A stretch of DNA of 64,000 bases. Source: a virus. Every line of letters starts with the position of its first letter. Position 1 is the first letter of the stretch. Below, one piece after another: positions 1 through 64,000 of this stretch. Under the pieces are notes generated by a model, which saw nothing but the letters and a program-made list of their open reading frames with translations, ran no database searches and was not told the DNA's origin. The stretch is from the IMG/VR virus record IMGVR_UViG_3300043787_000193, positions 7,230 to 71,229 of that record; one strand, written 5' to 3'. The translations under genes were made by a program, and so were the position numbers.

Positions 1-168
1 TAATCTTCCCGACTTTCTCGGCGCTCTTGCAGGCAGGGCATGAACTTCGTCGATGATTTCTTCGACGTACTCGCTTTCGATGTGGTGCATCAGCTTGTTG
101 TGGGCTTCCATGCGGCGTTCCAGGAATTCGGAACTCCAGCCTCCAGCGGAAATCCAGTTAGTCTCCAT
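1..168 (-). CDS. Hypothetical protein, runs off the window edge
   Basis: ATG at 168 overlaps the end of the upstream ORF; frame open to position 1 (METNWISAGG...). Confidence 0.4.
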   Translation of the reverse strand, partial: METNWISAGGWSSEFLERRMEAHNKLMHHIESEYVEEIIDEVHALPARAPRKSGRL

Positions 169-436
169 GTGCGGTGGCTCCTTTGCGGAATTCGGCGACA
201 GGTGCGTACGAACGCTTGTTGAGAGGGCGGACCCAGAGAGCGCGCGGGCTGGGGTAGTGCGGGACCAACTCGTATTCGACCTCGGAATACTTGGCGGGCA
301 TTTTGTGTCCGGCTTCCACATCGGTTTCGTGGAAGAAAACCTGAGAGTCTTTGTCCTCGGGCTTTTTCCCCTCAGGGATGATGTGCCCGAACAGGCCGTC
401 AATGCCGCGCTTTAGGTATTTGACGTGTCCGGTCAC
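158..436 (-). CDS. Cold-shock-domain (OB-fold) protein
   Basis: MTGHVKY..GLFGHI.P...VFFHETDV...VEYELV...RALWV, which matches the RNP1/RNP2 pattern of CSDs. Confidence 0.75.
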   Translation of the reverse strand: MTGHVKYLKRGIDGLFGHIIPEGKKPEDKDSQVFFHETDVEAGHKMPAKYSEVEYELVPHYPSPRALWVRPLNKRSYAPVAEFRKGATAHGD

Positions 437-951
437 GCGCGAACCTCCATCCGGCCGGCTTCGCGCGCCAGTTCACGGCTCAGATCGGCGCAGTCGCGTT
501 CATCTTCGGCGGGTCGGGTTGCTGCGAGTTTTTCCTGACGCTTGCGCCAGATCAATTCGACGAACGGCTTCCATGAGGATTCGTAGTTCGGGGAGTTTCG
601 CAACTGGACGAGCTCGTCGTCCGTGGGATAGCGGGCGATTCCGGCGAAGTGGTAGTTCTGCTGTTCGATGGCGGCGACCAGGTTGGGTCGGAAATTACGC
701 GCGCGCTCGAAGAGGCGTTTGTTCGGAGGCAGGGTGAGGAGCATACAGCACCGCGAGAGCACGGCCCCCAGATACATCGGGCGAATGAAGCTCTGAAAGT
801 CCTCCCGGCGCATGACCCGTTCCAGGCTTTGCTTGGCGCGAACCCAGGCGGCGAGTGCGTGCCGGCTTTCCACAGAAAGAGGGGAGTTTTCCGCAGATTT
901 TTCGCTTGAAACGAAGCGCGAGTTGTGGGATTCTCTCAGTTGAGTCTCCAT
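433..951 (-). CDS. DnaA N-terminal (domain I)-like protein
   Basis: WVRAKQSLERVMRREDFQSFIRPMYL...MLLTLPPNKRL resembles the DnaA_N pattern W..L...L....F..WI.P......L.L..PN. Confidence 0.55.
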   Translation of the reverse strand: METQLRESHNSRFVSSEKSAENSPLSVESRHALAAWVRAKQSLERVMRREDFQSFIRPMYLGAVLSRCCMLLTLPPNKRLFERARNFRPNLVAAIEQQNYHFAGIARYPTDDELVQLRNSPNYESSWKPFVELIWRKRQEKLAATRPAEDERDCADLSRELAREAGRMEVRA

Positions 952-1008
952 CGCAAGGTGACTTAATGTTCGTAGTCGGCGAGGATTCGAGCCTCGCCGA
1001 TTTTGTTT

Positions 1009-1266
1009 TTAAGCGGCCTTCCTCTGCGGCGCACTCCGCGCCGGGAATTCGATCACGTTCACGGGACACTCGGCACAACGCCGCCGCTTGGCGATCAGGG
1101 TTTCGAGCGGAGGGATGAAAAACTGGCTGACCTGGTGGCCGCATTCGAGCGTCTCGACCACGTAGGCCGCGAGAAAATTCAGCGCATCCTCTCGCTCGGG
1201 GAAATGACAAATGGCGATGGGCTTGCGGCTCACCACGAGCCGAAGCACACTTCGGGCTGGGGACAT
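1009..1266 (-). CDS. Hypothetical protein
   Basis: MSPARSVLRLVV...LECGH...RRRCAEC...RKAA; phage-style ending, co-oriented with neighbours; start chosen at ATG 1266. Confidence 0.55.
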   Translation of the reverse strand: MSPARSVLRLVVSRKPIAICHFPEREDALNFLAAYVVETLECGHQVSQFFIPPLETLIAKRRRCAECPVNVIEFPARSAPQRKAA

Positions 1267-1414
1267 TGAGGGGTTCCTGGGGGAAGCGCCTCGACAATCG
1301 ATTGAACGCAAAGCCGCGAGTGTACTGGTTGGGCGCTCAAGGTTTCCAGCGAGTGCCGGAACTGGGTGGAAGGACTGGCAGAAAAACACGACGAAGGCGA
1401 TGAAACCGAAGGCG

Positions 1415-1834
1415 TTAGGCCACCGCATCGACGCCTCCCGCAACCGTGCTGGACGGCTGAACTGGCTTGGGAGAAGTGACCTGCGGCTCGGGAACCGGAT
1501 CGGCCTCATGTCCGATAACAGGTAAAGTGGAAATTTGAGTGGGCTGCATGAGGGCATGCTTTTCATACATGCCGTTTTCGTACACGAACAGGGGCGCCGT
1601 CTCCGGGCGGGCGGGCTTCACGCGCTTGGCGCTGATCGACTGCTTCGAGAACAAGGCCATCTGACGGCGCTTGCCACCCCCGCCATCGCCTCCGCCCATC
1701 TTGTCGCGCCTTCTCTTGCGGCGCATTCGCATCCGGGCTGCGCACTGCTCGCTGTGATACTTCTTGCCGGGGTTAACGGGGTCGAAATGGAAAGTCTCGG
1801 CGCAATCGTCAGCGGCGCAAATTAAACGCTCCAT
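1415..1834 (-). CDS. Zinc-finger (CGNR-like) putative DNA-binding protein
   Basis: CAADDC...KKYHSEQCAARMRMRRKRRR. Confidence 0.55.
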   Translation of the reverse strand: MERLICAADDCAETFHFDPVNPGKKYHSEQCAARMRMRRKRRRDKMGGGDGGGGKRRQMALFSKQSISAKRVKPARPETAPLFVYENGMYEKHALMQPTQISTLPVIGHEADPVPEPQVTSPKPVQPSSTVAGGVDAVA

Positions 1835-1842
1835 GCCATCGA

Positions 1843-1871
1843 ACCATACGTTACGCCCGTAACACTGTCAA
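1843..1871 (-). promoter_or_regulatory. Sigma70 promoter with palindromic operator in the spacer
   Basis: TTGACA-17 nt-TATGGT; the spacer contains GTTACG-N2-CGTAAC (1850-1863). Confidence 0.7.
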
Positions 1872-2215
1872 GCCCTATTCTCGGCTCCCTTGTGCAAAAA
1901 GGCGAAAATTCGCGCGCCGCGCAAAAAAACGAGGAGGCGAAAGAGGCGGAGGAAGAAGAAGAAAAACCAGAGGAAGAAGAAAAAGCTAGGAGGCGGAGGA
2001 AAATTCAAAGCGGAGGAAAAGTCAAAATCATCACGGTTGCGGCGCAAAAACCGCGCCGCGATCTTGAACCAGAAAGATCAACACATTTTTTTGGACAACC
2101 AACCCCAAAACCTCGCCTGTCGAAGCGGCGAAGCAACTGCAACACCAAACCCAAGAGCAAAAATCGGGATGGAAAAACGGGCGGGAAAAACCGGGGGGCG
2201 AAAGGTGCGGAGGAA

Positions 2216-2530
2216 CTACGGGTTCACAACTTTGGGATCGAACTGGCGCACGGCTCCGTGGCCCCAGCCCATGATGCCCTTTTCATCCGCGGCGGATTCA
2301 CGCAGGTGAAGTTGCTGGCCGCTTTCGGAGATGCGGATGGTGTGGCGCGAACTCGCGAGCGTAGCCAGGTCCGCGCGCATCTTAGTGAGCTTCGGCCCTT
2401 CCAGTTGCTGCGCGATCTCGGTCAGGATGCCATCGGCCTTGTCGTAGAGAGCTTTGGCTTTCTCTTTGGTCTGCTCCCACTTGCGGAATTTGGCCGCGAT
2501 GGAGCGTTCGCGTTTGGTGAGAGGGGGCAT
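2216..2530 (-). CDS. Hypothetical protein
   Basis: 104-aa ORF with GGAG upstream and protein-like composition. Confidence 0.65.
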   Translation of the reverse strand: MPPLTKRERSIAAKFRKWEQTKEKAKALYDKADGILTEIAQQLEGPKLTKMRADLATLASSRHTIRISESGQQLHLRESAADEKGIMGWGHGAVRQFDPKVVNP

Positions 2531-2660
2531 CGCTGTGAGTCTCCCTGATCGTGAAGTTGACTGACTAGATTCCCGAAGTAACTACCCTGTGGTAGGGTGG
2601 GGCTGGAGAGTTTATTAATAAACCCGCAACAGTTTATTAATTAACCCCCAGGAGGCGATC

Positions 2661-3038
2661 ATGGCCCGTCCCCGACACCCGCAAGTCTGCTGTTCCTCAC
2701 TCTGCCGCCGCGAAATTCATCCCTACGAAAGCGCGGTCGCAATCTCGTGTTTCGCGCAGACGGTTGGGATGGGCAAACAGCGCACTTCAAAATCACAACG
2801 CTACTTCCTCTGCCCACAATGCGCCACTCGGATCGCCAGCGAAAAAGAGCCTTCCAAAAACGCTCCCTTCGATGTCGCCATCTTCCGCATCCTGCTTGAC
2901 CTGGTAGGCGCAATGCCGGATGTGACAGAAGCCACATTCCAGCAACTCCGGCAGCGCCGCGAGCAAATTCTTTACCCGCCAGCGCTACCGGAGCCGGAGA
3001 TTCTTCCGCCCATGAAGCGGCTCAAGGAAGCGAGTTAA
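2661..3038 (+). CDS. Cys-rich (Zn-binding) hypothetical protein
   Basis: AGGAGG RBS; CCSSLC...CPQC. Confidence 0.65.
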   Translation: MARPRHPQVCCSSLCRREIHPYESAVAISCFAQTVGMGKQRTSKSQRYFLCPQCATRIASEKEPSKNAPFDVAIFRILLDLVGAMPDVTEATFQQLRQRREQILYPPALPEPEILPPMKRLKEAS

Positions 3039-3409
3039 GCCGTAGGTGCAGCCGGTGCTGCCGGAGCCGGTGCCGCATTCAACACCGTCACCACGGAGTT
3101 GACGTAGTTCTGCACTGCGGCATCGTCGCTGGCTTTCCCTGCGTCCGCGAGTCCTTGCTTGATGAGTCCGCCCGCGATCCCGACTACAGCAGCGAGTTTC
3201 GATGCGCCGCTTCCAGTCTGTTTTCCGAGCGCCGTGAAGTTCTGTTCCGCCGTCGCCACTGCGGTCACTGTCGAATTGAATAGCGGGCCGAGCGATGGCG
3301 CGAAAGCCGCGACCGCCGCCTCGCCGAACGTTTCTGCTTTGGGAAGAATGAAGTCGAGGCCCTTCTTGAAGTCCTCGCCAACTTTTTGCAGCCAAGATTT
3401 GAAGCTCAT
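3035..3409 (-). CDS. Lysis-cassette protein (holin-like/membrane-associated)
   Basis: AGGAG RBS; amphipathic Ala-rich sequence with GSGASKLAAVV; downstream of the endolysin. Confidence 0.5.
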   Translation of the reverse strand: MSFKSWLQKVGEDFKKGLDFILPKAETFGEAAVAAFAPSLGPLFNSTVTAVATAEQNFTALGKQTGSGASKLAAVVGIAGGLIKQGLADAGKASDDAAVQNYVNSVVTVLNAAPAPAAPAAPTA

Positions 3410-3544
3410 AGTTATTCTCCTGTAGGTTGAGTTGCTGGATAGATCGGCGCGCGGAAAATACACGTCCACGCGGACCCGTTCTCAAGACAGACGATGAAAC
3501 GCCAGCCAGAAACCGGATCATAATAAAGGCGGATGGTCACGGAC

Positions 3545-3718
3545 TTACTGCTGATTCGGGGAAGGGGCGTGGTAGGCGGCGATTACCGCAGCCAGTAAAA
3601 CTCCGACCACGCTTTTCGGGTTAGCCGCCGCGAACGCCTGCAGCGACGGTAAAAGGAAATGCAGCGCCGCAAGCCCAGCTACGCCGAGCGACGGCAGATA
3701 TTTTGCGAATTGCTTCAT
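3545..3718 (-). CDS. Putative holin (2 TM segments)
   Basis: Two hydrophobic stretches, adjacent to the endolysin; AAGGAG RBS; alternative upstream GTG at 3769. Confidence 0.6.
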   Translation of the reverse strand: MKQFAKYLPSLGVAGLAALHFLLPSLQAFAAANPKSVVGVLLAAVIAAYHAPSPNQQ

Positions 3719-3778
3719 GGCTTCTCTCCTTAAAATGGTGCGTTCGATTGGATTCAGGTCTTCACTCACGACAGACTC

Positions 3779-4189
3779 CTAGACGGAAATTTCCGGGTCC
3801 ACCACCACAATTCCTGAGATCACTTGCAGCCGCGAATCTCCCGACTGCCAAACTCTTGAGCGCGTCGCTGGTCCCGCGCAGATGCAGCCTTTACTTCCCG
3901 ACCGAATATCCGCCGGCGGCTTCGGTTTGCCGTGCAGCAAAAAGCCCACTCTGCCAAACATCACGTTGTTTGCGTCCGGTTCCAGCCGCAGGATGTAAGG
4001 CCCGTGCTCGGTGTCTGAGTAGGGTGGACCTTCGATGGTGTAGAAGCCTTCCGGGATCGGCCCCACGTCGGGAACGTTTTGCTTCGTCGCATCGTTGAAA
4101 CCATCCGGGTATGCGCCGGAATAGCAATCGGTGTCAACTATGTTTCCGTTTTGGCCGAGTGTCCCGGTCGAGACGTTGTAGGTCCACAT
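3779..4189 (-). CDS. Tlde1/DUF2778 L,D-transpeptidase-fold protein, putative endolysin
   Basis: YSG...GPIPEGFY.I...RL.P...GRVGFLLHG...SKGCI motif. Confidence 0.8.
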   Translation of the reverse strand: MWTYNVSTGTLGQNGNIVDTDCYSGAYPDGFNDATKQNVPDVGPIPEGFYTIEGPPYSDTEHGPYILRLEPDANNVMFGRVGFLLHGKPKPPADIRSGSKGCICAGPATRSRVWQSGDSRLQVISGIVVVDPEISV

Positions 4190-4202
4190 ATATAGCTGTG
4201 TG

Positions 4203-7016
4203 TTATTGCAACCGCACGCAGAAGAAATCCGCGTGGTAGTTCCCGTTCGAATCAAGTCCCAACCCTTGCAGCATGGAGGATGCGAAGCAGTACCGCCCGC
4301 CCTTGGCGGTGGGGAGCCCAATCGAGTACTGCGATCCGAAGTAGCTGTCCGGCGCCCCACTCTTGCAACGCGCGTAGATGCTGCCCGGCGGCCCGCAACC
4401 GTAGGTGTGAGTGAACATCGTCGGCAACTGGTTCAGGGCGTTTGGAAACAGCGCCTGAATGACGTTGACCTGATTGAGGGGGCATTCTGGCGGATAGTGC
4501 GCCGGGGTCGAGCAGCCAGAAAATTGCGCCGCCAGCATCGAGTCCGTCGCTCCCACTGCGGGATAGCTGTCATCCCCGAGCGGGTGGGGTTGGCCGTAGT
4601 GCGCGTCTTGCACGATGCCGCCGGGGGCGAACAGGGTATAGCTCTGCGGGCTGGCGATTGGCCGGATATTCATGCCCGAGAACACATAGCTGATGGCATG
4701 GGTTACCCCAGTGCTGGGGTGATTGTTGAAGAACGGCCCCCCGCCGGCGTTTGAGCCGTTGTAGAACCACGAATCTCCGATAGTTCCGTTATGCCAGACG
4801 GTTAACTGGTTGCTGATTGTGCTGCCCGCGCACTGGCCCTGCGACCAAGGAGGGCCGTTGATGGACCAGAGCGTGTAGTTTCCATCGAGTGACATCTGGC
4901 CGTCGTGGATGCCGTGTCCTCCCGCGCCATTTGATCCCCAGCAGGAGGTGCCGGTGACGACTGCGCCGGAGGAGTGAAGCTGGGTGAAGTTGGCCGTGAG
5001 CCGCCATCCACCGAACCCGCATGGACCGCCAGTGGGAACTGCCGCTTGAACCTGCTCTTGCGTCGCCAGTCCGGGATCAATAATGAAACTGTCTCCAACT
5101 CGGAGATTCGTGCTCGCCAAGACGCAAGTCGTTTGACTCCCCGTAGAAGTCACCGCCTGTGTGAGCGTCGTGTTCACCGTCCCCTGCAACGTCCCAATCG
5201 GCGGAATTGCTTCCGAACACGCCGAAGTCGAGCACGTTCCCGGCGCGAGGAATCCCCAGATCTGCCCGGTATTGAAATTCGCAGTGGAGCACCCGAGCGT
5301 CTTGTCCCACACGAATGCCCAGTCCGCCGTGCCCTGTCCTCCGGGAGCGATGGTGATGGCGAATCTTTGATCGGTTTGCGAAACCGTCATAATGCTGTTC
5401 GAGGCCGGAGTGAAAGGCACCACTCCGGGACAGACTCCAGCGCCGAGCAGATCCACCAACTCTGTCTCTATAGCGATGTCGGTTTTCGCGTAAGGCTTGT
5501 TGGTGAGCGTTCCCGTGTTGCCCACGATGGTGCATGTGGACGAAGTGCAGCTCGAGATCGGGTAGTTCACGTAATTGACTGCCAGCGTTCCGGTCCAACT
5601 CGAGAGCGGCGGTGCGGCGGAATTATTCGTGACGAAGGTGACGATGGAGTTTCCGCCCGAGTTCACGCTGTTTGCCGTGCCTGCCGGGATGTCCGCTTGC
5701 CAGATTTGCGACCGGCTTTGGGTGTAATAGAAGCGCGTGTCCAGGGTGCGGCTGAAGCTGAATTCTCCCGTGACTCCGATACCTTTTGATCCGCTGATGT
5801 CGCCCGTGTTGACCACTGCATCGCAATTCCCGGTGGTGTTCACGTAGAGAATGCGCGTGCCGCCGCCGTTTCCATAAAAGGCCAGGAAGTCCTCGTTGAT
5901 AGAACCCGAAAAATCGTTGGCGCTGCCATCGACGGTTCCATTGCTCGATTGCCCGACATTGGTAGCCTGGTCCGTCATCTGCGTGATGCAATCCGTTCCT
6001 GAAGGATTAAGCGTCGTGTCGTAGCCGGTCGAGTTCTGGCCGCCGGTCAGGGGCGCTCCATAGAAGGTGTAAGAAACCCCGGTCAGTCCAGCAGCGAGTG
6101 CAGGCGTAGCCGCAACCGTCGCTACCGTGGTAGAGTTCCACGCCACCACGGTGTACGGCCCCCCACCATTGACCACCAGCGCTTTCGTGAGCGGCCAGCT
6201 TGTGTTGAAGTTCGTTCCTCCAGTGAGCTGAACGCAGGTTTGACCACCGACTGGGGTGCATCCCCCGGTGGTAGTGCTGTAAGTCGAAACTGTTCCCGAG
6301 GCAAGGGTTGTGGCAAAGGGCGCGGTGATCAGGCCGGGATTCGTGGTGGGAGCCTGGGAGCAGTAATAGTTTGGCGGACCCGGCGTGCAGGCCGAGCCGC
6401 TGATGGTGATGGAGACTTGCACCGCCGCGCTCACGTTCGAGTTGCTGTCTGTCGCCTGCACGCTCCAGGTCGTCGTGCCTGAGCCCGTCGGCGTCCCCGT
6501 CAGGGCTCCGGTCGAGGTATTCAGCGAGATCCCCGTCGGCGGCGAGCCCGAGGAATTGGCCCAGGTGCAGCAGGTGATTCCCGGATCAGACGCGGTAAAG
6601 GTGAAGCCCACATACGCGACGCTCGTTGTACCAGCCGGGAGAACACAGGGCTGCGTACATCCAGCCGGCGGATTGTTGATTACGGGAACGGCGCTCACCG
6701 TGATGCTGACAGAACCCGTGACGCCGCCGATGGTGCAACTCGCCATCGCCGTGCCAGCCGCCACACCAGTGACCACGCTTCCCGAGATGGTGAAGATGGC
6801 AGTGTTGGAAGACTGGAATGGGCAGTCATTGCGGAAGATGTTCGGCGCGGGATTATTCAACTGCGCGGTCAGCACAGAAGTTCCCCCGACTGCGATCGTC
6901 GAGGGCGTGGCAACCACGGTGATGCTGGTAGCTGGGGTGATCACCGGGGTGACGACGATCTGCTGGGCCGAAAGCGGCGCACACAAGAGCGCGAGAGCGA
7001 GAAGAATGCGTTTCAT
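4203..7016 (-). CDS. Signal-peptide protein with Ig-like (Big_2/He_PIG-type) domains
   Basis: MKRILLALALLCAPLSA-QQ; SSNTAIFTISGSVVTGVAAGTA; PPTGISLNTSTGALTGTPT. Confidence 0.8.
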   Translation of the reverse strand: MKRILLALALLCAPLSAQQIVVTPVITPATSITVVATPSTIAVGGTSVLTAQLNNPAPNIFRNDCPFQSSNTAIFTISGSVVTGVAAGTAMASCTIGGVTGSVSITVSAVPVINNPPAGCTQPCVLPAGTTSVAYVGFTFTASDPGITCCTWANSSGSPPTGISLNTSTGALTGTPTGSGTTTWSVQATDSNSNVSAAVQVSITISGSACTPGPPNYYCSQAPTTNPGLITAPFATTLASGTVSTYSTTTGGCTPVGGQTCVQLTGGTNFNTSWPLTKALVVNGGGPYTVVAWNSTTVATVAATPALAAGLTGVSYTFYGAPLTGGQNSTGYDTTLNPSGTDCITQMTDQATNVGQSSNGTVDGSANDFSGSINEDFLAFYGNGGGTRILYVNTTGNCDAVVNTGDISGSKGIGVTGEFSFSRTLDTRFYYTQSRSQIWQADIPAGTANSVNSGGNSIVTFVTNNSAAPPLSSWTGTLAVNYVNYPISSCTSSTCTIVGNTGTLTNKPYAKTDIAIETELVDLLGAGVCPGVVPFTPASNSIMTVSQTDQRFAITIAPGGQGTADWAFVWDKTLGCSTANFNTGQIWGFLAPGTCSTSACSEAIPPIGTLQGTVNTTLTQAVTSTGSQTTCVLASTNLRVGDSFIIDPGLATQEQVQAAVPTGGPCGFGGWRLTANFTQLHSSGAVVTGTSCWGSNGAGGHGIHDGQMSLDGNYTLWSINGPPWSQGQCAGSTISNQLTVWHNGTIGDSWFYNGSNAGGGPFFNNHPSTGVTHAISYVFSGMNIRPIASPQSYTLFAPGGIVQDAHYGQPHPLGDDSYPAVGATDSMLAAQFSGCSTPAHYPPECPLNQVNVIQALFPNALNQLPTMFTHTYGCGPPGSIYARCKSGAPDSYFGSQYSIGLPTAKGGRYCFASSMLQGLGLDSNGNYHADFFCVRLQ

Positions 7017-7049
7017 GGGAGTGTGGGTAAAAAGGGAAGAGGTTGTTTT

Positions 7050-9998
7050 CTAGAACTGATTCAGTGGCAAAGTCGCTATCGGGTATGTATCGGTCACCGG
7101 CGGAATCGTGATCCGCACCGTGGGGCCGAAGGTGTAAGTCATGCCTGTGCCGCCGACGACGAAGCCGAAGCCGGGCCCGGTTCCGTTGGTAAATGTGAAG
7201 TCATCGCAGGTTCCCGGTACCGGAATAGTTGAATTGTTCGCGCAGTTGCTCGGAGCGGTGAAGCCTGGATTCGTAGAGATCGTTCCCGCCGTGTCCTCAC
7301 TGTTGCTTTGCCAGGTCGCAAAGTTTTGGTTCGCTGAGTTCGAGAAGTTGAACTTCCACACTCCGCTGGCGCTTTGGTAGTAGAGGTTCTTCACGAATTG
7401 CTGAATGCTCGGAGATGTCCCGGTAGGCGGCCCGGTCTGCCCGTTGGCCGTGACGTTGGCGAGCACATCCATGCCAAAGATGTTGGACTGGGCAGTGAAT
7501 TCCAGGATCGTATTGAGCGGACTTTGTACACGAATCCCCCCGCCGAGGTTGCTGAAAATCGCCGAGTTGAGCAGGATGTTGTTCTGAAAAAGATTATTCT
7601 GGCTCGCCAGTTGCGGGCCGAAGTTTTGGTTGATCAGATACCCGGTGGTCCGGTAGCAGAGGTTATATTCCACCGTCCACAGTCCGGTGTTGCCGTCGAA
7701 GTACAGGCAATGCACGCCGATGTCGGCGGTGTCGCCATTCACGGCGGCGGAGTTCAAATCGTGAACCCGGTTATGGGAAAACACATTCCCGGTCGCGTTG
7801 GTGATCTGGTTCGTGCTCTGACAGGTGGAGACGGAACTGTTCGGGCAGTACGAGGTCATGAAGTAAACCCCCGTATCCACCGTGATGCCCTGAACGAGAT
7901 CGTGAAAATCGTTGTACTTGAAAACGATGTTGAAGTCGCCGTGATTCGTCGATACCCACGGACTTGCGGAGCACTGGTTCGGCCCCGGCTGGCCCGGCTC
8001 GCAGACTTCCGATGCACCGTGATAGGTGTGGCCGACGTCGTTGTTCGTCACAGTGACGTTGTTCGCCAAGCCCACCATGAAACCATCGGCAGAGGAGAAC
8101 CATCGGCCTGTCTCCTCAAACCAGTTCTGACTGACGGTGACGTTGTTGGGCACTTGCGTGTCGCTCGGGGAAGTGCCGCTCTGGTTCGGCGCTACGCCGA
8201 TGCGCGCGCCATAGGCTCCAATGTCGTTGAAGATGTTTCCCGTGATCGTCGGGCTGCTGGCTCCGGTCACCGCAAGGCCGACAGTAACCGTGTCCTGAAA
8301 CGTATCCCCAGAAAAAGTGACGTGCGATCCGCAGGCCGCGCACTGCACCATCGAAGCTGTGATCGGCAGGTTGTAGTCAAGCTGCGTGGAGAGATAGCCG
8401 GTCGAAGGAACGGTCCAGTTGTCGTGCTCAAAAGTCAGCCCTTGGAAAGTGGTGTAGTCAATGCTCGTGGCGGTCAGGACTTGCGCGTTGTTGGGGATGA
8501 CGACTGCATCGGTATTCGGATTCTCCCCGCCCAGCTCGATGTAATTCAGGGTCCAGTTGGGATAGTTCGGATTGGTGCTCGAACGGTCGAGATACCACTG
8601 CCCCGGCTGGTAGAAGCACTCCAGACAGTTCTCCACCATGTAGCGGTAGCCGCCCTGGTAGGGCACCCCGGCGCCGCCCGAGCCGCGGCAGTTCGATGGT
8701 CCGCAGGTCGTCGTGATGGTGTGGTGGGTGTCATCCGTCGAAGAAATTCTCTGAAAATCCTCGGTCCACTTGTCCCATGCAAACACTTCGCAGTCGAACG
8801 GTCCTCCGAGGTTGCAACTGGTCAGGCCGGTGGGCAGGTTATTGTCTGCGGTGCTGTAGACGAAACTCGCATTGATGGCGTTCGGCCCTTGCGTCGCGAT
8901 GCCAACAGAGATCATGGTTGAAGTGATGTCGGCATGGGTGTACGGGCATTGGAAAGAACTGGACGAAAGGCCGGTCGCTGAAACGGTGCAGGTCGTCGTA
9001 CCGTCTAGAAACTTCCAAGTCGTATTCGTGATTCCGGTGAAGGTGACGTTGTAGCTGGAAAGAAAAGTGTTGCTCACCGTGACCGTGAGCACGTTGCTGG
9101 TGAGTGCTAAATTGCTGATCGTGCCGCTCGGGTTTCCCGCATGCTCGAAGGTTCCGATGTCGTTGACGACGGTCGCCGCGCTGCCTGGAGTCTCCGCTAC
9201 GCCTGTCGCGCCATTCACAATCAAAGTGGACGAGGTGCAGGAGTTGACCTGAAACAGCCCGTTGTTCGCGGCGTTCGAGAAGCCCATGATAAACACGGAG
9301 CTGGTCGAACTGACTCCCGCAGGACCGCCAGAGACTTGCGTCGGGCTGTAGCATCCCGTGAATGTGCCGTTGTACTGCGTCAAGCCGCCGCTCGCGCCAT
9401 TGTTGACGCTCGTCGCTGAATAGGTGTTCGCTCCCAGCCTTGGCCGGAATCGTCGCGCCCCGTAATTCACGGACCCAGCGTTGTAGTAGAACAGCGCCTC
9501 GAAAAATGGCGTGGTGTTTGCGATCGCCACTTGATCGCAGGTAAAACCAGCCGTATGCGCCGCCGCGCAGGTTCCGGTTGTGACGTTGCGAGTCCATCCC
9601 GTGATTTGCGTGCCGCCGCTGAAGACGGGAGACTGGCCGGGAAGCGCAAGATAGGTCACGGGACAGAGCGATGTTCCAGTGTCGGAAGCAATGAAGGCCG
9701 ACGTCGTGTTGTAGTACGGATTGGATGCGAGGCCGGAGACAGCAATTGTGATCGGCCCAGCACAAGTCGATAGCGCCGTCCTGACTAAAGACCGCGTGTG
9801 ATCGAGCGTCAGGCAGGGTGTCCCCAGAGCCGTGCAATTGTTGCTGTCGCTTCCCGCCGGGGAAAGATAGAAGCTGTAGCCCGTCGTCACGGGCGAGACC
9901 GTCATCCCCGTCGTGGTGAAGCCCGTGGACGTAACCTGCGCCCACGCGAAAGCCGCGAGCAGCGGGACCAACCACGTAATTGTCGCGAGTCTCTTCAA
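7050..9998 (-). CDS. Signal-peptide right-handed beta-helix protein (GH141-like putative depolymerase)
   Basis: FYLSPAGSDSN; PGQSPVFSGGTQITGW; QPGQWYLD; LYFDGNTGLWTVEYNLCY; Asn ladders. Confidence 0.75.
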   Translation of the reverse strand: MKRLATITWLVPLLAAFAWAQVTSTGFTTTGMTVSPVTTGYSFYLSPAGSDSNNCTALGTPCLTLDHTRSLVRTALSTCAGPITIAVSGLASNPYYNTTSAFIASDTGTSLCPVTYLALPGQSPVFSGGTQITGWTRNVTTGTCAAAHTAGFTCDQVAIANTTPFFEALFYYNAGSVNYGARRFRPRLGANTYSATSVNNGASGGLTQYNGTFTGCYSPTQVSGGPAGVSSTSSVFIMGFSNAANNGLFQVNSCTSSTLIVNGATGVAETPGSAATVVNDIGTFEHAGNPSGTISNLALTSNVLTVTVSNTFLSSYNVTFTGITNTTWKFLDGTTTCTVSATGLSSSSFQCPYTHADITSTMISVGIATQGPNAINASFVYSTADNNLPTGLTSCNLGGPFDCEVFAWDKWTEDFQRISSTDDTHHTITTTCGPSNCRGSGGAGVPYQGGYRYMVENCLECFYQPGQWYLDRSSTNPNYPNWTLNYIELGGENPNTDAVVIPNNAQVLTATSIDYTTFQGLTFEHDNWTVPSTGYLSTQLDYNLPITASMVQCAACGSHVTFSGDTFQDTVTVGLAVTGASSPTITGNIFNDIGAYGARIGVAPNQSGTSPSDTQVPNNVTVSQNWFEETGRWFSSADGFMVGLANNVTVTNNDVGHTYHGASEVCEPGQPGPNQCSASPWVSTNHGDFNIVFKYNDFHDLVQGITVDTGVYFMTSYCPNSSVSTCQSTNQITNATGNVFSHNRVHDLNSAAVNGDTADIGVHCLYFDGNTGLWTVEYNLCYRTTGYLINQNFGPQLASQNNLFQNNILLNSAIFSNLGGGIRVQSPLNTILEFTAQSNIFGMDVLANVTANGQTGPPTGTSPSIQQFVKNLYYQSASGVWKFNFSNSANQNFATWQSNSEDTAGTISTNPGFTAPSNCANNSTIPVPGTCDDFTFTNGTGPGFGFVVGGTGMTYTFGPTVRITIPPVTDTYPIATLPLNQF

Positions 9999-9999
9999 C

Positions 10000-12411
10000 T
10001 CAGTACATCCTCACGGCGTAGGCGTGAACGTCATAGGTCCAGGTTCCCGTGGTGCAAGCGGTGTAGGTCGCGGTCAAGGTAAGGTTGGAGCTGCTGCCCA
10101 CATAAACATCGTTCACCTGGTTCACGTATGAACCCGTGCCGGTTGCCGCTGTGCCCGGAGTCAGCGTGAGCGTTGCTCCGACGCGCGCGTGTGTGCCGTC
10201 AGTCCAGCCGACCGAGATCGTCAGGACGCCGGAGCCCACGGTCGTACAGCCAGCGCTTTGATCGGCGTACACGTTGAACTGGTAGTGCCCAGCAGAAACC
10301 GACGAAGCCACAGTTTGCGGACTCCCGGAATTCGCGGTGGAGACGCCGGTTTGATCCAGCCGGTAGGAACTTGGGACGCAACCCTGAAGTTGATTTGTGC
10401 TGTTGCCCAAAGCCAGACAATCGGTGGGCAGGGAACCGGTTACATAGGCCGTACTAGATGGAGTGTTTAACACCCATTCTGTCCCGTCATAGCAGGCCTC
10501 AAAAACGCCCCCGCTCGTCATATCAACGCCGGTGGCTGCGAGAGCCGCGACTCCCGCCTCCGTGCGCTTGTAAAGATTGATCGCGCCGTAGGCCGTCGCT
10601 CCGGTGTAGGGTGTGACGTTGAGGGTGCTGGTCGCATTTCCTGCGCTGGCAGTCTTGAAATTCACGCACAGCCCAGTCGCGATGCTGGCCGGAAGTCCCT
10701 GGACGGTGATGACAACATTTCCTCCGGAGCCACTGTCGAGTGCGTAGGGGATGGGCGGCGGACAATTTGTGGTGGAGAGTCCCCCGTTGGCCGTGGAACA
10801 TGCGGGATTCAAAGCAGTCGTGCTGATCGTGGCCGCAGTCGCAATCCCGGCATCCGTTCCGACCATCGCTTTATGGTTGAACGTTGCCGCACTCACATCC
10901 CCCGAACCGCTGCCATAAGTGAGAGTCGTGCCGTTGTCGGTCAGGTTGGCATCGCCTGAGATCGTGTTGCCGGAGGCGTTGTAAATTCCAAGCTGGTGAA
11001 TCGTCGCCGAGTTGACTGTTCCTCCCCCTGATGCGGAGACTGTGCCCGGTTCGATATCGTCCCACTCGGTTCCGTCCCACACTGCTTTTACGATGAAGGG
11101 CGCAACGTTGATGTCATTTGCCAGCAGCGCGGCCAAGCCCGAGGAACTGATTTTCTTGATAGGCTGAATGCCCGTCGTGCACCAGTTCAACGTGGAGGCT
11201 CCTGTGTTCGCGTGGAGCGCCACGAAGTAAGCCATGAGTCCGACGCTGAGAGAAACAGTCGGCGCGCTCACCCCCACGGGGCAGGCCACATAAGCGTTTG
11301 CTGTGCCGGTGTCAGTGGGGACGGAAATTCCCACCGCAGGCGCCGTCTCAATTCCGTTCTGCGAGTTGACCGTGAAATTCGGGCAGGTGATCGGCATCCC
11401 CGTCGCGGCGCTGTAGCACATGATGTTGCCGTCTACATAGGGAACCGACTGAAAGGCGGTGGTATAGACTCTCTGATTCGCCAGACCGTTTGGGTCCCAC
11501 GACAGCGCGCTTGATCCCGTTGCTAAATCGACCTGATCGCACAGTTGGTCGTAGCCGAGAGGATTCAGCAGGCAAAACGGGTCTTCCTGATTGAAGAGAA
11601 CGGCAGAGACGCCCGGAGGGGTGGAGGGGCCGATGGTCAGGGGGCCGTTCACCGGGGGCAGGGTGATGGGGCTTGGCAAGGACACCGTGGCCGTGCTCCC
11701 GACTGTTGTAACGTTGACTTGGTTGGGCGTGCCGACGACGGTGGTGGGCGTGGCTCCGGGCAATCCGATGATGGTGGCGCCGGTGAAATCAAATGTGCAG
11801 GGGCCAAGGCCGTCCGTGGGGCTGCACAGAAACGAGCCGATAAAATTACCCGTTGTGCCCGCTGGCTGGTTCCACGTTTGGGTGTTGGTCGGATTCTCGT
11901 AAAGCTGCGAGAATCCCGGCGTCGGTGGCGGCTGCGTCATCGGGTCGGCAGTGACCAGGTTGAAAGTTCCGAGGCTCGCCTGGTTGCCGCAGGTGGTGAT
12001 GGTCGCCGAGGCCGAGCAGATGACGTAAGGGATGCCGCCGCGCAAGGGATGCGAGGCGTCCTTCATGGGCGTGACCACGTAGTAGGTCGAGATCACGTTG
12101 CCGCAGGTCATCTGGTCGTTGCCGAGAATCGAGCCCACGATGGCGGAGCCGGGGGTGACCGGATAGAGATCGAAAGCGTCTTGCGCGACTACGGAGGGCT
12201 GGCCAGGGATGACCGGGATGTTGTCGCCGCAGTTCACCAACTGGAAGTGCAGATAAGCGGTGCGGTAGGCGTTGGCGATGCCGCCGGTCATGGTGCCTGT
12301 GGTCAGGGTGGTGTTGATCGAGACCTGGGCCGCGAGCGGAATCGTCGAGACCAGGACGGTCGAGAAAAAGACCGCCGCGAGCAGGGAAGCGAAAACGATG
12401 GCTTTACGCAT
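10000..12411 (-). CDS. Tail-fibre-like protein with N-terminal signal peptide
   Basis: Two DTGTANAY...F.A..ANTGASTLN...YDGTEW modules typical of phage fibres; N-terminus MRKAIVFASLLAAVFF...LAA-Q. Confidence 0.7.
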   Translation of the reverse strand: MRKAIVFASLLAAVFFSTVLVSTIPLAAQVSINTTLTTGTMTGGIANAYRTAYLHFQLVNCGDNIPVIPGQPSVVAQDAFDLYPVTPGSAIVGSILGNDQMTCGNVISTYYVVTPMKDASHPLRGGIPYVICSASATITTCGNQASLGTFNLVTADPMTQPPPTPGFSQLYENPTNTQTWNQPAGTTGNFIGSFLCSPTDGLGPCTFDFTGATIIGLPGATPTTVVGTPNQVNVTTVGSTATVSLPSPITLPPVNGPLTIGPSTPPGVSAVLFNQEDPFCLLNPLGYDQLCDQVDLATGSSALSWDPNGLANQRVYTTAFQSVPYVDGNIMCYSAATGMPITCPNFTVNSQNGIETAPAVGISVPTDTGTANAYVACPVGVSAPTVSLSVGLMAYFVALHANTGASTLNWCTTGIQPIKKISSSGLAALLANDINVAPFIVKAVWDGTEWDDIEPGTVSASGGGTVNSATIHQLGIYNASGNTISGDANLTDNGTTLTYGSGSGDVSAATFNHKAMVGTDAGIATAATISTTALNPACSTANGGLSTTNCPPPIPYALDSGSGGNVVITVQGLPASIATGLCVNFKTASAGNATSTLNVTPYTGATAYGAINLYKRTEAGVAALAATGVDMTSGGVFEACYDGTEWVLNTPSSTAYVTGSLPTDCLALGNSTNQLQGCVPSSYRLDQTGVSTANSGSPQTVASSVSAGHYQFNVYADQSAGCTTVGSGVLTISVGWTDGTHARVGATLTLTPGTAATGTGSYVNQVNDVYVGSSSNLTLTATYTACTTGTWTYDVHAYAVRMY

Positions 12412-12443
12412 GGGAATCTATCGGCTGGTTTTATTGACGGAGG

Positions 12444-13565
12444 CTATCGGCGTTGCTTGCGGGCTTCCTCGGCTAGGGCGTGGCGGATGTTGCCGCCGTA
12501 ATAGCTCATGGCGGGGCCTTCCGCTTCCCGTTCTTCTTGCTGGATCTTCGAGAGTTCGAGCATGGCTTCGGTGGGGGATTTCTTTTTCCAGAGTTCGCCC
12601 ACGCGCTCGCTCACGCGCTGATCGTAAGTTTTCTTGGTAGGCTCAGGGTGCGACATGACGACGTATTTCGAGGCGTCCGCCGCGTGGTTGTCTTTATCGA
12701 CGATGGCCTCACTCAAGTTGCGGCTCATCAACTGCTGCGCCGTAAGCTTCACTCGGCGGGTGCGCATCAGCTCCCACAGCAGGTTTGGACAGTCCCACTG
12801 GTGAAGTCCCGGCTGCGGACGTTCGCTCGAATTGCGGCAGACGATGCGGATCGTAGGTTCGCGTTCGTCGAGATTCGACCAGTGCAGCAACATGCGCTCC
12901 GCGAAACTCACGTCGGAGCGGTCGCCGTGAAACTTCGAGAAGATTCCCAGGCCTTCCTCGTCGTAGAGTTCCGCGATCGACTTGGCGCGCGCCTGCGCTT
13001 CTCCTGGCCGGGCCTGCCCCTGCTCCATGTTGGCGGGGAAGATGCTCGGGTCGGCGTGACACACGTCCATGCGAAACACGTCCTGCATTTCTTTCAACCG
13101 AGGCGCGTGCTGCGCCACTTCCATGCCCGGCACGTAGTACTCGCCGCAGAAATAACCCACTCCGTCGTGATCGAAGTAGCAGCGCTCCAAAACGGTGGGA
13201 TTGGTTTTGCCGTAATCGAAACCGCCTTCGAGACGCCACTCCGGATGCGGCCGCCAGCGCGGATCGGTGATAACGATCTTCGACCAATAAGTGGTGAGCG
13301 TGGATGCAAACACTAATTCTCCGCCGCCGGCTTCATCGCGGATGTCCTGCTCGCGGTCCCAATCGGCCTGCGAAGTGTATTTCTTGCGTTCCGTCTTTTT
13401 CCAGTCGGGATTGGTGTCAGGGTTGCGCTCAGGATGGACCGAGTAGTGCAGGCGAACCACAGGAATGCCGCCCGAGGTGCGACGGATGCGCTCGCCGGGG
13501 CGCACTTCCACGTCGCTCTGGGCGGGCAGTTTTCTTGTCTTCACTAACGCTTCGAGCGCTTTCAT
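12444..13565 (-). CDS. Terminase large subunit, nuclease (RNase H-like) half
   Basis: GGFDYGKTNPT, GEYY, HADPSIF, DKDNHAADASKY. Confidence 0.8.
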   Translation of the reverse strand: MKALEALVKTRKLPAQSDVEVRPGERIRRTSGGIPVVRLHYSVHPERNPDTNPDWKKTERKKYTSQADWDREQDIRDEAGGGELVFASTLTTYWSKIVITDPRWRPHPEWRLEGGFDYGKTNPTVLERCYFDHDGVGYFCGEYYVPGMEVAQHAPRLKEMQDVFRMDVCHADPSIFPANMEQGQARPGEAQARAKSIAELYDEEGLGIFSKFHGDRSDVSFAERMLLHWSNLDEREPTIRIVCRNSSERPQPGLHQWDCPNLLWELMRTRRVKLTAQQLMSRNLSEAIVDKDNHAADASKYVVMSHPEPTKKTYDQRVSERVGELWKKKSPTEAMLELSKIQQEEREAEGPAMSYYGGNIRHALAEEARKQRR

Positions 13566-13571
13566 GCAGGA

Positions 13572-14348
13572 TCAATCTTCGCTGGTGCGGATGATGTCGT
13601 GGCGTGCGTCGGCGTACCAGCCGGGTCCAGCAGAGGAGTTGAAAATAATCTTGCCCTTCACCGCGGAAATCGCTTCGTTGTAGCATTCGCCGGCGTCCGC
13701 CTGAAACGAGCTTTCATCGTTCAAGTAGCCCCAAGGGTGATAGCTGCGCACCTGGTCGGCCCCTCCGGGGATGCCCACGATGTATCCGCCGGCCGCAAAA
13801 CTCAGCGAATGCTCCGGCTGCAGGTCCACGGGCTTCGTGAGTGGGTAGGCATCCTTCAACCACTGAGGTTGTCTTCGATAGAGACACTTCGCGTATTCAA
13901 CGAGCTGGATTACCTTGTCGTCCTTCTGGGTCTGGAAGAGAACGCCGCGGTGCGGGACGCGCATCGCATTCAAGGTGAGATAGGCGACACAAGCCCAGGA
14001 GACCATCAGGTCGCGCGATTTCTCAATCCATGTGATCTGTTCCGCTTCGAAAATCTGGAACAGATCCTGAAAATAATCGAAGCGGGGAAACTTCTCGTAA
14101 GGCGACGGCCGCTTTTCCTCCACCCAGTGTTCGTTGTAGGTTTCAGTGTGCTCCGTAGCCCAGATATAGGCGTCGCGCGTGGCTTCTTCGGCCTTGCCAT
14201 CGCGCTCGGCCACTTGCACGCTGAGATCCTCGGGCGGTTTGTAGCGCGCGCGCTGGGTCAATTCGAAACGGGCATTGGCCAAGCCCCAGCGCGGATCGGT
14301 GCGCAAGCGGTAGTTTGAGAGCTGCGGCAGTGTCGCGTTACGTTTCAT
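13572..14348 (-). CDS. Terminase large subunit, ATPase half
   Basis: EKSRDLMVSW (deviant Walker A), VRSYHPWGYLNDE (Walker B), NSSA motif III; ATG 14348 overlaps the terS end. Confidence 0.8.
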   Translation of the reverse strand: MKRNATLPQLSNYRLRTDPRWGLANARFELTQRARYKPPEDLSVQVAERDGKAEEATRDAYIWATEHTETYNEHWVEEKRPSPYEKFPRFDYFQDLFQIFEAEQITWIEKSRDLMVSWACVAYLTLNAMRVPHRGVLFQTQKDDKVIQLVEYAKCLYRRQPQWLKDAYPLTKPVDLQPEHSLSFAAGGYIVGIPGGADQVRSYHPWGYLNDESSFQADAGECYNEAISAVKGKIIFNSSAGPGWYADARHDIIRTSED

Positions 14349-14850
14349 CGTCAGGAGCGGCAAAGCGAGCAGGCAGAGCGCCAGTGCGGTGATAGGTTTC
14401 CAGTTCCTCATCGGTCCAGCCGGCGAAGAGATCATGTGAAGAATTCCGGCTCGACATGCCGAAGATGTCTTTGAGTTCGCGCAGGGCGGCGACCTTGGCG
14501 GAATCGGTTTCGGCGCTGGTCGAAAGTGCGTCCAATCGGTTGATGATGTCGTTGCGCGTGATGGTGACGCCTTCGGCTTCGCGTTCTCCGAGGTTGGCGA
14601 CGAACGCATCTTCCTTTTTCTTCAGCGCAGCCTGTACGTTGGGCAGGCTGAATAGCTTCGACGCTACCCGGTCGGGAGTCTTTGACTTCGAGCCGGCGTC
14701 GATGACCGCCTGAGTTTTGTTGCCCTTGAATTTCTCTACGCATTTGCGTTGAAAGGCGGTGAGGGGCTTGTCTTCCGGAGCTACCTGTTTACGCTTCTGG
14801 TTCTTCGTTTTCGAGTGCTTGGGTGCTGGTTTTGCCGGGTGCTTGGGCAT
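14338..14850 (-). CDS. terS: Terminase small subunit
   Basis: LTAFQRKCVEK..GNKTQAVIDAG......VASKLFSLPNVQAAL HTH; AKVAALREL. Confidence 0.85.
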   Translation of the reverse strand: MPKHPAKPAPKHSKTKNQKRKQVAPEDKPLTAFQRKCVEKFKGNKTQAVIDAGSKSKTPDRVASKLFSLPNVQAALKKKEDAFVANLGEREAEGVTITRNDIINRLDALSTSAETDSAKVAALRELKDIFGMSSRNSSHDLFAGWTDEELETYHRTGALPARFAAPDDET

Positions 14851-14913
14851 ACGAGTTGCTCCGTTCTTCGTAACTCGTTTGAGTTGGGGCGGTGCATGAG
14901 TAGGGCAGTGCGG

Positions 14914-17900
14914 TTATTGCGCGACCAGTTCGGATTGCGCCGGCGCTGGGCTCTGCCAGCTATAGCGGGCGCGGGCCTTCTTCTGGGACAAAATCTTTTC
15001 GAGCATCTTGATCTCGTGCTCGTCTTTGTCTTTGCGCGCGGCTTCCAGAACTTTTTCGGTCTCGGCGATCGTGAAGTTGTGCACCATGTCTTCGAGGGGG
15101 TCTAACTTGGCGCGATGTTCGAGGCTCAAAATCTGGCGGTGTGTCAGTTCGCGCTTGGCTTCGGCGTCTTTCAAGGGCTGGCGGTTGCCCTGGCGCAACT
15201 GGTCGAGGATCTCGCGGCGCTCCACGCGACTCTTGTGATCTTCCGGATACTCGGCTTCAGTGCCTACTTTCGCGGCGGCGATGTCTCCCGCAACTTTCTC
15301 GGCGCGGGTTTTCCCGAACTGCACCCCCGCCTGCTGCCAGAAGAATTTCTTTTTCTGTGCAGTGGTCTCGGCGCGTTCGTATTGCCCGACCTGTCCGAAG
15401 TCTCCGAGCAGGTAGTGCGCGAGTTGCTGATACTGGATGTCCCAAGGGGCGTGCGGGTCGTAAATTTGGTGCCCGGAAAAGAATTCCCGGTTGAGCGCCA
15501 ACTCTGCCGCGCCTTTGGAGAACGGGGAAGGGGTCACCACTTTCTGCAACGCGCTCAATACATCCTGTTTGTGCTCGGCAACTTGCGTGGCGGCATCGAC
15601 ATAGCCGGCGGGTCCGGGACGACGCCATCGCGCATGCTTGTCGCCGGTCAACTTCTGCGCGGCTTTGTCGAAGACGTAGGGGAAGAGAACCATAGTGATC
15701 AACCCCAGCATGGCAAGGCGGTCCCAGCCTTTGCCGACTTCTTCCGCCTTGGTACGCCCAGCAGAAGGGGTCTGCGCGCCCAAGGCGGATTTCGCGCTTT
15801 CCGCGAAACTCTTCAGCAGGCCGTAGTGATACGCTCCGAACCAACTGATGAGCGGATTGCCCATGATCTTCGAAGCGGCGCGGCTGTCGGCGATGCGCGA
15901 GGGCAGGCGATATTCGGGGATGATCTTGCCCACTTCCTTGAAAGCGTCCGAGAGGGAAGTTCCGGGGTGTTCCGACTGGTACTGGTAGGCCGCCTGCAGA
16001 TACATCACGTCGGAAGAGAACCAGGCCGCGATCGAGGAAGGCTTGTGCAGCAAGTTCAGCAGGTTCCCATGCTCGATGCCGAGCGCTTCCGCGATCTTCA
16101 TGGCCCAGTGTTCTTTTTTGTCGAGGCCTTCGGCAAGCCGGTCGAAGAATAGTTTGTGGATGTCCTTCAGGTCTTCGCGGTGGGATTGCAGGGCGGCGCC
16201 GGCGTCGAGCGCGTCGAGGAAGTCCTGATTCTTTTCGAGCACGGCTTTCACTGCTTTGCCGCCCGTCTTGTAGATTGATTTCCACTTCCACGGGGCAAAA
16301 CCGCTCAATCCCTTTTCGAAGCCCCAGCTTGCCGCGACGTTCAGCGGGTGGACGATGGGGTTGATCAGGTAGGCCGCGCGCAGGAACTTTTGTACGGTTT
16401 CCAGAACGCCAAATTGTCCCTTGTCTAATCTCTCGGCGTAGTCATTCAGCACTTCGGCGGTGCGGGGCTCGAAGTAGTAGCCGCGGAACTGGGGTAGAGT
16501 GGTGGTCTTCCAGCCTTTGGGCGGATTGCCGGTTCCGTTCCACGCTACTTCTTTGAATTCCGGGGAGGCTTTGTAGGCGTTGAGGAAGCGCAGGGCATCG
16601 ACAGCCGAGCCAAGTTGTACGTTGGACGCAAAGAGAGAGGCGAACAGCGAGTGATAGTACTCCAGTTCGGTGTTGGCTTCGATCTCCTTAGTGGTAGCCT
16701 GCGTCACTTTCCAGTCGTAGCCGTCCGGCCCTTCCACGATCTTTCCTTTTTCGTAGAAGACAGAATTCGGCTCGCCCTCGGGGAAGGTTTCATTCTCGAC
16801 CGGCGAGCGGCCTTTGGCGTTTTTCACAGCGCCTAGCTCCGTGGGTTCGCCGTTCACCCACATGGTTGCTTTACCGTCTTTGATCGAGATCACGCGCCGT
16901 TCGTCACCGTCCGGGGATTCAATCGCCATCATGGTGCGGGTTTTGGTCTGGGGGGCGGATTTCGAGAGAGTCCCTCTGGTCCCGACAGCTTTCACGCCGC
17001 GGGCGATGCGGTCCAGCATGCCGCCTTTGCCTTTCACTGATCGCGAGACGTAGTTCTCGATGGGGATGCCGCCGTCGGTTAACTCTTCGAAATACTCCGT
17101 GTTCTGCTCATCGAGCGGCAGGGCCACGTCGTCGAACCAATCATCCTGGCGCGCGTCGAGTTGCACGTTCTCGGGGTCTTCCTTGTGATCGTAGAGAACG
17201 GCATCGGAAGCGTGAGTCAGTCCTTGCTTCTTGAGTTTCTCGAAGGCGTCTTTCGCCCGGAGAATGCGCGCCTGTTTTCGAGTGTCAAGGGTTTCGAGGC
17301 CGCGTTGTAAGTTGCGCGCGAGTTCGGTCGCGCGATTGACTTCCCGCACGTAGTTACCGATCGTGCCGGCGGCCTCGGCCACGGCTTTTGCGAGTTCACC
17401 GGGGCGGGCTTCGCCGGATTCATCCTTGATCAGCCGGCCCAGCACGGAATCGCCGCTCTCTGGTTCGTCTTCTCCCTGATCGGCGCTGGCGTCGATGTCG
17501 GAAGCGATTTCCTGTTCGTGCGCCGCCTGAAATTCGTCGTTGCCAAGACGCTGGTTGACTTCGCGCAATTCGCGGCGGCCTTCAGTCAGTTCCTTGGTGT
17601 CGAAGGCTTTCTCTTCTTTCGCGAGTTCTTCAAGGCGGGCGACGCGATCGCGGCGGAACTTGATTGCCCCTTCCATCTCTTCAATGGTGTGCGGCAGGTT
17701 GCGCAGAACGTGTTCTGCTGATCGAACCACAGAGGAGAGGGTTGTTTCGGGGGCGGTATATGTCCCGTTCGAGAGTCCGTCGATGCCTTCTGGCCCCCTG
17801 TGTTCTCCGACTCCCGCGCCGCCCCATGAGCGGTAGATGGTGGGGTAGGGAAGCCGGTATTCGAGGTATTCAACCTGCCCCTCGCTCAATTTTCCGCTTT

Positions 17901-20900
17901 CTTTGCGGTCTCTTAGATAGTCGTTGATGCCCTTTGTCGGGTTCTTCTTCAGGAATTCGGCGAGGTGGTCGCTACTGTCGCCCTGCTTGAGTTTGGGCTC
18001 AACGATGATTGGTAGCCCGTTCAGCTTGAGGTGTAGATTGGAAAGAGGGGTTTCCTGCTTTTCCAGCCACTCGTTTGCTTTGGTCCGGTCATCAAACTTC
18101 TGCCCGAGAATGTCGAGGCTGAAGGTTTTTCCGTCCGCGCCTGTGGCTTCGCGGTAGTTGGCCGCCGCCTGCTCCATCGAGGCTTTGCCCGCCTTGAAGC
18201 GTGCGATGCGGTTCTCTTCGCTTTCGATCAGCCCTTGCCGTTGCCGCGCCTGGGCATCGTGCTGCTCGGATAGAATCTCCTGTTTGCGAATCTTTGCTTC
18301 CAGTTCCATCTTCCGCTTTACGTCGGGGTTGCCGGAGGCGATGGCCTTCATTTCTTCGTAGGAGAGAACGGCGTCCGAGGCGGCGTCGGTGATGGTGTCG
18401 CCCACGTCCTTGCCGGCGAGCGCCTGCCAGATGAATTTCGCTTTCCCCTCGAGCGTCTGCCCCATGTAGGCATCGAAGGAGTGCTCGGTTGCGTACCAGT
18501 AGAGCCGGACAACGGGGTTAGTGTTGCCCTGGCGCTCGATGCGACCGGTGCGCTGCTCCAGTTCGCCCGGCTTCCACGGGAAATCTACGTGATGCTCGGC
18601 GATGAGCCGCCGCTGTGCGTTGGTCCCCGCGCCCATCTTCTGCGTCGAACCCAGCAGGACGCGGACCTTGCCCTCGTTGACTTCATCGAACAGGGCGAGT
18701 TTCTTTTCCGGGTTGTCGTAATCGTGGATGATGGCGATTTCGTTTTTCGGAATCCCTTGCTTCACCAGCAGATCGCGGATCTCGTGGTAGAGATTGAATT
18801 CTTCTTTCTTGGTCGCGGGGTTGGTGTAGCGGAAGCGATCGGCGAAGATCATTTGCGTGACCTTGTTGGCTTCGCCGTCTTTATATTCCCGAACTACGTT
18901 CTTGACCACATCGTGAATCTTTGAGTACTGCCCGGAGGCCTTCGGATCGAGCAGGCGCGGATCGGTCGCCGCCAGCCGCCCCTCGGTGACCACCGAGAGC
19001 ATGTTGTCTTCCTCCGGCTTCGGCTTCGGGAAGTACTCCATCTTCACGCGCTTGCCCACCTTGCCGGTCTTCGGGTCGGTGTATTCCTCCATCACGGGCT
19101 TCCCGGCGTCGTCGAGCACGGGAACGCCTTCTCCGCGGATCGCCGCGGCGCGCCGGACCAGGTTGCGCACAATCGGTTCGATGTCGGGGTTCTTGACGCT
19201 CACCATCTTCGGCCCGCCGCCTTCGATCTTCGGCAGCAGGGCTTTTAATTCCGGCAAGTCCTCATTGGTCTTCACGTCGGCGAAGGAGTTGAACATCCGT
19301 TGCAACTCTTGCACGTTGGTGAATTCGGCGAACTTGGAGCGGGGTTTGTAGCTCTCGGCGTCGGGCGAGAGTTCCATGGCGGTGATGATCTTGCCGAAGT
19401 TGGCGGCCCAGTCGTCGAAGTATTTGATCCCGGCCTTTTCGAGCACGTCCGGGGCGACGTAGCGAATCATGTTGTACATCTCCGCCATGGTGTTCTGCAC
19501 CGGGGTGCCGGTCGCGAAGTACACGCCGCGGTTGTTGTTGCGGTCGAGAAGGTAGTCCGTCTTCATCTTCAGCCGCGTGGCGCGTTTTGCGTTGCCCTGG
19601 GCGAGGCCGGCCACGCGCTGCATCTTGGTGTAGAACAGCAGATTCTTGTATTCGTGGGCTTCGTCCACGAACAGAGTGTCGATGCCGGTATCGTCGAAGT
19701 TGATGGCCTTGTCTGATTTCAGGTTGGCGAGCGAGGCGATCTTCGCCTCCAGATTGGCCTTTGCCTTCTCCATCTGTTTCACTGAACGCTTGTGCGCGCG
19801 ACTGGAGGCCTTGTCCCGGTTGCCGCGGCCCTGCGCTTCCATGCCTCGAATCGTTTCTTCCAGTTCGTCGAGGTCCTTTTCGAGCGTCTTGCGCTGGCGC
19901 TCGGCGGAAATATCCATCAGGTTGAAATGGGAGTGGGGCATGATGATGGCGTCCCAATCGTTGTTCGCCATCTTTGCCATCGCGATCTGCCGGTTCTTCG
20001 CGCTGAAATCGTCTTTTCCTACCACCATGACGTTCGCGCCGGGGTAGAGCTTCGACCAGTCCCGCGCCCACTGCTCGACCAGGTGATTCGGGACGGCGTA
20101 AAGAATCTTCTTGGCAAGCCCCAACCGCCGCAACTCGGCTCCGCTCGCGATCATGTTGTAGGTCTTGCCCGCGCCGACGACTTGCGCGATCAGGCCACGG
20201 CCCTGCTGCACGTTGCGCCAGATTCCATCTCGCTGGTGGGGCATGAACTGACTATTGCGCAGCACTGCCAGATTCGCGCCGGGGAAGGTCAGGTGTGCGC
20301 CGTCCGCCTTCGGTGCGACCAGATTGTTGTATTTGTCGTTGAACAGGCGCGCCAGTTGCGGAGACCACTCGCGGTGATCCTTCATCCACTTCGAGAAGTT
20401 GTCGCTGAGTTTCTCTTGCAGTTCGCGGGCGGCGACGGTGCGCTTCTGATTCACCACGCGCCGCTCTGCGGTTTTCCCCTCGTCGTTGATGTAGGTTTGC
20501 AGATCGTAGGAAGTCGGCTGTTTCAGGTTCAGCGCCAGCTCCATCAGATCGGTCGCGGAGAATTCGGCGTTCCCGTATTGGCTGATGTTCTCCGCCGACT
20601 CGCGCGTGTTGTCGATCTTCCAGGTGCCGCCGACGCTTGAAACCTTCACGTCATAGGGTTGCTTCAGGAAGTCGTTCAGGAATTGCTGGGTGGCTTCGGT
20701 GGGAATCCACGTCGCTCCCGGCCGCACGGCGATGCGCTCGATAGGCTTGTCGGGAGGGATGACCTTTTCGAGGGCCTCCACATTGGCCTGATATTCTTTG
20801 GCTCCTTGCGCGACGGCCGCTTTCGCGTCGGCGAGTTTGTCGCGCACGTAGCCCGAGAGATAGTCGTCGGCCATCTTGTAATCGCCGCCGACTGGATCGC

Positions 20901-23900
20901 GGAAGACCAAGCCCTTATCCAGCAACTCCTTTGCGACTTCAGCGAGATCCTTGCCGGCGAGCTGTGCCATGAACTCCAGGTCGGGCCGGCCACGTTCGTT
21001 GAGCACCTGAAAGAGCGCGTCTTTCGGGTTGGAGGAGAGTGAAGTTGCGGTCAACTGCTCGCGCGGGAAGATGGTGCGCCGGGTGAAGATTTCCGCCGGT
21101 GTGGTTCGCTTGGTGGTCTTGTTGAATTGTTCCAGGGCCGCGAGGCGCGGGTAGTACGGGTCTTGCCCGAAGACGTTCGCCGCCGCGGGGCTGCGCACCA
21201 GGCCGTGCTTGTCGAGGTAGGTTTTGTAATCCTTCAGCAAAGCCTTCTGCTTCTGGGCCACGATGCTGTTCCCGATGTCGTCGTTGGGAACGGTTTTCAT
21301 GGTGTACATCAGATCGGTGAGGGTGTCGCGCAGCTTGATCAGCTTCTTGACTCGATCCACAAACACCGGAGACGTTCCGCCTTCCTTGGCGCGGATGTTC
21401 GGCGGGTTCAGCAGAGTCCCACCGTTGTGCTTCTGGCGGACCTCGCCCTTGTCGTCAAGGAAGTAGTTGCCGTCGATCAGGTGCTCGGGGGCGAGGTTCA
21501 AAGTCTCAGCCGGGAATAGTCGCGTGGATTTGTAATCGTCGATGACGTTCTTCGGCACGCGCTCCAGGGCTTCCTTGAGTTGATCTTCGAAGGGCTTCTC
21601 TTTATCCGGCAGCAGCACGAGATCGTTCGAGCCGTACATGCGGCGCGAGATGGCGAGTTTGCCGAGCATGTTCTCGGGGTGCTTATTGAAGTACTCGTTC
21701 AGAAAATCCTTCGCCATGCCGCCGTCTTGCTCGTGCGGGGCTTCGACGGGAACGACCTTGGTGAAAGGCTGGCCTTCGGACTCAACCCCTGGCGCGCGCT
21801 TTTGAAAGATCAGCAAATCGGTGGTGACGTGGGTGCCGGCGGTCTTCTCGAATGTCGTAGCAGGGAAGCGAAGGGCAAATACCAGATCGGCCTTATTCGC
21901 CATGACCTCCCGGATGCGCTCGTTCGGTTTATCGAGTGTGCCGGTTGAGGAGATCAGCGCCGCCACTCCGCCGGGCCGCAATTTGTCGAGAGACTTCACG
22001 ATGAAGTAATCGTGGATGCGCGCCTTCAGCTTGGGATAGTGCGGGTCAAAGATTTCCTCCCCGAACGGAACGTTGCCGATCACCATGTCAATGGAGTTGT
22101 CCGGCAGCATGAGATCGACGAAGTTCTTGTTAAACAGGTTCGCCGAGGGATATAGCAATTTTGCGATGTTGAACGTGGTCGGGTCGAGTTCATTGCCGAT
22201 GGCCTGGCTCTTACCGCGGATCGCCTTCGGCATCGTCCCAAAGAAGTTCCCGCTACCCATCGAGGGCTCTAACAACGTTCCGCCCGTGAAGCCGAGCCGC
22301 TTGGCGGCGTCCCACATGAAGCGCGTGATCTGCGGGGAAGTGAAGTGGGCGTTGATGGTCGAGGCGCGGGCGCGCGTGATCTCGTCCGGAGTCATCAACT
22401 CTTTGAGTTGGTTGTGGGCTTCGATCCACTTCTTCTGTTCGCCGTAGGGAGAATCGTAGGGACGGAAAGCGTGCGGCAGTGCGCCCCAGCCCACGTAGTG
22501 CGCCAGAGCATCACGGTCTTCGTCGGTGAGTTTGATTTCGCCGGCGAGAACTTTCTTGAGGATGTTAAGGGCTTTGAGATTCCACGCGAGGCGTTGCGTG
22601 TTGCCGGCGGCGACCGAGAAATCTTCCGGATGAGTGAACCAGTCGGCGTTCTTGCGAGTGGCTACGCCTTCTGTTCTTCGAGTTCCGCGTCCTCCGGCAG
22701 TCTCTCCGACGGCAGGAATAGGTGTTCGTTCGCCAGTTCCTGTGCCTGGTCGAGGCTCAACCCCTTCTTTTCCGCTTCCTGCAACACGCGGACTGCGTTC
22801 TCCGCCGCGTTGTCCAGGCGTGGATTCAACTGATTGCTCCGTTCGAGCGACTTCACCAGCTTGGGGTTCCACTCGCGCCAGTTCCGCTCCGCGTCCGCTC
22901 TCAGGACTGGGAACCTCGCGTCTTCCTTCGGTGGTAGGCTGAGGTTGTTCATGGCCTGCTCCGGGCTCTATTTTAGCCCCGTTGGGAGCGGTTGGCGCAA
23001 GATTTTCTTTTGTGGGCTCTACCGCTTGGCCGCGGAAGGTGAAGGGGTGTTTCTTACGGTAGGCCTGCTCTTTCTGCAACATCGCCAGTTCTTTTTGCAG
23101 GGCTGGAACCGTGGCCGCGCGATTCGGATTCGCAATGTGAGCCTCAACCTGCGCCGCCCGTTTCGCGATAACTTCGTCGCTGGCTTTCTGGATCGGATGC
23201 CAGTCTCCCTTAAAGAAGAAGCCTTTCTCGTGACCCTGTTCCATCTCCGGAGTGTGTTCTGCCGCCGCCGGCTTCGCTTCCGCATTCCTAGTGTCGATCC
23301 AGTCTTCAGCTTCTGCGCGGGTTTTGAATCCGGTTGCAACCGTTTTCGTTGGCCCAGAGGTGTCGATAACGTTGAAGCCAGCGCCAACACCCGGCATTGC
23401 CACTTCGTATTGTGGCTTTTCGGTGACCGGAGTCGCAGCAATGCCGCCCTCTTCGGTCGGGGTGATCTCGTGTTTCTGCCAGGAGAATTTCGGCTTGGGC
23501 TTTTCTGCGACAGCGACGCCTTCATCCTTAGGTCGCTCGAAGGCTTCCAGATTCTCAAGCTTGATATTCTCGACGTGGCCGCTGAGTTCTTCGCTGCCGT
23601 GCCCAACGTAGCGTTCCACTGTGGCTGATTTCGCGTCGGAGTCAACGATCTTGCCGTGGCGCACGGTGCCGCTCTTATCGGTCCAGCGAACAGGCTGCCC
23701 GTCTTTGAACTTCGGCCCCCCACCCTTCCCAACTCCCGCTCCCACAAACGTCGGCAGCCCATAAGAGTAGTTCGGCTCGACTTGCGGAGTGACGGGCTTC
23801 TTCGGTTTCTCCAGCGCGATCTCCGGCATCTTCATCCCCGCCGCCGTGCCGCGCTTCGTCATAAACGACTTGATCGGCGACATCGCTTTCGCGAGAGCCT

Positions 23901-26900
23901 CTTCGGTCGCGAGCTTCGGACTCTGAATTAAATCCATCAGGGATTGCGCTGCGTGCGCGGGCGCTTTCCAGTAGGGCCATCCGTCGCTGTGGGAATCGAC
24001 TTCTTCGACAAATTCTTTGAGGAACTTTGTGGCCTTGCCGAGTACGGGATGTTTGGCGAATCGTTCTACGGCTTCATCCACATCCCAGCGGTTCAGCCAG
24101 TGGCCGTGGGGGATTTCGACCGGTCGCGTCTCGCCGGCGCCCGACGACTGATCCGTCGTTTCCTCCGGCGCAGGCGACGGCTTCGCTCTCCACGATTCCC
24201 GTCGCGGGGCGGGCTTGCCCTCCAGCTTGACCATTTCCTGCGATCCATCTTTTTTCGAGATGGCGATTTCTGAGACCGTGAACTTCTTTCCCTTGGTGAC
24301 ATCCATCCCCACGTAGCGATCCGCTTTCGCTGGATCCACGTAAGCCACCGTTGCGTGCGGTTTGTACTCTTTGAACGAGGGTTCGGCGAAGTCTCCGTGC
24401 TTTTCGAGGTCCGCGTTCAGGCGATGCAACTCTGGGGCAACGATTGGCGCGATGATCGGGGCAGAGCCTTCGGAGTGTTCGCTGACGGGGAATTTCTCGG
24501 TCGGGCCGAGCGACGCCTCAAACGGAGCTTGTTCGGAGAGGAACTTGCGGACGCCTTCGGTATCTTCCCCTTGAATCCCATATCTGACGGTAACGTGATT
24601 GCCGCCGTCCCCAATTTCTTTTCCCTTACCCGCGAGGTCGGAGTCCGAGATGCGAGAGCGCGCCGATTCTAGGGCTTTCGCCGCTTCGGATTCGGCGGGG
24701 ATGTTGGCCTGAGTGGAACCAAATTTGTACTTCGGGGTTTCAGCTTCAGCAACTTTCGCAATTTGCGCTGGTTCTCCGGGCGGCTGAGGATGTCCGCTAC
24801 CGCTGGGTCGTCCAGCAGTTTCAGCAGGGATTCCGCCTGCTCCGCTCGGCTCACGAGGCGGAAGGGCAGTTGAAACGGTTTCATTGGCTGGGGTTTTGGC
24901 GGGTTCCGCAACCGCTCCAGATACAACTCGTTGCACCGCTCCACCGTTAGGTCCACGATCTGCTGTATTGTGATCTGCGCCATTTCCCGATTCTACTTTC
25001 TTCCCCGGTTCAACCGCTCCCCCTTTTTCTCGTCCGCTTCTGGTGATGAATCCCCCCGGCTTCGGCTTCTCTCCCAACTCCATTTCCAAGTTGCGGGAGT
25101 GGGTGACGACGACCGGCTTTTCCCCCTTAGCGACTAACGCTTCGACATCCTTCAATGCCGCATCTTGCCGCTCGCGGGCCTGATTCCACGTTTCGCCGCC
25201 TTTCGGAAGCTGGTCAGGGTTCTGCTCGTAGGAGTTCCAGATGGGAGTAGCTTCGCCGACCTTTAGGCCTTCGGTTTCCGGAACGTGCTGCGGGCGGAGG
25301 CGAGAATCTTCTTGGACCGGTATTCCTAATTGCTTGCCGACGATGTCTGCGGTCTGTCGGGCGCGGGGTAAATCGCTGGTGATGATCACTGTCGGCTTTT
25401 GCTCTTGGATGCCCGCAGCGAGCTTCTGGGCGGCGGCTCGGCCCCGTTCGTCAAGGGGTTCGTCCGTCCAGCCGGCTACGGTCTCGTTCGCCCCCGCCTG
25501 GTCGAGTTTGGTTTCCCCGTGGCGGGCGAAGATGATGGAGCCTTTGGTGACGTCAGATTGGGCGACTTGTTCTACTGCGGGTGCGCTGGCTCGTCCTGAA
25601 TTCTCTGGAGTTCCTTCGCCGAGATGAACCACCCCTGACTCGCCAGCGCTTCCGAGATTTCCTGTTTCGTTCGCGGGTCGCGTGCTAACGCCGCGCGCAG
25701 TTCCTTGTTCGTCCTGATGAAGTCCCCTGCGTCCATTCGGGAGGCCATTTTCTTGAGTGCCGCTCTGAGCCGCTCGTGCACTTCCATTGCCCGATTCTAC
25801 CTCCGCCCTCTTCACCGCTCCCCATTTTTCTGCCGGGACACTGGCTTTTCCCCCACCATCGAGCGCCACACGAATCAGTCTTGAATTGGCGTGGGCAACC
25901 GTTCCAGTATCGCCCTTCGGTAGGACAACCCGATCTCCGACTGCAAATGCTTGCGATGGCTTCCCCGGTTCCTGAGTTGATTCGTCGAGCGTAAATCCGG
26001 CGGGAGGGGCGGGAACTGGTTCTGCGGCTGCTTTCTTTGCTTGCGCGTCTTGCCGGCCGATTTCTTCATTGATCAACCTCTGGGCCAAAGTCTCCGCTTG
26101 TTTCTGGTTGCGCACGATCTCGACTTTGCCGTCGATGGTGAGCTTGCCCTGGTTCAATAATTCTGTGGCGAGGGCGGTGTGTGCCGCGAGCGTCGCCTGC
26201 GGCCGCTCTTCGTGCGGAAGTTTCGCGATCTTGTCCCCGATGTCCGCGATCTCGTCCATGCTGATCGAGTGCATGGGTTGGACTTGGCCAGGTAAGGCAA
26301 GAGGAGGTTCTCCGGGCTGACGCGGGGCGGGCGGCGGAGGTGTCGGGCTGAAGCGTCCGGCACGTCGCAGAATGTCGGCTGAATGGTTGAGGTTTGTCAT
26401 CTCCTCCATGTGTGCCGGATTCACGTCGGGGTGAAGATTGAAAGCCGCAGCACGGTGAGCTGCGTTGAATTGCTCAAGCGCCGGTTCTGCAGGAAGATCG
26501 ACGCCTGTGTAGTTGTAGACCAGGTTCCGGAACAGTGCTTCAGCTCGAGGAACGCCTTCGGGGGGAAGGGCTTCGTAGGGCTTGCCATGCAGGGCGGGAC
26601 TGAGTAACAGCGCTCCTACTCCGGTTTGTGCGCCGAGTTCCGCGCGCTGCTCGGGCGTCATCTCATCCCAGTGCTCGTAGAGATTCTGGGCTCCCTCTGC
26701 GGTCTGCAATCCGATTTGGCCCCGGAAGCCTACGGACATCAGTTTTTGCAACAAGGGCCGGGCCGCACTGCTGGCGAAGAACGGCCACATGCGCGGATCA
26801 GCTACAACGCCGCCAGCCATTTCTCCAGCACCTTTCAACACCCCCTGCTCGACCGGATGTTCCTCTTCGGCTTCTGCGGTCAATTGGGCGAATGGGGTAG

Positions 26901-27381
26901 AGTTCTGCGCCGCCGGATAATCGGCAGGCGGCGCTCCAGTGTGTGCAGCGGCAGTGTAAGGCGCTGCCGCTCCGAATCCTTTGGCCAATTCTCCGCCCGC
27001 TTTCGCACCTGCCTGCGCCGCGCGAACCGGAAGCTGCACAACCTTATTGGCGGTGGCGAGGGCGGGCATCACAGATTGCGGGACAGCTTCACCCCCGCCC
27101 GTTCCCGTGGTAGCGGCTTCGAGCAAGTCGAGAGCGCCCTCCTTACCCTTGACGATCTGCGCCTTCGGCGGCGGCGTGCTGAAATCAAAATTACTTTTCG
27201 CCTCGGGTATCGTCCCGCTCCAACTCGGTCGCCGTTGGTTCATCGTCACAGGCACAGACGGAGTTGCGCCTGTATCCGCATCCAGCGCAAAGCCTTTCGG
27301 CGGCGGCGGCACTGCCCCCGAAGAGTCGTCGTCTAAGACGAAACCCTTCGGAGGCGCCGGGATGTCCTGAACTTCAGGCAA
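14914..27381 (-). CDS. Giant DarB-like polyvalent virion protein (J-like, His-phosphatase, 2H phosphoesterase, N6-MTase, SNF2 helicase)
   Basis: LHPDVNP; ARHGET...VTH; HVTV/HATV; LLEPSMGSGNF and GNVPF; VGAGKT, DEAH, ATGTP, QRTGRIERQGN. Confidence 0.9.
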   Translation of the reverse strand: MPEVQDIPAPPKGFVLDDDSSGAVPPPPKGFALDADTGATPSVPVTMNQRRPSWSGTIPEAKSNFDFSTPPPKAQIVKGKEGALDLLEAATTGTGGGEAVPQSVMPALATANKVVQLPVRAAQAGAKAGGELAKGFGAAAPYTAAAHTGAPPADYPAAQNSTPFAQLTAEAEEEHPVEQGVLKGAGEMAGGVVADPRMWPFFASSAARPLLQKLMSVGFRGQIGLQTAEGAQNLYEHWDEMTPEQRAELGAQTGVGALLLSPALHGKPYEALPPEGVPRAEALFRNLVYNYTGVDLPAEPALEQFNAAHRAAAFNLHPDVNPAHMEEMTNLNHSADILRRAGRFSPTPPPPAPRQPGEPPLALPGQVQPMHSISMDEIADIGDKIAKLPHEERPQATLAAHTALATELLNQGKLTIDGKVEIVRNQKQAETLAQRLINEEIGRQDAQAKKAAAEPVPAPPAGFTLDESTQEPGKPSQAFAVGDRVVLPKGDTGTVAHANSRLIRVALDGGGKASVPAEKWGAVKRAEVESGNGSARAAQSGTQENGLPNGRRGLHQDEQGTARGVSTRPANETGNLGSAGESGVVHLGEGTPENSGRASAPAVEQVAQSDVTKGSIIFARHGETKLDQAGANETVAGWTDEPLDERGRAAAQKLAAGIQEQKPTVIITSDLPRARQTADIVGKQLGIPVQEDSRLRPQHVPETEGLKVGEATPIWNSYEQNPDQLPKGGETWNQARERQDAALKDVEALVAKGEKPVVVTHSRNLEMELGEKPKPGGFITRSGREKGGAVEPGKKVESGNGADHNTADRGPNGGAVQRVVSGAVAEPAKTPANETVSTALPPREPSGAGGIPAETAGRPSGSGHPQPPGEPAQIAKVAEAETPKYKFGSTQANIPAESEAAKALESARSRISDSDLAGKGKEIGDGGNHVTVRYGIQGEDTEGVRKFLSEQAPFEASLGPTEKFPVSEHSEGSAPIIAPIVAPELHRLNADLEKHGDFAEPSFKEYKPHATVAYVDPAKADRYVGMDVTKGKKFTVSEIAISKKDGSQEMVKLEGKPAPRRESWRAKPSPAPEETTDQSSGAGETRPVEIPHGHWLNRWDVDEAVERFAKHPVLGKATKFLKEFVEEVDSHSDGWPYWKAPAHAAQSLMDLIQSPKLATEEALAKAMSPIKSFMTKRGTAAGMKMPEIALEKPKKPVTPQVEPNYSYGLPTFVGAGVGKGGGPKFKDGQPVRWTDKSGTVRHGKIVDSDAKSATVERYVGHGSEELSGHVENIKLENLEAFERPKDEGVAVAEKPKPKFSWQKHEITPTEEGGIAATPVTEKPQYEVAMPGVGAGFNVIDTSGPTKTVATGFKTRAEAEDWIDTRNAEAKPAAAEHTPEMEQGHEKGFFFKGDWHPIQKASDEVIAKRAAQVEAHIANPNRAATVPALQKELAMLQKEQAYRKKHPFTFRGQAVEPTKENLAPTAPNGAKIEPGAGHEQPQPTTEGRREVPSPESGRGAELARVEPQAGEVARTEQSVESTPGQRGGERSPRVAGSGKEGVEPRPGTGTGERTPIPAVGETAGGRGTRRTEGVATRKNADWFTHPEDFSVAAGNTQRLAWNLKALNILKKVLAGEIKLTDEDRDALAHYVGWGALPHAFRPYDSPYGEQKKWIEAHNQLKELMTPDEITRARASTINAHFTSPQITRFMWDAAKRLGFTGGTLLEPSMGSGNFFGTMPKAIRGKSQAIGNELDPTTFNIAKLLYPSANLFNKNFVDLMLPDNSIDMVIGNVPFGEEIFDPHYPKLKARIHDYFIVKSLDKLRPGGVAALISSTGTLDKPNERIREVMANKADLVFALRFPATTFEKTAGTHVTTDLLIFQKRAPGVESEGQPFTKVVPVEAPHEQDGGMAKDFLNEYFNKHPENMLGKLAISRRMYGSNDLVLLPDKEKPFEDQLKEALERVPKNVIDDYKSTRLFPAETLNLAPEHLIDGNYFLDDKGEVRQKHNGGTLLNPPNIRAKEGGTSPVFVDRVKKLIKLRDTLTDLMYTMKTVPNDDIGNSIVAQKQKALLKDYKTYLDKHGLVRSPAAANVFGQDPYYPRLAALEQFNKTTKRTTPAEIFTRRTIFPREQLTATSLSSNPKDALFQVLNERGRPDLEFMAQLAGKDLAEVAKELLDKGLVFRDPVGGDYKMADDYLSGYVRDKLADAKAAVAQGAKEYQANVEALEKVIPPDKPIERIAVRPGATWIPTEATQQFLNDFLKQPYDVKVSSVGGTWKIDNTRESAENISQYGNAEFSATDLMELALNLKQPTSYDLQTYINDEGKTAERRVVNQKRTVAARELQEKLSDNFSKWMKDHREWSPQLARLFNDKYNNLVAPKADGAHLTFPGANLAVLRNSQFMPHQRDGIWRNVQQGRGLIAQVVGAGKTYNMIASGAELRRLGLAKKILYAVPNHLVEQWARDWSKLYPGANVMVVGKDDFSAKNRQIAMAKMANNDWDAIIMPHSHFNLMDISAERQRKTLEKDLDELEETIRGMEAQGRGNRDKASSRAHKRSVKQMEKAKANLEAKIASLANLKSDKAINFDDTGIDTLFVDEAHEYKNLLFYTKMQRVAGLAQGNAKRATRLKMKTDYLLDRNNNRGVYFATGTPVQNTMAEMYNMIRYVAPDVLEKAGIKYFDDWAANFGKIITAMELSPDAESYKPRSKFAEFTNVQELQRMFNSFADVKTNEDLPELKALLPKIEGGGPKMVSVKNPDIEPIVRNLVRRAAAIRGEGVPVLDDAGKPVMEEYTDPKTGKVGKRVKMEYFPKPKPEEDNMLSVVTEGRLAATDPRLLDPKASGQYSKIHDVVKNVVREYKDGEANKVTQMIFADRFRYTNPATKKEEFNLYHEIRDLLVKQGIPKNEIAIIHDYDNPEKKLALFDEVNEGKVRVLLGSTQKMGAGTNAQRRLIAEHHVDFPWKPGELEQRTGRIERQGNTNPVVRLYWYATEHSFDAYMGQTLEGKAKFIWQALAGKDVGDTITDAASDAVLSYEEMKAIASGNPDVKRKMELEAKIRKQEILSEQHDAQARQRQGLIESEENRIARFKAGKASMEQAAANYREATGADGKTFSLDILGQKFDDRTKANEWLEKQETPLSNLHLKLNGLPIIVEPKLKQGDSSDHLAEFLKKNPTKGINDYLRDRKESGKLSEGQVEYLEYRLPYPTIYRSWGGAGVGEHRGPEGIDGLSNGTYTAPETTLSSVVRSAEHVLRNLPHTIEEMEGAIKFRRDRVARLEELAKEEKAFDTKELTEGRRELREVNQRLGNDEFQAAHEQEIASDIDASADQGEDEPESGDSVLGRLIKDESGEARPGELAKAVAEAAGTIGNYVREVNRATELARNLQRGLETLDTRKQARILRAKDAFEKLKKQGLTHASDAVLYDHKEDPENVQLDARQDDWFDDVALPLDEQNTEYFEELTDGGIPIENYVSRSVKGKGGMLDRIARGVKAVGTRGTLSKSAPQTKTRTMMAIESPDGDERRVISIKDGKATMWVNGEPTELGAVKNAKGRSPVENETFPEGEPNSVFYEKGKIVEGPDGYDWKVTQATTKEIEANTELEYYHSLFASLFASNVQLGSAVDALRFLNAYKASPEFKEVAWNGTGNPPKGWKTTTLPQFRGYYFEPRTAEVLNDYAERLDKGQFGVLETVQKFLRAAYLINPIVHPLNVAASWGFEKGLSGFAPWKWKSIYKTGGKAVKAVLEKNQDFLDALDAGAALQSHREDLKDIHKLFFDRLAEGLDKKEHWAMKIAEALGIEHGNLLNLLHKPSSIAAWFSSDVMYLQAAYQYQSEHPGTSLSDAFKEVGKIIPEYRLPSRIADSRAASKIMGNPLISWFGAYHYGLLKSFAESAKSALGAQTPSAGRTKAEEVGKGWDRLAMLGLITMVLFPYVFDKAAQKLTGDKHARWRRPGPAGYVDAATQVAEHKQDVLSALQKVVTPSPFSKGAAELALNREFFSGHQIYDPHAPWDIQYQQLAHYLLGDFGQVGQYERAETTAQKKKFFWQQAGVQFGKTRAEKVAGDIAAAKVGTEAEYPEDHKSRVERREILDQLRQGNRQPLKDAEAKRELTHRQILSLEHRAKLDPLEDMVHNFTIAETEKVLEAARKDKDEHEIKMLEKILSQKKARARYSWQSPAPAQSELVAQ
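22662..22952 (-). CDS. Nested +1-frame gene, TnpV/DUF1896-like helical protein
   Basis: TAAAAT box and GGAG RBS upstream; NWREWNPKLVKSLERSNQL...AQELANEHLFLPSE; host frame is low-complexity over this span. Confidence 0.7.
   Translation of the reverse strand: MNNLSLPPKEDARFPVLRADAERNWREWNPKLVKSLERSNQLNPRLDNAAENAVRVLQEAEKKGLSLDQAQELANEHLFLPSERLPEDAELEEQKA
24669..24983 (-). CDS. Nested +1-frame gene, small helical protein
   Basis: TAGAAT-6 nt-ATG; L/E/K/Q-rich sequence while the host frame is G/A/P/E-rich linker. Confidence 0.6.
   Translation of the reverse strand: MAQITIQQIVDLTVERCNELYLERLRNPPKPQPMKPFQLPFRLVSRAEQAESLLKLLDDPAVADILSRPENQRKLRKLLKLKPRSTNLVPLRPTSPPNPKRRKP
25572..25787 (-). CDS. 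Nested +1-frame gene, small helical protein
   Basis: GGAGG-TAGAAT-6 nt-ATG; MEVHERLRAALKKMASRMD... Confidence 0.6.
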   Translation of the reverse strand: MEVHERLRAALKKMASRMDAGDFIRTNKELRAALARDPRTKQEISEALASQGWFISAKELQRIQDEPAHPQ

Positions 27382-27384
27382 GGT

Positions 27385-27987
27385 TTACTCGGTTGGTTCC
27401 GGGCTGTCCTGGGCAGGCTTCGGAGCTTCGGGCGCGGCGGGCGCTTGGTCAAGAAGCGTAGCGACATCTTGCCCGGTGGTATCCGTCGCTCCGTCCGGCG
27501 CGGGCGACGAGTCGGCGGGATCCGCAGGCGACGACGAGTCGGCGGTCGACGTCGGAGACGAATCCTCATCCTCATTCTCGTCTTCATCTTCCTCGGGCGC
27601 GGCGGGCGGTGTGTATTCTCCCGGTAGGAACCAGAACCGCTCGCTCTCTTGCGCTCCTTCGGCATCGACGTGAGGAACGTCGTGTTCCACGGAGACGGCG
27701 TTTTGCCAGTCCGCACCCATCATCGAATTCCCGTTGTGATAGATCAAGCTGATGCGCGGCGCGGAGCCGTTCTGCGATGGCGGTGCGACCAGCACCAGCG
27801 CATCGTCCACTACCAGTTCCGTGGGAACCGGCTTGTGATGGCGGAATTGGGTTTTCACCGTCTTGCTGCTTTTAGGATCGAGATCGGTGGGGTCTTTGCT
27901 TACGACCGTGAAGGGTTTGCCGAGAACCGAATGCCCGGTCGCGACGCGATGCTGAAACCTGACTGCGGTGCCTACTCCGTCGTTCAT
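27385..27987 (-). CDS. Hypothetical protein with acidic tail
   Basis: AGGAGG RBS; tightly packed in the operon. Confidence 0.7.
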   Translation of the reverse strand: MNDGVGTAVRFQHRVATGHSVLGKPFTVVSKDPTDLDPKSSKTVKTQFRHHKPVPTELVVDDALVLVAPPSQNGSAPRISLIYHNGNSMMGADWQNAVSVEHDVPHVDAEGAQESERFWFLPGEYTPPAAPEEDEDENEDEDSSPTSTADSSSPADPADSSPAPDGATDTTGQDVATLLDQAPAAPEAPKPAQDSPEPTE

Positions 27988-27990
27988 AAA

Positions 27991-29391
27991 TTACTTTCCT
28001 CCTGAATTGGGTACGAGCATCCATTGCCCGGTTGATTTGTAGTAGCCGATCTTGCCTTGTCCGGCGGTGCGCAGAGGCTTCTCGCCGGCTGGACCTGTCT
28101 TGGTGGGGGCTTCGTCGGAAGTGGCCGCTGGTTTCGGTTTCGCTGCCGGAGTTGCCGCGGGCGTTGTGCTTGCCGGTTGTGCGGCCTGTGAGCCTTTTTG
28201 CCACGAGGCTACGTCTTGATGCGGGATATTGCCACCGAGTTCTGTGCCCTTCACTTCGTAAGCGTTCTCGGCGCGTTGCAGGTCGTTAGTGTGTTCGTCT
28301 TCAATGGCCGCGAGCGCCTGTTTGTATTCTTCGGTTCCGGGCTGCTTGTCGATGTCGAGTTGTTTGCGTGCTTTGCGATACTTATCTTCGGCTGCGGTGA
28401 TCGCAATCTCTTTGGTTTTTTCCGTCGCCAGGACCTGGTTGGTGTGATCCTTCGCCTTGTCGCCTTTCGCTTCTTTCCAGTCCTGCACCCGCTCCCGCAG
28501 ATGTTCCAGTTCCTGATGCAGCGCGTAATCGTCTTTGTATTTCGCGGCGAGATCCTGAATGTGTTGCAGGTAGGCCGCGTTTTTTTCCTGACTATTCTTG
28601 TCGCGCTCGCTGTTCCACTGCTCGCGCAGGGCGTTGAGTTCTTCTTTTGCCTCCGCGTTCTTAATGGCGCTGAAGCGTTCCCGATTCTCCGTGGCTTCTC
28701 TGAGCCCGAGTTCGCCTTGATGGTAAGCAGTTGTGGCCGCCGATTCCGCCAAGGGCACTCCCGCCTTGTCCATCTCTAGGCGTTGCGTCCACGGAGCAAG
28801 GGCAGTGGCGCGGGATTGTTCGGCTCCCGCACGTCTCCGGTTCACCACTTCGCTCGCGACCGCTCCGGCGTTCTGCGGGTCTTTGAGTTGCGTGGCCCCC
28901 AAGCCGAATCCCACCAGTCTTTCCCACAGCCGGGGCTTCACCTTCTGGGGGTCGATCCGGTTGGCTTCGTCGGCATGTTGATAGCCTGCGAGGTCCGATT
29001 TGTACTGATTCAGTGCGGGATTTAAGTAGGAGCCGAGGTCGGGCGTCTTCGGCATCTCCCCCATGCTGGTTGCGGCACCTCTTACATTCGGGTCGTCGGT
29101 GACCGCGGGCAACTTCATCGTTGGGGTCGCGGCGGAAGCTCCCTGCGCCGACTGCGCGATGGGAGAAGGCTGCGCCATGGCGGTCGGCGCCATTCCCGGC
29201 GTCATAGCCGCAGAGCCAGTCGGCGGACGTGGAGGTCCAAACGGAGTAGCCACAGGCGGGCGTGGAGGTCCGAACGGCGCGGCATCCGGCGGCGCTACAG
29301 GTGCTCCCGGCGCGGCTCCATTCGGCGCGTACTGCCGCTTCAGCGCCGCGACCAGTTGGTCGGGCATGGGTGGAACAATGAAAGAAGGCAT
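27991..29391 (-). CDS. Putative internal virion/ejection protein
   Basis: Pro-rich N-terminus, coiled-coil, short hydrophobic segment; lies between the pilot and giant proteins. Confidence 0.6.
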   Translation of the reverse strand: MPSFIVPPMPDQLVAALKRQYAPNGAAPGAPVAPPDAAPFGPPRPPVATPFGPPRPPTGSAAMTPGMAPTAMAQPSPIAQSAQGASAATPTMKLPAVTDDPNVRGAATSMGEMPKTPDLGSYLNPALNQYKSDLAGYQHADEANRIDPQKVKPRLWERLVGFGLGATQLKDPQNAGAVASEVVNRRRAGAEQSRATALAPWTQRLEMDKAGVPLAESAATTAYHQGELGLREATENRERFSAIKNAEAKEELNALREQWNSERDKNSQEKNAAYLQHIQDLAAKYKDDYALHQELEHLRERVQDWKEAKGDKAKDHTNQVLATEKTKEIAITAAEDKYRKARKQLDIDKQPGTEEYKQALAAIEDEHTNDLQRAENAYEVKGTELGGNIPHQDVASWQKGSQAAQPASTTPAATPAAKPKPAATSDEAPTKTGPAGEKPLRTAGQGKIGYYKSTGQWMLVPNSGGK

Positions 29392-29400
29392 GAGAGAGAG

Positions 29401-30006
29401 TTAGCTCTCTTCGTCGTCGTTGCCGCCGCTGTTGGCGTACTTCAGTGCCGCCGCTCCTGCTCCGCCTGCGGCACTGAGAGCGCTCATCCACGGCCCGTAG
29501 CTGGCGATTCCGAATTGCGTCAGGTTTCTCAGCGCATCGTTTTGCCCGCCGGTCGCGGTGCCGTAGAGTCCGCCCTGCACTTTGGCTGCTTCGATGGGTT
29601 GCTGCGCCAGATTCAACTGGTAACCGATGTTCTTGGTCCAGTCCCCGGCGGTTTGCTCTGCGCCCAACTGATCTCCGAGGCGGGCTCTGTCGAGCGCGAG
29701 TTTCCCGATCGCGCCTGTCGTCGCCGTGCCATTCATCCCGCCGGTGCGGGCATTCAAGGCCCGGATTTGCTCGGTGCCTGCGTTGGTATTCTGGTCAAGC
29801 GAACTGGAGCGTAAACGATTGACTGCTGCGAGATACTGCGGGTTGAGGTAGGGATCGGCTCCAACATTCTTCCCGGCGCGGAGATTCGTCTGGTCCTGCT
29901 TGGCTTGCGTGAGATCCTGCTGCGCGTTATCGAACGAGGTTTGACTCTGGCCGCCGTAGGTGGTGTTCGCTTGATTCGACTGCGCTTGTCCGGGACGTGA
30001 CGGCAT
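29401..30006 (-). CDS. Putative DNA pilot/ejection protein
   Basis: Q/N/G/A-rich with C-terminal Gly/Ala hydrophobic stretch; start MPSRPGQ. Confidence 0.6.
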   Translation of the reverse strand: MPSRPGQAQSNQANTTYGGQSQTSFDNAQQDLTQAKQDQTNLRAGKNVGADPYLNPQYLAAVNRLRSSSLDQNTNAGTEQIRALNARTGGMNGTATTGAIGKLALDRARLGDQLGAEQTAGDWTKNIGYQLNLAQQPIEAAKVQGGLYGTATGGQNDALRNLTQFGIASYGPWMSALSAAGGAGAAALKYANSGGNDDEES

Positions 30007-30008
30007 AG

Positions 30009-30470
30009 TTAGCTTTCCTTCTTCTCTGGCTGGCGCAGATCGAGAACCATGTGCCGCAGACCATTCAGTGGTTTGAAGTGGCGCACTTCGTTGCCGATGG
30101 GATAGCTCACGGACTCCAGCGCGGCGGAAATGGTTTCGGTGTCGCGGTCGATCCACTCCGGCACGAAACACTTGGTAAAGCGGAAGCCGTTCTCCCGCAG
30201 CACGTCGCACACGATCGGAGCGCGACGGATGGCCGCCTCCGTGAATCGTGGGTCACGCGAGAACATGCAGTACTCGGGAATCGCTTCGAGGGTATGCACG
30301 CCGATGATTGAGCCTGCGATCTCGCCCACTTCCGCGATCAGCACTGGATGTTTCGTGAGGTCGCCTAAGTCCATCGGTTGGCCGAGAAGCTTGTCCTGTT
30401 CGAGCTTCAGCGCGAGGACCGCGTGTTCGTCCGCCGGGGTGTAGCGTCGCCAGTGAATCTCTGCGCTCAT
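30009..30470 (-). CDS. GNAT-like protein (T7 gp13-like position)
   Basis: WRRYTPAD...VLIAEVGEIAGSIIG; sits between the nozzle and ejection genes. Confidence 0.5.
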   Translation of the reverse strand: MSAEIHWRRYTPADEHAVLALKLEQDKLLGQPMDLGDLTKHPVLIAEVGEIAGSIIGVHTLEAIPEYCMFSRDPRFTEAAIRRAPIVCDVLRENGFRFTKCFVPEWIDRDTETISAALESVSYPIGNEVRHFKPLNGLRHMVLDLRQPEKKES

Positions 30471-30550
30471 GCTAGAGTTTGCTTATGTCGATTGCTGCTG
30501 CCGACCGCTCATGCTAGAGTTTGCTTATGTCGATTGCTGCTGCCGACCGC
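30464..30550. repeat. 42-bp perfect tandem duplication
   Basis: cgctcatgctagagtttgcttatgtcgattgctgctgccgac at 30464 and 30506. Confidence 0.95.
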
Positions 30551-30892
30551 ATTTGCCGCCTTCTTACGGACATCAGTTACAAGCAGGACTGGCGCTTCAA
30601 AGTGGTACCCATCTACAACTCCGAGGGACATCCCTGCGATCGCGTCGCGGTTCACATTTGCTATCGGCAGAGAAGCGTCGAGGAGCCAGAAACGTTCGCA
30701 GAGTTCTCTCGTTTCCCTTCGCTCCCGACTGATTATTTCGACCACATGACCGACGATCAAATCGTCGACTGGTTATTCCGCATCACCGAGGAAACCGAGA
30801 TGCACGAAGTTAGGGAGTGGTTCAAGTATCGAGGCTGCCACGTTCGCGATCCCCATCCCGAACTTCACGAAACGAACGGCCCCAAAATCTGA
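30527..30892 (+). CDS. Accessory phage protein (HE..EWF...G....DPH motif)
   Basis: TGcTAGAGT-6 nt-ATG; opposite strand to the structural operon. Confidence 0.7.
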   Translation: MSIAAADRICRLLTDISYKQDWRFKVVPIYNSEGHPCDRVAVHICYRQRSVEEPETFAEFSRFPSLPTDYFDHMTDDQIVDWLFRITEETEMHEVREWFKYRGCHVRDPHPELHETNGPKI

Positions 30893-31353
30893 CTCTGATT
30901 AAAGTTGATCCCATCAAACGACGAACTGGCCCGCACCCACTTCCTCTGCCCCGTCCCGTACTTCGACACTTCGTAGTAAGTCTGCTGGCCGATGGGCAAC
31001 GTGTCCGAGGTCGCAAAGTCTGAGGTCGAAGAAAACTCCAGCTTGTGTTGAATCGGAGTGCGCGGCAGATTGCCCTTACCCGTAAATTCCGGATTCGTGA
31101 TCTGGATGATGAACGTTCCCGGCTGCGTGCTCACGCCGAAACTGGCGGCGGGCGGCGGCGAACTCACTGGGGAAGAATGCTTCAGGCTGATCGATCCGGT
31201 TCCGGCGCGGTTCTCTAAATCCGAGACTCTTGCCGCCGTCGTAGCGAGAAAGCGATACAACTCATTCTTGTTGTGCGCCGCCGATCGCGCATTCAGCGCG
31301 GGCCGGGTAAAGGTTGTCCGCTGACGGCTGGTGAAGTAAGGGGTGGCGCTCAT
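30865..31353 (-). CDS. Putative tail protein
   Basis: Follows the nozzle gene; beta-rich C-terminal domain. Confidence 0.55.
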   Translation of the reverse strand: MSATPYFTSRQRTTFTRPALNARSAAHNKNELYRFLATTAARVSDLENRAGTGSISLKHSSPVSSPPPAASFGVSTQPGTFIIQITNPEFTGKGNLPRTPIQHKLEFSSTSDFATSDTLPIGQQTYYEVSKYGTGQRKWVRASSSFDGINFNQSQILGPFVS

Positions 31354-31354
31354 T

Positions 31355-34300
31355 TTAGTCTTCGTCCGTCCCCGAATCTCTCACCTTGCCGTAGCGCACG
31401 CTGCGATGCAGTTCCATGGCTCCGCCGGGAATCGGCACGCCTGAGTTTGCATCCTGATTGCTGTAGAGCACTCCGAATAGCTGGTTCACTTCTTGGGAGA
31501 AACTGACATTGCGCGAATCCGGCAAGCCGTCTGAGACGTCGACCGTCGACGGTTCGAGTTCCGCATTCGGGTCTTCCGTCACCGGCTGCAATGTCACTGG
31601 CGTGAGCGCTCCGAGGCCGAGAATTCTGGTCTTCATCTTGTCCCACACCAGATTTTCGAGCGTCGGCGATTGCGCGAAAGAGGGTTGATACCCCCAGTCG
31701 ATCGCCGCCCCGTTATCGGTGAACTGGTTGGGCACGCTCATGTCCACGTAGCCGGTTGCACCCTCTCGCTGCTGGATTCCCGAGAGGCAAAACACCAGTT
31801 GCCGATGCACAATCAGCGGGCTCGGAGGATTCGCGAGCGTGCGTTGCAACACTTTGATGAAACGGAAACTTCCGCCATTGGCCGCGCCGTCGTTGTCACT
31901 CCATCTTCGTCCGTGCGGGTTCGGCATCAACTCGCCCGACATGGTGAGCATCAGCGGTTCTTCCCAGCCATTGAAGTAGTTGCACACAATGTCGTGATTC
32001 GGCACCGTTGCTCCGTCGAGTGGCAGCGCGATGTGCACTTCCTTGCGGATGTTGTCGACGCAAACGCAAACTTGTGAAGAGGCTGATTTGTTGAGCCGGT
32101 CCCAAGTGCCCTGCAGTTCCTGCCCCACTTGCACGGCTCTCCCGTTTTCGTAGCGGTAGAGTCCGGAATCTTCGTCGAAGTAAACAATGAAGTCGTCGGC
32201 GGTGTCCCAGGCCCGCACGCCGCAAGGCCCGTGCCCAAACCATCTACGGGAAACTCCCCACTGGCTCGGCGTACTTGAACCCGGCGTCACTTCGTAGCCG
32301 CTTTTCTCCTTAAGCGAGATGATTTCGCCGGAGATGGTTTCGACCAGGCCGCGCGTGCGTTGCCCGTTCGATTCCGCGATGCCGAGAATCCCTCCGGGGC
32401 TTGCGATGTTCGCCGGGTCGCCGGGATTGGAGAAGTAGTGTGACGAGTCTTGCCCCGTGGTGTAGACCATCACGTTTAGCTGCTCGGCGAAAACCAGGTT
32501 CGCGCAACTCGGTACAGGGATGGTCGAAAGCTGCGCCGTCACATCGTCCCCGTTCGCTAGATCGTTGTCGTCGGCGTCGAGAATGATTCCCGGAAGTCCA
32601 ACCAGGTAGCCTCCGGTCGTTGTTGCCGGCGTATCGTCACTGGATTGCCATGTTGCCGTTCCTGCAAGCGGCGTGGGCGAACCCGGTAGTTGATTCTGGC
32701 TCACCGAGAGCACCACAAACTGTCCATCGAAAGAACTGTCGGTCACTCCCGTGACTTGAATACGCTGGCCGGGGTTGAGGTTGTTCACGTCTGCGATCTG
32801 CGCCGAGACGATGCCCGTGGCCAAACGACTGAGGCTGTAGATTTGCACGGGGTTGTTCTGCCCCATGGCGTCGGTGGGTTGTGTGGGGACCAGCGCTATC
32901 GTCCCGCCGGCATAGCCCGTGCCCGGTCCAACTCCGGCCCACTCGACAATGTTGCCGGCAACTTCCGCGAGCACAAACACCCCGTCAAACCAGCCGTTTG
33001 GGGTGCCTGTGACTTGGATGGTGTCTCCCGCCTGCAAGCCGCTGGTGTTTGAGAGCAGCGCGGTGACCGCACCGTTGACTGCGCCGATCGATTGAATGGT
33101 GGCCGAGAAGGGCGTCACTGGGTCTTGCGCCGGCAGAAAAGTAAATGGCCCCGCCTGCACTGCCCCTTGTACGCTCCATGCCGCGATATCTTCGGCAATA
33201 AAGGGGCCGCCCGGCGGGAGAATCGCAACTGGAGTAGGTTGCTGCACCCCGCCGGTGGTTTGCGTGATTTCGCCGCCGGTGGAGGAACTGTTCGGCCCGA
33301 TCTGCGACCATTGCAATTGCGAGGAGCCTGGGTTCACGCTGGTGATGATGAACGTCCCGTCATAGGTCGGGTCGGTGACATCGTTCACCTGAATCTCTGC
33401 GCCCTGGATGAAGTTCGCGACTGTATCGAGCGTGGCTGTGACCACATTGCTCGCGCGGCTGATGGCGGTGACGTTGCCGAGGCCCTGTTGCGGGCCTCCG
33501 CCTGAAATCAGTGTCATCGTGCCCGTGGCCGGACTGTATTTCAGATTCCCACCCGCCTGCTGCCACCACACGGAGTAGCCGCCTCCCAGTCCGTCGTGAC
33601 TGCCGGGATTCTGGCTGACTTTCACGATGGTGAAGGTTCCATCAAGACTGGAATTCGGGGCGCCTGCGATCGTGATCTGCGCCCCTACCACGAAGCCCGG
33701 CGGAGGGTTGGTCGGCGTGCCTGCCGGGTTGTAGACAATGGCGATGACGGTTCCGGGCGAGGCCGGGTATTCGTTGCGCGCGATGAAGCCGATGTTCTGC
33801 GGCTGGTTGGTGCCGACTCCTGCGCCCACCGGAGAAATTGTTCCCCCCGTGGAGCTGTCGTTGGCGGCCGTCTGCGCCCACTGCACCGTGCCGCCGCCCC
33901 CGAGATTCGGGTTGATGGCGGTGATGGTGAAGGTTCCATCCCAGGTCGTCGATGTCGGCACAACGCCGGCCACGGTAATTTCTATACCGACGGCGAGGCC
34001 AGAGAGGGAATTCACCACCGCACTCACCACATCGCTTGCGCGAGCAATGGTCGCGATCAAATCTTGCGGGGTAACGAAAGCCGAAGCCGCGCTCGCGCTG
34101 GTCGCCGTGCCGCCTGTCGAAGCGGCTGCCGGTGGTTGCGTGCTCTCGGTCTGGGTCCAGATCAGCGTGGCGCCGCCGTATTGGTTCGGACCTACTCCAG
34201 TGAGCGTGAAAGTTCCATCGAAGGAACTGTCGGTCACGCCGGCAATGACCACTTGCGCGCCTTGCGCAAAGCCGGCGAGATTGTCCACGGTGCAGGTCAC

Positions 34301-35971
34301 GACTCCCGCGGCTGTCCGCTGGATGAATGTGATGTTCGCCGTGCCTGCGGCTGCGATCGACGAAAGGAAATTACAAAGCAAGGGGCTGCCGGGATCGATC
34401 GGGACCTGACTTTCGTTCAGGTCGATGCGCGCGACAGCCAGATAGCGCGGGCCGCTTGCGCCGATGAAAGGCAAACTGGAAATCGCGGCCGTCGGAATGG
34501 CGCGCGGGGCAAACGTGGTTCCGGTTGACGGGATCGACGAGATGATCGCCGGCTCATAGACCGGGGCGCCGCTCAGGTACTGGTAGAAACTCAGCGGCGC
34601 CGTCGCTCCGGTCGCAACCGCCGCCACATACACATTCAAAGACTTCAGGTTCGGCCAGGATAGAACCGGGTCCGTCAACCCCAGCACCGAGATCAACCAC
34701 TGCGGCATGCGCGGCCCGCCATAACCTGCGGCGTTATAAGCTGCCGCGGTTGTGGGGCCGGGAACTTCGTTCTGCTGCTGGAAAAATACTTCCAGGCAGT
34801 CGCTCGCCGCCGTGTTCGTAAAAACAATGGGTGCGGTCCACTGCGATTCTCCCGCCGCATTCTGATAGGCGAAGCAGACGTAAACATCCTGCCCGGAAGA
34901 AATGGATCCCGAGGGCGCTCCCGCCTGGCCTTTGATGCTGAGGATTTGTTCGGGAGCTTCCGGCTGGGGAACGAATTGCGCTGCGCCCGGAGTCCACTCA
35001 GTCCATACGCTTGTGCCGTTCGGGTCCGTGACTTGTGCAGGGTTCGAGACCACGCCGCTGCCACTGGCCTGTGTGACTGTGCCGCCGGTCCCGGTCTGGT
35101 TCACGCCACCACTGACGGTGTAGGAGATGGTATTGCTGCCGATCGCGGTGATGGTGAAGTTGCCGTTGAAAAAAGGGTTGCTGTTGCCCGCTACCGTGAT
35201 CGCGCTTCCGACCGTAAACCCAGAAGTGGATGCCACGGTGAGGATGGCGGTGTTGTGGCCGAGAAAGCCTGCCTGCTCCCGTGCGGCGAGTATCGAGGTC
35301 TCCGCCGAGGCGGATGCACTCAAGTATCCGTCGAGCACCGGCCACGTCGGTTCCACATTCCCCTGCGTTCCCGGCACGATGCAGCGGAACCAGCGCGACG
35401 GATTCTGCGAGGTCCGAACCACATCCCCCACCAAGGCGTAGCGTCCCGGCGTCCAGATCGCCCCGATAGGATTCTGCGAGATCGGGCTGACTACTCCGGT
35501 CGGCCCGTCGAGCACCATCGGCGGAGAAAAGGCGCTCATCAGGTTCGAGAACGCCATATGGATGCGGTTGTAGGCCTTCGCCGTCTGCATGGAGATTCCC
35601 GGCACAGGCAGGACCGGCAAGGGGATGGGCAGAGGAAGCGGCACCATGGCCCCGCTCCCGGCTGGGCTTTCCTGCAGAAGCGTTCCCTGGCTCGTGAGCG
35701 CCGCCACCACCTGCTGCGGATTGTTGACCAGCACATCGAGCGCATCGACGCCGGTCATGTCGAAGGGCGGCAGATTCGGGATGAGTGGATCCACCCCGAT
35801 GGCATAGCTCATGGTGTGCAGGTAGCCATCGCGCGTCCGCGGGGAACGCTTGCGGAAGCGCATGTTCCGGCACACCACAGCGAGCCCGAGCGGAATTTGC
35901 GTGGCATCGTCGTAATTGGCGAGGCCGCCAAGTTCCTTGTCGGGAAATGGAGTGTAGCCGGAAAAATCCAT
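31355..35971 (-). CDS. Tail nozzle/stabiliser (P22 gp10/T7 gp12-like) with 7 repeated beta modules
   Basis: N-terminal GGL..YDD....P......CRNMRF; C-terminal propeller (FSNPGDP, LKEKS, GPCG); repeated G..I.V.G....FDG.F.I. Confidence 0.7.
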   Translation of the reverse strand: MDFSGYTPFPDKELGGLANYDDATQIPLGLAVVCRNMRFRKRSPRTRDGYLHTMSYAIGVDPLIPNLPPFDMTGVDALDVLVNNPQQVVAALTSQGTLLQESPAGSGAMVPLPLPIPLPVLPVPGISMQTAKAYNRIHMAFSNLMSAFSPPMVLDGPTGVVSPISQNPIGAIWTPGRYALVGDVVRTSQNPSRWFRCIVPGTQGNVEPTWPVLDGYLSASASAETSILAAREQAGFLGHNTAILTVASTSGFTVGSAITVAGNSNPFFNGNFTITAIGSNTISYTVSGGVNQTGTGGTVTQASGSGVVSNPAQVTDPNGTSVWTEWTPGAAQFVPQPEAPEQILSIKGQAGAPSGSISSGQDVYVCFAYQNAAGESQWTAPIVFTNTAASDCLEVFFQQQNEVPGPTTAAAYNAAGYGGPRMPQWLISVLGLTDPVLSWPNLKSLNVYVAAVATGATAPLSFYQYLSGAPVYEPAIISSIPSTGTTFAPRAIPTAAISSLPFIGASGPRYLAVARIDLNESQVPIDPGSPLLCNFLSSIAAAGTANITFIQRTAAGVVTCTVDNLAGFAQGAQVVIAGVTDSSFDGTFTLTGVGPNQYGGATLIWTQTESTQPPAAASTGGTATSASAASAFVTPQDLIATIARASDVVSAVVNSLSGLAVGIEITVAGVVPTSTTWDGTFTITAINPNLGGGGTVQWAQTAANDSSTGGTISPVGAGVGTNQPQNIGFIARNEYPASPGTVIAIVYNPAGTPTNPPPGFVVGAQITIAGAPNSSLDGTFTIVKVSQNPGSHDGLGGGYSVWWQQAGGNLKYSPATGTMTLISGGGPQQGLGNVTAISRASNVVTATLDTVANFIQGAEIQVNDVTDPTYDGTFIITSVNPGSSQLQWSQIGPNSSSTGGEITQTTGGVQQPTPVAILPPGGPFIAEDIAAWSVQGAVQAGPFTFLPAQDPVTPFSATIQSIGAVNGAVTALLSNTSGLQAGDTIQVTGTPNGWFDGVFVLAEVAGNIVEWAGVGPGTGYAGGTIALVPTQPTDAMGQNNPVQIYSLSRLATGIVSAQIADVNNLNPGQRIQVTGVTDSSFDGQFVVLSVSQNQLPGSPTPLAGTATWQSSDDTPATTTGGYLVGLPGIILDADDNDLANGDDVTAQLSTIPVPSCANLVFAEQLNVMVYTTGQDSSHYFSNPGDPANIASPGGILGIAESNGQRTRGLVETISGEIISLKEKSGYEVTPGSSTPSQWGVSRRWFGHGPCGVRAWDTADDFIVYFDEDSGLYRYENGRAVQVGQELQGTWDRLNKSASSQVCVCVDNIRKEVHIALPLDGATVPNHDIVCNYFNGWEEPLMLTMSGELMPNPHGRRWSDNDGAANGGSFRFIKVLQRTLANPPSPLIVHRQLVFCLSGIQQREGATGYVDMSVPNQFTDNGAAIDWGYQPSFAQSPTLENLVWDKMKTRILGLGALTPVTLQPVTEDPNAELEPSTVDVSDGLPDSRNVSFSQEVNQLFGVLYSNQDANSGVPIPGGAMELHRSVRYGKVRDSGTDED

Positions 35972-36051
35972 GGGTTAAGGAAGAAGCCGCTCAGGAAAAC
36001 GGCACGGTCACGGAAAGCACCGAACCGTCAGGGAAGGGAAGCGGGCCGCGC

Positions 36052-36486
36052 TCAGTCGTACTTCTGCGGCACGTCGACTTCGATGGTGAGGCCCTTGAAC
36101 CCGGCGGCGGTCAGAGCGGCCGCAACGCTGGCGTAGGTTCCGCTAGAGAGTTCCGTGCCGTCGCTCGCGAAAATGCGCAAGGCGTAGTTCGCGTTCGTCG
36201 GCGAGGCTGCGTTCTGCTCGACCTGGAAGGTGAATCCAGAGTAGGGCAGCACGCGGAAGGCGCTGTTCGGCGGCAGGGATGTCGTCGAACCATTCAGGGT
36301 GCTGGGAATCTTCGCCCGGTCCGCGTAAGCCGGATTCAAGGCGGTGGAGAAGTTGAGGGTTTCGCCCGGCGTGCCGATCGCGCCGCCGTTCAGATAGCTG
36401 CCGGAAAGCGCGCACTGGAAAACTTTCGTGATGAAATTGTCTCCCGCGGCTTTTCTTTTTCGGAGGTAAGTTAAGACGTTTGCCAT
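36052..36486 (-). CDS. Putative structural (head decoration-like) protein
   Basis: AAGGAG RBS; SGSYLNGG...GETL motif. Confidence 0.55.
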   Translation of the reverse strand: MANVLTYLRKRKAAGDNFITKVFQCALSGSYLNGGAIGTPGETLNFSTALNPAYADRAKIPSTLNGSTTSLPPNSAFRVLPYSGFTFQVEQNAASPTNANYALRIFASDGTELSSGTYASVAAALTAAGFKGLTIEVDVPQKYD

Positions 36487-36510
36487 GGTGATGTTTCTCC
36501 TTGAAATTCT

Positions 36511-37269
36511 CTATCCCACAATCGGCGGCGTGAACTGCCCGCCAGCGCCCGCCCACTGGGTTCTTCGCCCGCCCAGACGGATGTTCTCGCTCATCTGCGA
36601 CTTCGAGAGCAGACAAACAAAGTCGTCTTCCGCCCGCTGCGCCATCTTCACCAGTTGCTCATGCACCGGGCCGCCTTCTGCCCCCGGCCCGATGGCTGAG
36701 ATCAGTTCGCAGGTCCAATAGACGAAAACATTCAATGCGCCCTTGATGAAGGTTGCAGCGTCGTTGTTCGCCGGGGAGGGAATGAAATCTCCGCGAATAC
36801 GCAGGTCTACGATCTGGTTGCAGGGCGAGAGGTAAATAATCCCTCCGCGGAGCTCGAATGACTCCACAATGTCGGAGTCCGAAGCTACGGGCTGGCCCGC
36901 GGCGGCGGTGTTGGTGTCAAAAACTTTCCCCGACATCGGCACGGGCTGCCAGTCGATATCGGATTGCCCTGAGAGTCTCCACTCAATCGGCGAGCTTCCA
37001 TCGGTTGAATCCGGGGTGACCAGATTCCCTAACGGTTGCCCGTCTGCTTGATACGAAGACAGGTCGGTGGTGTTGGCCGGAACATTGGTCAGCACCACCA
37101 CCTGTGTGTCGTAGTTGAGCCCCAGCGCCTGAAACCGATTGTTGATGTCGGTGTTCACCAGGTCGATGAAGTTGATGATGTAGTCGTAATCGGCGTAGCT
37201 TGACTTCGACCCATACGCCGTCTTCATCAGCGTCTGGCAGCGGAGCGCAACGGTTTTGATCAGGGCCAA
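36511..37269 (-). CDS. Putative head-tail adaptor
   Basis: Position; FELRGGIIYLSP...DLRIRG...FVYW pattern. Confidence 0.55.
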   Translation of the reverse strand: MALIKTVALRCQTLMKTAYGSKSSYADYDYIINFIDLVNTDINNRFQALGLNYDTQVVVLTNVPANTTDLSSYQADGQPLGNLVTPDSTDGSSPIEWRLSGQSDIDWQPVPMSGKVFDTNTAAAGQPVASDSDIVESFELRGGIIYLSPCNQIVDLRIRGDFIPSPANNDAATFIKGALNVFVYWTCELISAIGPGAEGGPVHEQLVKMAQRAEDDFVCLLSKSQMSENIRLGGRRTQWAGAGGQFTPPIVG

Positions 37270-37274
37270 CGGCT

Positions 37275-38360
37275 TTAGTCCTTGTCTTCGTTCTTCTCTT
37301 CTGGTTTTGCGCCGCGCTTCTTTTCCGCCTTCTCATTCTTGGCGGCGTCACGCTTCAGGTCAGTGAGGTGTTCTTTCAGCGGCTTAATGCGCGGGTAAAG
37401 TTCGAGCGTTTGCAACTGCTCTTTCGTCATGCGCCGCGCGGTCATCAGGCCGCCATCCGTGTCTTCGGTGTAAAGCGTGCCGTAGGCGACGAAGGGATCG
37501 ACGATGTACCCGCACTGGCATTTCACGGTCCCGGTCTCGATGCGGCGCGGGCACATCGGGCACTTCGCCGTCTTCGATCCCGAGGCCGAGCCGCCGCGTT
37601 CGAGGAACCACGCGGGCGCATCCGTCAGGACACCCACGTTCAACAGGTAGCTCACGCACTGGTTTTTGCGGTTGCCCCGGTTTTCCCGAATCGCTTCCTT
37701 GTCGGTTGAGCGGAAGGCGTCATTGGCGCGCGAGACCGTATCCTGCATGTGCGCGAGCATGCGCGAAAAGGCTTGCTCGGCGGCCTGCGGCAGGGGCATG
37801 TACTCGTTCCACCCCACCGCCGCGTTGAGTTTCTCGTCCAGCCACTTCCCGTTTGCATCCTGGGGAAGATGTTCGCCTTCGTAAGCGAAGATTCCGCCCT
37901 GGGTTTGCAGCATGTTCTGCTGCCGCACCATGTCGCAGGCGAGCACCATGGGCAGATCCACGGTGGCTTTCAATTCGGCGTAGGAGTCGGTTTTCCCCGT
38001 GCCCCGAAATCTGGTTCCGGCGCTCGCGTAGGGAGTCAGAATCACGTCGTAAGTGATGGGAATCGAGAGGCCGCTCGCAAGCACAATGCGGGGAACGTGC
38101 GCATCCCAGAGATCGCGTTCGACGGGGACTCCGATCAACCGCTTGTTCTGGTGCGCCGCTCCGTCCGGGCTTAACGTCCAGGGGCAGAGGCGGCAGACGA
38201 TGGCGGGCTTGAATCCCCGCTGTTCGGCATCGCGCAGGGCTTCGTTGTAGACTTCGACGCGCTCCCGCTCGGCGGGGGCCATCAAGGGATCGACGGTCAT
38301 GGAACCGCCGGCGAATTTCTCTCTAGCGCCGGTGTAACCGATGGTGGATGGGGCTGGCAT
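37275..38360 (-). CDS. Hypothetical protein with C-terminal Zn ribbon
   Basis: CPMC...KCQCG; AGGAG RBS. Confidence 0.75.
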   Translation of the reverse strand: MPAPSTIGYTGAREKFAGGSMTVDPLMAPAERERVEVYNEALRDAEQRGFKPAIVCRLCPWTLSPDGAAHQNKRLIGVPVERDLWDAHVPRIVLASGLSIPITYDVILTPYASAGTRFRGTGKTDSYAELKATVDLPMVLACDMVRQQNMLQTQGGIFAYEGEHLPQDANGKWLDEKLNAAVGWNEYMPLPQAAEQAFSRMLAHMQDTVSRANDAFRSTDKEAIRENRGNRKNQCVSYLLNVGVLTDAPAWFLERGGSASGSKTAKCPMCPRRIETGTVKCQCGYIVDPFVAYGTLYTEDTDGGLMTARRMTKEQLQTLELYPRIKPLKEHLTDLKRDAAKNEKAEKKRGAKPEEKNEDKD

Positions 38361-38448
38361 GGTGTTTATTTCTCCTGTGGGTGTGCTTGGGCCTGCCGCT
38401 CCGGAAAGTGCTTTGGGGGTCAGGCGGGTGTGGTGCTAAAGTGTTTTT

Positions 38449-38673
38449 ATGGCTCTTGATCGGAAGCTATGGCCGCAACCGTTCTCGGAAGAGGCGAACG
38501 CCATGGCTCTGATGCGCGCGAAGTTTCAAGGCTTGATTCCAGAAACCGTAACCGACGAAGAGTGTCTCGACCTGATGCTGAAGTTCGCCGAATTCCAGAG
38601 CGCGTACATCGAGAACTTGATGAACCTGCTCAACACGCTGCCCGTGCGACACATGATGTTGGTGAAACCGTGA
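38449..38673 (+). CDS. Accessory hypothetical protein
   Basis: TGcTAAAGT-6 nt-ATG, leaderless-type start. Confidence 0.65.
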   Translation: MALDRKLWPQPFSEEANAMALMRAKFQGLIPETVTDEECLDLMLKFAEFQSAYIENLMNLLNTLPVRHMMLVKP

Positions 38674-38918
38674 CTCGCAGCCGTTGCATAGAACTCGCCG
38701 TCATCGTTCTGCTGCTCCTGCTCTGGCTCGACTGGCGCATGGTGCGAAACCTAGCGATGGGATTGCTGGCGTTTCTTCACTTGCCCATCTACCTCATCGA
38801 AAGCGGCAACTGGCGCATCTTTCTGCCGGTGCTGGCGCTGGCTGCGTTGATGATGGCCGTCGCCGTCGGAATCGATCTCTGGAAATGGATCACTCACCGG
38901 GGAACACGATCCAGTTAG
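38670..38918 (+). CDS. Small membrane protein (3 TM)
   Basis: GTGA overlap with the upstream ORF; three hydrophobic stretches. Confidence 0.65.
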   Translation: MTRSRCIELAVIVLLLLLWLDWRMVRNLAMGLLAFLHLPIYLIESGNWRIFLPVLALAALMMAVAVGIDLWKWITHRGTRSS

Positions 38919-39189
38919 AAAGTGAAGCTGTCGAGAGGGAGCCATTCAGATGCCGATGAACCGCCGCAACTTTCTTCGCACCTTAATCGGTGGAGTCGCC
39001 GCCGCCGCTGCCGTCAGAACCTTTCCCTTCCGGGTGTTCTCGTTTCCGAGCAAGCCGCTGGTGCATCAGGCGACGAACCAAGAAATCCTTGCGCTGCAAC
39101 TAGAGCGATTCGGCCACAGGATTCCTGATCTCATTGCACGCGACCAAAGGCTTTACCGGATGATGTTAGAAAGTGAAGCTGTCGAGAGG
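38914..39189. repeat. 25-bp direct repeat
   Basis: gttagaaagtgaagctgtcgagagg at 38914-38938 and 39165-39189. Confidence 0.9.
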
Positions 39190-39348
39190 AGGCACGGCGG
39201 CGGCGCTCACACCATCGAAGAACTGATTCTCCTCCGCGGCGACGTTCGCGAAGTCTGTCCAGACAAAGGCTTCTTGCCGCTTGGGTCAGCCCCGCCACGC
39301 ATCAAGAGCATCGACACCGACAACCGAGTCATCGTCTGGGAATCCTGA
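38950..39348 (+). CDS. Tat-signal-like protein with a capsid-like segment
   Basis: MNRRNFLRTLIGGVAAAAAV; ILALQLERFGHRIP. Confidence 0.65.
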   Translation: MPMNRRNFLRTLIGGVAAAAAVRTFPFRVFSFPSKPLVHQATNQEILALQLERFGHRIPDLIARDQRLYRMMLESEAVERRHGGGAHTIEELILLRGDVREVCPDKGFLPLGSAPPRIKSIDTDNRVIVWES

Positions 39349-39351
39349 AAT

Positions 39352-39690
39352 CTACTTCGCCGTCCCGCACACCAGCCTGAACTCAAACCCTTCTAATCGT
39401 GCCTTCGATAAATCCGGCTTGCGGTTCCATCCCACCGGCGCAACCAACTCTGTCTTGTCGGTTACTTTGAAATCGCGGACACAATCGAGCGCGGGCCAGA
39501 CCACAAATTCTTCCTCTTCCGGTTTGGGCACGCACTTGTAGCCGCCGCGCCCGTCGGTGACTTGCTTTTCATCATCATGGCACGGCTTCTCGTCCTGAGC
39601 GGCGACAACCGGAAGCTGCGATGCCAGCAAACACACAAGGGCCAACAGGCACAGGCACGCAATTGCCCAGCAGAATCTAGTTCCCCACAT
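39352..39690 (-). CDS. Small secreted/membrane Cys-rich protein
   Basis: N-terminal hydrophobic helix ending VVAA-Q. Confidence 0.55.
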   Translation of the reverse strand: MWGTRFCWAIACLCLLALVCLLASQLPVVAAQDEKPCHDDEKQVTDGRGGYKCVPKPEEEEFVVWPALDCVRDFKVTDKTELVAPVGWNRKPDLSKARLEGFEFRLVCGTAK

Positions 39691-40534
39691 GCCCCATCTC
39701 AATCCCTTGTGCTCGCAGGGTCCGCGCAATCCCTTCGCGGATGCGCCCCGCTTCAAGCGAACTCGACAGCACAAAGCTGATGTCGTCTTTGTATTCCTTC
39801 GCCAACTCGTCCCGCTCTTTCTTTTCCTGCGCGTCTTCTCGCGCGTGCGCCTCTTGCAGCGCCGACAGTTGCCGGAAGGTGGGATCGACGATGTTTTCGG
39901 GCAGGCTGGTGTGATATTCGTATTGCGCGATGGCCCGCTCCATCCATGCGCGGGACGGAATCTCGTCGAACGTTGCGTAGGTCACTTGCTTATTCACGGG
40001 ATCAAAGCCTTCGCAGAACGTCCAGTACAAGCCCTTCTCCGGCCACGGCCCGAGAATCTGCAAATTCGTTCCCGGAACTTTCCACTGTTCCCACCAGCTT
40101 CTTGAGCATCCCCCTGCACCTGGTTCCCAGTGCACAATCGCCCAGCCCTTCAACTGTGGCCAGCGCTTCACCCAGCGCATCTCCTTCACGATCCGGAACG
40201 CTTTATTGCTGACGTGCATCCCGGCAGGCATCTCGACGTGCACCGTGGTCTTGTGCGAGGTTCCTTCCTGCTTCAGCGAAACCGGGACGGTGACCATCTC
40301 TTCGTCGAATTCCAGTTTGTTCTGGTCGAGGCCTTTCACTCCGGGTAGATGATCTTCGAACGCGCCCCCAGAGAGGTAGCGCACTTCGTGCGCTAGCACT
40401 GCCAGATATTTATTCTCGCCGTAGGGGTTGGTGCCGCCGACTCGACGCAGGAATCGGTAGACGTCTTCGGTCGAGCGGCAGTTCGGCGGGAAAGCGTCTT
40501 CGCGCCAGACGGGGCGTTTGATGGAGGTTTTCAT
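39677..40534 (-). CDS. Hypothetical phage protein
   Basis: MKTSIKR...GGTNPYGENKY; ATGA overlap with the upstream ORF. Confidence 0.7.
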   Translation of the reverse strand: MKTSIKRPVWREDAFPPNCRSTEDVYRFLRRVGGTNPYGENKYLAVLAHEVRYLSGGAFEDHLPGVKGLDQNKLEFDEEMVTVPVSLKQEGTSHKTTVHVEMPAGMHVSNKAFRIVKEMRWVKRWPQLKGWAIVHWEPGAGGCSRSWWEQWKVPGTNLQILGPWPEKGLYWTFCEGFDPVNKQVTYATFDEIPSRAWMERAIAQYEYHTSLPENIVDPTFRQLSALQEAHAREDAQEKKERDELAKEYKDDISFVLSSSLEAGRIREGIARTLRAQGIEMGHVGN

Positions 40535-40812
40535 GCGTGCGGGATCGCCATGATGTAGAGAACGTCTCGGGTCATCGCTTCGTAGTCCTGTGGGTCGCAG
40601 TCGAACAGGGAGTGCTCCCAGAGTTCGGCGAAGCAACGCACTGCCGCCGCCGCTCTCTCCGAATCTACAGCCCGTCCGATGGCGTCGCGTGGATGATCTG
40701 CGAGGTTCGGGTTACTTTGGTTTCTGGCCGAATGGAACCGCCGCGCCGTAGGATTGCTTCCGGAGGTAATCATGTCGAGAGCTGCAACTGCAACTGCGCC
40801 CGCTCGTCCCAA
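40531..40812 (-). CDS. Hypothetical protein (start uncertain)
   Basis: C-terminal half is protein-like; stop overlaps the next ATG. Confidence 0.4.
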   Translation of the reverse strand: MGRAGAVAVAALDMITSGSNPTARRFHSARNQSNPNLADHPRDAIGRAVDSERAAAAVRCFAELWEHSLFDCDPQDYEAMTRDVLYIMAIPHA

Positions 40813-41059
40813 AGTTCAGGACGTGGAGAAAGCTATCGGGGAAATTCATCCCGACGGGCTGAAAGAAATCACTTACCGCTGTTCGAACGAGAAATGCGAC
40901 AACGAGCAGGTCATCCGCTACTTCGCCAACCTGCAAGTCTTGCCGGTGACGTGTTGCACGAAATGTAAAGCCGGATTCGGCATCGAAGTCCCGAAGATGC
41001 TGGAGTTCCGCGTCGGCATGTTCCCCGTCGATGGCTCCGAGCGCCGCTTCGAGCGCTGA
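40772..41059 (+). CDS. Zn-ribbon protein
   Basis: GGAGG RBS; YRCSNEKC...CCTKC. Confidence 0.65.
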   Translation: MSRAATATAPARPKVQDVEKAIGEIHPDGLKEITYRCSNEKCDNEQVIRYFANLQVLPVTCCTKCKAGFGIEVPKMLEFRVGMFPVDGSERRFER

Positions 41060-41064
41060 AAAAG

Positions 41065-41108
41065 GTAAAGAAGAAAGGGCGGCGGCTGCTTGAGGTCCGC
41101 CGCCCTTC
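41065..41108 (-). terminator. Rho-independent terminator after the capsid gene
   Basis: AAGGGCGGCGG/CCGCCGCCCTT stem followed by a TTTCTTCTTT tract on the minus strand. Confidence 0.8.
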
Positions 41109-41178
41109 CGTTGGTCGCAGGCTATCTTATTCCGCTCGCGCGGCTTACGGCCCTTGTCCAGTCAATCACGTCCAGTCG

Positions 41179-42453
41179 TTAGTACCCGAACGCTGATCCC
41201 CCTGGGACTCCGCAGCCTGTGATCACGCCCTGGGCCGCGGCGTTATCGAGGTAGCACTGGCTGAAGTCCACCATGCAACTCGCGTACTGCAAGTTCGGCG
41301 TGCCCCCGCTGTTGTACGTGTTGTACACGCGGCTGCCGAAGAACTGCAGCCAGTAGGGATCGGCGAACTTCACCCAACCGAAGGCGTCGGGCACGATCAT
41401 GTACCAGGCCTGCTGGTCGGCGTGCTGGCCTTTGACGATCATCTCGCCTTCGAGCGTCACCGCTCCCCGGAAAAATGGATCGAAGCCTTCCGCCTTCCCG
41501 CCCGACAGTGGGATGTATTCCATGTCGTAGCCGATTTCCTTCAGCGAGTTGATCTGGGTTTCGTGGGTGTACCAGAAGGTTCCCTTCAGATCGTCTTCGC
41601 TGATGCGGGCGTTGCGCTGCAGCTTGAGCAGCATGATCGCCGAGCGCGTGATCGGGTTGTTGCCCATGTCGAATCCATTGCTGACGACTTGGGGCGTGGT
41701 CGAGCGCGGGATGCCGTGCAGGTTTCCCGTCGCCGAATACGAGATCAGCGCGCGCAGTCCGTTGATCCAGACCGGCGTCCCGTCGGTCAGGCCGCCGTAG
41801 CGCACGATGTCGTTCGTGTTCGAGCCGGCCGGCGCGTTGCCCGCGTACTGGAAGTTGTTCTGGCTGCCCATGAACGCGGTTTTGTTGGTGATGGTGAGCG
41901 AACCGCGGCTGGTGTTGTTCGCCGGGTTCACGATGTCGGGCGATTGCCCGATTTCGATGTTGCGCGCGCCGAAGGGCATGGTGTTGACGTTCGCCACGCC
42001 GTTGGCGGGAGCCGCTGACAGCGTAGCCAGGTTGCCCGTGCCGTCGGTGTGCAGACCGATGTCCAGCCAGTTCTTGTGCATGACGGTCAGGTCTGCGAGT
42101 GCTTCGGAGACGACGTTGGCGATGGCGACTTGCTCGACCTTCTGGCCGATCAACGCCACTTCTTCGGTCCAGTTGGTCGAAACCGAAATGCCGGTCGGGG
42201 TGACGCCGCCGGCGATCCACGAAGGAGCGTTGCCAAGAGGCGCGGCGCCGCCGTCGGGGTTCACGTAGCGCGAATCGCCGCCCGCGTTCGCGATTTTCTC
42301 CACGATGCGGAACAGGCGGTTCGATACCCGGTCAGCGCGCTGGTTGGTGAAGCGGCTGGCCAGGGCCTTGCTGGTAATCAAAACTTTGGGGATGCGGGTG
42401 GTCACCCGTTCCAGGGTGAGGTTGAGCATCTGAAATACGTCTAAGGTAGACAT
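41179..42453 (-). CDS. Major capsid protein
   Basis: 424 aa, follows the scaffold, strongly biased codons, followed by a terminator; TDGTGNLA, INGLRALI...LHGI.RS. Confidence 0.8.
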   Translation of the reverse strand: MSTLDVFQMLNLTLERVTTRIPKVLITSKALASRFTNQRADRVSNRLFRIVEKIANAGGDSRYVNPDGGAAPLGNAPSWIAGGVTPTGISVSTNWTEEVALIGQKVEQVAIANVVSEALADLTVMHKNWLDIGLHTDGTGNLATLSAAPANGVANVNTMPFGARNIEIGQSPDIVNPANNTSRGSLTITNKTAFMGSQNNFQYAGNAPAGSNTNDIVRYGGLTDGTPVWINGLRALISYSATGNLHGIPRSTTPQVVSNGFDMGNNPITRSAIMLLKLQRNARISEDDLKGTFWYTHETQINSLKEIGYDMEYIPLSGGKAEGFDPFFRGAVTLEGEMIVKGQHADQQAWYMIVPDAFGWVKFADPYWLQFFGSRVYNTYNSGGTPNLQYASCMVDFSQCYLDNAAAQGVITGCGVPGGSAFGY

Positions 42454-42529
42454 GGGTTAGGTTCTCCGTTGTGGTTGGGCGCGGGCAGATTCACCCGTGC
42501 AGTGGCTTGCCTCTCGCGAGTCTTTACGG

Positions 42530-44071
42530 CTATTGGTCCAGCTTCAGCACCGCGCGGAAGTACTCCGGGCCGCCTTCTTTGGCGTTCGGATTCTCGGCGC
42601 GCGCAAGCTCCATCGCTTTCGCGTGGAACTGGTCGCCCGAGGCGGTGGCGGGGAAGTTGGTCGGCGTGGTTCCGGAAGTTTTCGGTTCCATGCGTCCGGC
42701 CGTGGACTGCGAGTCGATTTTGTTGAGACGGTCTTTGTTGGCGTCCACGATGGGAGCGCCGAACTGACCTACGACAGATTCAAGGAGCTTCACTACCCGC
42801 TCCTTCATGTAGGTCTGGTTGAGGGCCACGCGCCGCTGCTCGTAATCTTTGGCAGTGGGCGACAGTCGATCGCGTTCCTGCAAATACAGGTCGTTCTTCA
42901 GCATCCGTTCGGTGAGTTCGTTCCAAACGGTTTTGGTGACCAACGCTTTCAGTTCATTGGTGAGCGCTGTCTTGTCGAGAAAATCCTTAATGAGCGGGGA
43001 GATGGCCTTGTCGGTTTCCCCAACGATGCGGTCCTCGCGCTGATTAAAAGAGGTTTCCGTGGTTCTGGCATCGCGGGCTTTCGAGTCTCGTTCGATCTGG
43101 TCGGCGCGGGCCAAGCGCTCCTGCACCTCTTTCGGTAAATCCTTGGTCGCGTCGGCGGCTTTTGTGCCCGGCTTCTGGTAGCCGTTCTTGATGAAGGCTC
43201 CGAGGAAGTCGACGGCACCCTTCAGATCGGTGGCGAAAGCTTTATCTTCGTCGTTCGTGGCGGCTGCGATCAGCTTGTCGGCCAGTTCGCCGATCTTGGC
43301 GTCGCGCACGCCGGCGGAGAAGTCGATGAGCTTTGAAATCGAGCCATCGTTCTTGAATGCGCCGGGGATGTTCGGATCGGGGACGGGCTGGCCGTTCTCG
43401 TCCCGGATGAAGGACATCGGAACCAGTGTGTCCATCATGAACTTGTCGAAGTCTTCCACCGTCTTCACTGCAGGCAGGCCGCGATCGAGCTTCACGAAGT
43501 TGGCGTTGCCCTCAAGTGCGATGTCGAGCGCTTCCATGCTCGGAACTTTTTCAAGGAACTGGCTGGTCTGGGCGGCCAACCGCGCGTTCTCCGAGAGGGT
43601 TTCGACGGTCAGCCCTTTCGCGGCGAGGAAATCTTTGACTTCCTGCGGGGCTTCGGCGAGGGCGGCGGTGATCTTCTCGGCAGGCAAGGGGCCGAGTTTG
43701 TCGAGAGGATTCGCGACGGCTGCGGGCTTGGCGGGCTCTGCGGCGGGTTTCGCTGCTTCGGCGGCGGGCGTGGCCGATTCTGCTGGTTTCGCAGGCTCGG
43801 CGGCCGGTGGCGCGACTTCCGCAGGTCTCGCGGCAGTGAGTTCCTTCTCGACTTCGGCGGCGGACTCGCGAACAATATCTTGAATCGAAGGTTCAGCAGC
43901 GGGTTGCGACGCGGGCGCGGGTTGTGATCCGGAAGTATCCGGCGCAGATGCTGGCGCGGGAGAAGAGGCGGGCGCAGCTCCAGCGGCAGGTTCGGCCACG
44001 GCTCCCGCAGCGAGAAACAGCGTCCCGGTGTAGAGAAAGAAATGCAGCAACTTGCTGATGAGTAAGTTCAT
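42530..44071 (-). CDS. Putative scaffolding protein
   Basis: A/P/E-rich N-terminus and coiled-coil; lies between portal and capsid. Confidence 0.65.
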   Translation of the reverse strand: MNLLISKLLHFFLYTGTLFLAAGAVAEPAAGAAPASSPAPASAPDTSGSQPAPASQPAAEPSIQDIVRESAAEVEKELTAARPAEVAPPAAEPAKPAESATPAAEAAKPAAEPAKPAAVANPLDKLGPLPAEKITAALAEAPQEVKDFLAAKGLTVETLSENARLAAQTSQFLEKVPSMEALDIALEGNANFVKLDRGLPAVKTVEDFDKFMMDTLVPMSFIRDENGQPVPDPNIPGAFKNDGSISKLIDFSAGVRDAKIGELADKLIAAATNDEDKAFATDLKGAVDFLGAFIKNGYQKPGTKAADATKDLPKEVQERLARADQIERDSKARDARTTETSFNQREDRIVGETDKAISPLIKDFLDKTALTNELKALVTKTVWNELTERMLKNDLYLQERDRLSPTAKDYEQRRVALNQTYMKERVVKLLESVVGQFGAPIVDANKDRLNKIDSQSTAGRMEPKTSGTTPTNFPATASGDQFHAKAMELARAENPNAKEGGPEYFRAVLKLDQ

Positions 44072-44128
44072 TGTGCTTGTCCTTTTTGGGTTGTGCTTGG
44101 AGTGGGTGGTGCTTAGAAGATTGGTGCT

Positions 44129-44335
44129 TTAGAGAAAGCGTCGGTTCTGGTTCACGGAATCATCGAGAGCGGTGAAGACCTGAGTTGCACTGCGTCGACG
44201 GCGCGGTTCCGGCTTTTCTAAACCGAACGGGTCCTGCCGCTCCTGCGTTTTCTTGTAGGGACACTGCTCGCTGCCTTCATAGTGGCCGAGAGAGCCACAG
44301 GTCCCGCAGGCTCGATAGCGTCCGTTGATTCCCAT
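44129..44335 (-). CDS. Small Zn-knuckle protein
   Basis: CGTCGSLGH......CP. Confidence 0.55.
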   Translation of the reverse strand: MGINGRYRACGTCGSLGHYEGSEQCPYKKTQERQDPFGLEKPEPRRRRSATQVFTALDDSVNQNRRFL

Positions 44336-44352
44336 TTTTCAAAGTCAGATTG

Positions 44353-46854
44353 TCACTGAATACTCATCGGCGCGAGTGACGCTCCCGGTACCGGTGGCAC
44401 AGGTCCGGGCTGCGGCGCTCCAGCAGGTAGAGGCGGGGCACTCGTCGGCTCTGGTCCACTCGCGGCGGCTCCCGGCCCACCCGGTCCCGGCATCGGCGGA
44501 GCCATCTGCATCTGCTGCATCATGCGCAGCTTTTCGAGGTAGAGCATCAGGTTCTGGAAGCCGGGCTCGAATTCTTCCAAGAGTTTCGCGCCGTTCTTCA
44601 GTCCATAGATGACGACGACTTCGATGGCCTGGTCCCAGTAATCTTTCAACAAGTCCGCGTTCGGCGCGATCGAGCACTGCATCTCGGGCGCGCCTGTGAC
44701 CGCGTTCGGCCCTTCGCTCGGCGGCTGCTCGATCAGCTTCGCGACGTCGGCCTGCACCCAGCGCCGGGCATCTTCTTCCGGCAACTGCATATCGGGAGGA
44801 CCTAAGTAGCGGATCATCTGCCGCCGGTTCTGGTAGTTGTTCAGAATCTCCATTAGGATCGGGTTCTCTTTGCCGCGCTGCAGGATGAACTCGATCATCT
44901 TCATGTAGAGATCGCGCTGCTGTTCAAAGCCCATGGGGTAGGCTTGATCGGCTTCGGGGTGGGCATGCGCTTTGCCGGCGAGATCGGCGAGCCGGATAGG
45001 TTCGTTGCGCTTGGCGTCGGGGTTGTCGTCGTCCTGGATCACGTCGTACACGTCATCGACGGCGTTCGCGGCGAAGCAATCCACGCTGAGATTCGAAGAC
45101 TGCGCGGTTTCCTGCCGGATCATGTCCCAATCGCCCCAGAGCACGCCCATGGCGACGCGCAGGGCTTGCTCCTGGCCTTTGGCGGTGTCGATGTCTTTCT
45201 GGGTGCCGCCGTAAGTCTGGGGCACGATGCGAGTCAAAAGCTGAATCGTCATCTTCAGCGCTTCGCTTCGCTTGAAGACTTCGCCGGAAATTTCCGTCTT
45301 CAACTGCATGAAGACTTTATTCAGGTCGTTGTCCATCCCTCCCGCGGACATGGGAATGCCGATCATGCGGCCCGGCGGCATGTGCTGATTGTTTAACTGC
45401 TTTCCCACCAGCTTCATGTTGTAGAGCAGCACTCCGGAGGCGAGCCGGTCGCAGTACTCCTGCAGCGTGTTCTCGTTGTCGTTGATCTCGTCCTGGATGC
45501 ACATCGCCGGATTCACGCGCGAGGTGGGGAACAACCCAATGTCGGTTCTCACTCCCGCCCAGGACCATTCCTTGTGCATGGGACATTTGCGGCCGTCGAG
45601 CGCGTCTTCGCCGAGTGTGGCCAGACAGAGCCCTTCCGGGAATTTGTCGTGCAGCGCGCCGGCGTCCGCTTTCTTGTCCAGGTAGTCGAAGGAGTCGGGC
45701 TGGAAGAACGTTCTATGGTAGGTGGGCAACATCTGCGGCGTGATCAGGCCGCGCTGAATGCTTGGGGAAAGAGCGCGCAATCGCGCAATCCGCTCAATTT
45801 CCCCGTCCGGCGCCGCGGTGTCCGATCCTCGCTTCACCATGTCCCAGGCGTCGGGATACATGCCGCGCAACGCGCCCGTGAAAATCTCCGCTTCCAGATC
45901 GATCAGCGGGGTATTCAGCAAAGGCACGCGGCTATCGGCGCGGGCCATGGGCATGGCATCGACCTGCAGGCAGTTGAAAATCGATTGCTGCACCTGGCCC
46001 TTCACCACTTTCTTTTTCCCGGTGACCACCGGCATCTTGGCGGTGATGCCGGGGAAGAAGTGTTGCGAGCCCAGTTTCATGCCGCAGCCGGCGCAGATCG
46101 CGCCCGGAGGCTCCGGCATGTCGGCGGTGATTTGCGTGGGGTTGTCGGTACCGCAGTTGGGGCAGGAATAGCGGTGAGGAACGACTTGCTGGTAGTCCCA
46201 GTCGATCACATCTTCATAGACGGGATCACAGAGGCGCTCATCCATGGTCCAGCGGGTGTAGCGGAAATAACTTCCGGCGTAGAAGAAAGCCTTGAGCTGC
46301 TGTTCGAGCATCTGGCTTTCGTTGTTCTGCCGCCCGATCATCCTGGCCGCCCGGCTCCGGGTTTGCGCCGCCCGGTTGTCGAGGTCGTCTTCCGCGTTGT
46401 CGGGCCACCACTCCACTCTTGGAATCGAAGCCTTCAGGACGGAGACGTAGACGCCTTCGAGAAATTGAATGTAGTTGTGCGAGTACTGGTAGAGGTTCGC
46501 GAGATTGGCTGCGTTGTTTGCGTCGGCGATGCCGCCACCGCCCGACATGAACGGGTTGTAGTAGGAATTGGTGTAGGGATCGAGGATGCAGAACTGGTTG
46601 TCTTTCGAGTACTCGATGGCTTTCAGGGTGTCGCGGATTTTCAATCGGCGCTGGATGGCCCAGCTTTCCTTCAGCTCGCGCCGGATCATCATCAGGTTGT
46701 CGCAGATGGGCTTGGTCAGGCCGATAGCGTCGAGGCGCTGCTGAATCTTGCCGCGGGCGGGCGAATTGCGGGCAGGCTCCGCCCCTTGGCGGTATTGCGA
46801 GGGATCGATGGGGGGCTTCGAGAAAAGCCCGCTAGGATTTGGGGAGAGACCCAA
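44353..46854 (-). CDS. Portal protein
   Basis: 833 aa, upstream of scaffold/capsid; CIQDEIND, PPGRMIG, DTAKGQ, Gln/Pro-rich C-terminus. Confidence 0.75.
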   Translation of the reverse strand: MGLSPNPSGLFSKPPIDPSQYRQGAEPARNSPARGKIQQRLDAIGLTKPICDNLMMIRRELKESWAIQRRLKIRDTLKAIEYSKDNQFCILDPYTNSYYNPFMSGGGGIADANNAANLANLYQYSHNYIQFLEGVYVSVLKASIPRVEWWPDNAEDDLDNRAAQTRSRAARMIGRQNNESQMLEQQLKAFFYAGSYFRYTRWTMDERLCDPVYEDVIDWDYQQVVPHRYSCPNCGTDNPTQITADMPEPPGAICAGCGMKLGSQHFFPGITAKMPVVTGKKKVVKGQVQQSIFNCLQVDAMPMARADSRVPLLNTPLIDLEAEIFTGALRGMYPDAWDMVKRGSDTAAPDGEIERIARLRALSPSIQRGLITPQMLPTYHRTFFQPDSFDYLDKKADAGALHDKFPEGLCLATLGEDALDGRKCPMHKEWSWAGVRTDIGLFPTSRVNPAMCIQDEINDNENTLQEYCDRLASGVLLYNMKLVGKQLNNQHMPPGRMIGIPMSAGGMDNDLNKVFMQLKTEISGEVFKRSEALKMTIQLLTRIVPQTYGGTQKDIDTAKGQEQALRVAMGVLWGDWDMIRQETAQSSNLSVDCFAANAVDDVYDVIQDDDNPDAKRNEPIRLADLAGKAHAHPEADQAYPMGFEQQRDLYMKMIEFILQRGKENPILMEILNNYQNRRQMIRYLGPPDMQLPEEDARRWVQADVAKLIEQPPSEGPNAVTGAPEMQCSIAPNADLLKDYWDQAIEVVVIYGLKNGAKLLEEFEPGFQNLMLYLEKLRMMQQMQMAPPMPGPGGPGAAASGPEPTSAPPLPAGAPQPGPVPPVPGASLAPMSIQ

Positions 46855-47172
46855 TTACATCTTCCGTTTCAGCCGGTGCATAGGGTGATCTTCCGGGATC
46901 GCCGGCATGTCGTCCGCATCCGGTTCTTCGTGATCGCCACTGGCTTTGCCTTCGTGCGCGTCCATCAGGCGGTCGAGGTGCTTGTGGAGCTCGCCGCGCT
47001 CGCCGTGAGCGAAGAGTTTCTCGTTCTTCTCCTCTTCACCCATTGCCATCGGTGCGGCGGTTTCCTTGCCGCCTTCCGGTTCGTGCACCGGATCGTGCCG
47101 CACTTCGTAGTGCGTTCCCGCTTTGGGGGAGATGTGGATGCCGTGGAACTTGCCCATCTTCTTTTTTGCCAT
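46855..47172 (-). CDS. Small His-rich protein with C-terminal DHPMHRL motif
   Basis: AGGAG RBS; abuts the portal gene. Confidence 0.7.
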   Translation of the reverse strand: MAKKKMGKFHGIHISPKAGTHYEVRHDPVHEPEGGKETAAPMAMGEEEKNEKLFAHGERGELHKHLDRLMDAHEGKASGDHEEPDADDMPAIPEDHPMHRLKRKM

Positions 47173-47185
47173 GAAAGTTGTTCTC

Positions 47186-47605
47186 CTAAGCCTGTGGCGG
47201 CGCTGGCTTGCCGCGCAAAATCTCTTCCATCATGTTGGCCGCCTTCGCCTGTAACTCAGCACGCTGTTTCTGGTCGTAGTCTTTTTCTTTTTGCTGGTGC
47301 TCTGTGGCGGCGGTCGATTCCAAATAGCTGCGGATGGCGCTCGGCCTGGTCCCGACTTGCTGGATGACCGCGCCGATCCCGGTCGGCTGCTCGGATTCCT
47401 CGGCCTGCGCTGCCGAGAGTTGCGGGGCTTCGTCTTTTTTTACAAAGCGTTCGTCGAGATGGAAGCCGGTCGAGCGGAAGTTGATCTCGTCCACCACGCG
47501 GGCATGCGCGTATTTCACCTCGGCCAACTCGCGGCGCAGTTCGAGGATTTCCCGCTCACGGTCGGCGTAGCGGGCGCGGGATACGAAGGGGAGAGAGAAG
47601 GTCAT
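47186..47605 (-). CDS. Hypothetical coiled-coil protein
   Basis: Packed in the operon. Confidence 0.7.
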   Translation of the reverse strand: MTFSLPFVSRARYADREREILELRRELAEVKYAHARVVDEINFRSTGFHLDERFVKKDEAPQLSAAQAEESEQPTGIGAVIQQVGTRPSAIRSYLESTAATEHQQKEKDYDQKQRAELQAKAANMMEEILRGKPAPPQA

Positions 47606-47607
47606 GA

Positions 47608-49221
47608 CTAGTTCAGAACCAGCACAAACGGAATGTTGACGGTGGTCGCGTTGGTGATGTTGGTGCTGGTGATGGTGGTCTGCAAAGTGCCATTCACGCA
47701 GGCATCGGTGGTGTCTTTGCCGTAGGTGTTGGCCGTCGCGCTGGACCCGCCCAATTGATTTCCAATCGGGGCTGATCCGATGATGTCGATCAGCGCCGTC
47801 GTGTCATCTGAACAGGACGCTAGATAATAAGACGTATTCGCCAGCATCGTGAAGGTCGTCAGAGAGGTTCCGCAAACTGACCCGGTGGCTCCGGTGCTTT
47901 GCTGCCCGATGTGCCAGCGCAGGGTGAGCGTGGTGCCTGAAATTGAATAAACGCCAACATCGACGTGTCCGCCAGCGTGAAGCGTAGTGACGTTGATGCA
48001 GCCGGTCGCCCCGAGGAGTCGCTGGTTGGTGTTGTAAAAACGACCGATATGATATTGATTTGCGGTGTAGGCCGCGCCCGGACCGGGGCCAACGAATCCC
48101 CAGTTTTCTCCACCTATCATGTAGGAGCAACCCGACTGACATCCGATTGCGGCAACCGCCGAATCGACATAAGAGTCGGTCGCTACTTTCGTATCGTTGC
48201 TTAAAGCAGATTGCTTCGTAGCGGTCATGCCGTTCGCCAATGCTCCAGCCACGACCCCAGCAGCAGGTAAGCCCGAGGCGTTCGTTAACGTAGCTGCCGA
48301 AGGCGTCCCGAGATTTGGTGTCGTGAGCACGGCATTGGTGATCGCTGTGCCGCTGGTCAGAGTAGACGGCAGATCACCCGCTGAAATCGCAGCATCTACG
48401 AAGTTTGTTCCGTTGTTGCGGAGATAGTGGCCCGCCGTGGTTGCGCTCGTAATCGAGAATCCCGCGGCCGGGAAGTTCCAGACGTTCGAAGAGGTGACGG
48501 TGGCCGCGTCCGCCGCCGAGTTATTCGCCACGAAATGGATAGCGTTCGCCCCCAGCGTTCCGAGTCCGAGATCCCCTGACTGCCCGTAGAGGTAGATTTC
48601 TCCCGCTAGGCCCGTTAGATTGCCGGTTCCGGAGAACCCGCTGCTGTTGATGCCAAAGTCGCCGTAGTGCGTCGTCGCGGTGCCTTGATCGTTGTTGACG
48701 ATGTAATCGGTGCTGGCGCTGGCTCCGGAGTTCGTGTTCTGCAATATCATCTGCACGAAGGAGTTCGCGCTGGCTTGCCCGCTGTAGAGGATGTTGGTGT
48801 CCGAGAAACTCAGCGTGCCGACGTTAAACCCGGCTGCCGTGAGCACACTCGAAGAGTCAGTGATTCCAGTGTCGCAACCAATCGTCGTTCCTGAACCGGA
48901 GTAATAGCCAAGGCCCGCGGCCGCGCAACTGCCCACCGTTCCCGAGCCGCCCCCGGTTGCCGTCATGGTGAACGTCGAGCCAGAGAATGAGCACGACATC
49001 CCAGTCGAGCACTTCAGGGCGGCGTAACTTGTGGCCGTCCCCAGGTTCGAGGAACCGTTAAAGAACTGAAGAATGAACCCCTGAGGGGGCACGGGCGAGG
49101 CGAGAAATTCCTTGGGCACGCGCACATCGGCCATCAGCGGCGGCACCTGTTTAGGCACACTTTGGGCAACAGCCGCCAAACTCAACAGAGTGAAGACCAG
49201 AACAGGGAAGAGGCGTTTCAT
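47608..49221 (-). CDS. Tail-fibre-like protein with signal peptide
   Basis: MKRLFPVLVFTLLSLAAVA-Q; QNTNSGASASTD; LTTPNLGTPSAATLTNASGLP; NDTKVATDSYV. Confidence 0.7.
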   Translation of the reverse strand: MKRLFPVLVFTLLSLAAVAQSVPKQVPPLMADVRVPKEFLASPVPPQGFILQFFNGSSNLGTATSYAALKCSTGMSCSFSGSTFTMTATGGGSGTVGSCAAAGLGYYSGSGTTIGCDTGITDSSSVLTAAGFNVGTLSFSDTNILYSGQASANSFVQMILQNTNSGASASTDYIVNNDQGTATTHYGDFGINSSGFSGTGNLTGLAGEIYLYGQSGDLGLGTLGANAIHFVANNSAADAATVTSSNVWNFPAAGFSITSATTAGHYLRNNGTNFVDAAISAGDLPSTLTSGTAITNAVLTTPNLGTPSAATLTNASGLPAAGVVAGALANGMTATKQSALSNDTKVATDSYVDSAVAAIGCQSGCSYMIGGENWGFVGPGPGAAYTANQYHIGRFYNTNQRLLGATGCINVTTLHAGGHVDVGVYSISGTTLTLRWHIGQQSTGATGSVCGTSLTTFTMLANTSYYLASCSDDTTALIDIIGSAPIGNQLGGSSATANTYGKDTTDACVNGTLQTTITSTNITNATTVNIPFVLVLN

Positions 49222-49238
49222 GATTCCAGAGTTCATGG

Positions 49239-49616
49239 CTACGACCACTCCCGCACGCGCACCTGCGTAGCTGTCACGGTGGCGCTGAGGACCTGAATGT
49301 AGACCGTGGCCGGGATGGAATTGTTCGCCGGATCCGTCATGGCTGGGGAAGCGAAGCCAAGTTTCCCGCGGTAGGTGTTATCCCCAAGCGGCAGCACTTC
49401 GCCGGGAAGCAAGGGGTAGCTGGCGACGAAGTTGTCGTCCGGCTTCTGATAGACCAGGCCTTCCGGCGCGAAGTTTGAACCGGTGTAGCCCTTCGGCGGG
49501 CACTCCTGGATTTCGACGTACTTGGCGAACTTCGAGGCGCTGATCTTCACTGCGGCGCCGCCGCTGCCGTTGATGGCGACGATGGTTTCGCTCGGGTTGC
49601 TTATTCTTGTGGACAT
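49239..49616 (-). CDS. Putative small beta-sandwich structural protein
   Basis: Beta-rich 125-aa ORF in the operon. Confidence 0.6.
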   Translation of the reverse strand: MSTRISNPSETIVAINGSGGAAVKISASKFAKYVEIQECPPKGYTGSNFAPEGLVYQKPDDNFVASYPLLPGEVLPLGDNTYRGKLGFASPAMTDPANNSIPATVYIQVLSATVTATQVRVREWS

Positions 49617-49777
49617 GAAGGTTGAGTCGCTTTCTGTGCGAACTGCTGCTTCCACTCGGAGGCGTGAAGCTGCTCGGTCCAGTCGCGCTGATAGCTCTGC
49701 TGGGTTTCAATCACAGCGTCGATGCACTCGCTGAGGTCGTCAGCGAGTTCCTGTGGGGTAGCCTTTTGGTTTGGCAC
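49601..49777 (-). CDS. Small hypothetical protein (58 aa, not in ORF track)
   Basis: GTG start, MPNQKATPQELADDLSECIDAV...; fills the gap between neighbours. Confidence 0.45.
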   Translation of the reverse strand: MPNQKATPQELADDLSECIDAVIETQQSYQRDWTEQLHASEWKQQFAQKATQPSCPQE

Positions 49778-49928
49778 GGAGTCGATGCAGCGGATGATCT
49801 TTCGGAACGTGCGAGGGAAGCTTCGAGAAATCGGTGGAAGCTTCCCACTCTTTCAGCTTCTCCGGGCCGCCGATCTTTTCCGGGTGCGCCTCAAGAAAGT
49901 GTTGCTGGGCTGTCGATTCGAAGGGCAT
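49740..49928 (-). CDS. Small phage protein (MPF.S.AQ family) with DHPLHRL motif
   Basis: MPFESTAQQHFL...KEWE...KLPSHV, a pattern recurrent near phage head genes. Confidence 0.7.
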   Translation of the reverse strand: MPFESTAQQHFLEAHPEKIGGPEKLKEWEASTDFSKLPSHVPKDHPLHRLRAKPKGYPTGTR

Positions 49929-50151
49929 TGTTCTTGGCGCAAGTGTGTTCTTCGGGCTCCGTCCACTCGCGACGCTTGTCTCTCTCGCACGCGCTGCACC
50001 GAGACAACTGCGGCGGTTCTTCCACTTTCATGATTATTCACTTGACAAGTTTTCTCCCACATGGGCAACCGCGAGGACCAAAGTTCCCTTTACGGGCACT
50101 TCCGCTTGGCCGCTTCAGTTCCCGGCGGGCCATAGCCTCAAAATATGGGAA

Positions 50152-50289
50152 TTATATAGATGACTCGCTCCTTCGACGCTTCGCATATTGATTCCTTCGC
50201 TTCCGGCGCTTGGCCGCTTTGGTCTTTGGTTTCGGACGATAGGACAGCACGCGGTCTGCGATGCGGTCTAGTTCTGGGGGAGTTTTCAT
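50152..50289 (-). CDS. Small basic IS passenger ORF (45 aa)
   Basis: ATGA overlap with the transposase; MKTPPELDRIADRVLSYRPKPK... Confidence 0.5.
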   Translation of the reverse strand: MKTPPELDRIADRVLSYRPKPKTKAAKRRKRRNQYAKRRRSESSI

Positions 50290-51212
50290 GCTGTCAGTTC
50301 CTTGTAGGTGAGATGCTTTCCAACTACCGCAACTACGAACGAGTCCAGCCGCTCCAAGGTGTGACGGCTCACGTTGCCGACATTCAGGCGGAACGTGAAC
50401 TCGTCCACATAGCGATGAAGGTGCTTCTTGGAAACCTGATGGTAAACGCCATACACTCCGCGCTTGAGCACTGCCCAGACGGATTCGATGCTGTTCGTGC
50501 TGACTCCGTTCTCGGAGTAGTTTCCAGCCGTGTGATTGATGGACTCGTGACGAAAGAACAGACCGTCAAGGCCGATATATCCGGTCGCCTCATCCGTAAA
50601 GATCGTAGAGCCTACTTCGACATTCGCATGGACGGCCGATTGCAGCGCAGCCATGTCAGTTGCTTCGATAGGCATTGCTACGGTGCGTCCACCGCGCTCC
50701 CTGAGTCCTACGACAGCCGTCTTGCCGACGCTGCCACGTCCAGCTCGGAGCTTCTTGTGCTCGTGCTTGTTGCGCTCCTTTCCGCCAATGAAGCATTCGT
50801 CTACTTCGACAATGCCGCGCAACTTGTTAAGGTCATCGCCAGAGCCGCACGCTTCGCGCAAACGTTGGAGCATGAACCATGCCGACTTCTGGGTTACGCC
50901 GATCTCCTTTGCCAGTTGCAGGCTGGAGATGCCCTTGCGTGCGGTTACGAGCAGGTACATGGCATAGAGCCACTTGTGCAGGGGAATGTGGCTGCGCTCG
51001 AAGATCGTGCCTGTACGGATCGTGAAATCGAGGGAACAGGCATTGCAGCGAAAGAAGCCAAGCTTAGGTTGTTTGCCGATGCGCTCACGGCTCTTACACT
51101 CAGGGCAGAACGCGCCGTCAGGCCAGAGCCGAGATTCCAGATAAATCCGCGCCGACTCAGGCGTCGGGAACATCTCGAAAAGCTGAAAGGTGCTGATTGT
51201 GCTTTTGCTCAT
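50286..51212 (-). CDS. IS1595-family transposase
   Basis: RLWPDGAFCPEC..CNAC Zn ribbon; VEVDECFIGG, FTDE, TNSIESVW, YVDEFTFR. Confidence 0.95.
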   Translation of the reverse strand: MSKSTISTFQLFEMFPTPESARIYLESRLWPDGAFCPECKSRERIGKQPKLGFFRCNACSLDFTIRTGTIFERSHIPLHKWLYAMYLLVTARKGISSLQLAKEIGVTQKSAWFMLQRLREACGSGDDLNKLRGIVEVDECFIGGKERNKHEHKKLRAGRGSVGKTAVVGLRERGGRTVAMPIEATDMAALQSAVHANVEVGSTIFTDEATGYIGLDGLFFRHESINHTAGNYSENGVSTNSIESVWAVLKRGVYGVYHQVSKKHLHRYVDEFTFRLNVGNVSRHTLERLDSFVVAVVGKHLTYKELTA

Positions 51213-51743
51213 TTAGCGACCTTCCCGGCGAAGTTGCTCAAAGAACTCATCCGAAGGCATCTTGAGTTCGGGATTAACCTCGCGCAATTCATGGGAACCC
51301 ATAACGATCAACTGGTAGGTAGCAAGCGCCTGTTTTACGACCTTCGCTGGGCGGAGTTCTTGTTTCTTCGAGATTTCGGCAATGACCGATTTTTCGTTCT
51401 CGGTGAACTCAAGCCCCATGTCATCCGCAGCGGTTGGCTGTGCCAGATGGGTACGAATCCAATCTTGATTACCGAAATAGATATTCAGCGCCCCCGTCTT
51501 ACGGTCAAGCTCAAATACGTGTTTTTCGCACCAGAAAATGAAGCCATTAGTGGAGAGCGCTGCTCCGCACTTAGGGCAACTAATAGTCAGCGCGTGCTCA
51601 AGTTGCTGAATGCAGGTTGCGCGATACGCACCTTCCGCGTCAGGAAGTCTACGAAGGCATTGCAGAGCATCTTTTGCGGCCTCATAAAGAGAAGGCCACG
51701 CGGCAGAGTCCGGTGTGTCGGTCAAAGTCATAACGTCCTCCAT
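51213..51743 (-). CDS. IS passenger protein (Zn ribbon plus RHH-like C-terminus)
   Basis: CPKCG...WC; LEFTENEKSVIAEISKKQELRPAKVVKQAL. Confidence 0.65.
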   Translation of the reverse strand: MEDVMTLTDTPDSAAWPSLYEAAKDALQCLRRLPDAEGAYRATCIQQLEHALTISCPKCGAALSTNGFIFWCEKHVFELDRKTGALNIYFGNQDWIRTHLAQPTAADDMGLEFTENEKSVIAEISKKQELRPAKVVKQALATYQLIVMGSHELREVNPELKMPSDEFFEQLRREGR

Positions 51744-51749
51744 GCCGCT

Positions 51750-51778
51750 ATAGTAGATAACTCGCTGCCCTCTGTCAA
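51750..51778 (-). promoter_or_regulatory. Sigma70 promoter of the IS, leaderless geometry
   Basis: TTGACA-17 nt-TACTAT-6 nt-ATG. Confidence 0.75.
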
Positions 51779-51864
51779 GAACTTTAGTCGCTTTGTTCTG
51801 AAAGGGTTAGCGACTCATGTATATAATTACCCAAAATATCTAGGGTCACGGTGTGAGACGAATG

Positions 51865-52242
51865 TCACAGCCCCATCCCTCGCGGCTTCGCTCTTAACTG
51901 CTGCAGCGGATGATCTTTCGCCAGGTCTTGCTGATTGCCGCCGGTGTCGTTCTGTGCCCCGGCTTGCTCCGAACCGTATTTGCAGTTGCCGCAGGAGAAC
52001 GTGTCGGTCTGTTCGTCCTCGGGCTCGAATTCGTTGCAGCAGCCGCGATCGAGCGAGACTCCGCCCTCTACGTCGACCTTCGAGCAGTCGCCGTCCTTCG
52101 TCGCGCCCTGAAGCTCCATATAGCCAGCCTGGGCTTCAGGGATTTTGTTTTGGTCGGGAGAGACCCCGGACGGACCCGCACTTTGGGGTGTGGCCGTGGG
52201 AGCGGCAGGGCCGCCCGAGGTCAAGTCGTCAGACATTGCCAT
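51865..52242 (-). CDS. Cys-containing acidic protein with DHPLQQL motif
   Basis: CSKV...GCCNEF...CGNCKY. Confidence 0.7.
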   Translation of the reverse strand: MAMSDDLTSGGPAAPTATPQSAGPSGVSPDQNKIPEAQAGYMELQGATKDGDCSKVDVEGGVSLDRGCCNEFEPEDEQTDTFSCGNCKYGSEQAGAQNDTGGNQQDLAKDHPLQQLRAKPRGMGL

Positions 52243-52255
52243 CGGAGGCCGCCTT

Positions 52256-53914
52256 TTAGTTGATCTGGCTGATGGTTAGCTTTGCGAGCGTGGGGCCAGT
52301 GGTTTCCGCCGAGGAGGTCTGCGAAAACACGATGTAGAGTAAATCCTGGTCCTGAACGTCCGCGGTGATGGCGCCAGTATCCTGCTCGGGGGCGACGATG
52401 GCCAGCGTGGTGCCGGCTTCGAGGCCGTCGACCAGGAATCCCCCGGGCTGAATCGTGCCCGTGGTTCCCGTGGTCTGGGTCTGCAAGGTGCAGGTGAAGT
52501 CGACTGAATACGCCGCCGTGGTGGTGGTGTGAACTTCGAGCAGCGTGCAAAGCGCCTTCGGGGTTCCCGTGGAGAAGTCGGTGACATCCCCGATTTCGAC
52601 CAGCACTTCCGGAGCGGTGCCGCCGGTGGTGGGAGTGTAGTTGAACCGGCCGCGAAGCTCGATGTCCTTCGGCACATAGTTCAGATAGCCGGTGGGCAGC
52701 ACGACTGTCCCGAGTACTCCAAGCTGTCCCGCCGTCAGCGCCGGGACCGCGTTAAACGGCCCGTACTCCGTCTGGAATCCCAGATAGGGGGTTCGCGAGG
52801 GAACGTAGCCAAAAGCGGTGTGATTCTGAATGTTGGGGTTGTAGACGTTCGCCAAACCGCCTGCCACGGGGTAGAGCGCGAAGGTGGTCAGGGGTTTCGG
52901 AATGAAAGCGTTCGATCCCGTCTGTCCATAGGCCGTGTTGGTGAGAGCGCAGGCCGGGGTGACGGTCTCAATCGTGGTCAGCGTGCAGTACGCCGAGGTC
53001 ATCGGAAACCAGTAAGCTGTGGCGTAAGAGAGTCCAACTCCTGCGATCCAGCCGACTTGCCCGGTGGCGGCCGCCGGCGCGTTGAAGAAAATATCCAAGG
53101 CGCCTGCTGAGGTGTAGTGCGCCGTAGCGGAAGCCTGGCTCACGCCCCCGAGCACGTCGACATAGGCCACCCAGACATACTGCGCGGCGTTGGTGAAGCC
53201 GCCGGAAGCGACCGCGATGGTCGAATCGCAAACCGTGGTCGCGAGAAGCGGTGTCGGGCAGGTGGCAACTGCGGTTCGCGTGGCCGGAGCTCCGGTCGAA
53301 GTCGTGGCGGCGCCCGTCGGCTGCGGATTCCAGTACTGCAAATAGGGCGCGCGCAAGTCGACGATCTGCACCGTCGGGTAGACCTGGGCGGCGGTAAGCT
53401 GCGCGTTGGTAATTCCCGAGGTCGAATCGATCACCACGTCGCCGATGCCTTTGGCGATGGCGTAGTTGATTGCGGCTTCGAGTCCGCCGTCGTTCGAACT
53501 CACGCTGAAACCCGGATTTAGATGAGAGTTCGCGAAGGTGGCGGTAAAGGTGCAGTTGTAGGCGCTCACGGTCGAGGGGCCGGTGACCTGCGTCGGAGAT
53601 GTCACGGAGGTGGGGGTGACCGCCTCCGAGTTGGCGCCGTCGGTGATGTAGAGCGGTTCGTTCACCGCAATGGGATAAAACAGTTCGTAGCTGGTGCCGA
53701 CTTTGATGTAGCAGCCGTTGAGCGTCACGGTCTGCGCGCCGGACGAGATGCCGGTTTGCGACTGGAACGCCCACTTGCCGAATTCCGAAGCCATCACCGC
53801 GCCGGCGGAGTTGGCGGCGAACTTCGGATTCGCGAAGGCCTGGCCGAAAGCCGCGCCAGTCAGGGCAATCGCGAGCAAAAGGGTTGTAACGACAGCAGTT
53901 TTCACGGACTTCAT
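52256..53914 (-). CDS. Signal-peptide structural-like protein
   Basis: GGAGG RBS; MKSVKTAVVTTLLLAIALTGAAFG-Q; T/A/G-rich beta protein. Confidence 0.75.
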   Translation of the reverse strand: MKSVKTAVVTTLLLAIALTGAAFGQAFANPKFAANSAGAVMASEFGKWAFQSQTGISSGAQTVTLNGCYIKVGTSYELFYPIAVNEPLYITDGANSEAVTPTSVTSPTQVTGPSTVSAYNCTFTATFANSHLNPGFSVSSNDGGLEAAINYAIAKGIGDVVIDSTSGITNAQLTAAQVYPTVQIVDLRAPYLQYWNPQPTGAATTSTGAPATRTAVATCPTPLLATTVCDSTIAVASGGFTNAAQYVWVAYVDVLGGVSQASATAHYTSAGALDIFFNAPAAATGQVGWIAGVGLSYATAYWFPMTSAYCTLTTIETVTPACALTNTAYGQTGSNAFIPKPLTTFALYPVAGGLANVYNPNIQNHTAFGYVPSRTPYLGFQTEYGPFNAVPALTAGQLGVLGTVVLPTGYLNYVPKDIELRGRFNYTPTTGGTAPEVLVEIGDVTDFSTGTPKALCTLLEVHTTTTAAYSVDFTCTLQTQTTGTTGTIQPGGFLVDGLEAGTTLAIVAPEQDTGAITADVQDQDLLYIVFSQTSSAETTGPTLAKLTISQIN

Positions 53915-54061
53915 TGTGTTCCTCCGATGGAATTGAAAGCGAAAATCACAACCAAAAACCAACCGAAACTCAACCGCGGGAAGCGGTGATGACCGAGGCC
54001 ACGAGCAGCGTGGCGGCGAAGAAGAAGACCGCCCAGCGCGGGTTCTCGTGGAAGAAGCGGA

Positions 54062-54442
54062 TCAAGCAAGAAGTGTGTAGCCGTCTTCGAAGGCTTTCGC
54101 CGGCGAGAACGATTTATAGCCGTCGTCGTAGACCACGAAGTAGCCGCCGACTTCAGGACGGTGTTTCTCCATGAAATCACCGTCCACTTGGAAAGGCGCG
54201 TAGCCTTCATCGGCGGGGGTGATTGTCGCGCCGCGTTTCAGGCCGGCCGCGCCGCACGTTCGTTCCCAGGTGCAGCGTTCACAGTTTCCGCAAGCCGTGC
54301 CGAGCGTGAAGGAACCCCTACACGTCGCTCCGGACCAGACCGGTAATTTCTCTGGCTCAATCTTCGCGATCTTCAGCGCCCAAACTTTCTTGTGACACTG
54401 GTATCGCGGCATCTCGCGTCCGGCTTGTGCTTGTGTGCTCAT
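54062..54442 (-). CDS. Phage protein, GY.V.Y.DGY.S.SP..FE family, with Zn-finger insert
   Basis: PRYQCHKKVWALKI...CRGSFTLGTACGNCERC...GGYFVVYDDGYKSFSPAKAFEDGYT. Confidence 0.75.
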   Translation of the reverse strand: MSTQAQAGREMPRYQCHKKVWALKIAKIEPEKLPVWSGATCRGSFTLGTACGNCERCTWERTCGAAGLKRGATITPADEGYAPFQVDGDFMEKHRPEVGGYFVVYDDGYKSFSPAKAFEDGYTLLA

Positions 54443-54466
54443 CCTTAACCCTCTCGCGGCCAGTAG

Positions 54467-54541
54467 AATCAATCACTTACGCAGGCTTTAGGTATAACTA
54501 AAGCCTGAAAAGCTGTTTCCAATCCCCTGTAAGTTGTTGAT
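54467..54541. promoter_or_regulatory. Candidate recombination (res) site with IHF-like boxes
   Basis: CAGGCTTTAG-GTATAA-CTAAAGCCTG perfect inverted repeat, flanked by AATCAATCACTTA and an inverted CATCAACAACTTA. Confidence 0.55.
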
Positions 54542-54613
54542 GTTTCCTTTCGACCGTAAGGAAACGGGCCGCTGGGCGTTTGTTTCCTTTCGCATGGGTT
54601 GGGAACATCGAAA

Positions 54614-55249
54614 TCACCCTCGGGTGAGCCTCACAATGATGCAGGCGACTGCAGCGAGGCCGGCGAGGGCTCGCGCCCCGATCCCCTGGCGCCATCGCGT
54701 CGTCCGGCTGGGTCCCTTCGCTGGATCGATCTTGCGTCCGGGGATATGGCCTTCTGTGCGGGCCTTCTTGAGCCCGTCCTTGGTGCGCTCTGCGATCACG
54801 TTACGTTCGAACTCGGCAAACGTCGCGAGGATCCCAAAGAGGAGTTTCCCCATGGGTGTGGTGAGATCGAAGCCATCCTTGACGCTGATGAATTCCACTT
54901 TCGCGGCGAGAAGCTTTCCTACGGCAACGTGGAGATGTTGCACGGAGCGGCCGAAGCGATCGAGGCGCAGCACAGCGACGACCTGGATGTCGCGCAGGCC
55001 CTTGGTTGCGTCTGCCATGAGCCGGTCGAGCTGGGGACGCGAGGCTTTCGTGCCGGAGACGCCGCGGTCGACGTACTCTTCCACGATGGTGTGTTTCTGG
55101 GCAGCGCACCAGGCGCGCAGCTCGAGTAATTGAACTTCGGGATCCTGTCCGCGGAATTGATGAGGGCTGGAGGAATTGTGAGAGGAGGGGTTCTTGCCGC
55201 AGAGTTCGCACTTGTCGGTGGAGACGCGGGCGTAGAGGGCGACATTCAT
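54614..55249 (-). CDS. Small serine recombinase (resolvase/invertase)
   Basis: VALYARVST, YVDRGVSG...RPQLDRL, LDRFGRS, AEFERNVIAERT. Confidence 0.92.
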   Translation of the reverse strand: MNVALYARVSTDKCELCGKNPSSHNSSSPHQFRGQDPEVQLLELRAWCAAQKHTIVEEYVDRGVSGTKASRPQLDRLMADATKGLRDIQVVAVLRLDRFGRSVQHLHVAVGKLLAAKVEFISVKDGFDLTTPMGKLLFGILATFAEFERNVIAERTKDGLKKARTEGHIPGRKIDPAKGPSRTTRWRQGIGARALAGLAAVACIIVRLTRG

Positions 55250-55318
55250 GGTCTACGAAGCAGGGGCTTCGAGCGGGGCTACTCCGGGTCCCATGCCCAT
55301 AAAGCTCGGTATGCGCGT
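55250..55318. repeat. ~70-bp imperfect direct repeat, copy 1
   Basis: ggtctacgaag..ggggctt.gagcg...gggtcccatgccca.aaagctc; second copy at 57200-57271. Confidence 0.85.
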
Positions 55319-55335
55319 CGCGTGAGTCGTTGGAA

Positions 55336-55641
55336 TCATTTCAGCAGGGCTCTCACCCATGCCATGATCTCCGGCGCCCTCGCCAGGACCGCGGCGAAGG
55401 CCATCACGATCAGATGACGGCGGAACTGAGTCTTATCCCGCTTGCGCTGGTTGCAACCCAGCGCGTCGATGCCGCGAAGCAAAGCCTTGGGGGAGTAGTC
55501 GCCCTGATATTGGAGTGAGCGATCAATCTGGTTGTAGGTGCCCAGGCGCTTGGCGGTTTCGATGGCGGATTCCAGTTTGGGATCTCGCATGACGGGAGGG
55601 CTTAAATAAGCGTCGGTAACCAGCAGCGAGTATTCGAACAC
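55336..55641 (-). CDS. Hypothetical protein with C-terminal TM segment
   Basis: ORF in the operon; start may be 55590. Confidence 0.55.
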   Translation of the reverse strand: MFEYSLLVTDAYLSPPVMRDPKLESAIETAKRLGTYNQIDRSLQYQGDYSPKALLRGIDALGCNQRKRDKTQFRRHLIVMAFAAVLARAPEIMAWVRALLK

Positions 55642-55660
55642 TCCGCGAAACGTCCGGAGA

Positions 55661-55867
55661 TCATGCCGGGATGAGTCCTTGGCCTCGAGTCCCCTCTGGT
55701 AGAAGTTCGCAATCGGAATAGTCCGGCTTCAGGTCGAGGGAAGTCACGAGTTCGCGGGCGAGCTTTTCCCGGACCCAACGGCAGGCGGGGCACTCTTCGG
55801 CACACTTGTGCCCATGGCGGTCGAGTTCATGCGCAAAGGGTGCGAGGTTGGCTCGGTTGTGCTGCAT
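55661..55867 (-). CDS. Small Cys/His protein
   Basis: HGHKCAEECPAC. Confidence 0.5.
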   Translation of the reverse strand: MQHNRANLAPFAHELDRHGHKCAEECPACRWVREKLARELVTSLDLKPDYSDCELLPEGTRGQGLIPA

Positions 55868-56063
55868 TTTGGTTCTGGGAGTTCTTGGCCCAGGCTTCGT
55901 CGTTACAAACACAGGGGCAGGCGTGAGTTTCGCAGTGATGATGTTGGGCCTTGAGGCAAGGTTCGCACATCTGCCGCTTCAGGCGGCGCTTCGAGGAACT
56001 GTAGCTGTGCGCTCTTCGCCAGCCCGCTACCGGCGGAACGTGGGCGAAGTCGAGGAAGTTCAC
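55827..56063 (-). CDS. Small Cys/His protein
   Basis: CEPC...HHHC..HACPCVC; GTGA overlap. Confidence 0.55.
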   Translation of the reverse strand: MNFLDFAHVPPVAGWRRAHSYSSSKRRLKRQMCEPCLKAQHHHCETHACPCVCNDEAWAKNSQNQNAAQPSQPRTLCA

Positions 56064-56569
56064 GCGCTCACCGCGCCACTCGCGATTTGCCGATAATGTT
56101 GCGCCAGATGCTTGCGGCTCCGGGAAAGTCTAGCTTTCACTGTGCCGACAGGTACTCCGAGTTGCTTCGCGACATCCTGCAACGTTCGCCCGTCTTCATC
56201 AGAGATAAGAAGGCATACGGTTTCACGTTCACGGCTGCGCAGTTTTCCGATTGCTGCTCGCAACAGGGCTAGAGATTCTGCCCGTAGCAGCAATTCTTCT
56301 TGCGTGGGCCGCGAGCATCGGTATTGCTCTTCATCGCTCAACCGTTCTGATACTCTCCGCCTGAGTCGCTTCAGCGCGGCGTTGACGACGATGTGGTGAA
56401 GCCAGGTGGAGAATCGAGAACGTCCTTCAAACTGATGAAAATGCTTCAGGGCGCTCAGGAGGGCATCCTGTACCGCGTCTTCCGCCTCAGCCTGGTTTGG
56501 CAGATAACGGCGGGCGACAGCCGTTAGGTGCTTGAAATCTTTCGGGCCGAGATTCGCGAAGGCTTCCAC
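56060..56569 (-). CDS. ECF-type sigma-70 factor
   Basis: AEDAVQDALL...FEGRSRFSTWL..IVVN (region 2); LQDVAKQLGVPVGTVKARLSR (region 4). Confidence 0.9.
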   Translation of the reverse strand: MEAFANLGPKDFKHLTAVARRYLPNQAEAEDAVQDALLSALKHFHQFEGRSRFSTWLHHIVVNAALKRLRRRVSERLSDEEQYRCSRPTQEELLLRAESLALLRAAIGKLRSRERETVCLLISDEDGRTLQDVAKQLGVPVGTVKARLSRSRKHLAQHYRQIASGAVSA

Positions 56570-56570
56570 G

Positions 56571-56963
56571 TTACGCCGTGACTCTCCGCAAGTAGCTGGC
56601 CCACTGAATCCCCGGCTGATTGAAAAGTGCGCGCGAGGAGGGATGGAGTTCTTTGCGGAACGACCGCGCGTAGGCTGTGCGATCTCCCGCCATCGGCATT
56701 TCGTAGTGCAGCTTGTCCCCGTAGTTATGGGCCTTGGCGAAGGGCAGGAGATTGCCCACACCGAGCGGACCGTCCCAGACTTTCTCTGCAATGGCGACGA
56801 CGATGCTTTTCGCGAACAGGAAGATTTTCCCGTTCTCGATGAACTTTCCTTCGCCCCAACTCTTCAGCTTCCGCACTTCGCTGCGCGGCAACACCTTGGC
56901 GGGTTTTTCCCAGCGGTAATTCTGTCCTGTATAAAAACAGGGAACTGGATCGTTGGCGGGCAT
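56571..56963 (-). CDS. Hypothetical protein
   Basis: Abuts the sigma gene; start uncertain. Confidence 0.55.
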   Translation of the reverse strand: MPANDPVPCFYTGQNYRWEKPAKVLPRSEVRKLKSWGEGKFIENGKIFLFAKSIVVAIAEKVWDGPLGVGNLLPFAKAHNYGDKLHYEMPMAGDRTAYARSFRKELHPSSRALFNQPGIQWASYLRRVTA

Positions 56964-57199
56964 CTGAGGTTCGGAGGGTTGAATCGGAGGCGCACTTCTC
57001 CCACGAAGAGAATGTGCTTTGAAAAGCGCCGGGCATCGACCGGGTATGGGAGACACAATTTAGGCGGGCGGCAGAAGAGCGGTTCTCGTTGGGCGTCCGC
57101 AGACGCGGCGATTTCGGCTCACTTTCCGCCGCCCGTATCGCAATCGAAAGTAGCAGAGAAATCTTAGAATTGGTTCATTACGAAAGTGTCTGGAACTTG

Positions 57200-57271
57200 G
57201 GTCTACGAAGTCGGGGCTTTGAGCGAGAATTGTGGGATGGGTCCCATGCCCAGAAAGCTCAGCGTGCGCGT
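57200..57271. repeat. ~70-bp imperfect direct repeat, copy 2
   Basis: Matches 55250-55318 with one 3-nt indel. Confidence 0.85.
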
Positions 57272-57403
57272 TTCTTTAATTTCGTTTATAACGCCGATCC
57301 ACACGAGCACCGCGCCGAGCCCGATCTGAACGAACCCCATCCATGTGTGGTGAGCGATGACGGCCCCCATTGCGACCACGATGATGCCCATGACCAACTT
57401 CAT
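57203..57403 (-). CDS. Small 2-TM membrane protein
   Basis: Two hydrophobic helices. Confidence 0.6.
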   Translation of the reverse strand: MKLVMGIIVVAMGAVIAHHTWMGFVQIGLGAVLVWIGVINEIKETRTLSFLGMGPIPQFSLKAPTS

Positions 57404-57543
57404 GCTTTAGCCTTTCCTCTGCGGGCGCAGATCGTCACCAACAGAAAGTCCTCAGTCTCCACCGTTCTCACCCAGAGCATCTTCGATCTAGGTCTGGGGC
57501 GGGGCTTCTTGGGGGAAGGCTTGGCTGCGGGCTTCGTCATTTG

Positions 57544-57687
57544 TTATGGCGCTCCTCGGATTGGTGGCAAGAGGGGTTGATAAACTACGGCTCCGCACCA
57601 TTGACACTGATGCTGCCAAACATCCTCCGCGACATGCAGGATCGGCCCGTGATGCCAGCCGAAGTAACAGGCAATTCGATGAAGCAT
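57544..57687 (-). CDS. Small DUF1660-like Zn-binding protein (47 aa)
   Basis: CYFGWH...CQWCG. Confidence 0.5.
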   Translation of the reverse strand: MLHRIACYFGWHHGPILHVAEDVWQHQCQWCGAVVYQPLLPPIRGAP

Positions 57688-57688
57688 C

Positions 57689-58903
57689 TTACGGCGTCAC
57701 TTCCCACACCGTCCCCACACCGTTCGCTCCCCCAGCGCTGGTCACACCGTACACGTTGCCGAGTGAGTCGAAAATTAAGTTGCCCACCGGAGTTGCGCCG
57801 TCGCCCGATCCGCCAAAGTTGTGTATCACGGTCAGGCTCCAGCCGCCATTGGTTGCATTTTCGGCCGGAGGCGACAGCTTGAACAAAGTTCCCGCGCCGT
57901 ATTGCCCGCCGAGGGTGGTAGTGCCATAGAGATTGCCGGAGGAGTCGAAGGTCAAAGCTTCCGGGGATTGGCCGTTGTTTCCATTGAAGGCGAACAGAAC
58001 TTTTTGGGTCCAGCCGCCCGATCCGTTCGGAGACAGTTCGTAGACGTTGCCTTTGCCCGCCGCGCCGCCCAGCATGGTTGCGCCGTACAGATTGCCTTGC
58101 GAGTCGAAGATCACGCCAGAGGGTGAGGGGGACTTGCCGTTGATGCCGTTGAAGCTTACAAGGGTGGTTATCTGCGGAATGCTCGGCTGGTATTCAAACA
58201 CTGTGCCGTCGTTGGTGGGGCCGCCCCCCGACAGGGTTGCGCCGTAGAAGTTCCCCAGGGAGTCCATCGTGAGTCCGGGCACGGGATAGCTTCCGGCACG
58301 CAACGTGCCGCCAAAACTGACCTTTTCGACGGCGGACCATTCATAGCCGCAGCCGACGCAGGACTGCATTTCATAGAGCGTGCCCTGTCCCCGATCTCCG
58401 CTACGGAAGCTGGTTCCCCAAAGGTTGCCGAGGCTGTCGAAGAGGATTCCTGCGGGCGTCCCCGGCTCGGGAAAGTAATCCGCATAGAAGCCGTGTAAGA
58501 GCTTCACCACTAAAGTTCCTTTGGGAGCATGAGTCAATTCAAAGACGGTGCCGTCATCCGCAGTCGCCGGATAGCCTCCGCCCGCAGATGTGCCGTAAAG
58601 ATTCCCTGCGGAGTCAAACAGAAGAGAAGAATTCGGAGTGTCGGGGCTCACGGAGCCGGTGCCGAAGTTGTAGAGAATGGTTTCCACCTGCGAGGGTGAG
58701 AGTTCAAAAATCACGCCCGTGTTGTTGGTGCCGCCGACTGAGGCCGTGCCGTAGAGGTTTCCGGAAGAGTCGAAGATCAGCCCCCCTTGCGGGTTCTGGC
58801 CGTCCGATGTGCCGGGGGCGAAGGAGTGAAGGATTGATTCGGTTTGCGCGGCCAGAGTCAGGGAGCAGAGAAACAGAGAGAGAGTGGTCAGTAGGGTTTT
58901 CAT
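57689..58903 (-). CDS. Secreted GloVer (Gloeo_Verruco) tandem-repeat beta-propeller protein
   Basis: Signal peptide; repeats of G..P...LIFDS.GNLYGT...GG....GT.FEL.P. Confidence 0.88.
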   Translation of the reverse strand: MKTLLTTLSLFLCSLTLAAQTESILHSFAPGTSDGQNPQGGLIFDSSGNLYGTASVGGTNNTGVIFELSPSQVETILYNFGTGSVSPDTPNSSLLFDSAGNLYGTSAGGGYPATADDGTVFELTHAPKGTLVVKLLHGFYADYFPEPGTPAGILFDSLGNLWGTSFRSGDRGQGTLYEMQSCVGCGYEWSAVEKVSFGGTLRAGSYPVPGLTMDSLGNFYGATLSGGGPTNDGTVFEYQPSIPQITTLVSFNGINGKSPSPSGVIFDSQGNLYGATMLGGAAGKGNVYELSPNGSGGWTQKVLFAFNGNNGQSPEALTFDSSGNLYGTTTLGGQYGAGTLFKLSPPAENATNGGWSLTVIHNFGGSGDGATPVGNLIFDSLGNVYGVTSAGGANGVGTVWEVTP

Positions 58904-59052
58904 TTTGGTTTGTCCTTTTGTTTTTTCCATCGAGCCTGAACAGCGCGACGGGCGGAATCGGAACGTTCCTTTGGGGAGAGCTTACTGTTTGTGGCTTTGG
59001 CTCCGCGCTTGCCGAGTTTCGAGAGGTACTCGCGGACGGGATCAGTTTTCAC
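58900..59052 (-). CDS. Small basic putative DNA-binding protein (50 aa, not in ORF track)
   Basis: MKTDPVREYLSKLGKRGAKATNSKLSPKERSDSARRAVQARWKK; TGA overlaps the next ATG. Confidence 0.7.
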   Translation of the reverse strand: MKTDPVREYLSKLGKRGAKATNSKLSPKERSDSARRAVQARWKKQKDKPK

Positions 59053-59058
59053 GGAGGA

Positions 59059-59144
59059 ACGATAGCATATACGCGGCGGACGCGCAAGGAGTCTTTTGAC
59101 TCACGAAGAACTATCTTGACATACGCGGCGGACGCGAATATAAA
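59059..59144. promoter_or_regulatory. Divergent sigma70 promoters sharing a 16-bp operator repeat
   Basis: Minus strand TTGCGC-17-TATCGT; plus strand TTGACA-17-TATAAA; ATACGCGGCGGACGCG at 59069-59084 and 59121-59136. Confidence 0.8.
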
Positions 59145-59220
59145 TGTACTCGTAGTCGGGCCGATCTGAGGTTCCAGCCCCAGACCAGCCCTAACCGAAA
59201 CGACCTGAATGGGAGGCCGA

Positions 59221-59445
59221 ATGGCTCACGCAACTCTAGCACGCCCCACCCCCAGCATTTCCACAGCCCTTTTCTCCGGGCGCATCCCTAGTCAACCTCA
59301 AGTTTCTCTCTGCTGCCACGTCTCCCCGGAATCAAGCTGGGGCGCGGGCGATGCCCTCGAATGCAACCAACCCGCAGTGGTTCATCACGTCGCTACAGAA
59401 ATGGATTACTGTGCGCGGCACTGGAAGGAGGTGGGCCGTGGCTGA
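59221..59445 (+). CDS. Small Cys/His hypothetical protein
   Basis: GGAGG RBS; CNQPA...YCARH. Confidence 0.6.
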   Translation: MAHATLARPTPSISTALFSGRIPSQPQVSLCCHVSPESSWGAGDALECNQPAVVHHVATEMDYCARHWKEVGRG

Positions 59446-59710
59446 AACATTCTCTGTTGTTGGAGTCAGCACCGAGGAATTAAAGAAGCGCCTTGCCGAA
59501 ACTTCCGACCCTCGCTACGCCGCCGAGATTCAGCGCCGGGAGCGCCAGCAACGCGCTCAGATCATTGAAGAGCTCGCCGAATTGAAAGATGAATTGTACC
59601 GCTCGGGCTGGGGTGACGATGTTAACCCCCATACCGCTCACGTCCGCGATGTTCTCGACAAACTCATTCAGGTGCTGGAGACGCATTTTGCAAACGAGGT
59701 GCGCCGATGA
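59438..59710 (+). CDS. Hypothetical protein
   Basis: AAGGAGG RBS, GTG start. Confidence 0.65.
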   Translation: MAETFSVVGVSTEELKKRLAETSDPRYAAEIQRRERQQRAQIIEELAELKDELYRSGWGDDVNPHTAHVRDVLDKLIQVLETHFANEVRR

Positions 59711-59877
59711 ACCGCGAACTGGCCCTCCTCAACTTGCTCGGCGTAGTGCAGCACGCCATCGGCAATCTCAACTTAAACGATCCACCAGCCGCGCTCCGAA
59801 CACTGTTGCGGGGACTGGAGTTCTACGACCAGGCAGTCGAAAACGAAAAGAAGTGCGCGGCTAAGGAGGCCGCTTAA
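59707..59877 (+). CDS. Small hypothetical protein (56 aa)
   Basis: ATGA overlap; ends KEAA. Confidence 0.55.
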   Translation: MNRELALLNLLGVVQHAIGNLNLNDPPAALRTLLRGLEFYDQAVENEKKCAAKEAA

Positions 59878-59879
59878 CC

Positions 59880-61130
59880 ATGAAATATCTCAAATGCTCA
59901 ATCGACGGCCCAAACGGTTCGGGCAAAACTTGTACAACGGCTCAACTCGCCTGCGGGATCGCCAAGGAATACGGCGACGGCGGCGCCGTTCACGTCTACG
60001 ATTCCAACGATCGCTGGGGTGCGTGGAAGGTCCACATCTTCGACAAAGAAAAGATTCCCGTCGTCATCACCGTGGGAACCTCTCTTGCCGCACTGAAAGA
60101 AAGCATGGACCGCTTCCAGGACGATCAGGGTGCCGTCTATGTCTCCGACGATCTCACTGTGCCGTGGACGGAAGGGCTGGCAGCATTCGCCTACGAGAAC
60201 GGCAATCTCCCCTTCGACCGCAGGGCGCAATTGATGAACGAGTGGAATCGCTTCGTGCTGCCCTTCCAGGCAGGAGAGTTTCACGCGATCGCGTGCGGAC
60301 GCCTGGGCTACTGGTGGGAGAATATCGAAGACCCGGACACTGGAGATTTGAAGCTGGTGCAGGGCGACTCGAAGTTTAACGCCGGCGGCGGACAGAATTT
60401 CGGTTTTGAATGCGTGCTCGAAGCCGAGATGCGCCGGCGCAAGCGAAGAATCGCCGGACTCCTGCGCGGCAAACTGATGATGGAATACGTCTGCGACATC
60501 GTGAAGGATGCCGACTCCATCATCAACGGCCAGCAGTTTGTGTTTCAAGGATTCGAGAACGGCAAAGGCTACAGCCAGGGCGACTACAAAACCGTGCTCG
60601 ACTGCTTCCGCTCCCACATCGAATTCCGCGCCAAGCTCGGAGCGGCGAAGCGCGCCACATCGGAAACCCGTGACCTGATCGTCCAAGGGAAAACCGCGTG
60701 GGCGCTCGACAAAACCACCCGCGCCGGACTTCTCGAAGAACTGGGGAACCTGCTTGATCACTGCTTCCCTGGGGGAGAGAAGCGGTCGAAGATCGACGCC
60801 ATGTATCGCACCCTGACGCTGGAATACTTGAACGGCTTCACGTCCTGGTCGCGGATGGAAGAGGAAGTCTCCACCGTCAACTTGCAGCGGAACGTAGCCA
60901 TCGTGAAGGCGCTGCGGGAGCGGCTCAACAAAGGGGAGAGAATCAACAATCAATCCGAACTCGCCGGCATCCTGCACCTATCCTCCGACGATGTTCTCAA
61001 GCCGGGGCACGGGGTAACCTTACTCGAACTCATGCTGGCGAAGAGCGTGGACGCGGTCAAGCCGAAGGGACCGCAGCCCATCGTCCCCATCATGGATAAT
61101 TGGCCGAATCGGGAAATCGCCGGAGACTAA
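59880..61130 (+). CDS. P-loop AAA ATPase (Sak4-like recombination protein)
   Basis: GPNGSGKT Walker A, YVSDDLT..W Walker B, FGFECVL. Confidence 0.7.
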   Translation: MKYLKCSIDGPNGSGKTCTTAQLACGIAKEYGDGGAVHVYDSNDRWGAWKVHIFDKEKIPVVITVGTSLAALKESMDRFQDDQGAVYVSDDLTVPWTEGLAAFAYENGNLPFDRRAQLMNEWNRFVLPFQAGEFHAIACGRLGYWWENIEDPDTGDLKLVQGDSKFNAGGGQNFGFECVLEAEMRRRKRRIAGLLRGKLMMEYVCDIVKDADSIINGQQFVFQGFENGKGYSQGDYKTVLDCFRSHIEFRAKLGAAKRATSETRDLIVQGKTAWALDKTTRAGLLEELGNLLDHCFPGGEKRSKIDAMYRTLTLEYLNGFTSWSRMEEEVSTVNLQRNVAIVKALRERLNKGERINNQSELAGILHLSSDDVLKPGHGVTLLELMLAKSVDAVKPKGPQPIVPIMDNWPNREIAGD

Positions 61131-61140
61131 AATCCGGCTA

Positions 61141-61203
61141 GGTCGAAACCGGGTTTAAGCTGTCCCCGGTCCAGCCGTGAGAGAAGCGGCTGCTGAGGAG
61201 ACC
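61141..61203 (+). ncRNA. Type II hammerhead ribozyme
   Basis: GGUC-GAAA-CCGGG..CCCGG-UC-CAGCCG..CGGCUG-CUGAGGA-GACC: complete core and three stems. Confidence 0.88.
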
Positions 61204-61210
61204 CAACGAA

Positions 61211-61612
61211 ATGAATCAACTCGTAGGCCGCGACGATCAAGGCAACCCGTTTCTAGTTCTCATACTGGAACCGGCCAACATTCACAAGATGGTGAACGAA
61301 GCCAAGCCGGTTGATCTCCGGGTCGAAGCCTTGTTCCCCGAGGGAGTTCCCCGCAAGCTGCGCCTGGTCATCGCGCATTCGGAAACGCCGGTGCGGGATG
61401 CGAAGGAACTCTCGAAACTCACAGCAGTCACTCTTGACGAGCGGATTCCCGTCGCCCGGACGAAAGTTCCTCATTGCCCCGAATGTCACACCACCATCGA
61501 ACAGCTTGGAGTGTGGCGAAACGAATCCCCGATGGCTCTCGCGTTTTGTGTGGGCTGCGGCTGCGTGTTCGGGATGGTGCCGAGCGAAGTGGCGAAAACG
61601 TTGAAGCCGTAA
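61211..61612 (+). CDS. Zn-ribbon hypothetical protein
   Basis: CPEC...CVGCG; GAGGAG RBS. Confidence 0.7.
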   Translation: MNQLVGRDDQGNPFLVLILEPANIHKMVNEAKPVDLRVEALFPEGVPRKLRLVIAHSETPVRDAKELSKLTAVTLDERIPVARTKVPHCPECHTTIEQLGVWRNESPMALAFCVGCGCVFGMVPSEVAKTLKP

Positions 61613-61798
61613 ATTTCTGCGGAGTCAGGCTCCGCACTGAGAAGACCCAACATCTATGGATAAGCCGCAACAGCCGCAAGAATTACCCGTGGATCACTGG
61701 AAGTCAAGGGCATATGACGATCAAAGCATTCTCTACCGCATCGCCGATCTGCTGGAAGAACTGCTGAACGAAACGCGCAAAATTCGGAAGGAACATAT

Positions 61799-62143
61799 TT
61801 GATCCGCCGCCGCCCCATCCCCCGCACCAAGGAGAAGCCGGAATTCTCCCAGCACTACGAGACCATCCTCGACGGAGCCGTTCTCAAATACCGGGATGGC
61901 CGGGAAGTCTGCGTAGACTCCCCGGCAGGGTGGCGCGAGTACAAGCGCCGCGTAGAGGCCATGCTATTGCGTCAGAATGGCCGCTGCTGCCTGTGTAAGC
62001 GCCGGTTGGCCCTAAACCATGCCACGTTTGAACATCAGCGGCGCAGGGGCATGGGAGCAGCATGGCGAGACGACCGAATCTCTAAGGATGGTCAGGACTG
62101 GAATGGGGCGGCGCACTGGACTTGCAACTCAGAGAAGGGCTGA
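61799..62143 (+). CDS. HNH endonuclease-like protein
   Basis: RQNGRCCLC...ATFEH...NGAAHWTCNSEKG. Confidence 0.75.
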   Translation: MIRRRPIPRTKEKPEFSQHYETILDGAVLKYRDGREVCVDSPAGWREYKRRVEAMLLRQNGRCCLCKRRLALNHATFEHQRRRGMGAAWRDDRISKDGQDWNGAAHWTCNSEKG

Positions 62144-62982
62144 GACGTGTCCGGCTTGAAGCATCTGGCGATGTGCTGCGCGAGAGGGAAGGGAATTTTC
62201 GCAAGCATGGCGCTGGCGGCTTTCCTCTTCATGCTGTCCGATCCGAAGAGTGCCGCGCCTCTATCGAACCAATCGAGTCCGCTGCCGGGTTTCTTGAAGT
62301 GACCTGGGGACTGAATCTTGATTCCCAGTTCGTCGATCACGACGTGCTCTGCCGGGTTCGTCAGATGCCGCGTGTGCTCATGGCCGTCGCGGAGATACAT
62401 GCGCTTTGCCTGCTTCAATCCTTCTAGTCTCCAGTGCGGCGAAACTTGCCCGGTTTGAGCGAAGCGGCTGAAGCTCTGCCCATACACTTTCTGCGATCGA
62501 GCGATCGGCATCAGCGCCGGCACATCGCCCCAGAGAAAGTAGCTGCCAAAGTGCCACCTCGCATAACCGACCCATCGTTGAGCGCCGCGCACATTCTCGA
62601 CGATGAGCGGAATTTCCCGTCCGGCGGCCGCGCATGCCTCGCGCTGAATTCGGAAACAGGCATCGAAGAGAGCGTTCAACTCGGCAACCCGTTCGAGACT
62701 TTCCCGGTACCAGGCCGCAAGAGCTTTGGCTTTCCGCCACGGCATCGCCATATAGCTGTAGCGCTGGCAGGGCGGCGAAGCCACAATTACCGCCGCGTCG
62801 ACGAACTCCGATCCGTGAACGCTCAGACAATCTTGCAGCACCAGCTTACCCGGATAACCGCCCGTCCCATAGTCGTGCCGCTCCAGATCGAATCCGATCA
62901 CGCGGTACCCCTCCGACAGAAAGCCTTCCGCCCATCCGCCCAACCCGCAGTACAGATCGATGCAGAGAGGCTTATCACTCAC
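62092..62982 (-). CDS. DNA cytosine-C5 methyltransferase-like protein
   Basis: IDLYCGLGGW, VASPPCQ, IVENV motifs. Confidence 0.85.
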   Translation of the reverse strand: MSDKPLCIDLYCGLGGWAEGFLSEGYRVIGFDLERHDYGTGGYPGKLVLQDCLSVHGSEFVDAAVIVASPPCQRYSYMAMPWRKAKALAAWYRESLERVAELNALFDACFRIQREACAAAGREIPLIVENVRGAQRWVGYARWHFGSYFLWGDVPALMPIARSQKVYGQSFSRFAQTGQVSPHWRLEGLKQAKRMYLRDGHEHTRHLTNPAEHVVIDELGIKIQSPGHFKKPGSGLDWFDRGAALFGSDSMKRKAASAMLAKIPFPLAQHIARCFKPDTSQPFSELQVQCAAPFQS

Positions 62983-63157
62983 CGGCGATTTCCTCCCTCC
63001 ACACCTTCTCCCGCTCCGCCTCCACTCCATCCTGTACTCCCAGTAACCACTGCCTCTCGGCTAATCGTCCAGCTTCCACGCCGCGCTGGAAATCCCGCTT
63101 GCGGAAATATAAAAATATTCCCACGAACACCGCCGCGTCTATCAGCCAGATCGTCAC
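62975..63157 (-). CDS. Small membrane-anchored protein
   Basis: N-terminal TM segment; GTGA overlap. Confidence 0.55.
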   Translation of the reverse strand: MTIWLIDAAVFVGIFLYFRKRDFQRGVEAGRLAERQWLLGVQDGVEAEREKVWREEIAGE

Positions 63158-63369
63158 AGTCGCACCTCCGGCACTTCCACTGCCCCACTCAGGAAATCTT
63201 TGAAGCAAATACTCATAAACAGCGGCACAATGTTCCGGGCGTAGATGCTCTGGAGGGTCAGCGTGCTCAGACCTTCGAGAATGCGGCGGACGTCTTCCCT
63301 CAGACGGGGGCTCTGGGTCAGTTGGTTGACCTGCTCCATCAGTTCGGAAAGGAGTTGATCACGGGTCAT
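63154..63369 (-). CDS. Hypothetical protein
   Basis: ATGA overlap. Confidence 0.6.
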   Translation of the reverse strand: MTRDQLLSELMEQVNQLTQSPRLREDVRRILEGLSTLTLQSIYARNIVPLFMSICFKDFLSGAVEVPEVRL

Positions 63370-63923
63370 GGCTTCTTCGCCTCCACAAAAAATCTGACTC
63401 CCTCATGCCGGAACTTGATCTCCGACAATCCCGCCTGCTGCAAAGCTTTCTCCATCCCCCGCTCCGTCTGGCAACACTCGCTCTTGCCGGCCAAGGTGAG
63501 CACCTTCCCGGTGAAGTGCAGTACTAGCAATCCATTGAGCAGGACAAAGGTGCGGAACAAGAGAGCCTTCGGACTGGGGAACGCCTGACGGAACTCGCTG
63601 CAGGTGAAGCGCGGGCTGTGCAGCGTGGCCCGGAAGATGCCGCCCGAGTTGAGAACGCGGTGGATCTCGGAGAGAGCTTGCGGGATGTGCATGTAGGGCA
63701 AAGCTACGGAGCATACGACGGAGGAGACGCTGGAATCAGGCAAGGGAAGGTCTTCGCCTCGAGCGTGGAGATAGCGCCAGCCGCGGGCGGAGTATTTCTG
63801 CCGGGCCAGCTCTAAAGCGGAGTCGTTGATATCCACTCCTATGAGGGAGGATTCTTCCGAGATGCCGAATTTCCGCCAGGAGTCGCCGGCGCCGCAACCT
63901 AAATCTAGGATCATGGTGCTCAT
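63366..63923 (-). CDS. Class I SAM-dependent methyltransferase
   Basis: ILDLGCGAG, IGVDIN, GEDLPLPDSS, ALSEIHRVL.SGG. Confidence 0.9.
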   Translation of the reverse strand: MSTMILDLGCGAGDSWRKFGISEESSLIGVDINDSALELARQKYSARGWRYLHARGEDLPLPDSSVSSVVCSVALPYMHIPQALSEIHRVLNSGGIFRATLHSPRFTCSEFRQAFPSPKALLFRTFVLLNGLLVLHFTGKVLTLAGKSECCQTERGMEKALQQAGLSEIKFRHEGVRFFVEAKKP

Positions 63924-64000
63924 GGTCTATGGGTTCCTCTCTTCGGGCGCGGGGCTACCGGGTCCCTGCCCTCGGGCTTGCGTGCTCGTTGCGTAGGGCG

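What the first reader, a model, noticed from the sequence alone, without database searches (positions are those of the whole stretch)
4203..12411. Virion-type fibre and depolymerase proteins carrying Sec signal peptides
Seen: three consecutive late-operon genes between terminase and lysis begin with clear n/h/c signal peptides, with a predicted mature Gln, and are rich in Cys. One contains phage fibre modules (DTGTANAY...ANTGASTLN) and one a beta-helix. Established: tailed-phage virions assemble in the cytoplasm and their fibres normally lack signal peptides. Inference: this phage exports its receptor-binding proteins for oxidative folding and adds them to virions in the periplasm or at lysis. 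Alternatively it uses them as secreted matrix-degrading or exclusion factors.
Basis: partly seen in the sequence, partly recalled or inferred. Interest (0 to 1): 0.8.

Follow-up and report, generated by a model that had tools for sequence, protein, structure and literature searches.

The report
Phage tail fibres carrying export signals
An uncultured soil phage of Acidobacteriota puts ordinary bacterial secretion signals and paired cysteines on its tail-fibre-like and sugar-cutting-type late proteins, so these very probably fold outside the cytoplasm where phage particles are built, a route not described for tailed phages.

Summary
Three consecutive minus-strand genes (803, 982 and 937 aa) lie between the terminase and a lysis cassette. 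Each starts with a leader that has n/h/c regions and ends small-x-small, followed by Gln. The leaders are conserved as a feature, not as sequence, across relatives. Mature cysteine counts are even (20, 26, 28). Among leader-bearing relatives of the fibre, 70 of 79 have even counts; among leaderless ones, 7 of 14.

The first protein is a real tail-fibre relative. Its first domain folds like fibre-to-tail anchors, including what is probably the lambda Stf collar domain. It is predicted to trimerise. Its repeat module links it to PHROG "tail protein" families, and it sits where T7-like phages keep their fibre. The second protein is a beta-helix protein of a bacterial secreted type with no anchor domain. 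The third has Ig-like domains plus an unfolded remainder.

Export and periplasmic disulfide folding are well supported in silico (about 0.85). Whether the fibre then joins the particle after the holin opens the membrane is untested (about 0.35).

This scan has reported the same pattern in at least eight other phage genomes. I found no paper describing it.

The parts
10000..12411 (-). P0003, 803 aa: leader, anchor-like first domain, fibre body and C-terminal tip (a tail-fibre relative)
12328..12411 (-). P0003 leader, residues 1-28, ending Ala-Ala before Gln29
   Evidence: modelled as a helix at residues 4-19
11737..12327 (-). P0003 first domain, residues 29-225: a beta-sandwich with four conserved Cys (61, 103, 132, 141), then a trimer-forming stretch at 166-214
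10957..11316 (-). P0003 fibre repeat module, residues 366-485. It is repeated 3-4 times in relatives that hit phrog_4900
10009..10362 (-). P0003 C-terminal tip domain, residues 684-801. It is shared with many fibres of other lengths, and two of its Cys are conserved
7050..9998 (-). P0002, 982 aa: leader (residues 1-20, 9939-9998), a short linker, then a right-handed beta-helix protein of a bacterial secreted type
4203..7016 (-). P0001, 937 aa: leader (residues 1-17, 6966-7016), Ig-like domains (residues 74-205, 6402-6797), then a Cys-rich C-terminal part of unknown fold
14338..14850 (-). small terminase subunit
12444..14609 (-). large terminase encoded as two ORFs (13572-14609 and 12444-13565). 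The fibre gene starts 32 nt after its stop
3779..4189 (-). Tlde1-domain (L,D-transpeptidase-fold) protein without a leader. Probable ATG at 4189; likely the endolysin
   Evidence: a homologue follows the fibre in L008
3545..3769 (-). 74-aa ORF with two hydrophobic stretches; holin-like by position
   Evidence: by inspection
14914..27381 (-). 4155-aa polyvalent ORF with no cysteine at all. It marks the internal/ejected-protein block that precedes the terminase and the exported cassette
47608..49248 (-). further leader-bearing protein (546-aa ORF, 10 Cys)
52256..53962 (-). further leader-bearing protein (568-aa ORF, 8 Cys after the likely start). Conserved at 77% in the close relative G002
57689..58930 (-). 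further leader-bearing protein (413 aa) with weak beta-propeller repeat hits

Best explanation
What the element is. It is a 71-kb tailed phage of Acidobacteriota (Terriglobia) with a T7-like late gene order. The order runs: portal-like gene, head genes, a very large nozzle-like protein, cysteine-free internal proteins, terminase, the three genes in question, then lysis genes.

Step 1: export. This is inferred from sequence, at about 0.85. All three proteins are made late, probably on one transcript with the terminase. They are exported by Sec and cut by signal peptidase I before a Gln. That Gln may cyclise to pyroglutamate.

Step 2: folding. This is inferred, at about 0.8. The proteins fold in the oxidising periplasm with 10, 13 and 14 disulfides.

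Step 3: fate. This is inference only. P0003 is the phage's trimeric tail fibre. It carries a fibre-to-tail anchor domain directly after the leader, so it can meet the cytoplasm-built, fibreless particle only once the holin has opened the inner membrane. It attaches then, in the lysing cell or in the lysate (about 0.35-0.4). P0002 (beta-helix) and P0001 (Ig-like domains plus an unknown domain) are host-derived secreted glycan-binding or glycan-cutting proteins. They either act free on the matrix or ride on the fibre.
For: Leaders. All three proteins show n/h/c anatomy. All 25 of 25 first-round relatives of P0003 carry leaders. Of the 90 N-domain relatives with room for a leader, 68 passed my strict rule. 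A further 7 show a leader behind an over-long start. The junction follows the -3/-1 rule, with Gln at +1 in 59 of 91. Of the P0002 relatives, 20 of 24 are leader-like. P0056 and P0057 have leaders.

Disulfides. Mature Cys counts are 20, 26 and 28. Among leader-bearing relatives of P0003 of 400 aa or more, 70 of 79 have even counts; among leaderless ones, 7 of 14. The binomial p is 3.9e-13 and the Fisher p is 0.002. The leaderless relative P0143 aligns over 152 columns of the first domain but lacks Cys at the positions of C61 and C103. That alignment is weak, with E 0.0067.

Fibre identity.
- The first domain models with pLDDT about 90 over residues 50-160.
- Its four best matches among 48,161 solved chains are all phage fibre or neck attachment pieces. 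They are the cyanophage A-1(L) neck fibre (Z 7.7), a 94-residue chain of the Ur-lambda tail tip (Z 7.3, rmsd 3.1 A, 93 residues aligned), the Bxb1 tail tip (Z 7.0) and the XM1 neck (Z 6.4).
- The Ur-lambda paper describes Stf residues 1-94 as the collar that fixes the side fibres to the tail (PMC12617516, passages).
- The predicted homotrimer of residues 29-225 scored 0.54, against 0.00 for the best of 3 controls. The runs share at least 87% of contacts, and partner pLDDT is at least 71. The mark was reached by 20 of 30 solved pairs and by 1 of 23 single chains. The calibration fits only roughly, because this job used three copies and my own alignment.
- The repeat module links P0003 to phrog_4900 'tail protein'.

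Position. A TerL-C homologue lies directly upstream of the fibre gene in 6 of 9 related IMG/VR loci. The two genes overlap by 4 nt in 3 of these. In the otherwise unrelated complete phage G001, the N-domain protein follows the portal, tail protein, nozzle-like protein and Cys-free proteins, and it precedes a small membrane ORF. No leaderless paralogue exists in the genome. There is no excess of promoter-like or terminator-like sites.
Against: No trained predictor was run, and there are no proteomic or experimental data. Export of the virion pool is untested.

I know of no tailed phage that adds exported parts. My literature searches found none either.

The first domain is shared at 46% identity with G001. 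G001 otherwise shares only a weak TerL match with this phage. In P0004 and P0005 the first domain is replaced by a different beta-sandwich on the same fibre body. Both facts argue against one fixed docking partner.

The fold matches have Z below 8, which the tool notes is common for models without true relatives.

P0002 starts its beta-helix about 20 residues after the leader and has no anchor domain. Many of its relatives lie on bacterial contigs of 297-947 kb. Cys parity in the P0002 family shows no signal (11 even, 9 odd).

L110 holds a 1163-aa fibre with 28 Cys and no clear leader. The cultured Acidobacteriota podovirus Tunturi_3 has leaderless, Cys-poor fibres, so the host does not require this arrangement.

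Later checks of similar reports from this scan priced the bold reading near 10 in 100. These are unchecked AI notes.
Confidence: 0.4

Rival explanations
1. The proteins are exported but never become part of the particle. All three are Sec-exported late proteins that work free or on the envelope of the dying cell. They might cut or bind exopolysaccharide so that progeny can escape. They might destroy or mask receptors so that progeny are not lost on debris. Or they might exclude other phages. The real receptor-binding function would then lie in another structural protein, for example the 1538-aa nozzle-like protein.
For: P0002 and P0001 have bacterial-type secreted architectures and no anchor domain. 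They are absent from close relatives: L008 has only the fibre before the Tlde1 gene, and G002 has a different leader-bearing gene there. The first domain moves between unrelated phages. Short ORFs holding only a leader and the N-domain occur in bacterial contexts. Bdellovibrio MAT fibres show that leader-bearing, phage-like fibres with a conserved first domain can serve a cell rather than a virion (PMC10769870, passages).
Against: P0003 keeps a fibre-anchor-like fold, a trimerising stalk and tail-protein repeats. It occupies the fibre slot in two phage lineages in which no other fibre candidate was recognised. No leaderless paralogue with the same tip exists in the genome. The hypervariable C-termini on a conserved N-terminus are the hallmark of particle-bound receptor-binding proteins.
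Confidence: 0.35
2. The leaders are not used as export signals. The hydrophobic N-termini stay uncleaved in the cytoplasm, or only tether the proteins to the membrane. The fibres then assemble on particles in the usual cytoplasmic way.
For: This is the default biology of all studied tailed phages (established knowledge). No predictor or experiment was run here.
Against: The leader sequence drifts freely, yet the n/h/c anatomy and the -3/-1 junction are kept across 91 aligned relatives. This is the pattern of a cleaved signal, not of a structural contact. Even cysteine counts in 70 of 79 leader-bearing relatives, against 7 of 14 leaderless ones, point to an oxidising compartment.
Confidence: 0.1
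3. The proteins are lysogenic-conversion cargo or are displayed on the cell surface. The genes would be expressed from the prophage to decorate or alter the lysogen's surface, for adhesion or exclusion, like morons.
For: The phage carries a serine recombinase (54614-55249). N-domain fragments lie beside recombinases in bacterial contigs (L059 and L063).
Against: The genes sit inside the late operon and overlap the terminase stop in relatives. There is no excess of promoter-like or terminator-like sites (0 promoter-like found against 3.0 expected; 12 terminator-like against 12.4). At 800-1650 aa, with fibre architecture, they are unlike known morons (recalled).
Confidence: 0.08

Closest known systems
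Leaderless tail fibres with an N-terminal tail-binding domain: lambda Stf (collar domain, residues 1-94; PMC12617516, passages read) and T7 gp17 (recalled)
   Same: Both have a small beta-sandwich first domain followed by a trimeric shaft and an exchangeable tip. The gene sits after the internal-protein genes and before lysis (T7 order recalled). The fold match to the 94-residue Ur-lambda chain has Z 7.3 and rmsd 3.1 A. A homotrimer is predicted.
   Different: Here a cleavable-type leader precedes the anchor domain. The domain also carries four conserved cysteines that the leaderless relative P0143 lacks at two aligned positions. No sequence-level match to any cultured phage was found.
Bdellovibrio bacteriovorus MAT (mosaic adhesive trimer) fibres (Caulton et al. 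2024, PMC10769870, passages read)
   Same: [quoted passage not shown]
   Different: MAT fibres are chromosomal genes of a predator and sit on its own surface or vesicle. The proteins here are encoded in a phage late operon next to the terminase and lysis genes. Pfam found no S74 chaperone domain here. Homology between the two first domains was not tested.
Sec-exported and SAR phage endolysins (fOg44 Lys44, P1 Lyz type; review PMC6116005, passages read)
   Same: These are phage late proteins that use the host Sec system and wait outside the cytoplasm until the holin fires.
   Different: Those are lysis enzymes, not virion-type fibres. Here the lysis enzyme candidate (Tlde1-domain protein) has no leader.
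Leader-bearing 'Q-rule' proteins of unknown function in Porphyromonas gingivalis phages (Matrishin et al. 2023, PMC10367356, passages read)
   Same: They are phage proteins with signal peptidase I leaders that expose Gln, as host proteins do.
   Different: That paper names five genes of unknown function and says nothing about tail parts. The host phylum differs: Bacteroidota there, Acidobacteriota here.
Coat proteins pIII and pVIII of filamentous phages (recalled)
   Same: They are virion proteins made with Sec leaders and assembled outside the cytoplasm.
   Different: Filamentous phages assemble by extrusion at the membrane. This phage has a terminase and packages DNA into heads in the cytoplasm.

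Membership tests
Sec / signal peptidase I (type I) signal peptide | Positively charged n-region directly after the start codon | tested here: met
   Lys/Arg at residues 2-3 in all three proteins.
Sec / signal peptidase I (type I) signal peptide | Uncharged hydrophobic h-region of about 10-20 residues | tested here: met
   Best 10-residue Kyte-Doolittle means are 1.8-3.1. Residues 4-19 are modelled as a helix in P0003.
Sec / signal peptidase I (type I) signal peptide | Small residues at -3 and -1, and no lipobox | tested here: met
   The junctions read A-x-A or S-x-A before Gln. Across relatives, -1 is A/S/G/C in 70 of 90 and -3 is A/S/L/V in 76 of 90. No L-x-[GAS]-C is seen by inspection.
Sec / signal peptidase I (type I) signal peptide | Call by a trained predictor, and cleavage shown experimentally | not testable with these tools
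   No SignalP-type tool and no proteomic data were available.
Phage tail fibre (trimeric receptor-binding protein bound to the tail) | N-terminal tail-attachment domain | tested here: inconclusive
   The top four VIA matches are phage fibre or neck attachment pieces (Z 6.4-7.7). Z below 8 can arise without kinship. Foldseek's best hit against PDB has E 0.036.
Phage tail fibre (trimeric receptor-binding protein bound to the tail) | Fibre shaft or repeat modules shared with annotated tail proteins | tested here: inconclusive
   P0003 has 0 PHROG families at E<=0.01. Its relatives P0169, P0185 and P0268 (E 1e-28 to 5e-13 against residues 326-650 of P0003) hit phrog_4900 'tail protein'. P0185 also hits long-tail-fibre distal subunit families.
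Phage tail fibre (trimeric receptor-binding protein bound to the tail) | Homotrimer | tested here: met
   This is a prediction only: score 0.54 against 0.00 for the best control, with the interface at residues 166-214.
Phage tail fibre (trimeric receptor-binding protein bound to the tail) | Present in the virion | not testable with these tools
   No isolate or virion proteome exists for this lineage. There was no match to 50,697 cultured phage records.
Tailspike-type beta-helix depolymerase (P0002) | Right-handed parallel beta-helix | tested here: inconclusive
   P0002 has no Pfam hit at E<=0.01. It matches PDB 9rx2 at 1.3e-5 over residues 34-148. PF13229 is precomputed on many relatives.
Tailspike-type beta-helix depolymerase (P0002) | N-terminal particle-binding domain | tested here: not met
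   The beta-helix start motif, shared with bacterial relatives, lies about 20 residues after the leader. No separate first domain is present.
Bacteroidetes Q-rule substrates | Gln at +1 after signal peptidase I cleavage, in a Bacteroidota host with glutaminyl cyclase | tested here: inconclusive
   Gln is at +1 in all three proteins and in 59 of 91 relatives. The relatives lie in Acidobacteriota MAGs, not Bacteroidota. Glu_cyclase_2 was found in 1 of 3 such MAGs. A crude sample of 27 host leaders was not decisive.
Prophage moron / lysogenic-conversion gene | Own promoter and terminator, set apart from the late operon | tested here: not met
   0 promoter-like sites were found against 3.0 expected, and 12 terminator-like against 12.4 expected, over 2800-15200. 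The gene start overlaps the TerL stop in 3 of 9 related loci.

The most novel reading that the evidence does not exclude
The last step of assembly of this tailed phage happens outside the cytoplasm. Its tail fibre is exported by Sec, trimmed by signal peptidase I to a (pyro)Glu N-terminus and disulfide-bonded in the periplasm. It is plugged onto cytoplasm-built, fibreless particles only after the holin breaches the inner membrane. Host-derived secreted glycanases are co-opted into the same exported cassette. The cysteine-free internal proteins are the mirror image of this: parts that must cross the periplasm unfolded avoid cysteine altogether.
Probability: 0.3. Interest if true: 0.9.

Novelty: new variant of a known kind. 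Interest (0 to 1): 0.62.

Why it matters
Textbook assembly of tailed phages is wholly cytoplasmic. A lineage whose host-recognition proteins need Sec, signal peptidase and the periplasmic disulfide machinery would add a compartment and several host factors to phage assembly. It would explain how soil phages borrow robust, disulfide-rich secreted glycanases from their hosts.

It would also change how receptor-binding proteins are predicted. Gene callers here trimmed or skipped the leaders. It bears on expression too: cytoplasmic expression of such fibres would probably misfold them.

Even under the tamer reading, these phages devote about 12.7 kb of 71 kb to exported late proteins. Soil viromics would otherwise label such genes as carbon-cycling auxiliary genes.

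Tried and rejected
Searches against cultured phages. tblastn of the three proteins, the portal-like ORF and TerL-C against 50,697 cultured phage records gave no match.

Family and structure searches.
- Pfam and PHROGs on 28 window ORFs left nearly all structural genes unnamed.
- The PDB sequence search found nothing for P0001 or for the fibre profile.
- The ESM Atlas search for P0001 residues 205-937 gave best scores of only 0.75-0.76 (WD40-like, oligogalacturonide lyase). That is a lead at most.
- The AlphaFold model of P0001 residues 206-937 failed, with mean pLDDT 30.1 from a 5-row alignment. I therefore did no fold search and make no fold claim.
- Foldseek of the first-domain model found nothing at E<=0.001 in PDB or BFVD.

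Comparisons with specific relatives.
- hhalign of the first-domain profile against Tunturi_3 gp15 aligned only 20 columns (probability 0.9%). I rejected it as evidence.
- The viral-contig scan with P0003 alone found no relative. The scan with the alignment did.
- I looked for the context of the leaderless relative P0143. The only locus found (L110) matches its residues 155-1043, not its first domain. The positional-orthologue test could therefore not be made.
- BLASTP of the candidate adaptor (252 aa) against G001's tail protein found nothing.

Host leaders. My sample (27 leaders from about 270 kb of Acidobacteriota MAG DNA, with a crude cleavage rule) gave Gln at +1 in 5 of 27 by the rule, and about 9 of 27 by eye. 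That is too weak to claim a phylum-wide Q-rule.

Considered and rejected.
- A lipoprotein signal: there is no lipobox.
- An internal start at Met41 of P0003: that Met is absent in distant relatives.
- A plasmid or non-phage element: terminase, lysis genes and a virus record rule this out.

Literature. Searches turned up no paper describing exported tail fibres of tailed phages.


Full report
What is there.

The window is bases 7230-71229 of a single 71,229-bp virus record. On the minus strand a long late operon runs in this order: a portal-like 833-aa ORF, head genes, a 1538-aa ORF, several small ORFs and a 4155-aa polyvalent ORF. These are followed by a small terminase (Pfam Terminase_2 2.5e-6; phrog_51 6.7e-9) and a large terminase in two ORFs.

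Next come the three genes of the finding. P0003 is at 10000-12411 (803 aa), P0002 at 7050-9998 (982 aa, TTG start) and P0001 at 4203-7016 (937 aa). Directly downstream lie a leaderless Tlde1-domain protein (phrog_24118 8.7e-22, likely ATG at 4189) and a 74-aa ORF with two hydrophobic stretches. Together these look like a lysis cassette.

No promoter-like site was found across 2800-15200, against 3.0 expected. Terminator-like sites numbered 12, against 12.4 expected. The genes therefore look co-transcribed with the terminase; this is inference.

The leaders are real features.

Each protein starts with Lys/Arg at residues 2-3, an uncharged hydrophobic run, and a small-x-small junction followed by Gln. 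The predicted leaders are residues 1-28, 1-20 and 1-17.

The public gene calls started P0002 nine codons further in and P0001 194 codons further in. Three things favour the upstream starts:
- A GAGGA sits 9 nt before TTG 9998.
- Pfam Ig-type hits lie at P0001 residues 74-205, upstream of the alternative start.
- The relatives P0056 and P0057 begin with leaders.

For P0003 the test by homologues is strong. All 25 of 25 first-round relatives start with a leader by eye. A full HMMER pass over 1.84 billion representatives gave 431 hits at E<=0.001, of which the best 150 were listed.

I examined 162 proteins in all:
- 110 share the first domain.
- 90 of these have at least 12 residues before the predicted mature end.
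- 68 of the 90 passed a strict rule of my own.
- Of the 22 that failed, 7 show a plain hydrophobic leader behind an over-long start.
- Most of the remaining 15 are fragments of 250 aa or less.

In the 91-row alignment of junctions, +1 is Gln in 59. Position -1 is A/S/G/C in 70 of 90 and -3 is A/S/L/V in 76 of 90. The leaders themselves share no sequence. Conserved anatomy on a drifting sequence is what cleaved signals show (established knowledge; the -3/-1 rule is recalled).

For P0002, 20 of 24 relatives are leader-like, some with lipoprotein-type boxes by eye.

Cysteines point to an oxidising compartment.

The mature proteins hold 20, 26 and 28 cysteines, mostly in close pairs. The three further leader-bearing ORFs of the window hold 10, 8 and 2.

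Among leader-bearing relatives of P0003 of 400 aa or more, 70 of 79 have an even count. Among leaderless ones, 7 of 14 do. The binomial p is 3.9e-13 and the Fisher p is 0.002. The rows are mostly representatives of 50%-identity clusters, so they are not fully independent.

The P0002 family shows no such signal (11 even, 9 odd). L110 holds a 28-Cys fibre without a clear leader.

The leaderless relative P0143 shares the tip domain of P0003 (E 1e-38). It aligns weakly over 152 columns of the first domain (E 0.0067, probability 5.7%). It has no cysteine at the positions of C61 and C103.

What the proteins are.

P0003 is modular. It has a first domain (residues 29-225), a body with a repeat at 366-485, and a tip at 684-801. 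Each module is shared with a different set of proteins of 450-1840 aa.

P0003 itself hits no PHROG. Relatives that repeat its 366-485 module three or four times hit phrog_4900 'tail protein'. One of them ends in a long-tail-fibre distal-subunit match.

The first domain was folded with a 51-row alignment. The mean pLDDT is 74, rising to about 90 over residues 50-160. Foldseek found nothing firm. In the all-against-all VIA search, the four best of 48,161 chains were all phage attachment pieces:
- cyanophage A-1(L) neck fibre, Z 7.7;
- a 94-residue chain of the Ur-lambda tail tip, Z 7.3, rmsd 3.1 A over 93 residues;
- Bxb1 tail tip, Z 7.0;
- XM1 neck, Z 6.4.

The Ur-lambda paper says residues 1-94 of Stf form the collar that fixes the side fibres to the tail (PMC12617516, passages). 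That the matched chain is this piece is my inference from its length. Z below 8 is not proof of kinship.

Three copies of residues 29-225 are predicted to bind one another. The score is 0.54, against 0.00 for the best of 3 controls. The runs share at least 87% of contacts, and partner pLDDT is at least 71. The mark was reached by 20 of 30 solved pairs and 1 of 23 single chains, though the calibration fits this job only roughly. The interface lies at residues 166-214.

P0002 matches a solved 'parallel beta-helix repeat protein' (9rx2, 1.3e-5). Its relatives carry PF13229. Many lie on bacterial contigs of 297-947 kb named Acidobacteriia or Acidobacteriales. Its helix starts about 20 residues after the leader, so it has no particle-binding domain.

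P0001 has Ig-like domains (He_PIG 1.7e-6). The fold of its remainder could not be obtained.

Context in relatives.

In 6 of 9 related IMG/VR loci, the leader-bearing fibre gene directly follows a TerL-C homologue, and it overlaps that gene's stop by 4 nt in 3 of them. In the other 3 loci, my crude ORF picker chose an opposite-strand ORF across that stretch.

The number and kind of leader-bearing genes after the fibre vary. L008 has none before the Tlde1 gene. G002, which is 84% identical in the portal-like protein, has a different one.

I examined 21 larger metagenome loci out of 77. Seven have phage context with one to three further large, Cys-rich, leader-bearing ORFs after the fibre. The rest hold short N-domain ORFs in bacterial surroundings, two of them beside serine recombinases (the output was cut).

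The complete 57-kb phage G001 shares only a weak TerL match and the first domain (46% identity) with the window. Its order is: portal (phrog_1216 7e-8), tail protein (phrog_10775), a 1126-aa tail protein, three Cys-free ORFs, a leader-bearing 1458-aa N-domain protein, a leader-bearing 863-aa protein, then a small membrane ORF. This is the T7 order, with the fibre after the internal proteins (T7 order recalled). No other fibre candidate was recognised in either phage, and the window holds no leaderless paralogue.

Host.

Relatives of the first domain occur in four loci of Acidobacteriota/Terriglobia MAGs. The cultured Acidobacteriota podovirus Tunturi_3 has leaderless, Cys-poor fibres. The trait therefore belongs to certain phage lineages and is not imposed by the host.

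How it most likely works.

Export by Sec, cleavage before Gln and disulfide folding in the periplasm follow from the sequence features. I put these steps at about 0.85. An exported protein cannot return to the cytoplasm. So if P0003 is the virion's fibre, it must be added after the holin has opened the inner membrane.

This is physically plausible. Tailspikes and fibres of P22, T4 and lambda attach to particles in vitro, and holin lesions are large (both recalled). I put this step at 0.35-0.4. P0002 and P0001 more likely act as free glycan-directed proteins.

The main rival is that none of the three is ever part of the particle. It is nearly as likely. It is favoured by the mobility of the first domain between unrelated phages. 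It is also favoured by that domain's replacement by another beta-sandwich in P0004 and P0005, and by the precedent of Bdellovibrio MAT fibres. The MAT fibres have the same leader-plus-conserved-first-domain layout (PMC10769870, passages).

Known and new.

Phage endolysins with Sec or SAR signals are known (PMC6116005, passages). Leader-bearing Q-rule proteins of unknown function have been noted in P. gingivalis phages (PMC10367356, passages). My searches found no paper that describes tail fibres of tailed phages with export signals.

This scan has reported the same pattern in at least eight other phage genomes. Later checks there priced the bold reading near 10 in 100. These are AI notes, not independent evidence. 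They made me keep the odds of the bold reading at about 0.3, despite the anchor-fold and trimer results obtained here.

Noticed in passing
window 14914-27381, 27385-30210 and 42530-44071; also G001 (L017/L018), L058, L110 and L022 (Tunturi_3 gp24, gp25): The 4155-aa polyvalent ORF has no cysteine at all. The chance of this is about 4e-33 at the Cys frequency of the other ORFs. The neighbouring 200, 466, 269 and 513-aa ORFs have none either. The presumed internal or ejected proteins are also Cys-free in G001 (152, 524, 617 aa), L058 (1866 aa, partial), L110 (246, 246, 437, 791 aa) and Tunturi_3 (797, 1070 aa). Proteins that must cross the periplasm unfolded may avoid cysteine.
   Followed up: partly
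L001-L005, L008, L027 (relatives); window 12444-14609: The large terminase is encoded as two ORFs in the relatives too. There the halves are in different frames with short overlaps (for example L001 576-1394 and 1360-2562; L008 8047-8892 and 8892-9941). The split in the window is therefore not a sequencing error of one record.
   Followed up: partly
L030, L034, L040, L051, L066, L069, L070, L074-L076, L086 (metagenome loci): There are many short ORFs (about 100-320 aa) that hold only a leader and the first domain. They share a similar in-frame stretch upstream of the leader and lie in bacterial-looking surroundings. They may be remnants of integrated phages or a small secreted protein family of their own.
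   Followed up: no
window 9971-9998 and 6434-7016: The public gene calls for two of the three proteins start inside or after the leader (973 instead of 982 aa; 743 instead of 937 aa). Automatic annotation would therefore hide the signal peptides.
   Followed up: yes
relatives of P0003 and P0002; Acidobacteriota MAG loci L011-L014, L100-L109: Gln directly after the predicted cleavage site is common in these phage proteins (59 of 91) and in bacterial relatives of P0002. This resembles the Q-rule described for Bacteroidetes. A Glu_cyclase_2 gene is present in 1 of 3 Acidobacteriota MAGs. A crude sample of 27 host leaders was not decisive. The Q-rule paper's main text does not mention Acidobacteria.
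   Followed up: partly
window 38950-39348 (+): A 132-aa ORF on the opposite strand, inside the head-gene block, starts with a twin-arginine-like leader (Arg-Arg-Asn-Phe-Leu, then an Ala-rich stretch).
   Followed up: no
window 31355-35971 and G001 (L018:1699-5079): The 1538-aa ORF and G001's 1126-aa tail protein share a short domain that is repeated about five times in the window protein (best pair E 0.002). Otherwise the two phages show no similarity in their tail genes.
   Followed up: partly
window 54614-55249 (-): A serine recombinase is conserved in G002 (79% identity). Homologues lie beside N-domain fragments in bacterial contigs (L059, L063), which suggests a temperate lifestyle.
   Followed up: partly

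What the first reader, a model, noticed from the sequence alone, without database searches (positions are those of the whole stretch)
22662..25822. Three small genes nested in the +1 frame of the giant polyvalent gene, each directly upstream of an enzymatic domain
Seen: ORFs 25787-25572, 24983-24669 and 22952-22662 are on the same strand as the 4155-aa gene and all in its +1 frame. They encode L/E/K/A-rich helical-looking proteins exactly where the host frame becomes G/R/E/S/P-rich linker. Two have TAGAAT exactly 6 nt before the ATG, the same geometry as free-standing genes at 30527, 38449, 51743 and 59052. The third has TAAAAT plus a GGAG RBS. They precede the His-phosphatase, 2H phosphoesterase and MTase-helicase domains respectively. 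Inference: these are cassettes of one nested, separately transcribed partner (inhibitor, antitoxin or chaperone) plus one effector domain, which can be added to a virion polyprotein without breaking its frame. Standard gene callers would miss them.
Basis: partly seen in the sequence, partly recalled or inferred. Interest (0 to 1): 0.9.

Follow-up and report, generated by a model that had tools for sequence, protein, structure and literature searches.

The report
Hidden gene inside giant phage gene
One of the three proposed nested genes is real: a small helical protein is encoded out of frame inside a linker of a giant phage anti-restriction gene, and it sits unannotated at the same spot in many cultured phages; the other two remain unproven.

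Summary
The three same-strand +1-frame ORFs exist as described. Their mere existence is not beyond chance: 4 such ORFs of 71 aa or more were observed, against 6.6 expected from codon shuffles.

ORF n3 (22952-22662) is a genuine overlapping gene.
- Substitutions follow its frame, not the host frame, in three independent phage pairs (Fisher p 5e-6, 3e-8, 3.5e-5).
- It folds confidently (pLDDT 82).
- It belongs to a family of 366 database proteins distantly related to TnpV and DUF1896.
- With its own ATG/GTG, and a Shine-Dalgarno sequence in most loci, it lies in the +1 frame directly upstream of the methyltransferase-helicase module in 5 further metagenomic lineages. The same holds for 8 of 8 cultured-phage 'DarB-like' genes whose frame I could check. 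No record annotates it.

n1 and n2 have no homologues. They begin in a duplicated junction (TAGAAT-N6-ATG) that the one close relative also has at both junctions, but that relative does not conserve the encoded proteins. n2 shows the same collapse of host synonymous GC3 as validated nested genes (0.30 against 0.75). n1 shows it only weakly.

Separate transcription is not supported: no sigma-70-like promoter was found.

The parts
14914..27381 (-). Host gene: a 4155-aa polyvalent 'DarB-like' protein. Domains: His phosphatase, 2H phosphoesterase, N6-MTase, SNF2 helicase, and a long C-terminal part.
   Evidence: ORF, translation, Pfam, NCBIfam. The MTase part is homologous to annotated DarB-like genes of cultured phages.
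22662..22952 (-). n3: a nested +1-frame gene of 96 aa, TnpV/DUF1896-like. It is a 4-5 helix protein with an acidic C-terminal tail. The coordinates include the stop codon TAG.
   Evidence: Frame-specific substitutions. It is the only place where +1 codon usage beats the host frame. AF2 pLDDT 82. Family of 366 proteins. Conserved nested homologues.
22959..22962 (-). GGAG Shine-Dalgarno sequence, 6 nt before the n3 ATG
   Evidence: Equivalent GGAG/GAGG/AGGAG/AGGA elements lie 6-9 nt before the start in L008, L011, L006 and 9 cultured phages.
22970..22975 (-). -10-like TAAAAT, 17 nt before the n3 ATG, with no -35 partner
   Evidence: TACAAT sits at the same place in L008 and L002. No full promoter was found.
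18502..22661 (-). MTase-SNF2 helicase module of the host protein (residues 1574 to about 2960). It starts at the n3 stop.
   Evidence: Pfam Eco57I, SNF2-rel_dom, ResIII and Helicase_C. Its N-terminus aligns to the host frame just after the nested stop in 12 of 12 other loci.
24669..24983 (-). n2: a +1-frame ORF of 104 aa between the His phosphatase and 2H domains. Candidate nested gene, unproven.
   Evidence: Host 4-fold GC3 is 0.30-0.33 against 0.75 gene-wide, the lowest in the gene. The start motif is conserved in L008. No homologues. Atlas gave no hit. AF2 single sequence gave pLDDT 64 and pTM 0.25.
25572..25787 (-). n1: a +1-frame ORF of 71 aa before the His phosphatase domain. Weak candidate.
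   Evidence: Host 4-fold GC3 is 0.43-0.44. Only sub-threshold HTH-like Pfam hits. No homologues. Atlas best score 0.79. L008 has an unrelated R/K-rich ORF at this site.
24980..25030 (-). Junction repeat, copy 2. It holds TAGAAT (24995-24990), the N6 spacer and the n2 ATG, and encodes host ...GGAV...VESGNG.
   Evidence: Direct repeats D8 and D12.
25784..25831 (-). Junction repeat, copy 1. It holds TAGAAT (25799-25794), the N6 spacer and the n1 ATG, and encodes host ...WGAV...VESGNG.
   Evidence: Direct repeats D8 and D12.
25087..25536 (-). His_Phos_1 domain of the host protein (residues 616-765), bracketed by the two junction repeats
   Evidence: Pfam E 1.1e-28
24244..24612 (-). 2H phosphoesterase (2_5_RNA_ligase2) domain of the host protein (residues 924-1046)
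   Evidence: Pfam E 2.1e-8

Best explanation
The window is a soil phage genome whose 4155-aa virion-type 'DarB-like' polyvalent gene contains at least one genuine gene within a gene. ORF n3 (22952-22662) is translated from its own Shine-Dalgarno sequence plus ATG in the +1 frame. This happens while the giant ORF reads the same nucleotides as a low-complexity linker.

Shown: n3 encodes a compact, acidic-tailed helical protein of about 11 kDa. It belongs to a widespread small-protein family distantly related to TnpV and DUF1896. It is under purifying selection, stronger than on the host frame. It keeps the same position and frame, directly 5' of the methyltransferase-helicase module, across phages whose upstream cargo domains differ.

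Inferred: n3 is the older reading frame. A small partner gene once stood just before a separate MTase-helicase gene. It was 'swallowed' when upstream cargo domains became fused to that enzyme by reading through the small gene in its -1 frame. The product most likely acts in trans on the MTase-helicase, as a subunit, chaperone or regulator of the DarB-like anti-restriction enzyme.

n2, and less so n1, may be lineage-specific further cases that start at a duplicated TAGAAT-N6-ATG junction. For them only composition and start-motif conservation speak, so they remain unproven.
For: Substitution pattern.
- Window vs L008 codon alignment: in the 97 host codons under n3, differences at host positions 1/2/3 are 16/4/7. 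In the other 2578 codons they are 285/174/1046 (Fisher p 4.9e-6). Host position 1 is the n3 wobble position.
- Host amino-acid differences are 18 of 97; n3 differences are 11 of 96.
- Replicates: Pavtok vs PEp14 16/10/11 inside against 23/16/139 outside (p 3e-8). LASTA vs SopranoGao 9/2/2 against 10/6/55 (p 3.5e-5).

Coding potential.
- n3 is the only stretch of the 4155 codons where +1 codon usage beats the host frame.
- GC by codon position is phase-shifted to +1.

Fold and family.
- AF2 with 8 sequences: pLDDT 82.2, pTM 0.70.
- Profile search: 366 proteins at E<=1e-3 and 33 at E<=1e-10, mostly 85-115 aa.
- Of 58 members scanned, 4 hit TnpV (best 4.3e-7) and 4 hit DUF1896 (best 7.9e-4).
- Best structural match in two methods is 2apl/PG0816: Foldseek prob 1.0; VIA Z 8.4, next 6.6.

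Nested +1 homologues.
- They have an ATG/GTG start, an open host frame and the MTase module right after, in L008, L011, L002, L013 and L006.
- In cultured phages the match is +1 of the annotated giant CDS in 8 of 8 records checked: Pavtok, PEp14, LASTA, SopranoGao, VvAW1, POI1126, Atu_ph08, Mwe-JY07.
- A family HMM built from database proteins hits all of them at 1e-6 to 1e-36 among 1934 six-frame ORFs.

Host 4-fold GC3 as a detector.
- The deepest minimum in L013, L006 and L002 is exactly the nested ORF: 0.26/0.89, 0.35/0.85 and 0.24/0.76.
- In the window the three lowest windows are n2 0.30, n3 0.33 and n1 0.44, against 0.75 gene-wide.
- L008 keeps TAGAAT-N6-ATG at both junctions, with all variation in the spacer.
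Against: Against or limiting n3.
- There are no expression data of any kind; no RNA run holds the stretch.
- n3 itself does not reach any Pfam, NCBIfam or PHROG threshold. DUF1896 scores 12-14 bits against a cut-off of 25.
- A Z of 8.4 is within what helical bundles can reach by chance, according to the tool's own note.
- At deep divergence, global identity does not separate the frames. The nested-frame score exceeds the host-frame score in only 32 of 55 locus pairs.
- L002 and L013 lack a clear Shine-Dalgarno sequence, and L011 and L013 start with GTG.
- In PBC5 the homologous segment is in frame with the annotated upstream CDS, so a fused form may exist.
- The genomic context of the 366 database homologues could not be seen. 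The ten clusters looked up sit on contigs of 1-4.7 kb, so 'free-standing ancestor' is an inference.
- The partner function is inferred from position alone.

Against n1 and n2.
- No homologue in any search.
- Low ESM recognition.
- The protein is not conserved in L008.
- ORF lengths are within chance.
- No -35 element.
- The shared start motif lies in a direct repeat encoding VESGNG.
Confidence: 0.85

Rival explanations
1. All three ORFs are chance open frames. In a 59% GC gene whose linker codons start with G, the +1 frame automatically reads NNG codons (L/E/K/A/R) and has few stops.
For: The number and length of +1 ORFs are within the codon-shuffle null: 4 observed against 6.6, sd 1.9. A 247-aa junk-like +1 ORF exists. 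n1 and n2 have no homologues. Other low-complexity host stretches also score near zero in the codon-usage test.
Against: For n3 this is excluded by frame-specific substitutions in three lineages, by a 366-member family, by the confident fold, and by conservation of frame, start and position across at least 13 phage lineages. For n2, host 4-fold GC3 of 0.30 is as low as in validated nested genes and far below ordinary linkers at 0.50-0.57.
Confidence: 0.03
2. n1 and n2 are not genes. TAGAAT-N6-ATG is a by-product of a duplicated module junction whose host-frame peptide (x-V-E-S-G/A-N/H-G/A) is what is conserved. That peptide could be a linker boundary or a head-protease cleavage site that releases the His-phosphatase and 2H domains. 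The protease-site idea is my own inference.
For: The two sites are copies of a direct repeat bracketing the linker plus His_Phos unit. VES is kept in 4 of 4 sites in the window and L008 while the downstream +1 products are unrelated (n1) or alike only in the first ~16 residues (n2). There is no -35 and there are no homologues.
Against: All four sites use the rare codons GTA (9% of Val) and AAT/CAT (28% and 17%). All variation falls in the 6-nt spacer: 4 of 6 spacer positions vary, 0 of 9 motif positions vary. The geometry matches leaderless starts of free-standing genes in this phage. Host GC3 collapses over n2 and over the L008 site-2 ORFs.
Confidence: 0.5
3. n3 is not a separate protein. It is a domain of the giant protein, or of a shorter isoform, reached by programmed ribosomal frameshifting. 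A +1 shift would give an N-terminal part that ends with the n3 domain, as annotated in phage PBC5.
For: In PBC5 the homologous segment is in frame with the annotated upstream CDS, which ends at its stop. The downstream frame is open across it. The BFVD best fold match (TMq 0.71) is a piece of a long viral protein, Q8W6J4_2. Some database homologues carry the domain at the C-terminus of 314-342 aa products.
Against: An ATG/GTG start sits at the family's N-terminus in all 16 loci, and most have a Shine-Dalgarno sequence 6-9 nt upstream. Most family members are 85-115 aa. I saw no slippery heptamer at either end in the window (reading). The PBC5 record is old and may hold a frameshift error (my assumption).
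Confidence: 0.07
4. The constraint over n3 is on nucleic acid, such as an RNA structure, a packaging signal or a recombination signal, and not on a protein.
For: Overall substitution is reduced in the region: 27 differences per 97 codons, against roughly 50-60 elsewhere.
Against: Variation has three-base periodicity in the n3 phase. Homology is detectable at protein level down to ~25-30% identity where the DNA is not alignable. The product folds.
Confidence: 0.02

Closest known systems
Embedded spanin genes Rz/Rz1 of phage lambda and relatives (Rz1 lies wholly in the +1 frame of Rz). The class is mentioned for phage JC1 in passages of PMC9144972; the lambda details are recalled.
   Same: A small phage gene lies entirely inside a larger one, on the same strand, in the +1 frame, with its own start. 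Both products are thought to work together.
   Different: Here the host gene is a >4000-aa multidomain virion protein. The overlap is confined to an inter-domain linker. The embedded frame looks like the older one, and its product is a cytoplasmic helical protein rather than a lipoprotein.
TnpV (Pfam PF14198) and DUF1896 (PF08989; PDB 2apl, PG0816 of Porphyromonas gingivalis)
   Same: A small all-helical protein of mobile elements. 4 of 58 family members hit each model. 2apl is the best structural match in two methods and the first natural protein by profile-sequence search, at E 0.53.
   Different: n3 itself is below every curated threshold. The family forms its own group with the consensus RF..L.A.AE.HW....PK....L...G.L. 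No function is known for TnpV or DUF1896. That DUF1896 genes sit next to methylase-helicase genes in Bacteroides elements is recalled, and also stated in note e1-6181464. It was not tested.
DarB of phage P1 and 'DarB-like antirestriction' / polyvalent proteins (Iyer et al. 2017, PMC5512222)
   Same: The host gene has the MTase plus SNF2 helicase core and extra effector domains in one giant virion-type protein. Its MTase part aligns to annotated DarB-like genes at E 1e-61 to 1e-86.
   Different: The P1 darB region holds no family member in any frame, and P1 ulx lies downstream of darB. A term search of the polyvalent-protein paper found no TnpV, DUF1896, overlapping or frameshift.
Overprinting in viruses (review PMC8227390; seen in a search listing only)
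   Same: Two proteins come from one stretch of DNA. One frame is ordered and widely conserved; the other is disordered and young-looking.
   Different: The usual model creates a new small ORF inside an old gene. Here the evidence points the other way: a gene fusion created a new linker frame across an old small gene.

Membership tests
Functional overlapping (embedded) protein-coding gene | Purifying selection in the alternative frame (substitution periodicity in that frame) | tested here: met
   n3 and its homologues show it in three independent pairs: p 4.9e-6, 3e-8 and 3.5e-5. It could not be tested for n1/n2, whose linkers are not alignable in L008.
Functional overlapping (embedded) protein-coding gene | The ORF, its start and its frame are conserved across divergent relatives | tested here: met
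   n3: 5 further metagenomic lineages and 8 of 8 checked cultured-phage CDS have it in +1. The host frame has 0 stops and the third frame has 6-9 stops. n1/n2: only the start motif is kept in L008.
Functional overlapping (embedded) protein-coding gene | Direct evidence of translation (Ribo-seq, peptides) | not testable with these tools
   No RNA run was listed. No proteomic data are accessible.
TnpV (PF14198) | Score above Pfam gathering threshold (27 bits) | tested here: not met
   n3 has no hit, and the virus record has no match at E<=0.01. 4 of 58 family members hit at up to 4.3e-7. This is a distant relation only.
DUF1896 (PF08989) | Score above Pfam gathering threshold (25 bits) | tested here: not met
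   n3 scores 13.9 bits at E 0.059 and 12 bits at E 0.008 within its own genome. 4 of 58 family members hit, best 7.9e-4.
DUF1896 (PF08989) | Same fold as the solved member 2apl | tested here: inconclusive
   2apl is the top hit in Foldseek (prob 1.0, E 0.31, TMq 0.55). It is also top in VIA (Z 8.4, rmsd 2.9, 79 aligned, next 6.6). The tool warns that helical bundles reach such Z by chance. That 2apl represents DUF1896 is recalled.
DarB-like / polyvalent protein (host gene) | N6-MTase plus SNF2-type helicase in one giant polypeptide with additional effector domains | tested here: met
   Pfam Eco57I, SNF2-rel_dom, ResIII, Helicase_C, His_Phos_1 and 2_5_RNA_ligase2. Homology to annotated DarB-like CDS.
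Leaderless gene (-10 hexamer, about 6-7 nt, start codon) for n1/n2 | -10-like TANNNT placed 6 nt before ATG | tested here: met
   TAGAAT-N6-ATG is present at n1 and n2 and at both orthologous junctions of L008.
Leaderless gene (-10 hexamer, about 6-7 nt, start codon) for n1/n2 | A complete promoter (-35 or extended -10) and a mapped 5' end at the ATG | tested here: not met
   No sigma-70-like promoter in 22500-26000. There is no TTG at 16-18 nt and no TGn (reading). 5' ends are not testable.

The most novel reading that the evidence does not exclude
Every 'DarB-like' giant anti-restriction gene of this large phage group hides an unannotated, obligatory small subunit gene in the +1 frame of the linker before its MTase-helicase. 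More generally, inter-domain linkers of polyvalent proteins are 'swallowed genes': small partner genes overprinted when neighbouring effector genes fused. On this reading n2 and n1 are younger, fast-evolving, leaderless examples paired with the 2H and His-phosphatase effectors.
Probability: 0.3. Interest if true: 0.9.

Novelty: new variant of a known kind. Interest (0 to 1): 0.8.

Why it matters
A conserved gene has been missed in all 21 cultured-phage records that matched (about 12 phages). These include phages of Erwinia, Klebsiella, Vibrio, Agrobacterium, Ochrobactrum and Microcystis.

The gene sits inside the largest gene of these phages, a virion protein thought to defeat host restriction. 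Any genetic or structural study of that protein would also hit the hidden gene without knowing it.

It also gives a clear natural case where a gene fusion read through an intervening gene and turned its alternative frame into a linker. This is a route to overlapping genes opposite to classic overprinting.

It gives the function-less TnpV/DUF1896-like proteins a concrete, testable partner. It can be tested at once in cultured phages.

The host 4-fold GC3 dip is a simple detector for further such genes.

Tried and rejected
Co-folding. n3 (alignment A4) was co-folded with host residues 1574-2400 (alignment A5). Result: no verdict, score 0.00. This is not evidence either way.

Expression. No RNA holder was listed for 22600-25900.

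Laying DNA contigs of 4 runs. This showed only identical strains and an L008-like variant. The difference table was cut (357 rows not shown), so no population-level test was possible.

The ten clusters looked up sit on contigs of 1-4.7 kb.

Scans for relatives.
- Metagenome scan with the MTase part: nothing.
- Metagenome scan with A1: 2 loci.
- Genome-contig scans with A2 and A1: nothing.
- Plasmids: n3 gave no match. The POI1126 nested ORF hit only one POI1126-like record. The idea that free-standing family genes precede methylase-helicase genes in conjugative elements therefore stays untested.

n1 and n2.
- No homologues among 5.8 billion clustered proteins, in IMG/VR contigs or in cultured phages. 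One chance-level hit at E 0.4 was found for n2.
- No PHROG at E<=0.01, and only sub-threshold Pfam hits for n1.
- ESM Atlas recognition 1970 and 1682, best score 0.79 or none.
- AF2 of n2 alone: pLDDT 63.6, pTM 0.25, inconclusive.
- n1/n2 are not paralogues of n3.

Other leads.
- Phage P1: no family member around darB, and ulx lies downstream of darB.
- Longer family members (10 proteins): no Pfam domain.
- Global identity of host against nested frame is uninformative at deep divergence, 32 of 55 pairs. The linker-2 alignment of window against L008 is carried by its conserved ends in all frames.
- The 9-mer GGGAGCGGT (note e1-6181465) occurs 4 times against 0.94 expected. It is part of the junction repeat, is inverted before n3, and is absent from the L008 junctions. 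I do not treat it as a regulatory site.

Literature. No mention of a nested gene was found in the following:
- the searches 'DarB + antirestriction + overlapping', 'PLxRFG' (83), 'DUF1896' (90), 'TnpV' (80), 'DarB-like/nested/overprinting/embedded gene/out-of-frame' (93) and phage names (126);
- passages of PMC9144972, PMC5512222, PMC6630229 and PMC3558961.
Gill et al. 2011 (PMC3187461) is not held. Supplements were not opened. Both may bear on the novelty claim.

Full report
WHAT IS THERE. The window is part of an IMG/VR virus record of 71,229 bases, rated 94% complete. GC is about 59%.

On the minus strand, ORF 27381-14914 encodes 4155 residues. Pfam finds His_Phos_1 (616-765, E 1e-28), 2_5_RNA_ligase2 (924-1046), an Eco57I-type MTase (about 1740-1837), SNF2/ResIII (2391-2581) and Helicase_C (2876-2952). 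NCBIfam adds only related phosphatase and helicase models.

The three ORFs of the finding exist at the stated coordinates. All are in the +1 frame of this gene:
- n1: 25787-25572, 71 aa.
- n2: 24983-24669, 104 aa.
- n3: 22952-22662, 96 aa.

IS THE OBSERVATION MORE THAN CHANCE? As ORFs, no. The giant gene holds 7 ATG-started +1 ORFs of at least 60 aa, 4 of them at least 71 aa. Among these is a 247-aa one with a junk-like R/S/K-rich product. Shuffling codons within 150-codon blocks gives 6.6 (sd 1.9) ORFs of at least 71 aa.

The L/E/K/A-rich look is also partly automatic. Where host codons begin with G, the +1 frame reads NNG codons (my reasoning).

TAGAAT-N6-ATG occurs only at n1 and n2. Both lie in one imperfect direct repeat that brackets the linker plus His-phosphatase unit and encodes host VESGNG. 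Position 59052 has only TATCGT-N6-GTG. The geometry is therefore real for three of the four, but the hexamer is not TAGAAT. The looser pattern occurs 11 times against 6.5 expected. No complete sigma-70-like promoter is found in 22500-26000.

n3 IS A REAL GENE: SELECTION. A related viral contig (L003/L008/L009) encodes a 3942-aa homologue. It is 84% identical over residues 1397-4155 and 58% over 370-1075. There the n3 ORF is intact and 88.5% identical.

In a codon alignment of 2675 codons, differences at host positions 1/2/3 are 285/174/1046 outside n3 and 16/4/7 inside (Fisher p 4.9e-6). Host position 1 is the wobble position of n3, so the periodicity has jumped to the n3 frame. The host peptide changes at 18 of 97 residues and n3 at 11 of 96.

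A codon-usage likelihood trained on the phage's long genes finds n3 to be the only place in 4155 codons where the +1 frame beats the host frame.

n3 IS A REAL GENE: FOLD AND FAMILY. AlphaFold2 with only 8 aligned sequences gives pLDDT 82.2 and pTM 0.70, a 4-5 helix domain plus an acidic tail.

A profile of 8 nested sequences (A3) was run against 1.84 billion representatives. It finds 366 proteins at E<=1e-3 and 33 at E<=1e-10, mostly 85-115 aa. Their consensus is RF..L.A.AE.HW....PK....L...G.L...L..A...A...L......GL..DQA.E.A......P.E.

Of 58 members scanned, 4 hit Pfam TnpV (best 4.3e-7) and 4 hit DUF1896 (best 7.9e-4). n3 itself stays below threshold.

The best structural match in both Foldseek and VIA-align is 2apl (PG0816). 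VIA gives Z 8.4, rmsd 2.9 and 79 residues aligned, with the next hit at 6.6. By profile sequence search 2apl is the first natural protein, at E 0.53.

I therefore call the family a distant relative of TnpV/DUF1896, not a member. My tests agree with the family link. Its claim about Bacteroides elements remains untested.

CONSERVATION OF THE NESTED ARRANGEMENT: METAGENOMIC LOCI. Searching with the MTase part is unbiased with respect to n3. That search, and searches with n3 itself, brought in several loci:
- L011: 46% identical by tblastn, a 90-aa +1 ORF, GGAGG-8-GTG.
- L002: about 30% identical, ATG at the same IEPG(A/T)GH host context.
- L013: GTG start.
- L004/L006/L007: identical to each other, AGGAG-7-ATG.

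In each, the host frame is open and the nested ORF ends just before the MTase module. Two further copies, L010 and P0005, are frame hybrids next to unrelated sequence. They look decayed.

CONSERVATION OF THE NESTED ARRANGEMENT: CULTURED PHAGES. tblastn of n3 against 50,697 phage records hit 18 records. In 16 of them the match lies under a giant gene annotated DarB-like antirestriction, DNA methylase, PLxRFG, transglycosylase or orf33. The two Itty13 records list an opposite-strand hypothetical protein instead.

The match is in the +1 frame of the annotated CDS in 8 of 8 records with a same-strand spanning CDS that I checked. These are Pavtok, PEp14, LASTA, SopranoGao, VvAW1, POI1126, Atu_ph08 and Mwe-JY07.

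Two records differ:
- In PBC5 the segment is in frame with the annotated upstream CDS, which ends at the nested stop. It is +1 relative to the open downstream frame.
- In Itty13 the annotated CDS is on the other strand, while a same-strand frame is open.

All nine begin MNL(N/Q)xW or MEAFQNW at an ATG. That ATG is preceded by GAGG, GGAG, AGGAG or AGGA at 6-9 nt.

An HMM built from the database proteins (A4) hits all these nested ORFs at 1e-6 to 1e-36 among 1934 six-frame ORFs. It hits nothing else in the window or around P1 darB.

In 12 of 12 loci the host frame aligns to the window's MTase N-terminus. The alignment begins 2-37 residues after the nested stop in 11 of them, and 169 residues after it in PBC5.

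The substitution test replicates in two further pairs:
- Pavtok/PEp14: 16/10/11 inside against 23/16/139 outside (p 3e-8).
- LASTA/SopranoGao: 9/2/2 against 10/6/55 (p 3.5e-5).

A second tblastn with the VvAW1 ORF found 21 records, about 12 phages. None lists a nested CDS.

HOW IT MOST LIKELY WORKS.

Shown: a selected, foldable small protein is encoded in the +1 frame of the linker before the MTase-helicase. It has its own start codon, and in most loci a ribosome-binding site.

Inferred, about 0.7: the nested frame is the ancestral one. It has a wide family and an ordered fold. The host frame over it is low-complexity, less conserved and atypical in codon usage. A fusion of upstream cargo domains to an MTase-helicase gene therefore read through a pre-existing small gene.

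Inferred, about 0.5: the product acts in trans on the DarB-like enzyme as a subunit, chaperone, packaging aid or regulator. The reason is that its position next to that module is invariant while the upstream domains vary. Examples are His phosphatase and 2H here, a HExxH-containing region in L013 (my reading), and transglycosylase in Pavtok by its annotation.

Translation by internal initiation on the long mRNA is the simplest route. A -10-like TAAAAT/TACAAT lies 16-17 nt upstream in the window, L008 and L002, but no -35 is present.

n1 AND n2: EVIDENCE AGAINST. Neither has a homologue in any search. They are not paralogues of n3. In L008 the two linkers differ.

n1 AND n2: EVIDENCE FOR.
- L008 keeps GTAGAATC...ATG at both junctions. 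All 9 motif positions are invariant in 4 of 4 sites, while 4 of 6 spacer positions vary. This holds despite rare codons: GTA is 9% of Val, AAT 28% of Asn and CAT 17% of His.
- At site 2 the first ~16 residues of the +1 products are similar with conservative changes. At site 1 the L008 product is R/K-rich and unrelated.
- The most telling datum is host four-fold-degenerate GC3. It is 0.75 gene-wide. The three lowest 60-codon windows are n2 (0.30), n3 (0.33) and n1 (0.44, tied with codons 276-335). Ordinary linkers lie at 0.50-0.57.
- L008 shows 0.30 at site 2, 0.30 at n3 and 0.46 at site 1.
- As a control, in L013, L006 and L002 the deepest dip is exactly the validated nested ORF, and the next dips are 0.54-0.67.

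n1 AND n2: INCONCLUSIVE TESTS. ESM Atlas and single-sequence AF2 decide nothing.

My odds that a functional protein is made are about 0.45 for n2 and about 0.25 for n1. The main rival is that the conserved thing is the host-frame junction peptide x-V-E-S.

NOVELTY. Embedded +1 genes are known in phages (Rz/Rz1). A conserved embedded gene in DarB-like or polyvalent genes was not found in the searches and passages listed under Tried and rejected, nor in any of the 21 annotated records. Gill et al. 2011 and all supplements could not be read. I rate it a new variant of a known kind.

VERDICT. One of the three ORFs (n3) is firmly a missed gene, and it generalises to a large group of cultured phages. 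n2 is a fair candidate and n1 a weak one.

Noticed in passing
window 30473-30529 (+): The promoter-like element and start TAGAGTTTGCTTATG occurs twice, 42 nt apart. This is a tandem duplication that includes the first codons of the gene at 30527.
   Followed up: no
L015 (Sinorhizobium phage PBC5, NC_003324.1 24745-27927): The annotated DarB-like CDS ends at the stop of the nested-family segment, which is in frame with it. A downstream frame is open from locus nt 1197 to the end and aligns to the MTase module, yet carries no annotation in this stretch. This is either a real split or a frameshift in an old record.
   Followed up: partly
L018 (Pseudomonas phage Itty13, NC_070969.1 6190-8202): The only annotated CDS over this stretch is on the opposite strand. 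The strand carrying the nested ORF and an MTase-like open frame is unannotated. This is likely a mis-annotation of the giant gene.
   Followed up: partly
L013 nt 11671-11850 (host codons 3891-3950): This is a second, shallower dip of host 4-fold GC3 (0.55 against 0.89). Its +1 reading ends ...EVEQARARAQKALEEALKD followed by a stop. It may be another nested coding stretch.
   Followed up: no
L010 (1107-nt metagenome contig) and protein P0005: These copies of the n3 region switch between host and nested frames. L010 abuts an unrelated signal-peptide-like gene. They look like decayed or chimeric remnants.
   Followed up: partly
window 27381 and 27312: Contigs of three runs carry an extra C just behind 27381, at the TTG taken as the start of the giant ORF. 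A GTG at 27312 is an alternative start. The true N-terminus is uncertain.
   Followed up: no
window 22972-23809 and 25554-25820: A related strain in soil runs X2/X3 replaces 836 nt of the middle region by 614 other letters. In X3 it also skips the n1 linker. This matches the L008 architecture, so the linkers and the middle domain are swapped as blocks between strains.
   Followed up: partly
window 26374-26553 (host codons 276-335): Host 4-fold GC3 is 0.44 here, as low as over n1. The +1 reading is junk-like and no ATG-started +1 ORF of 60 aa or more lies in this stretch. This shows the limit of the GC3 detector at this level.
   Followed up: partly
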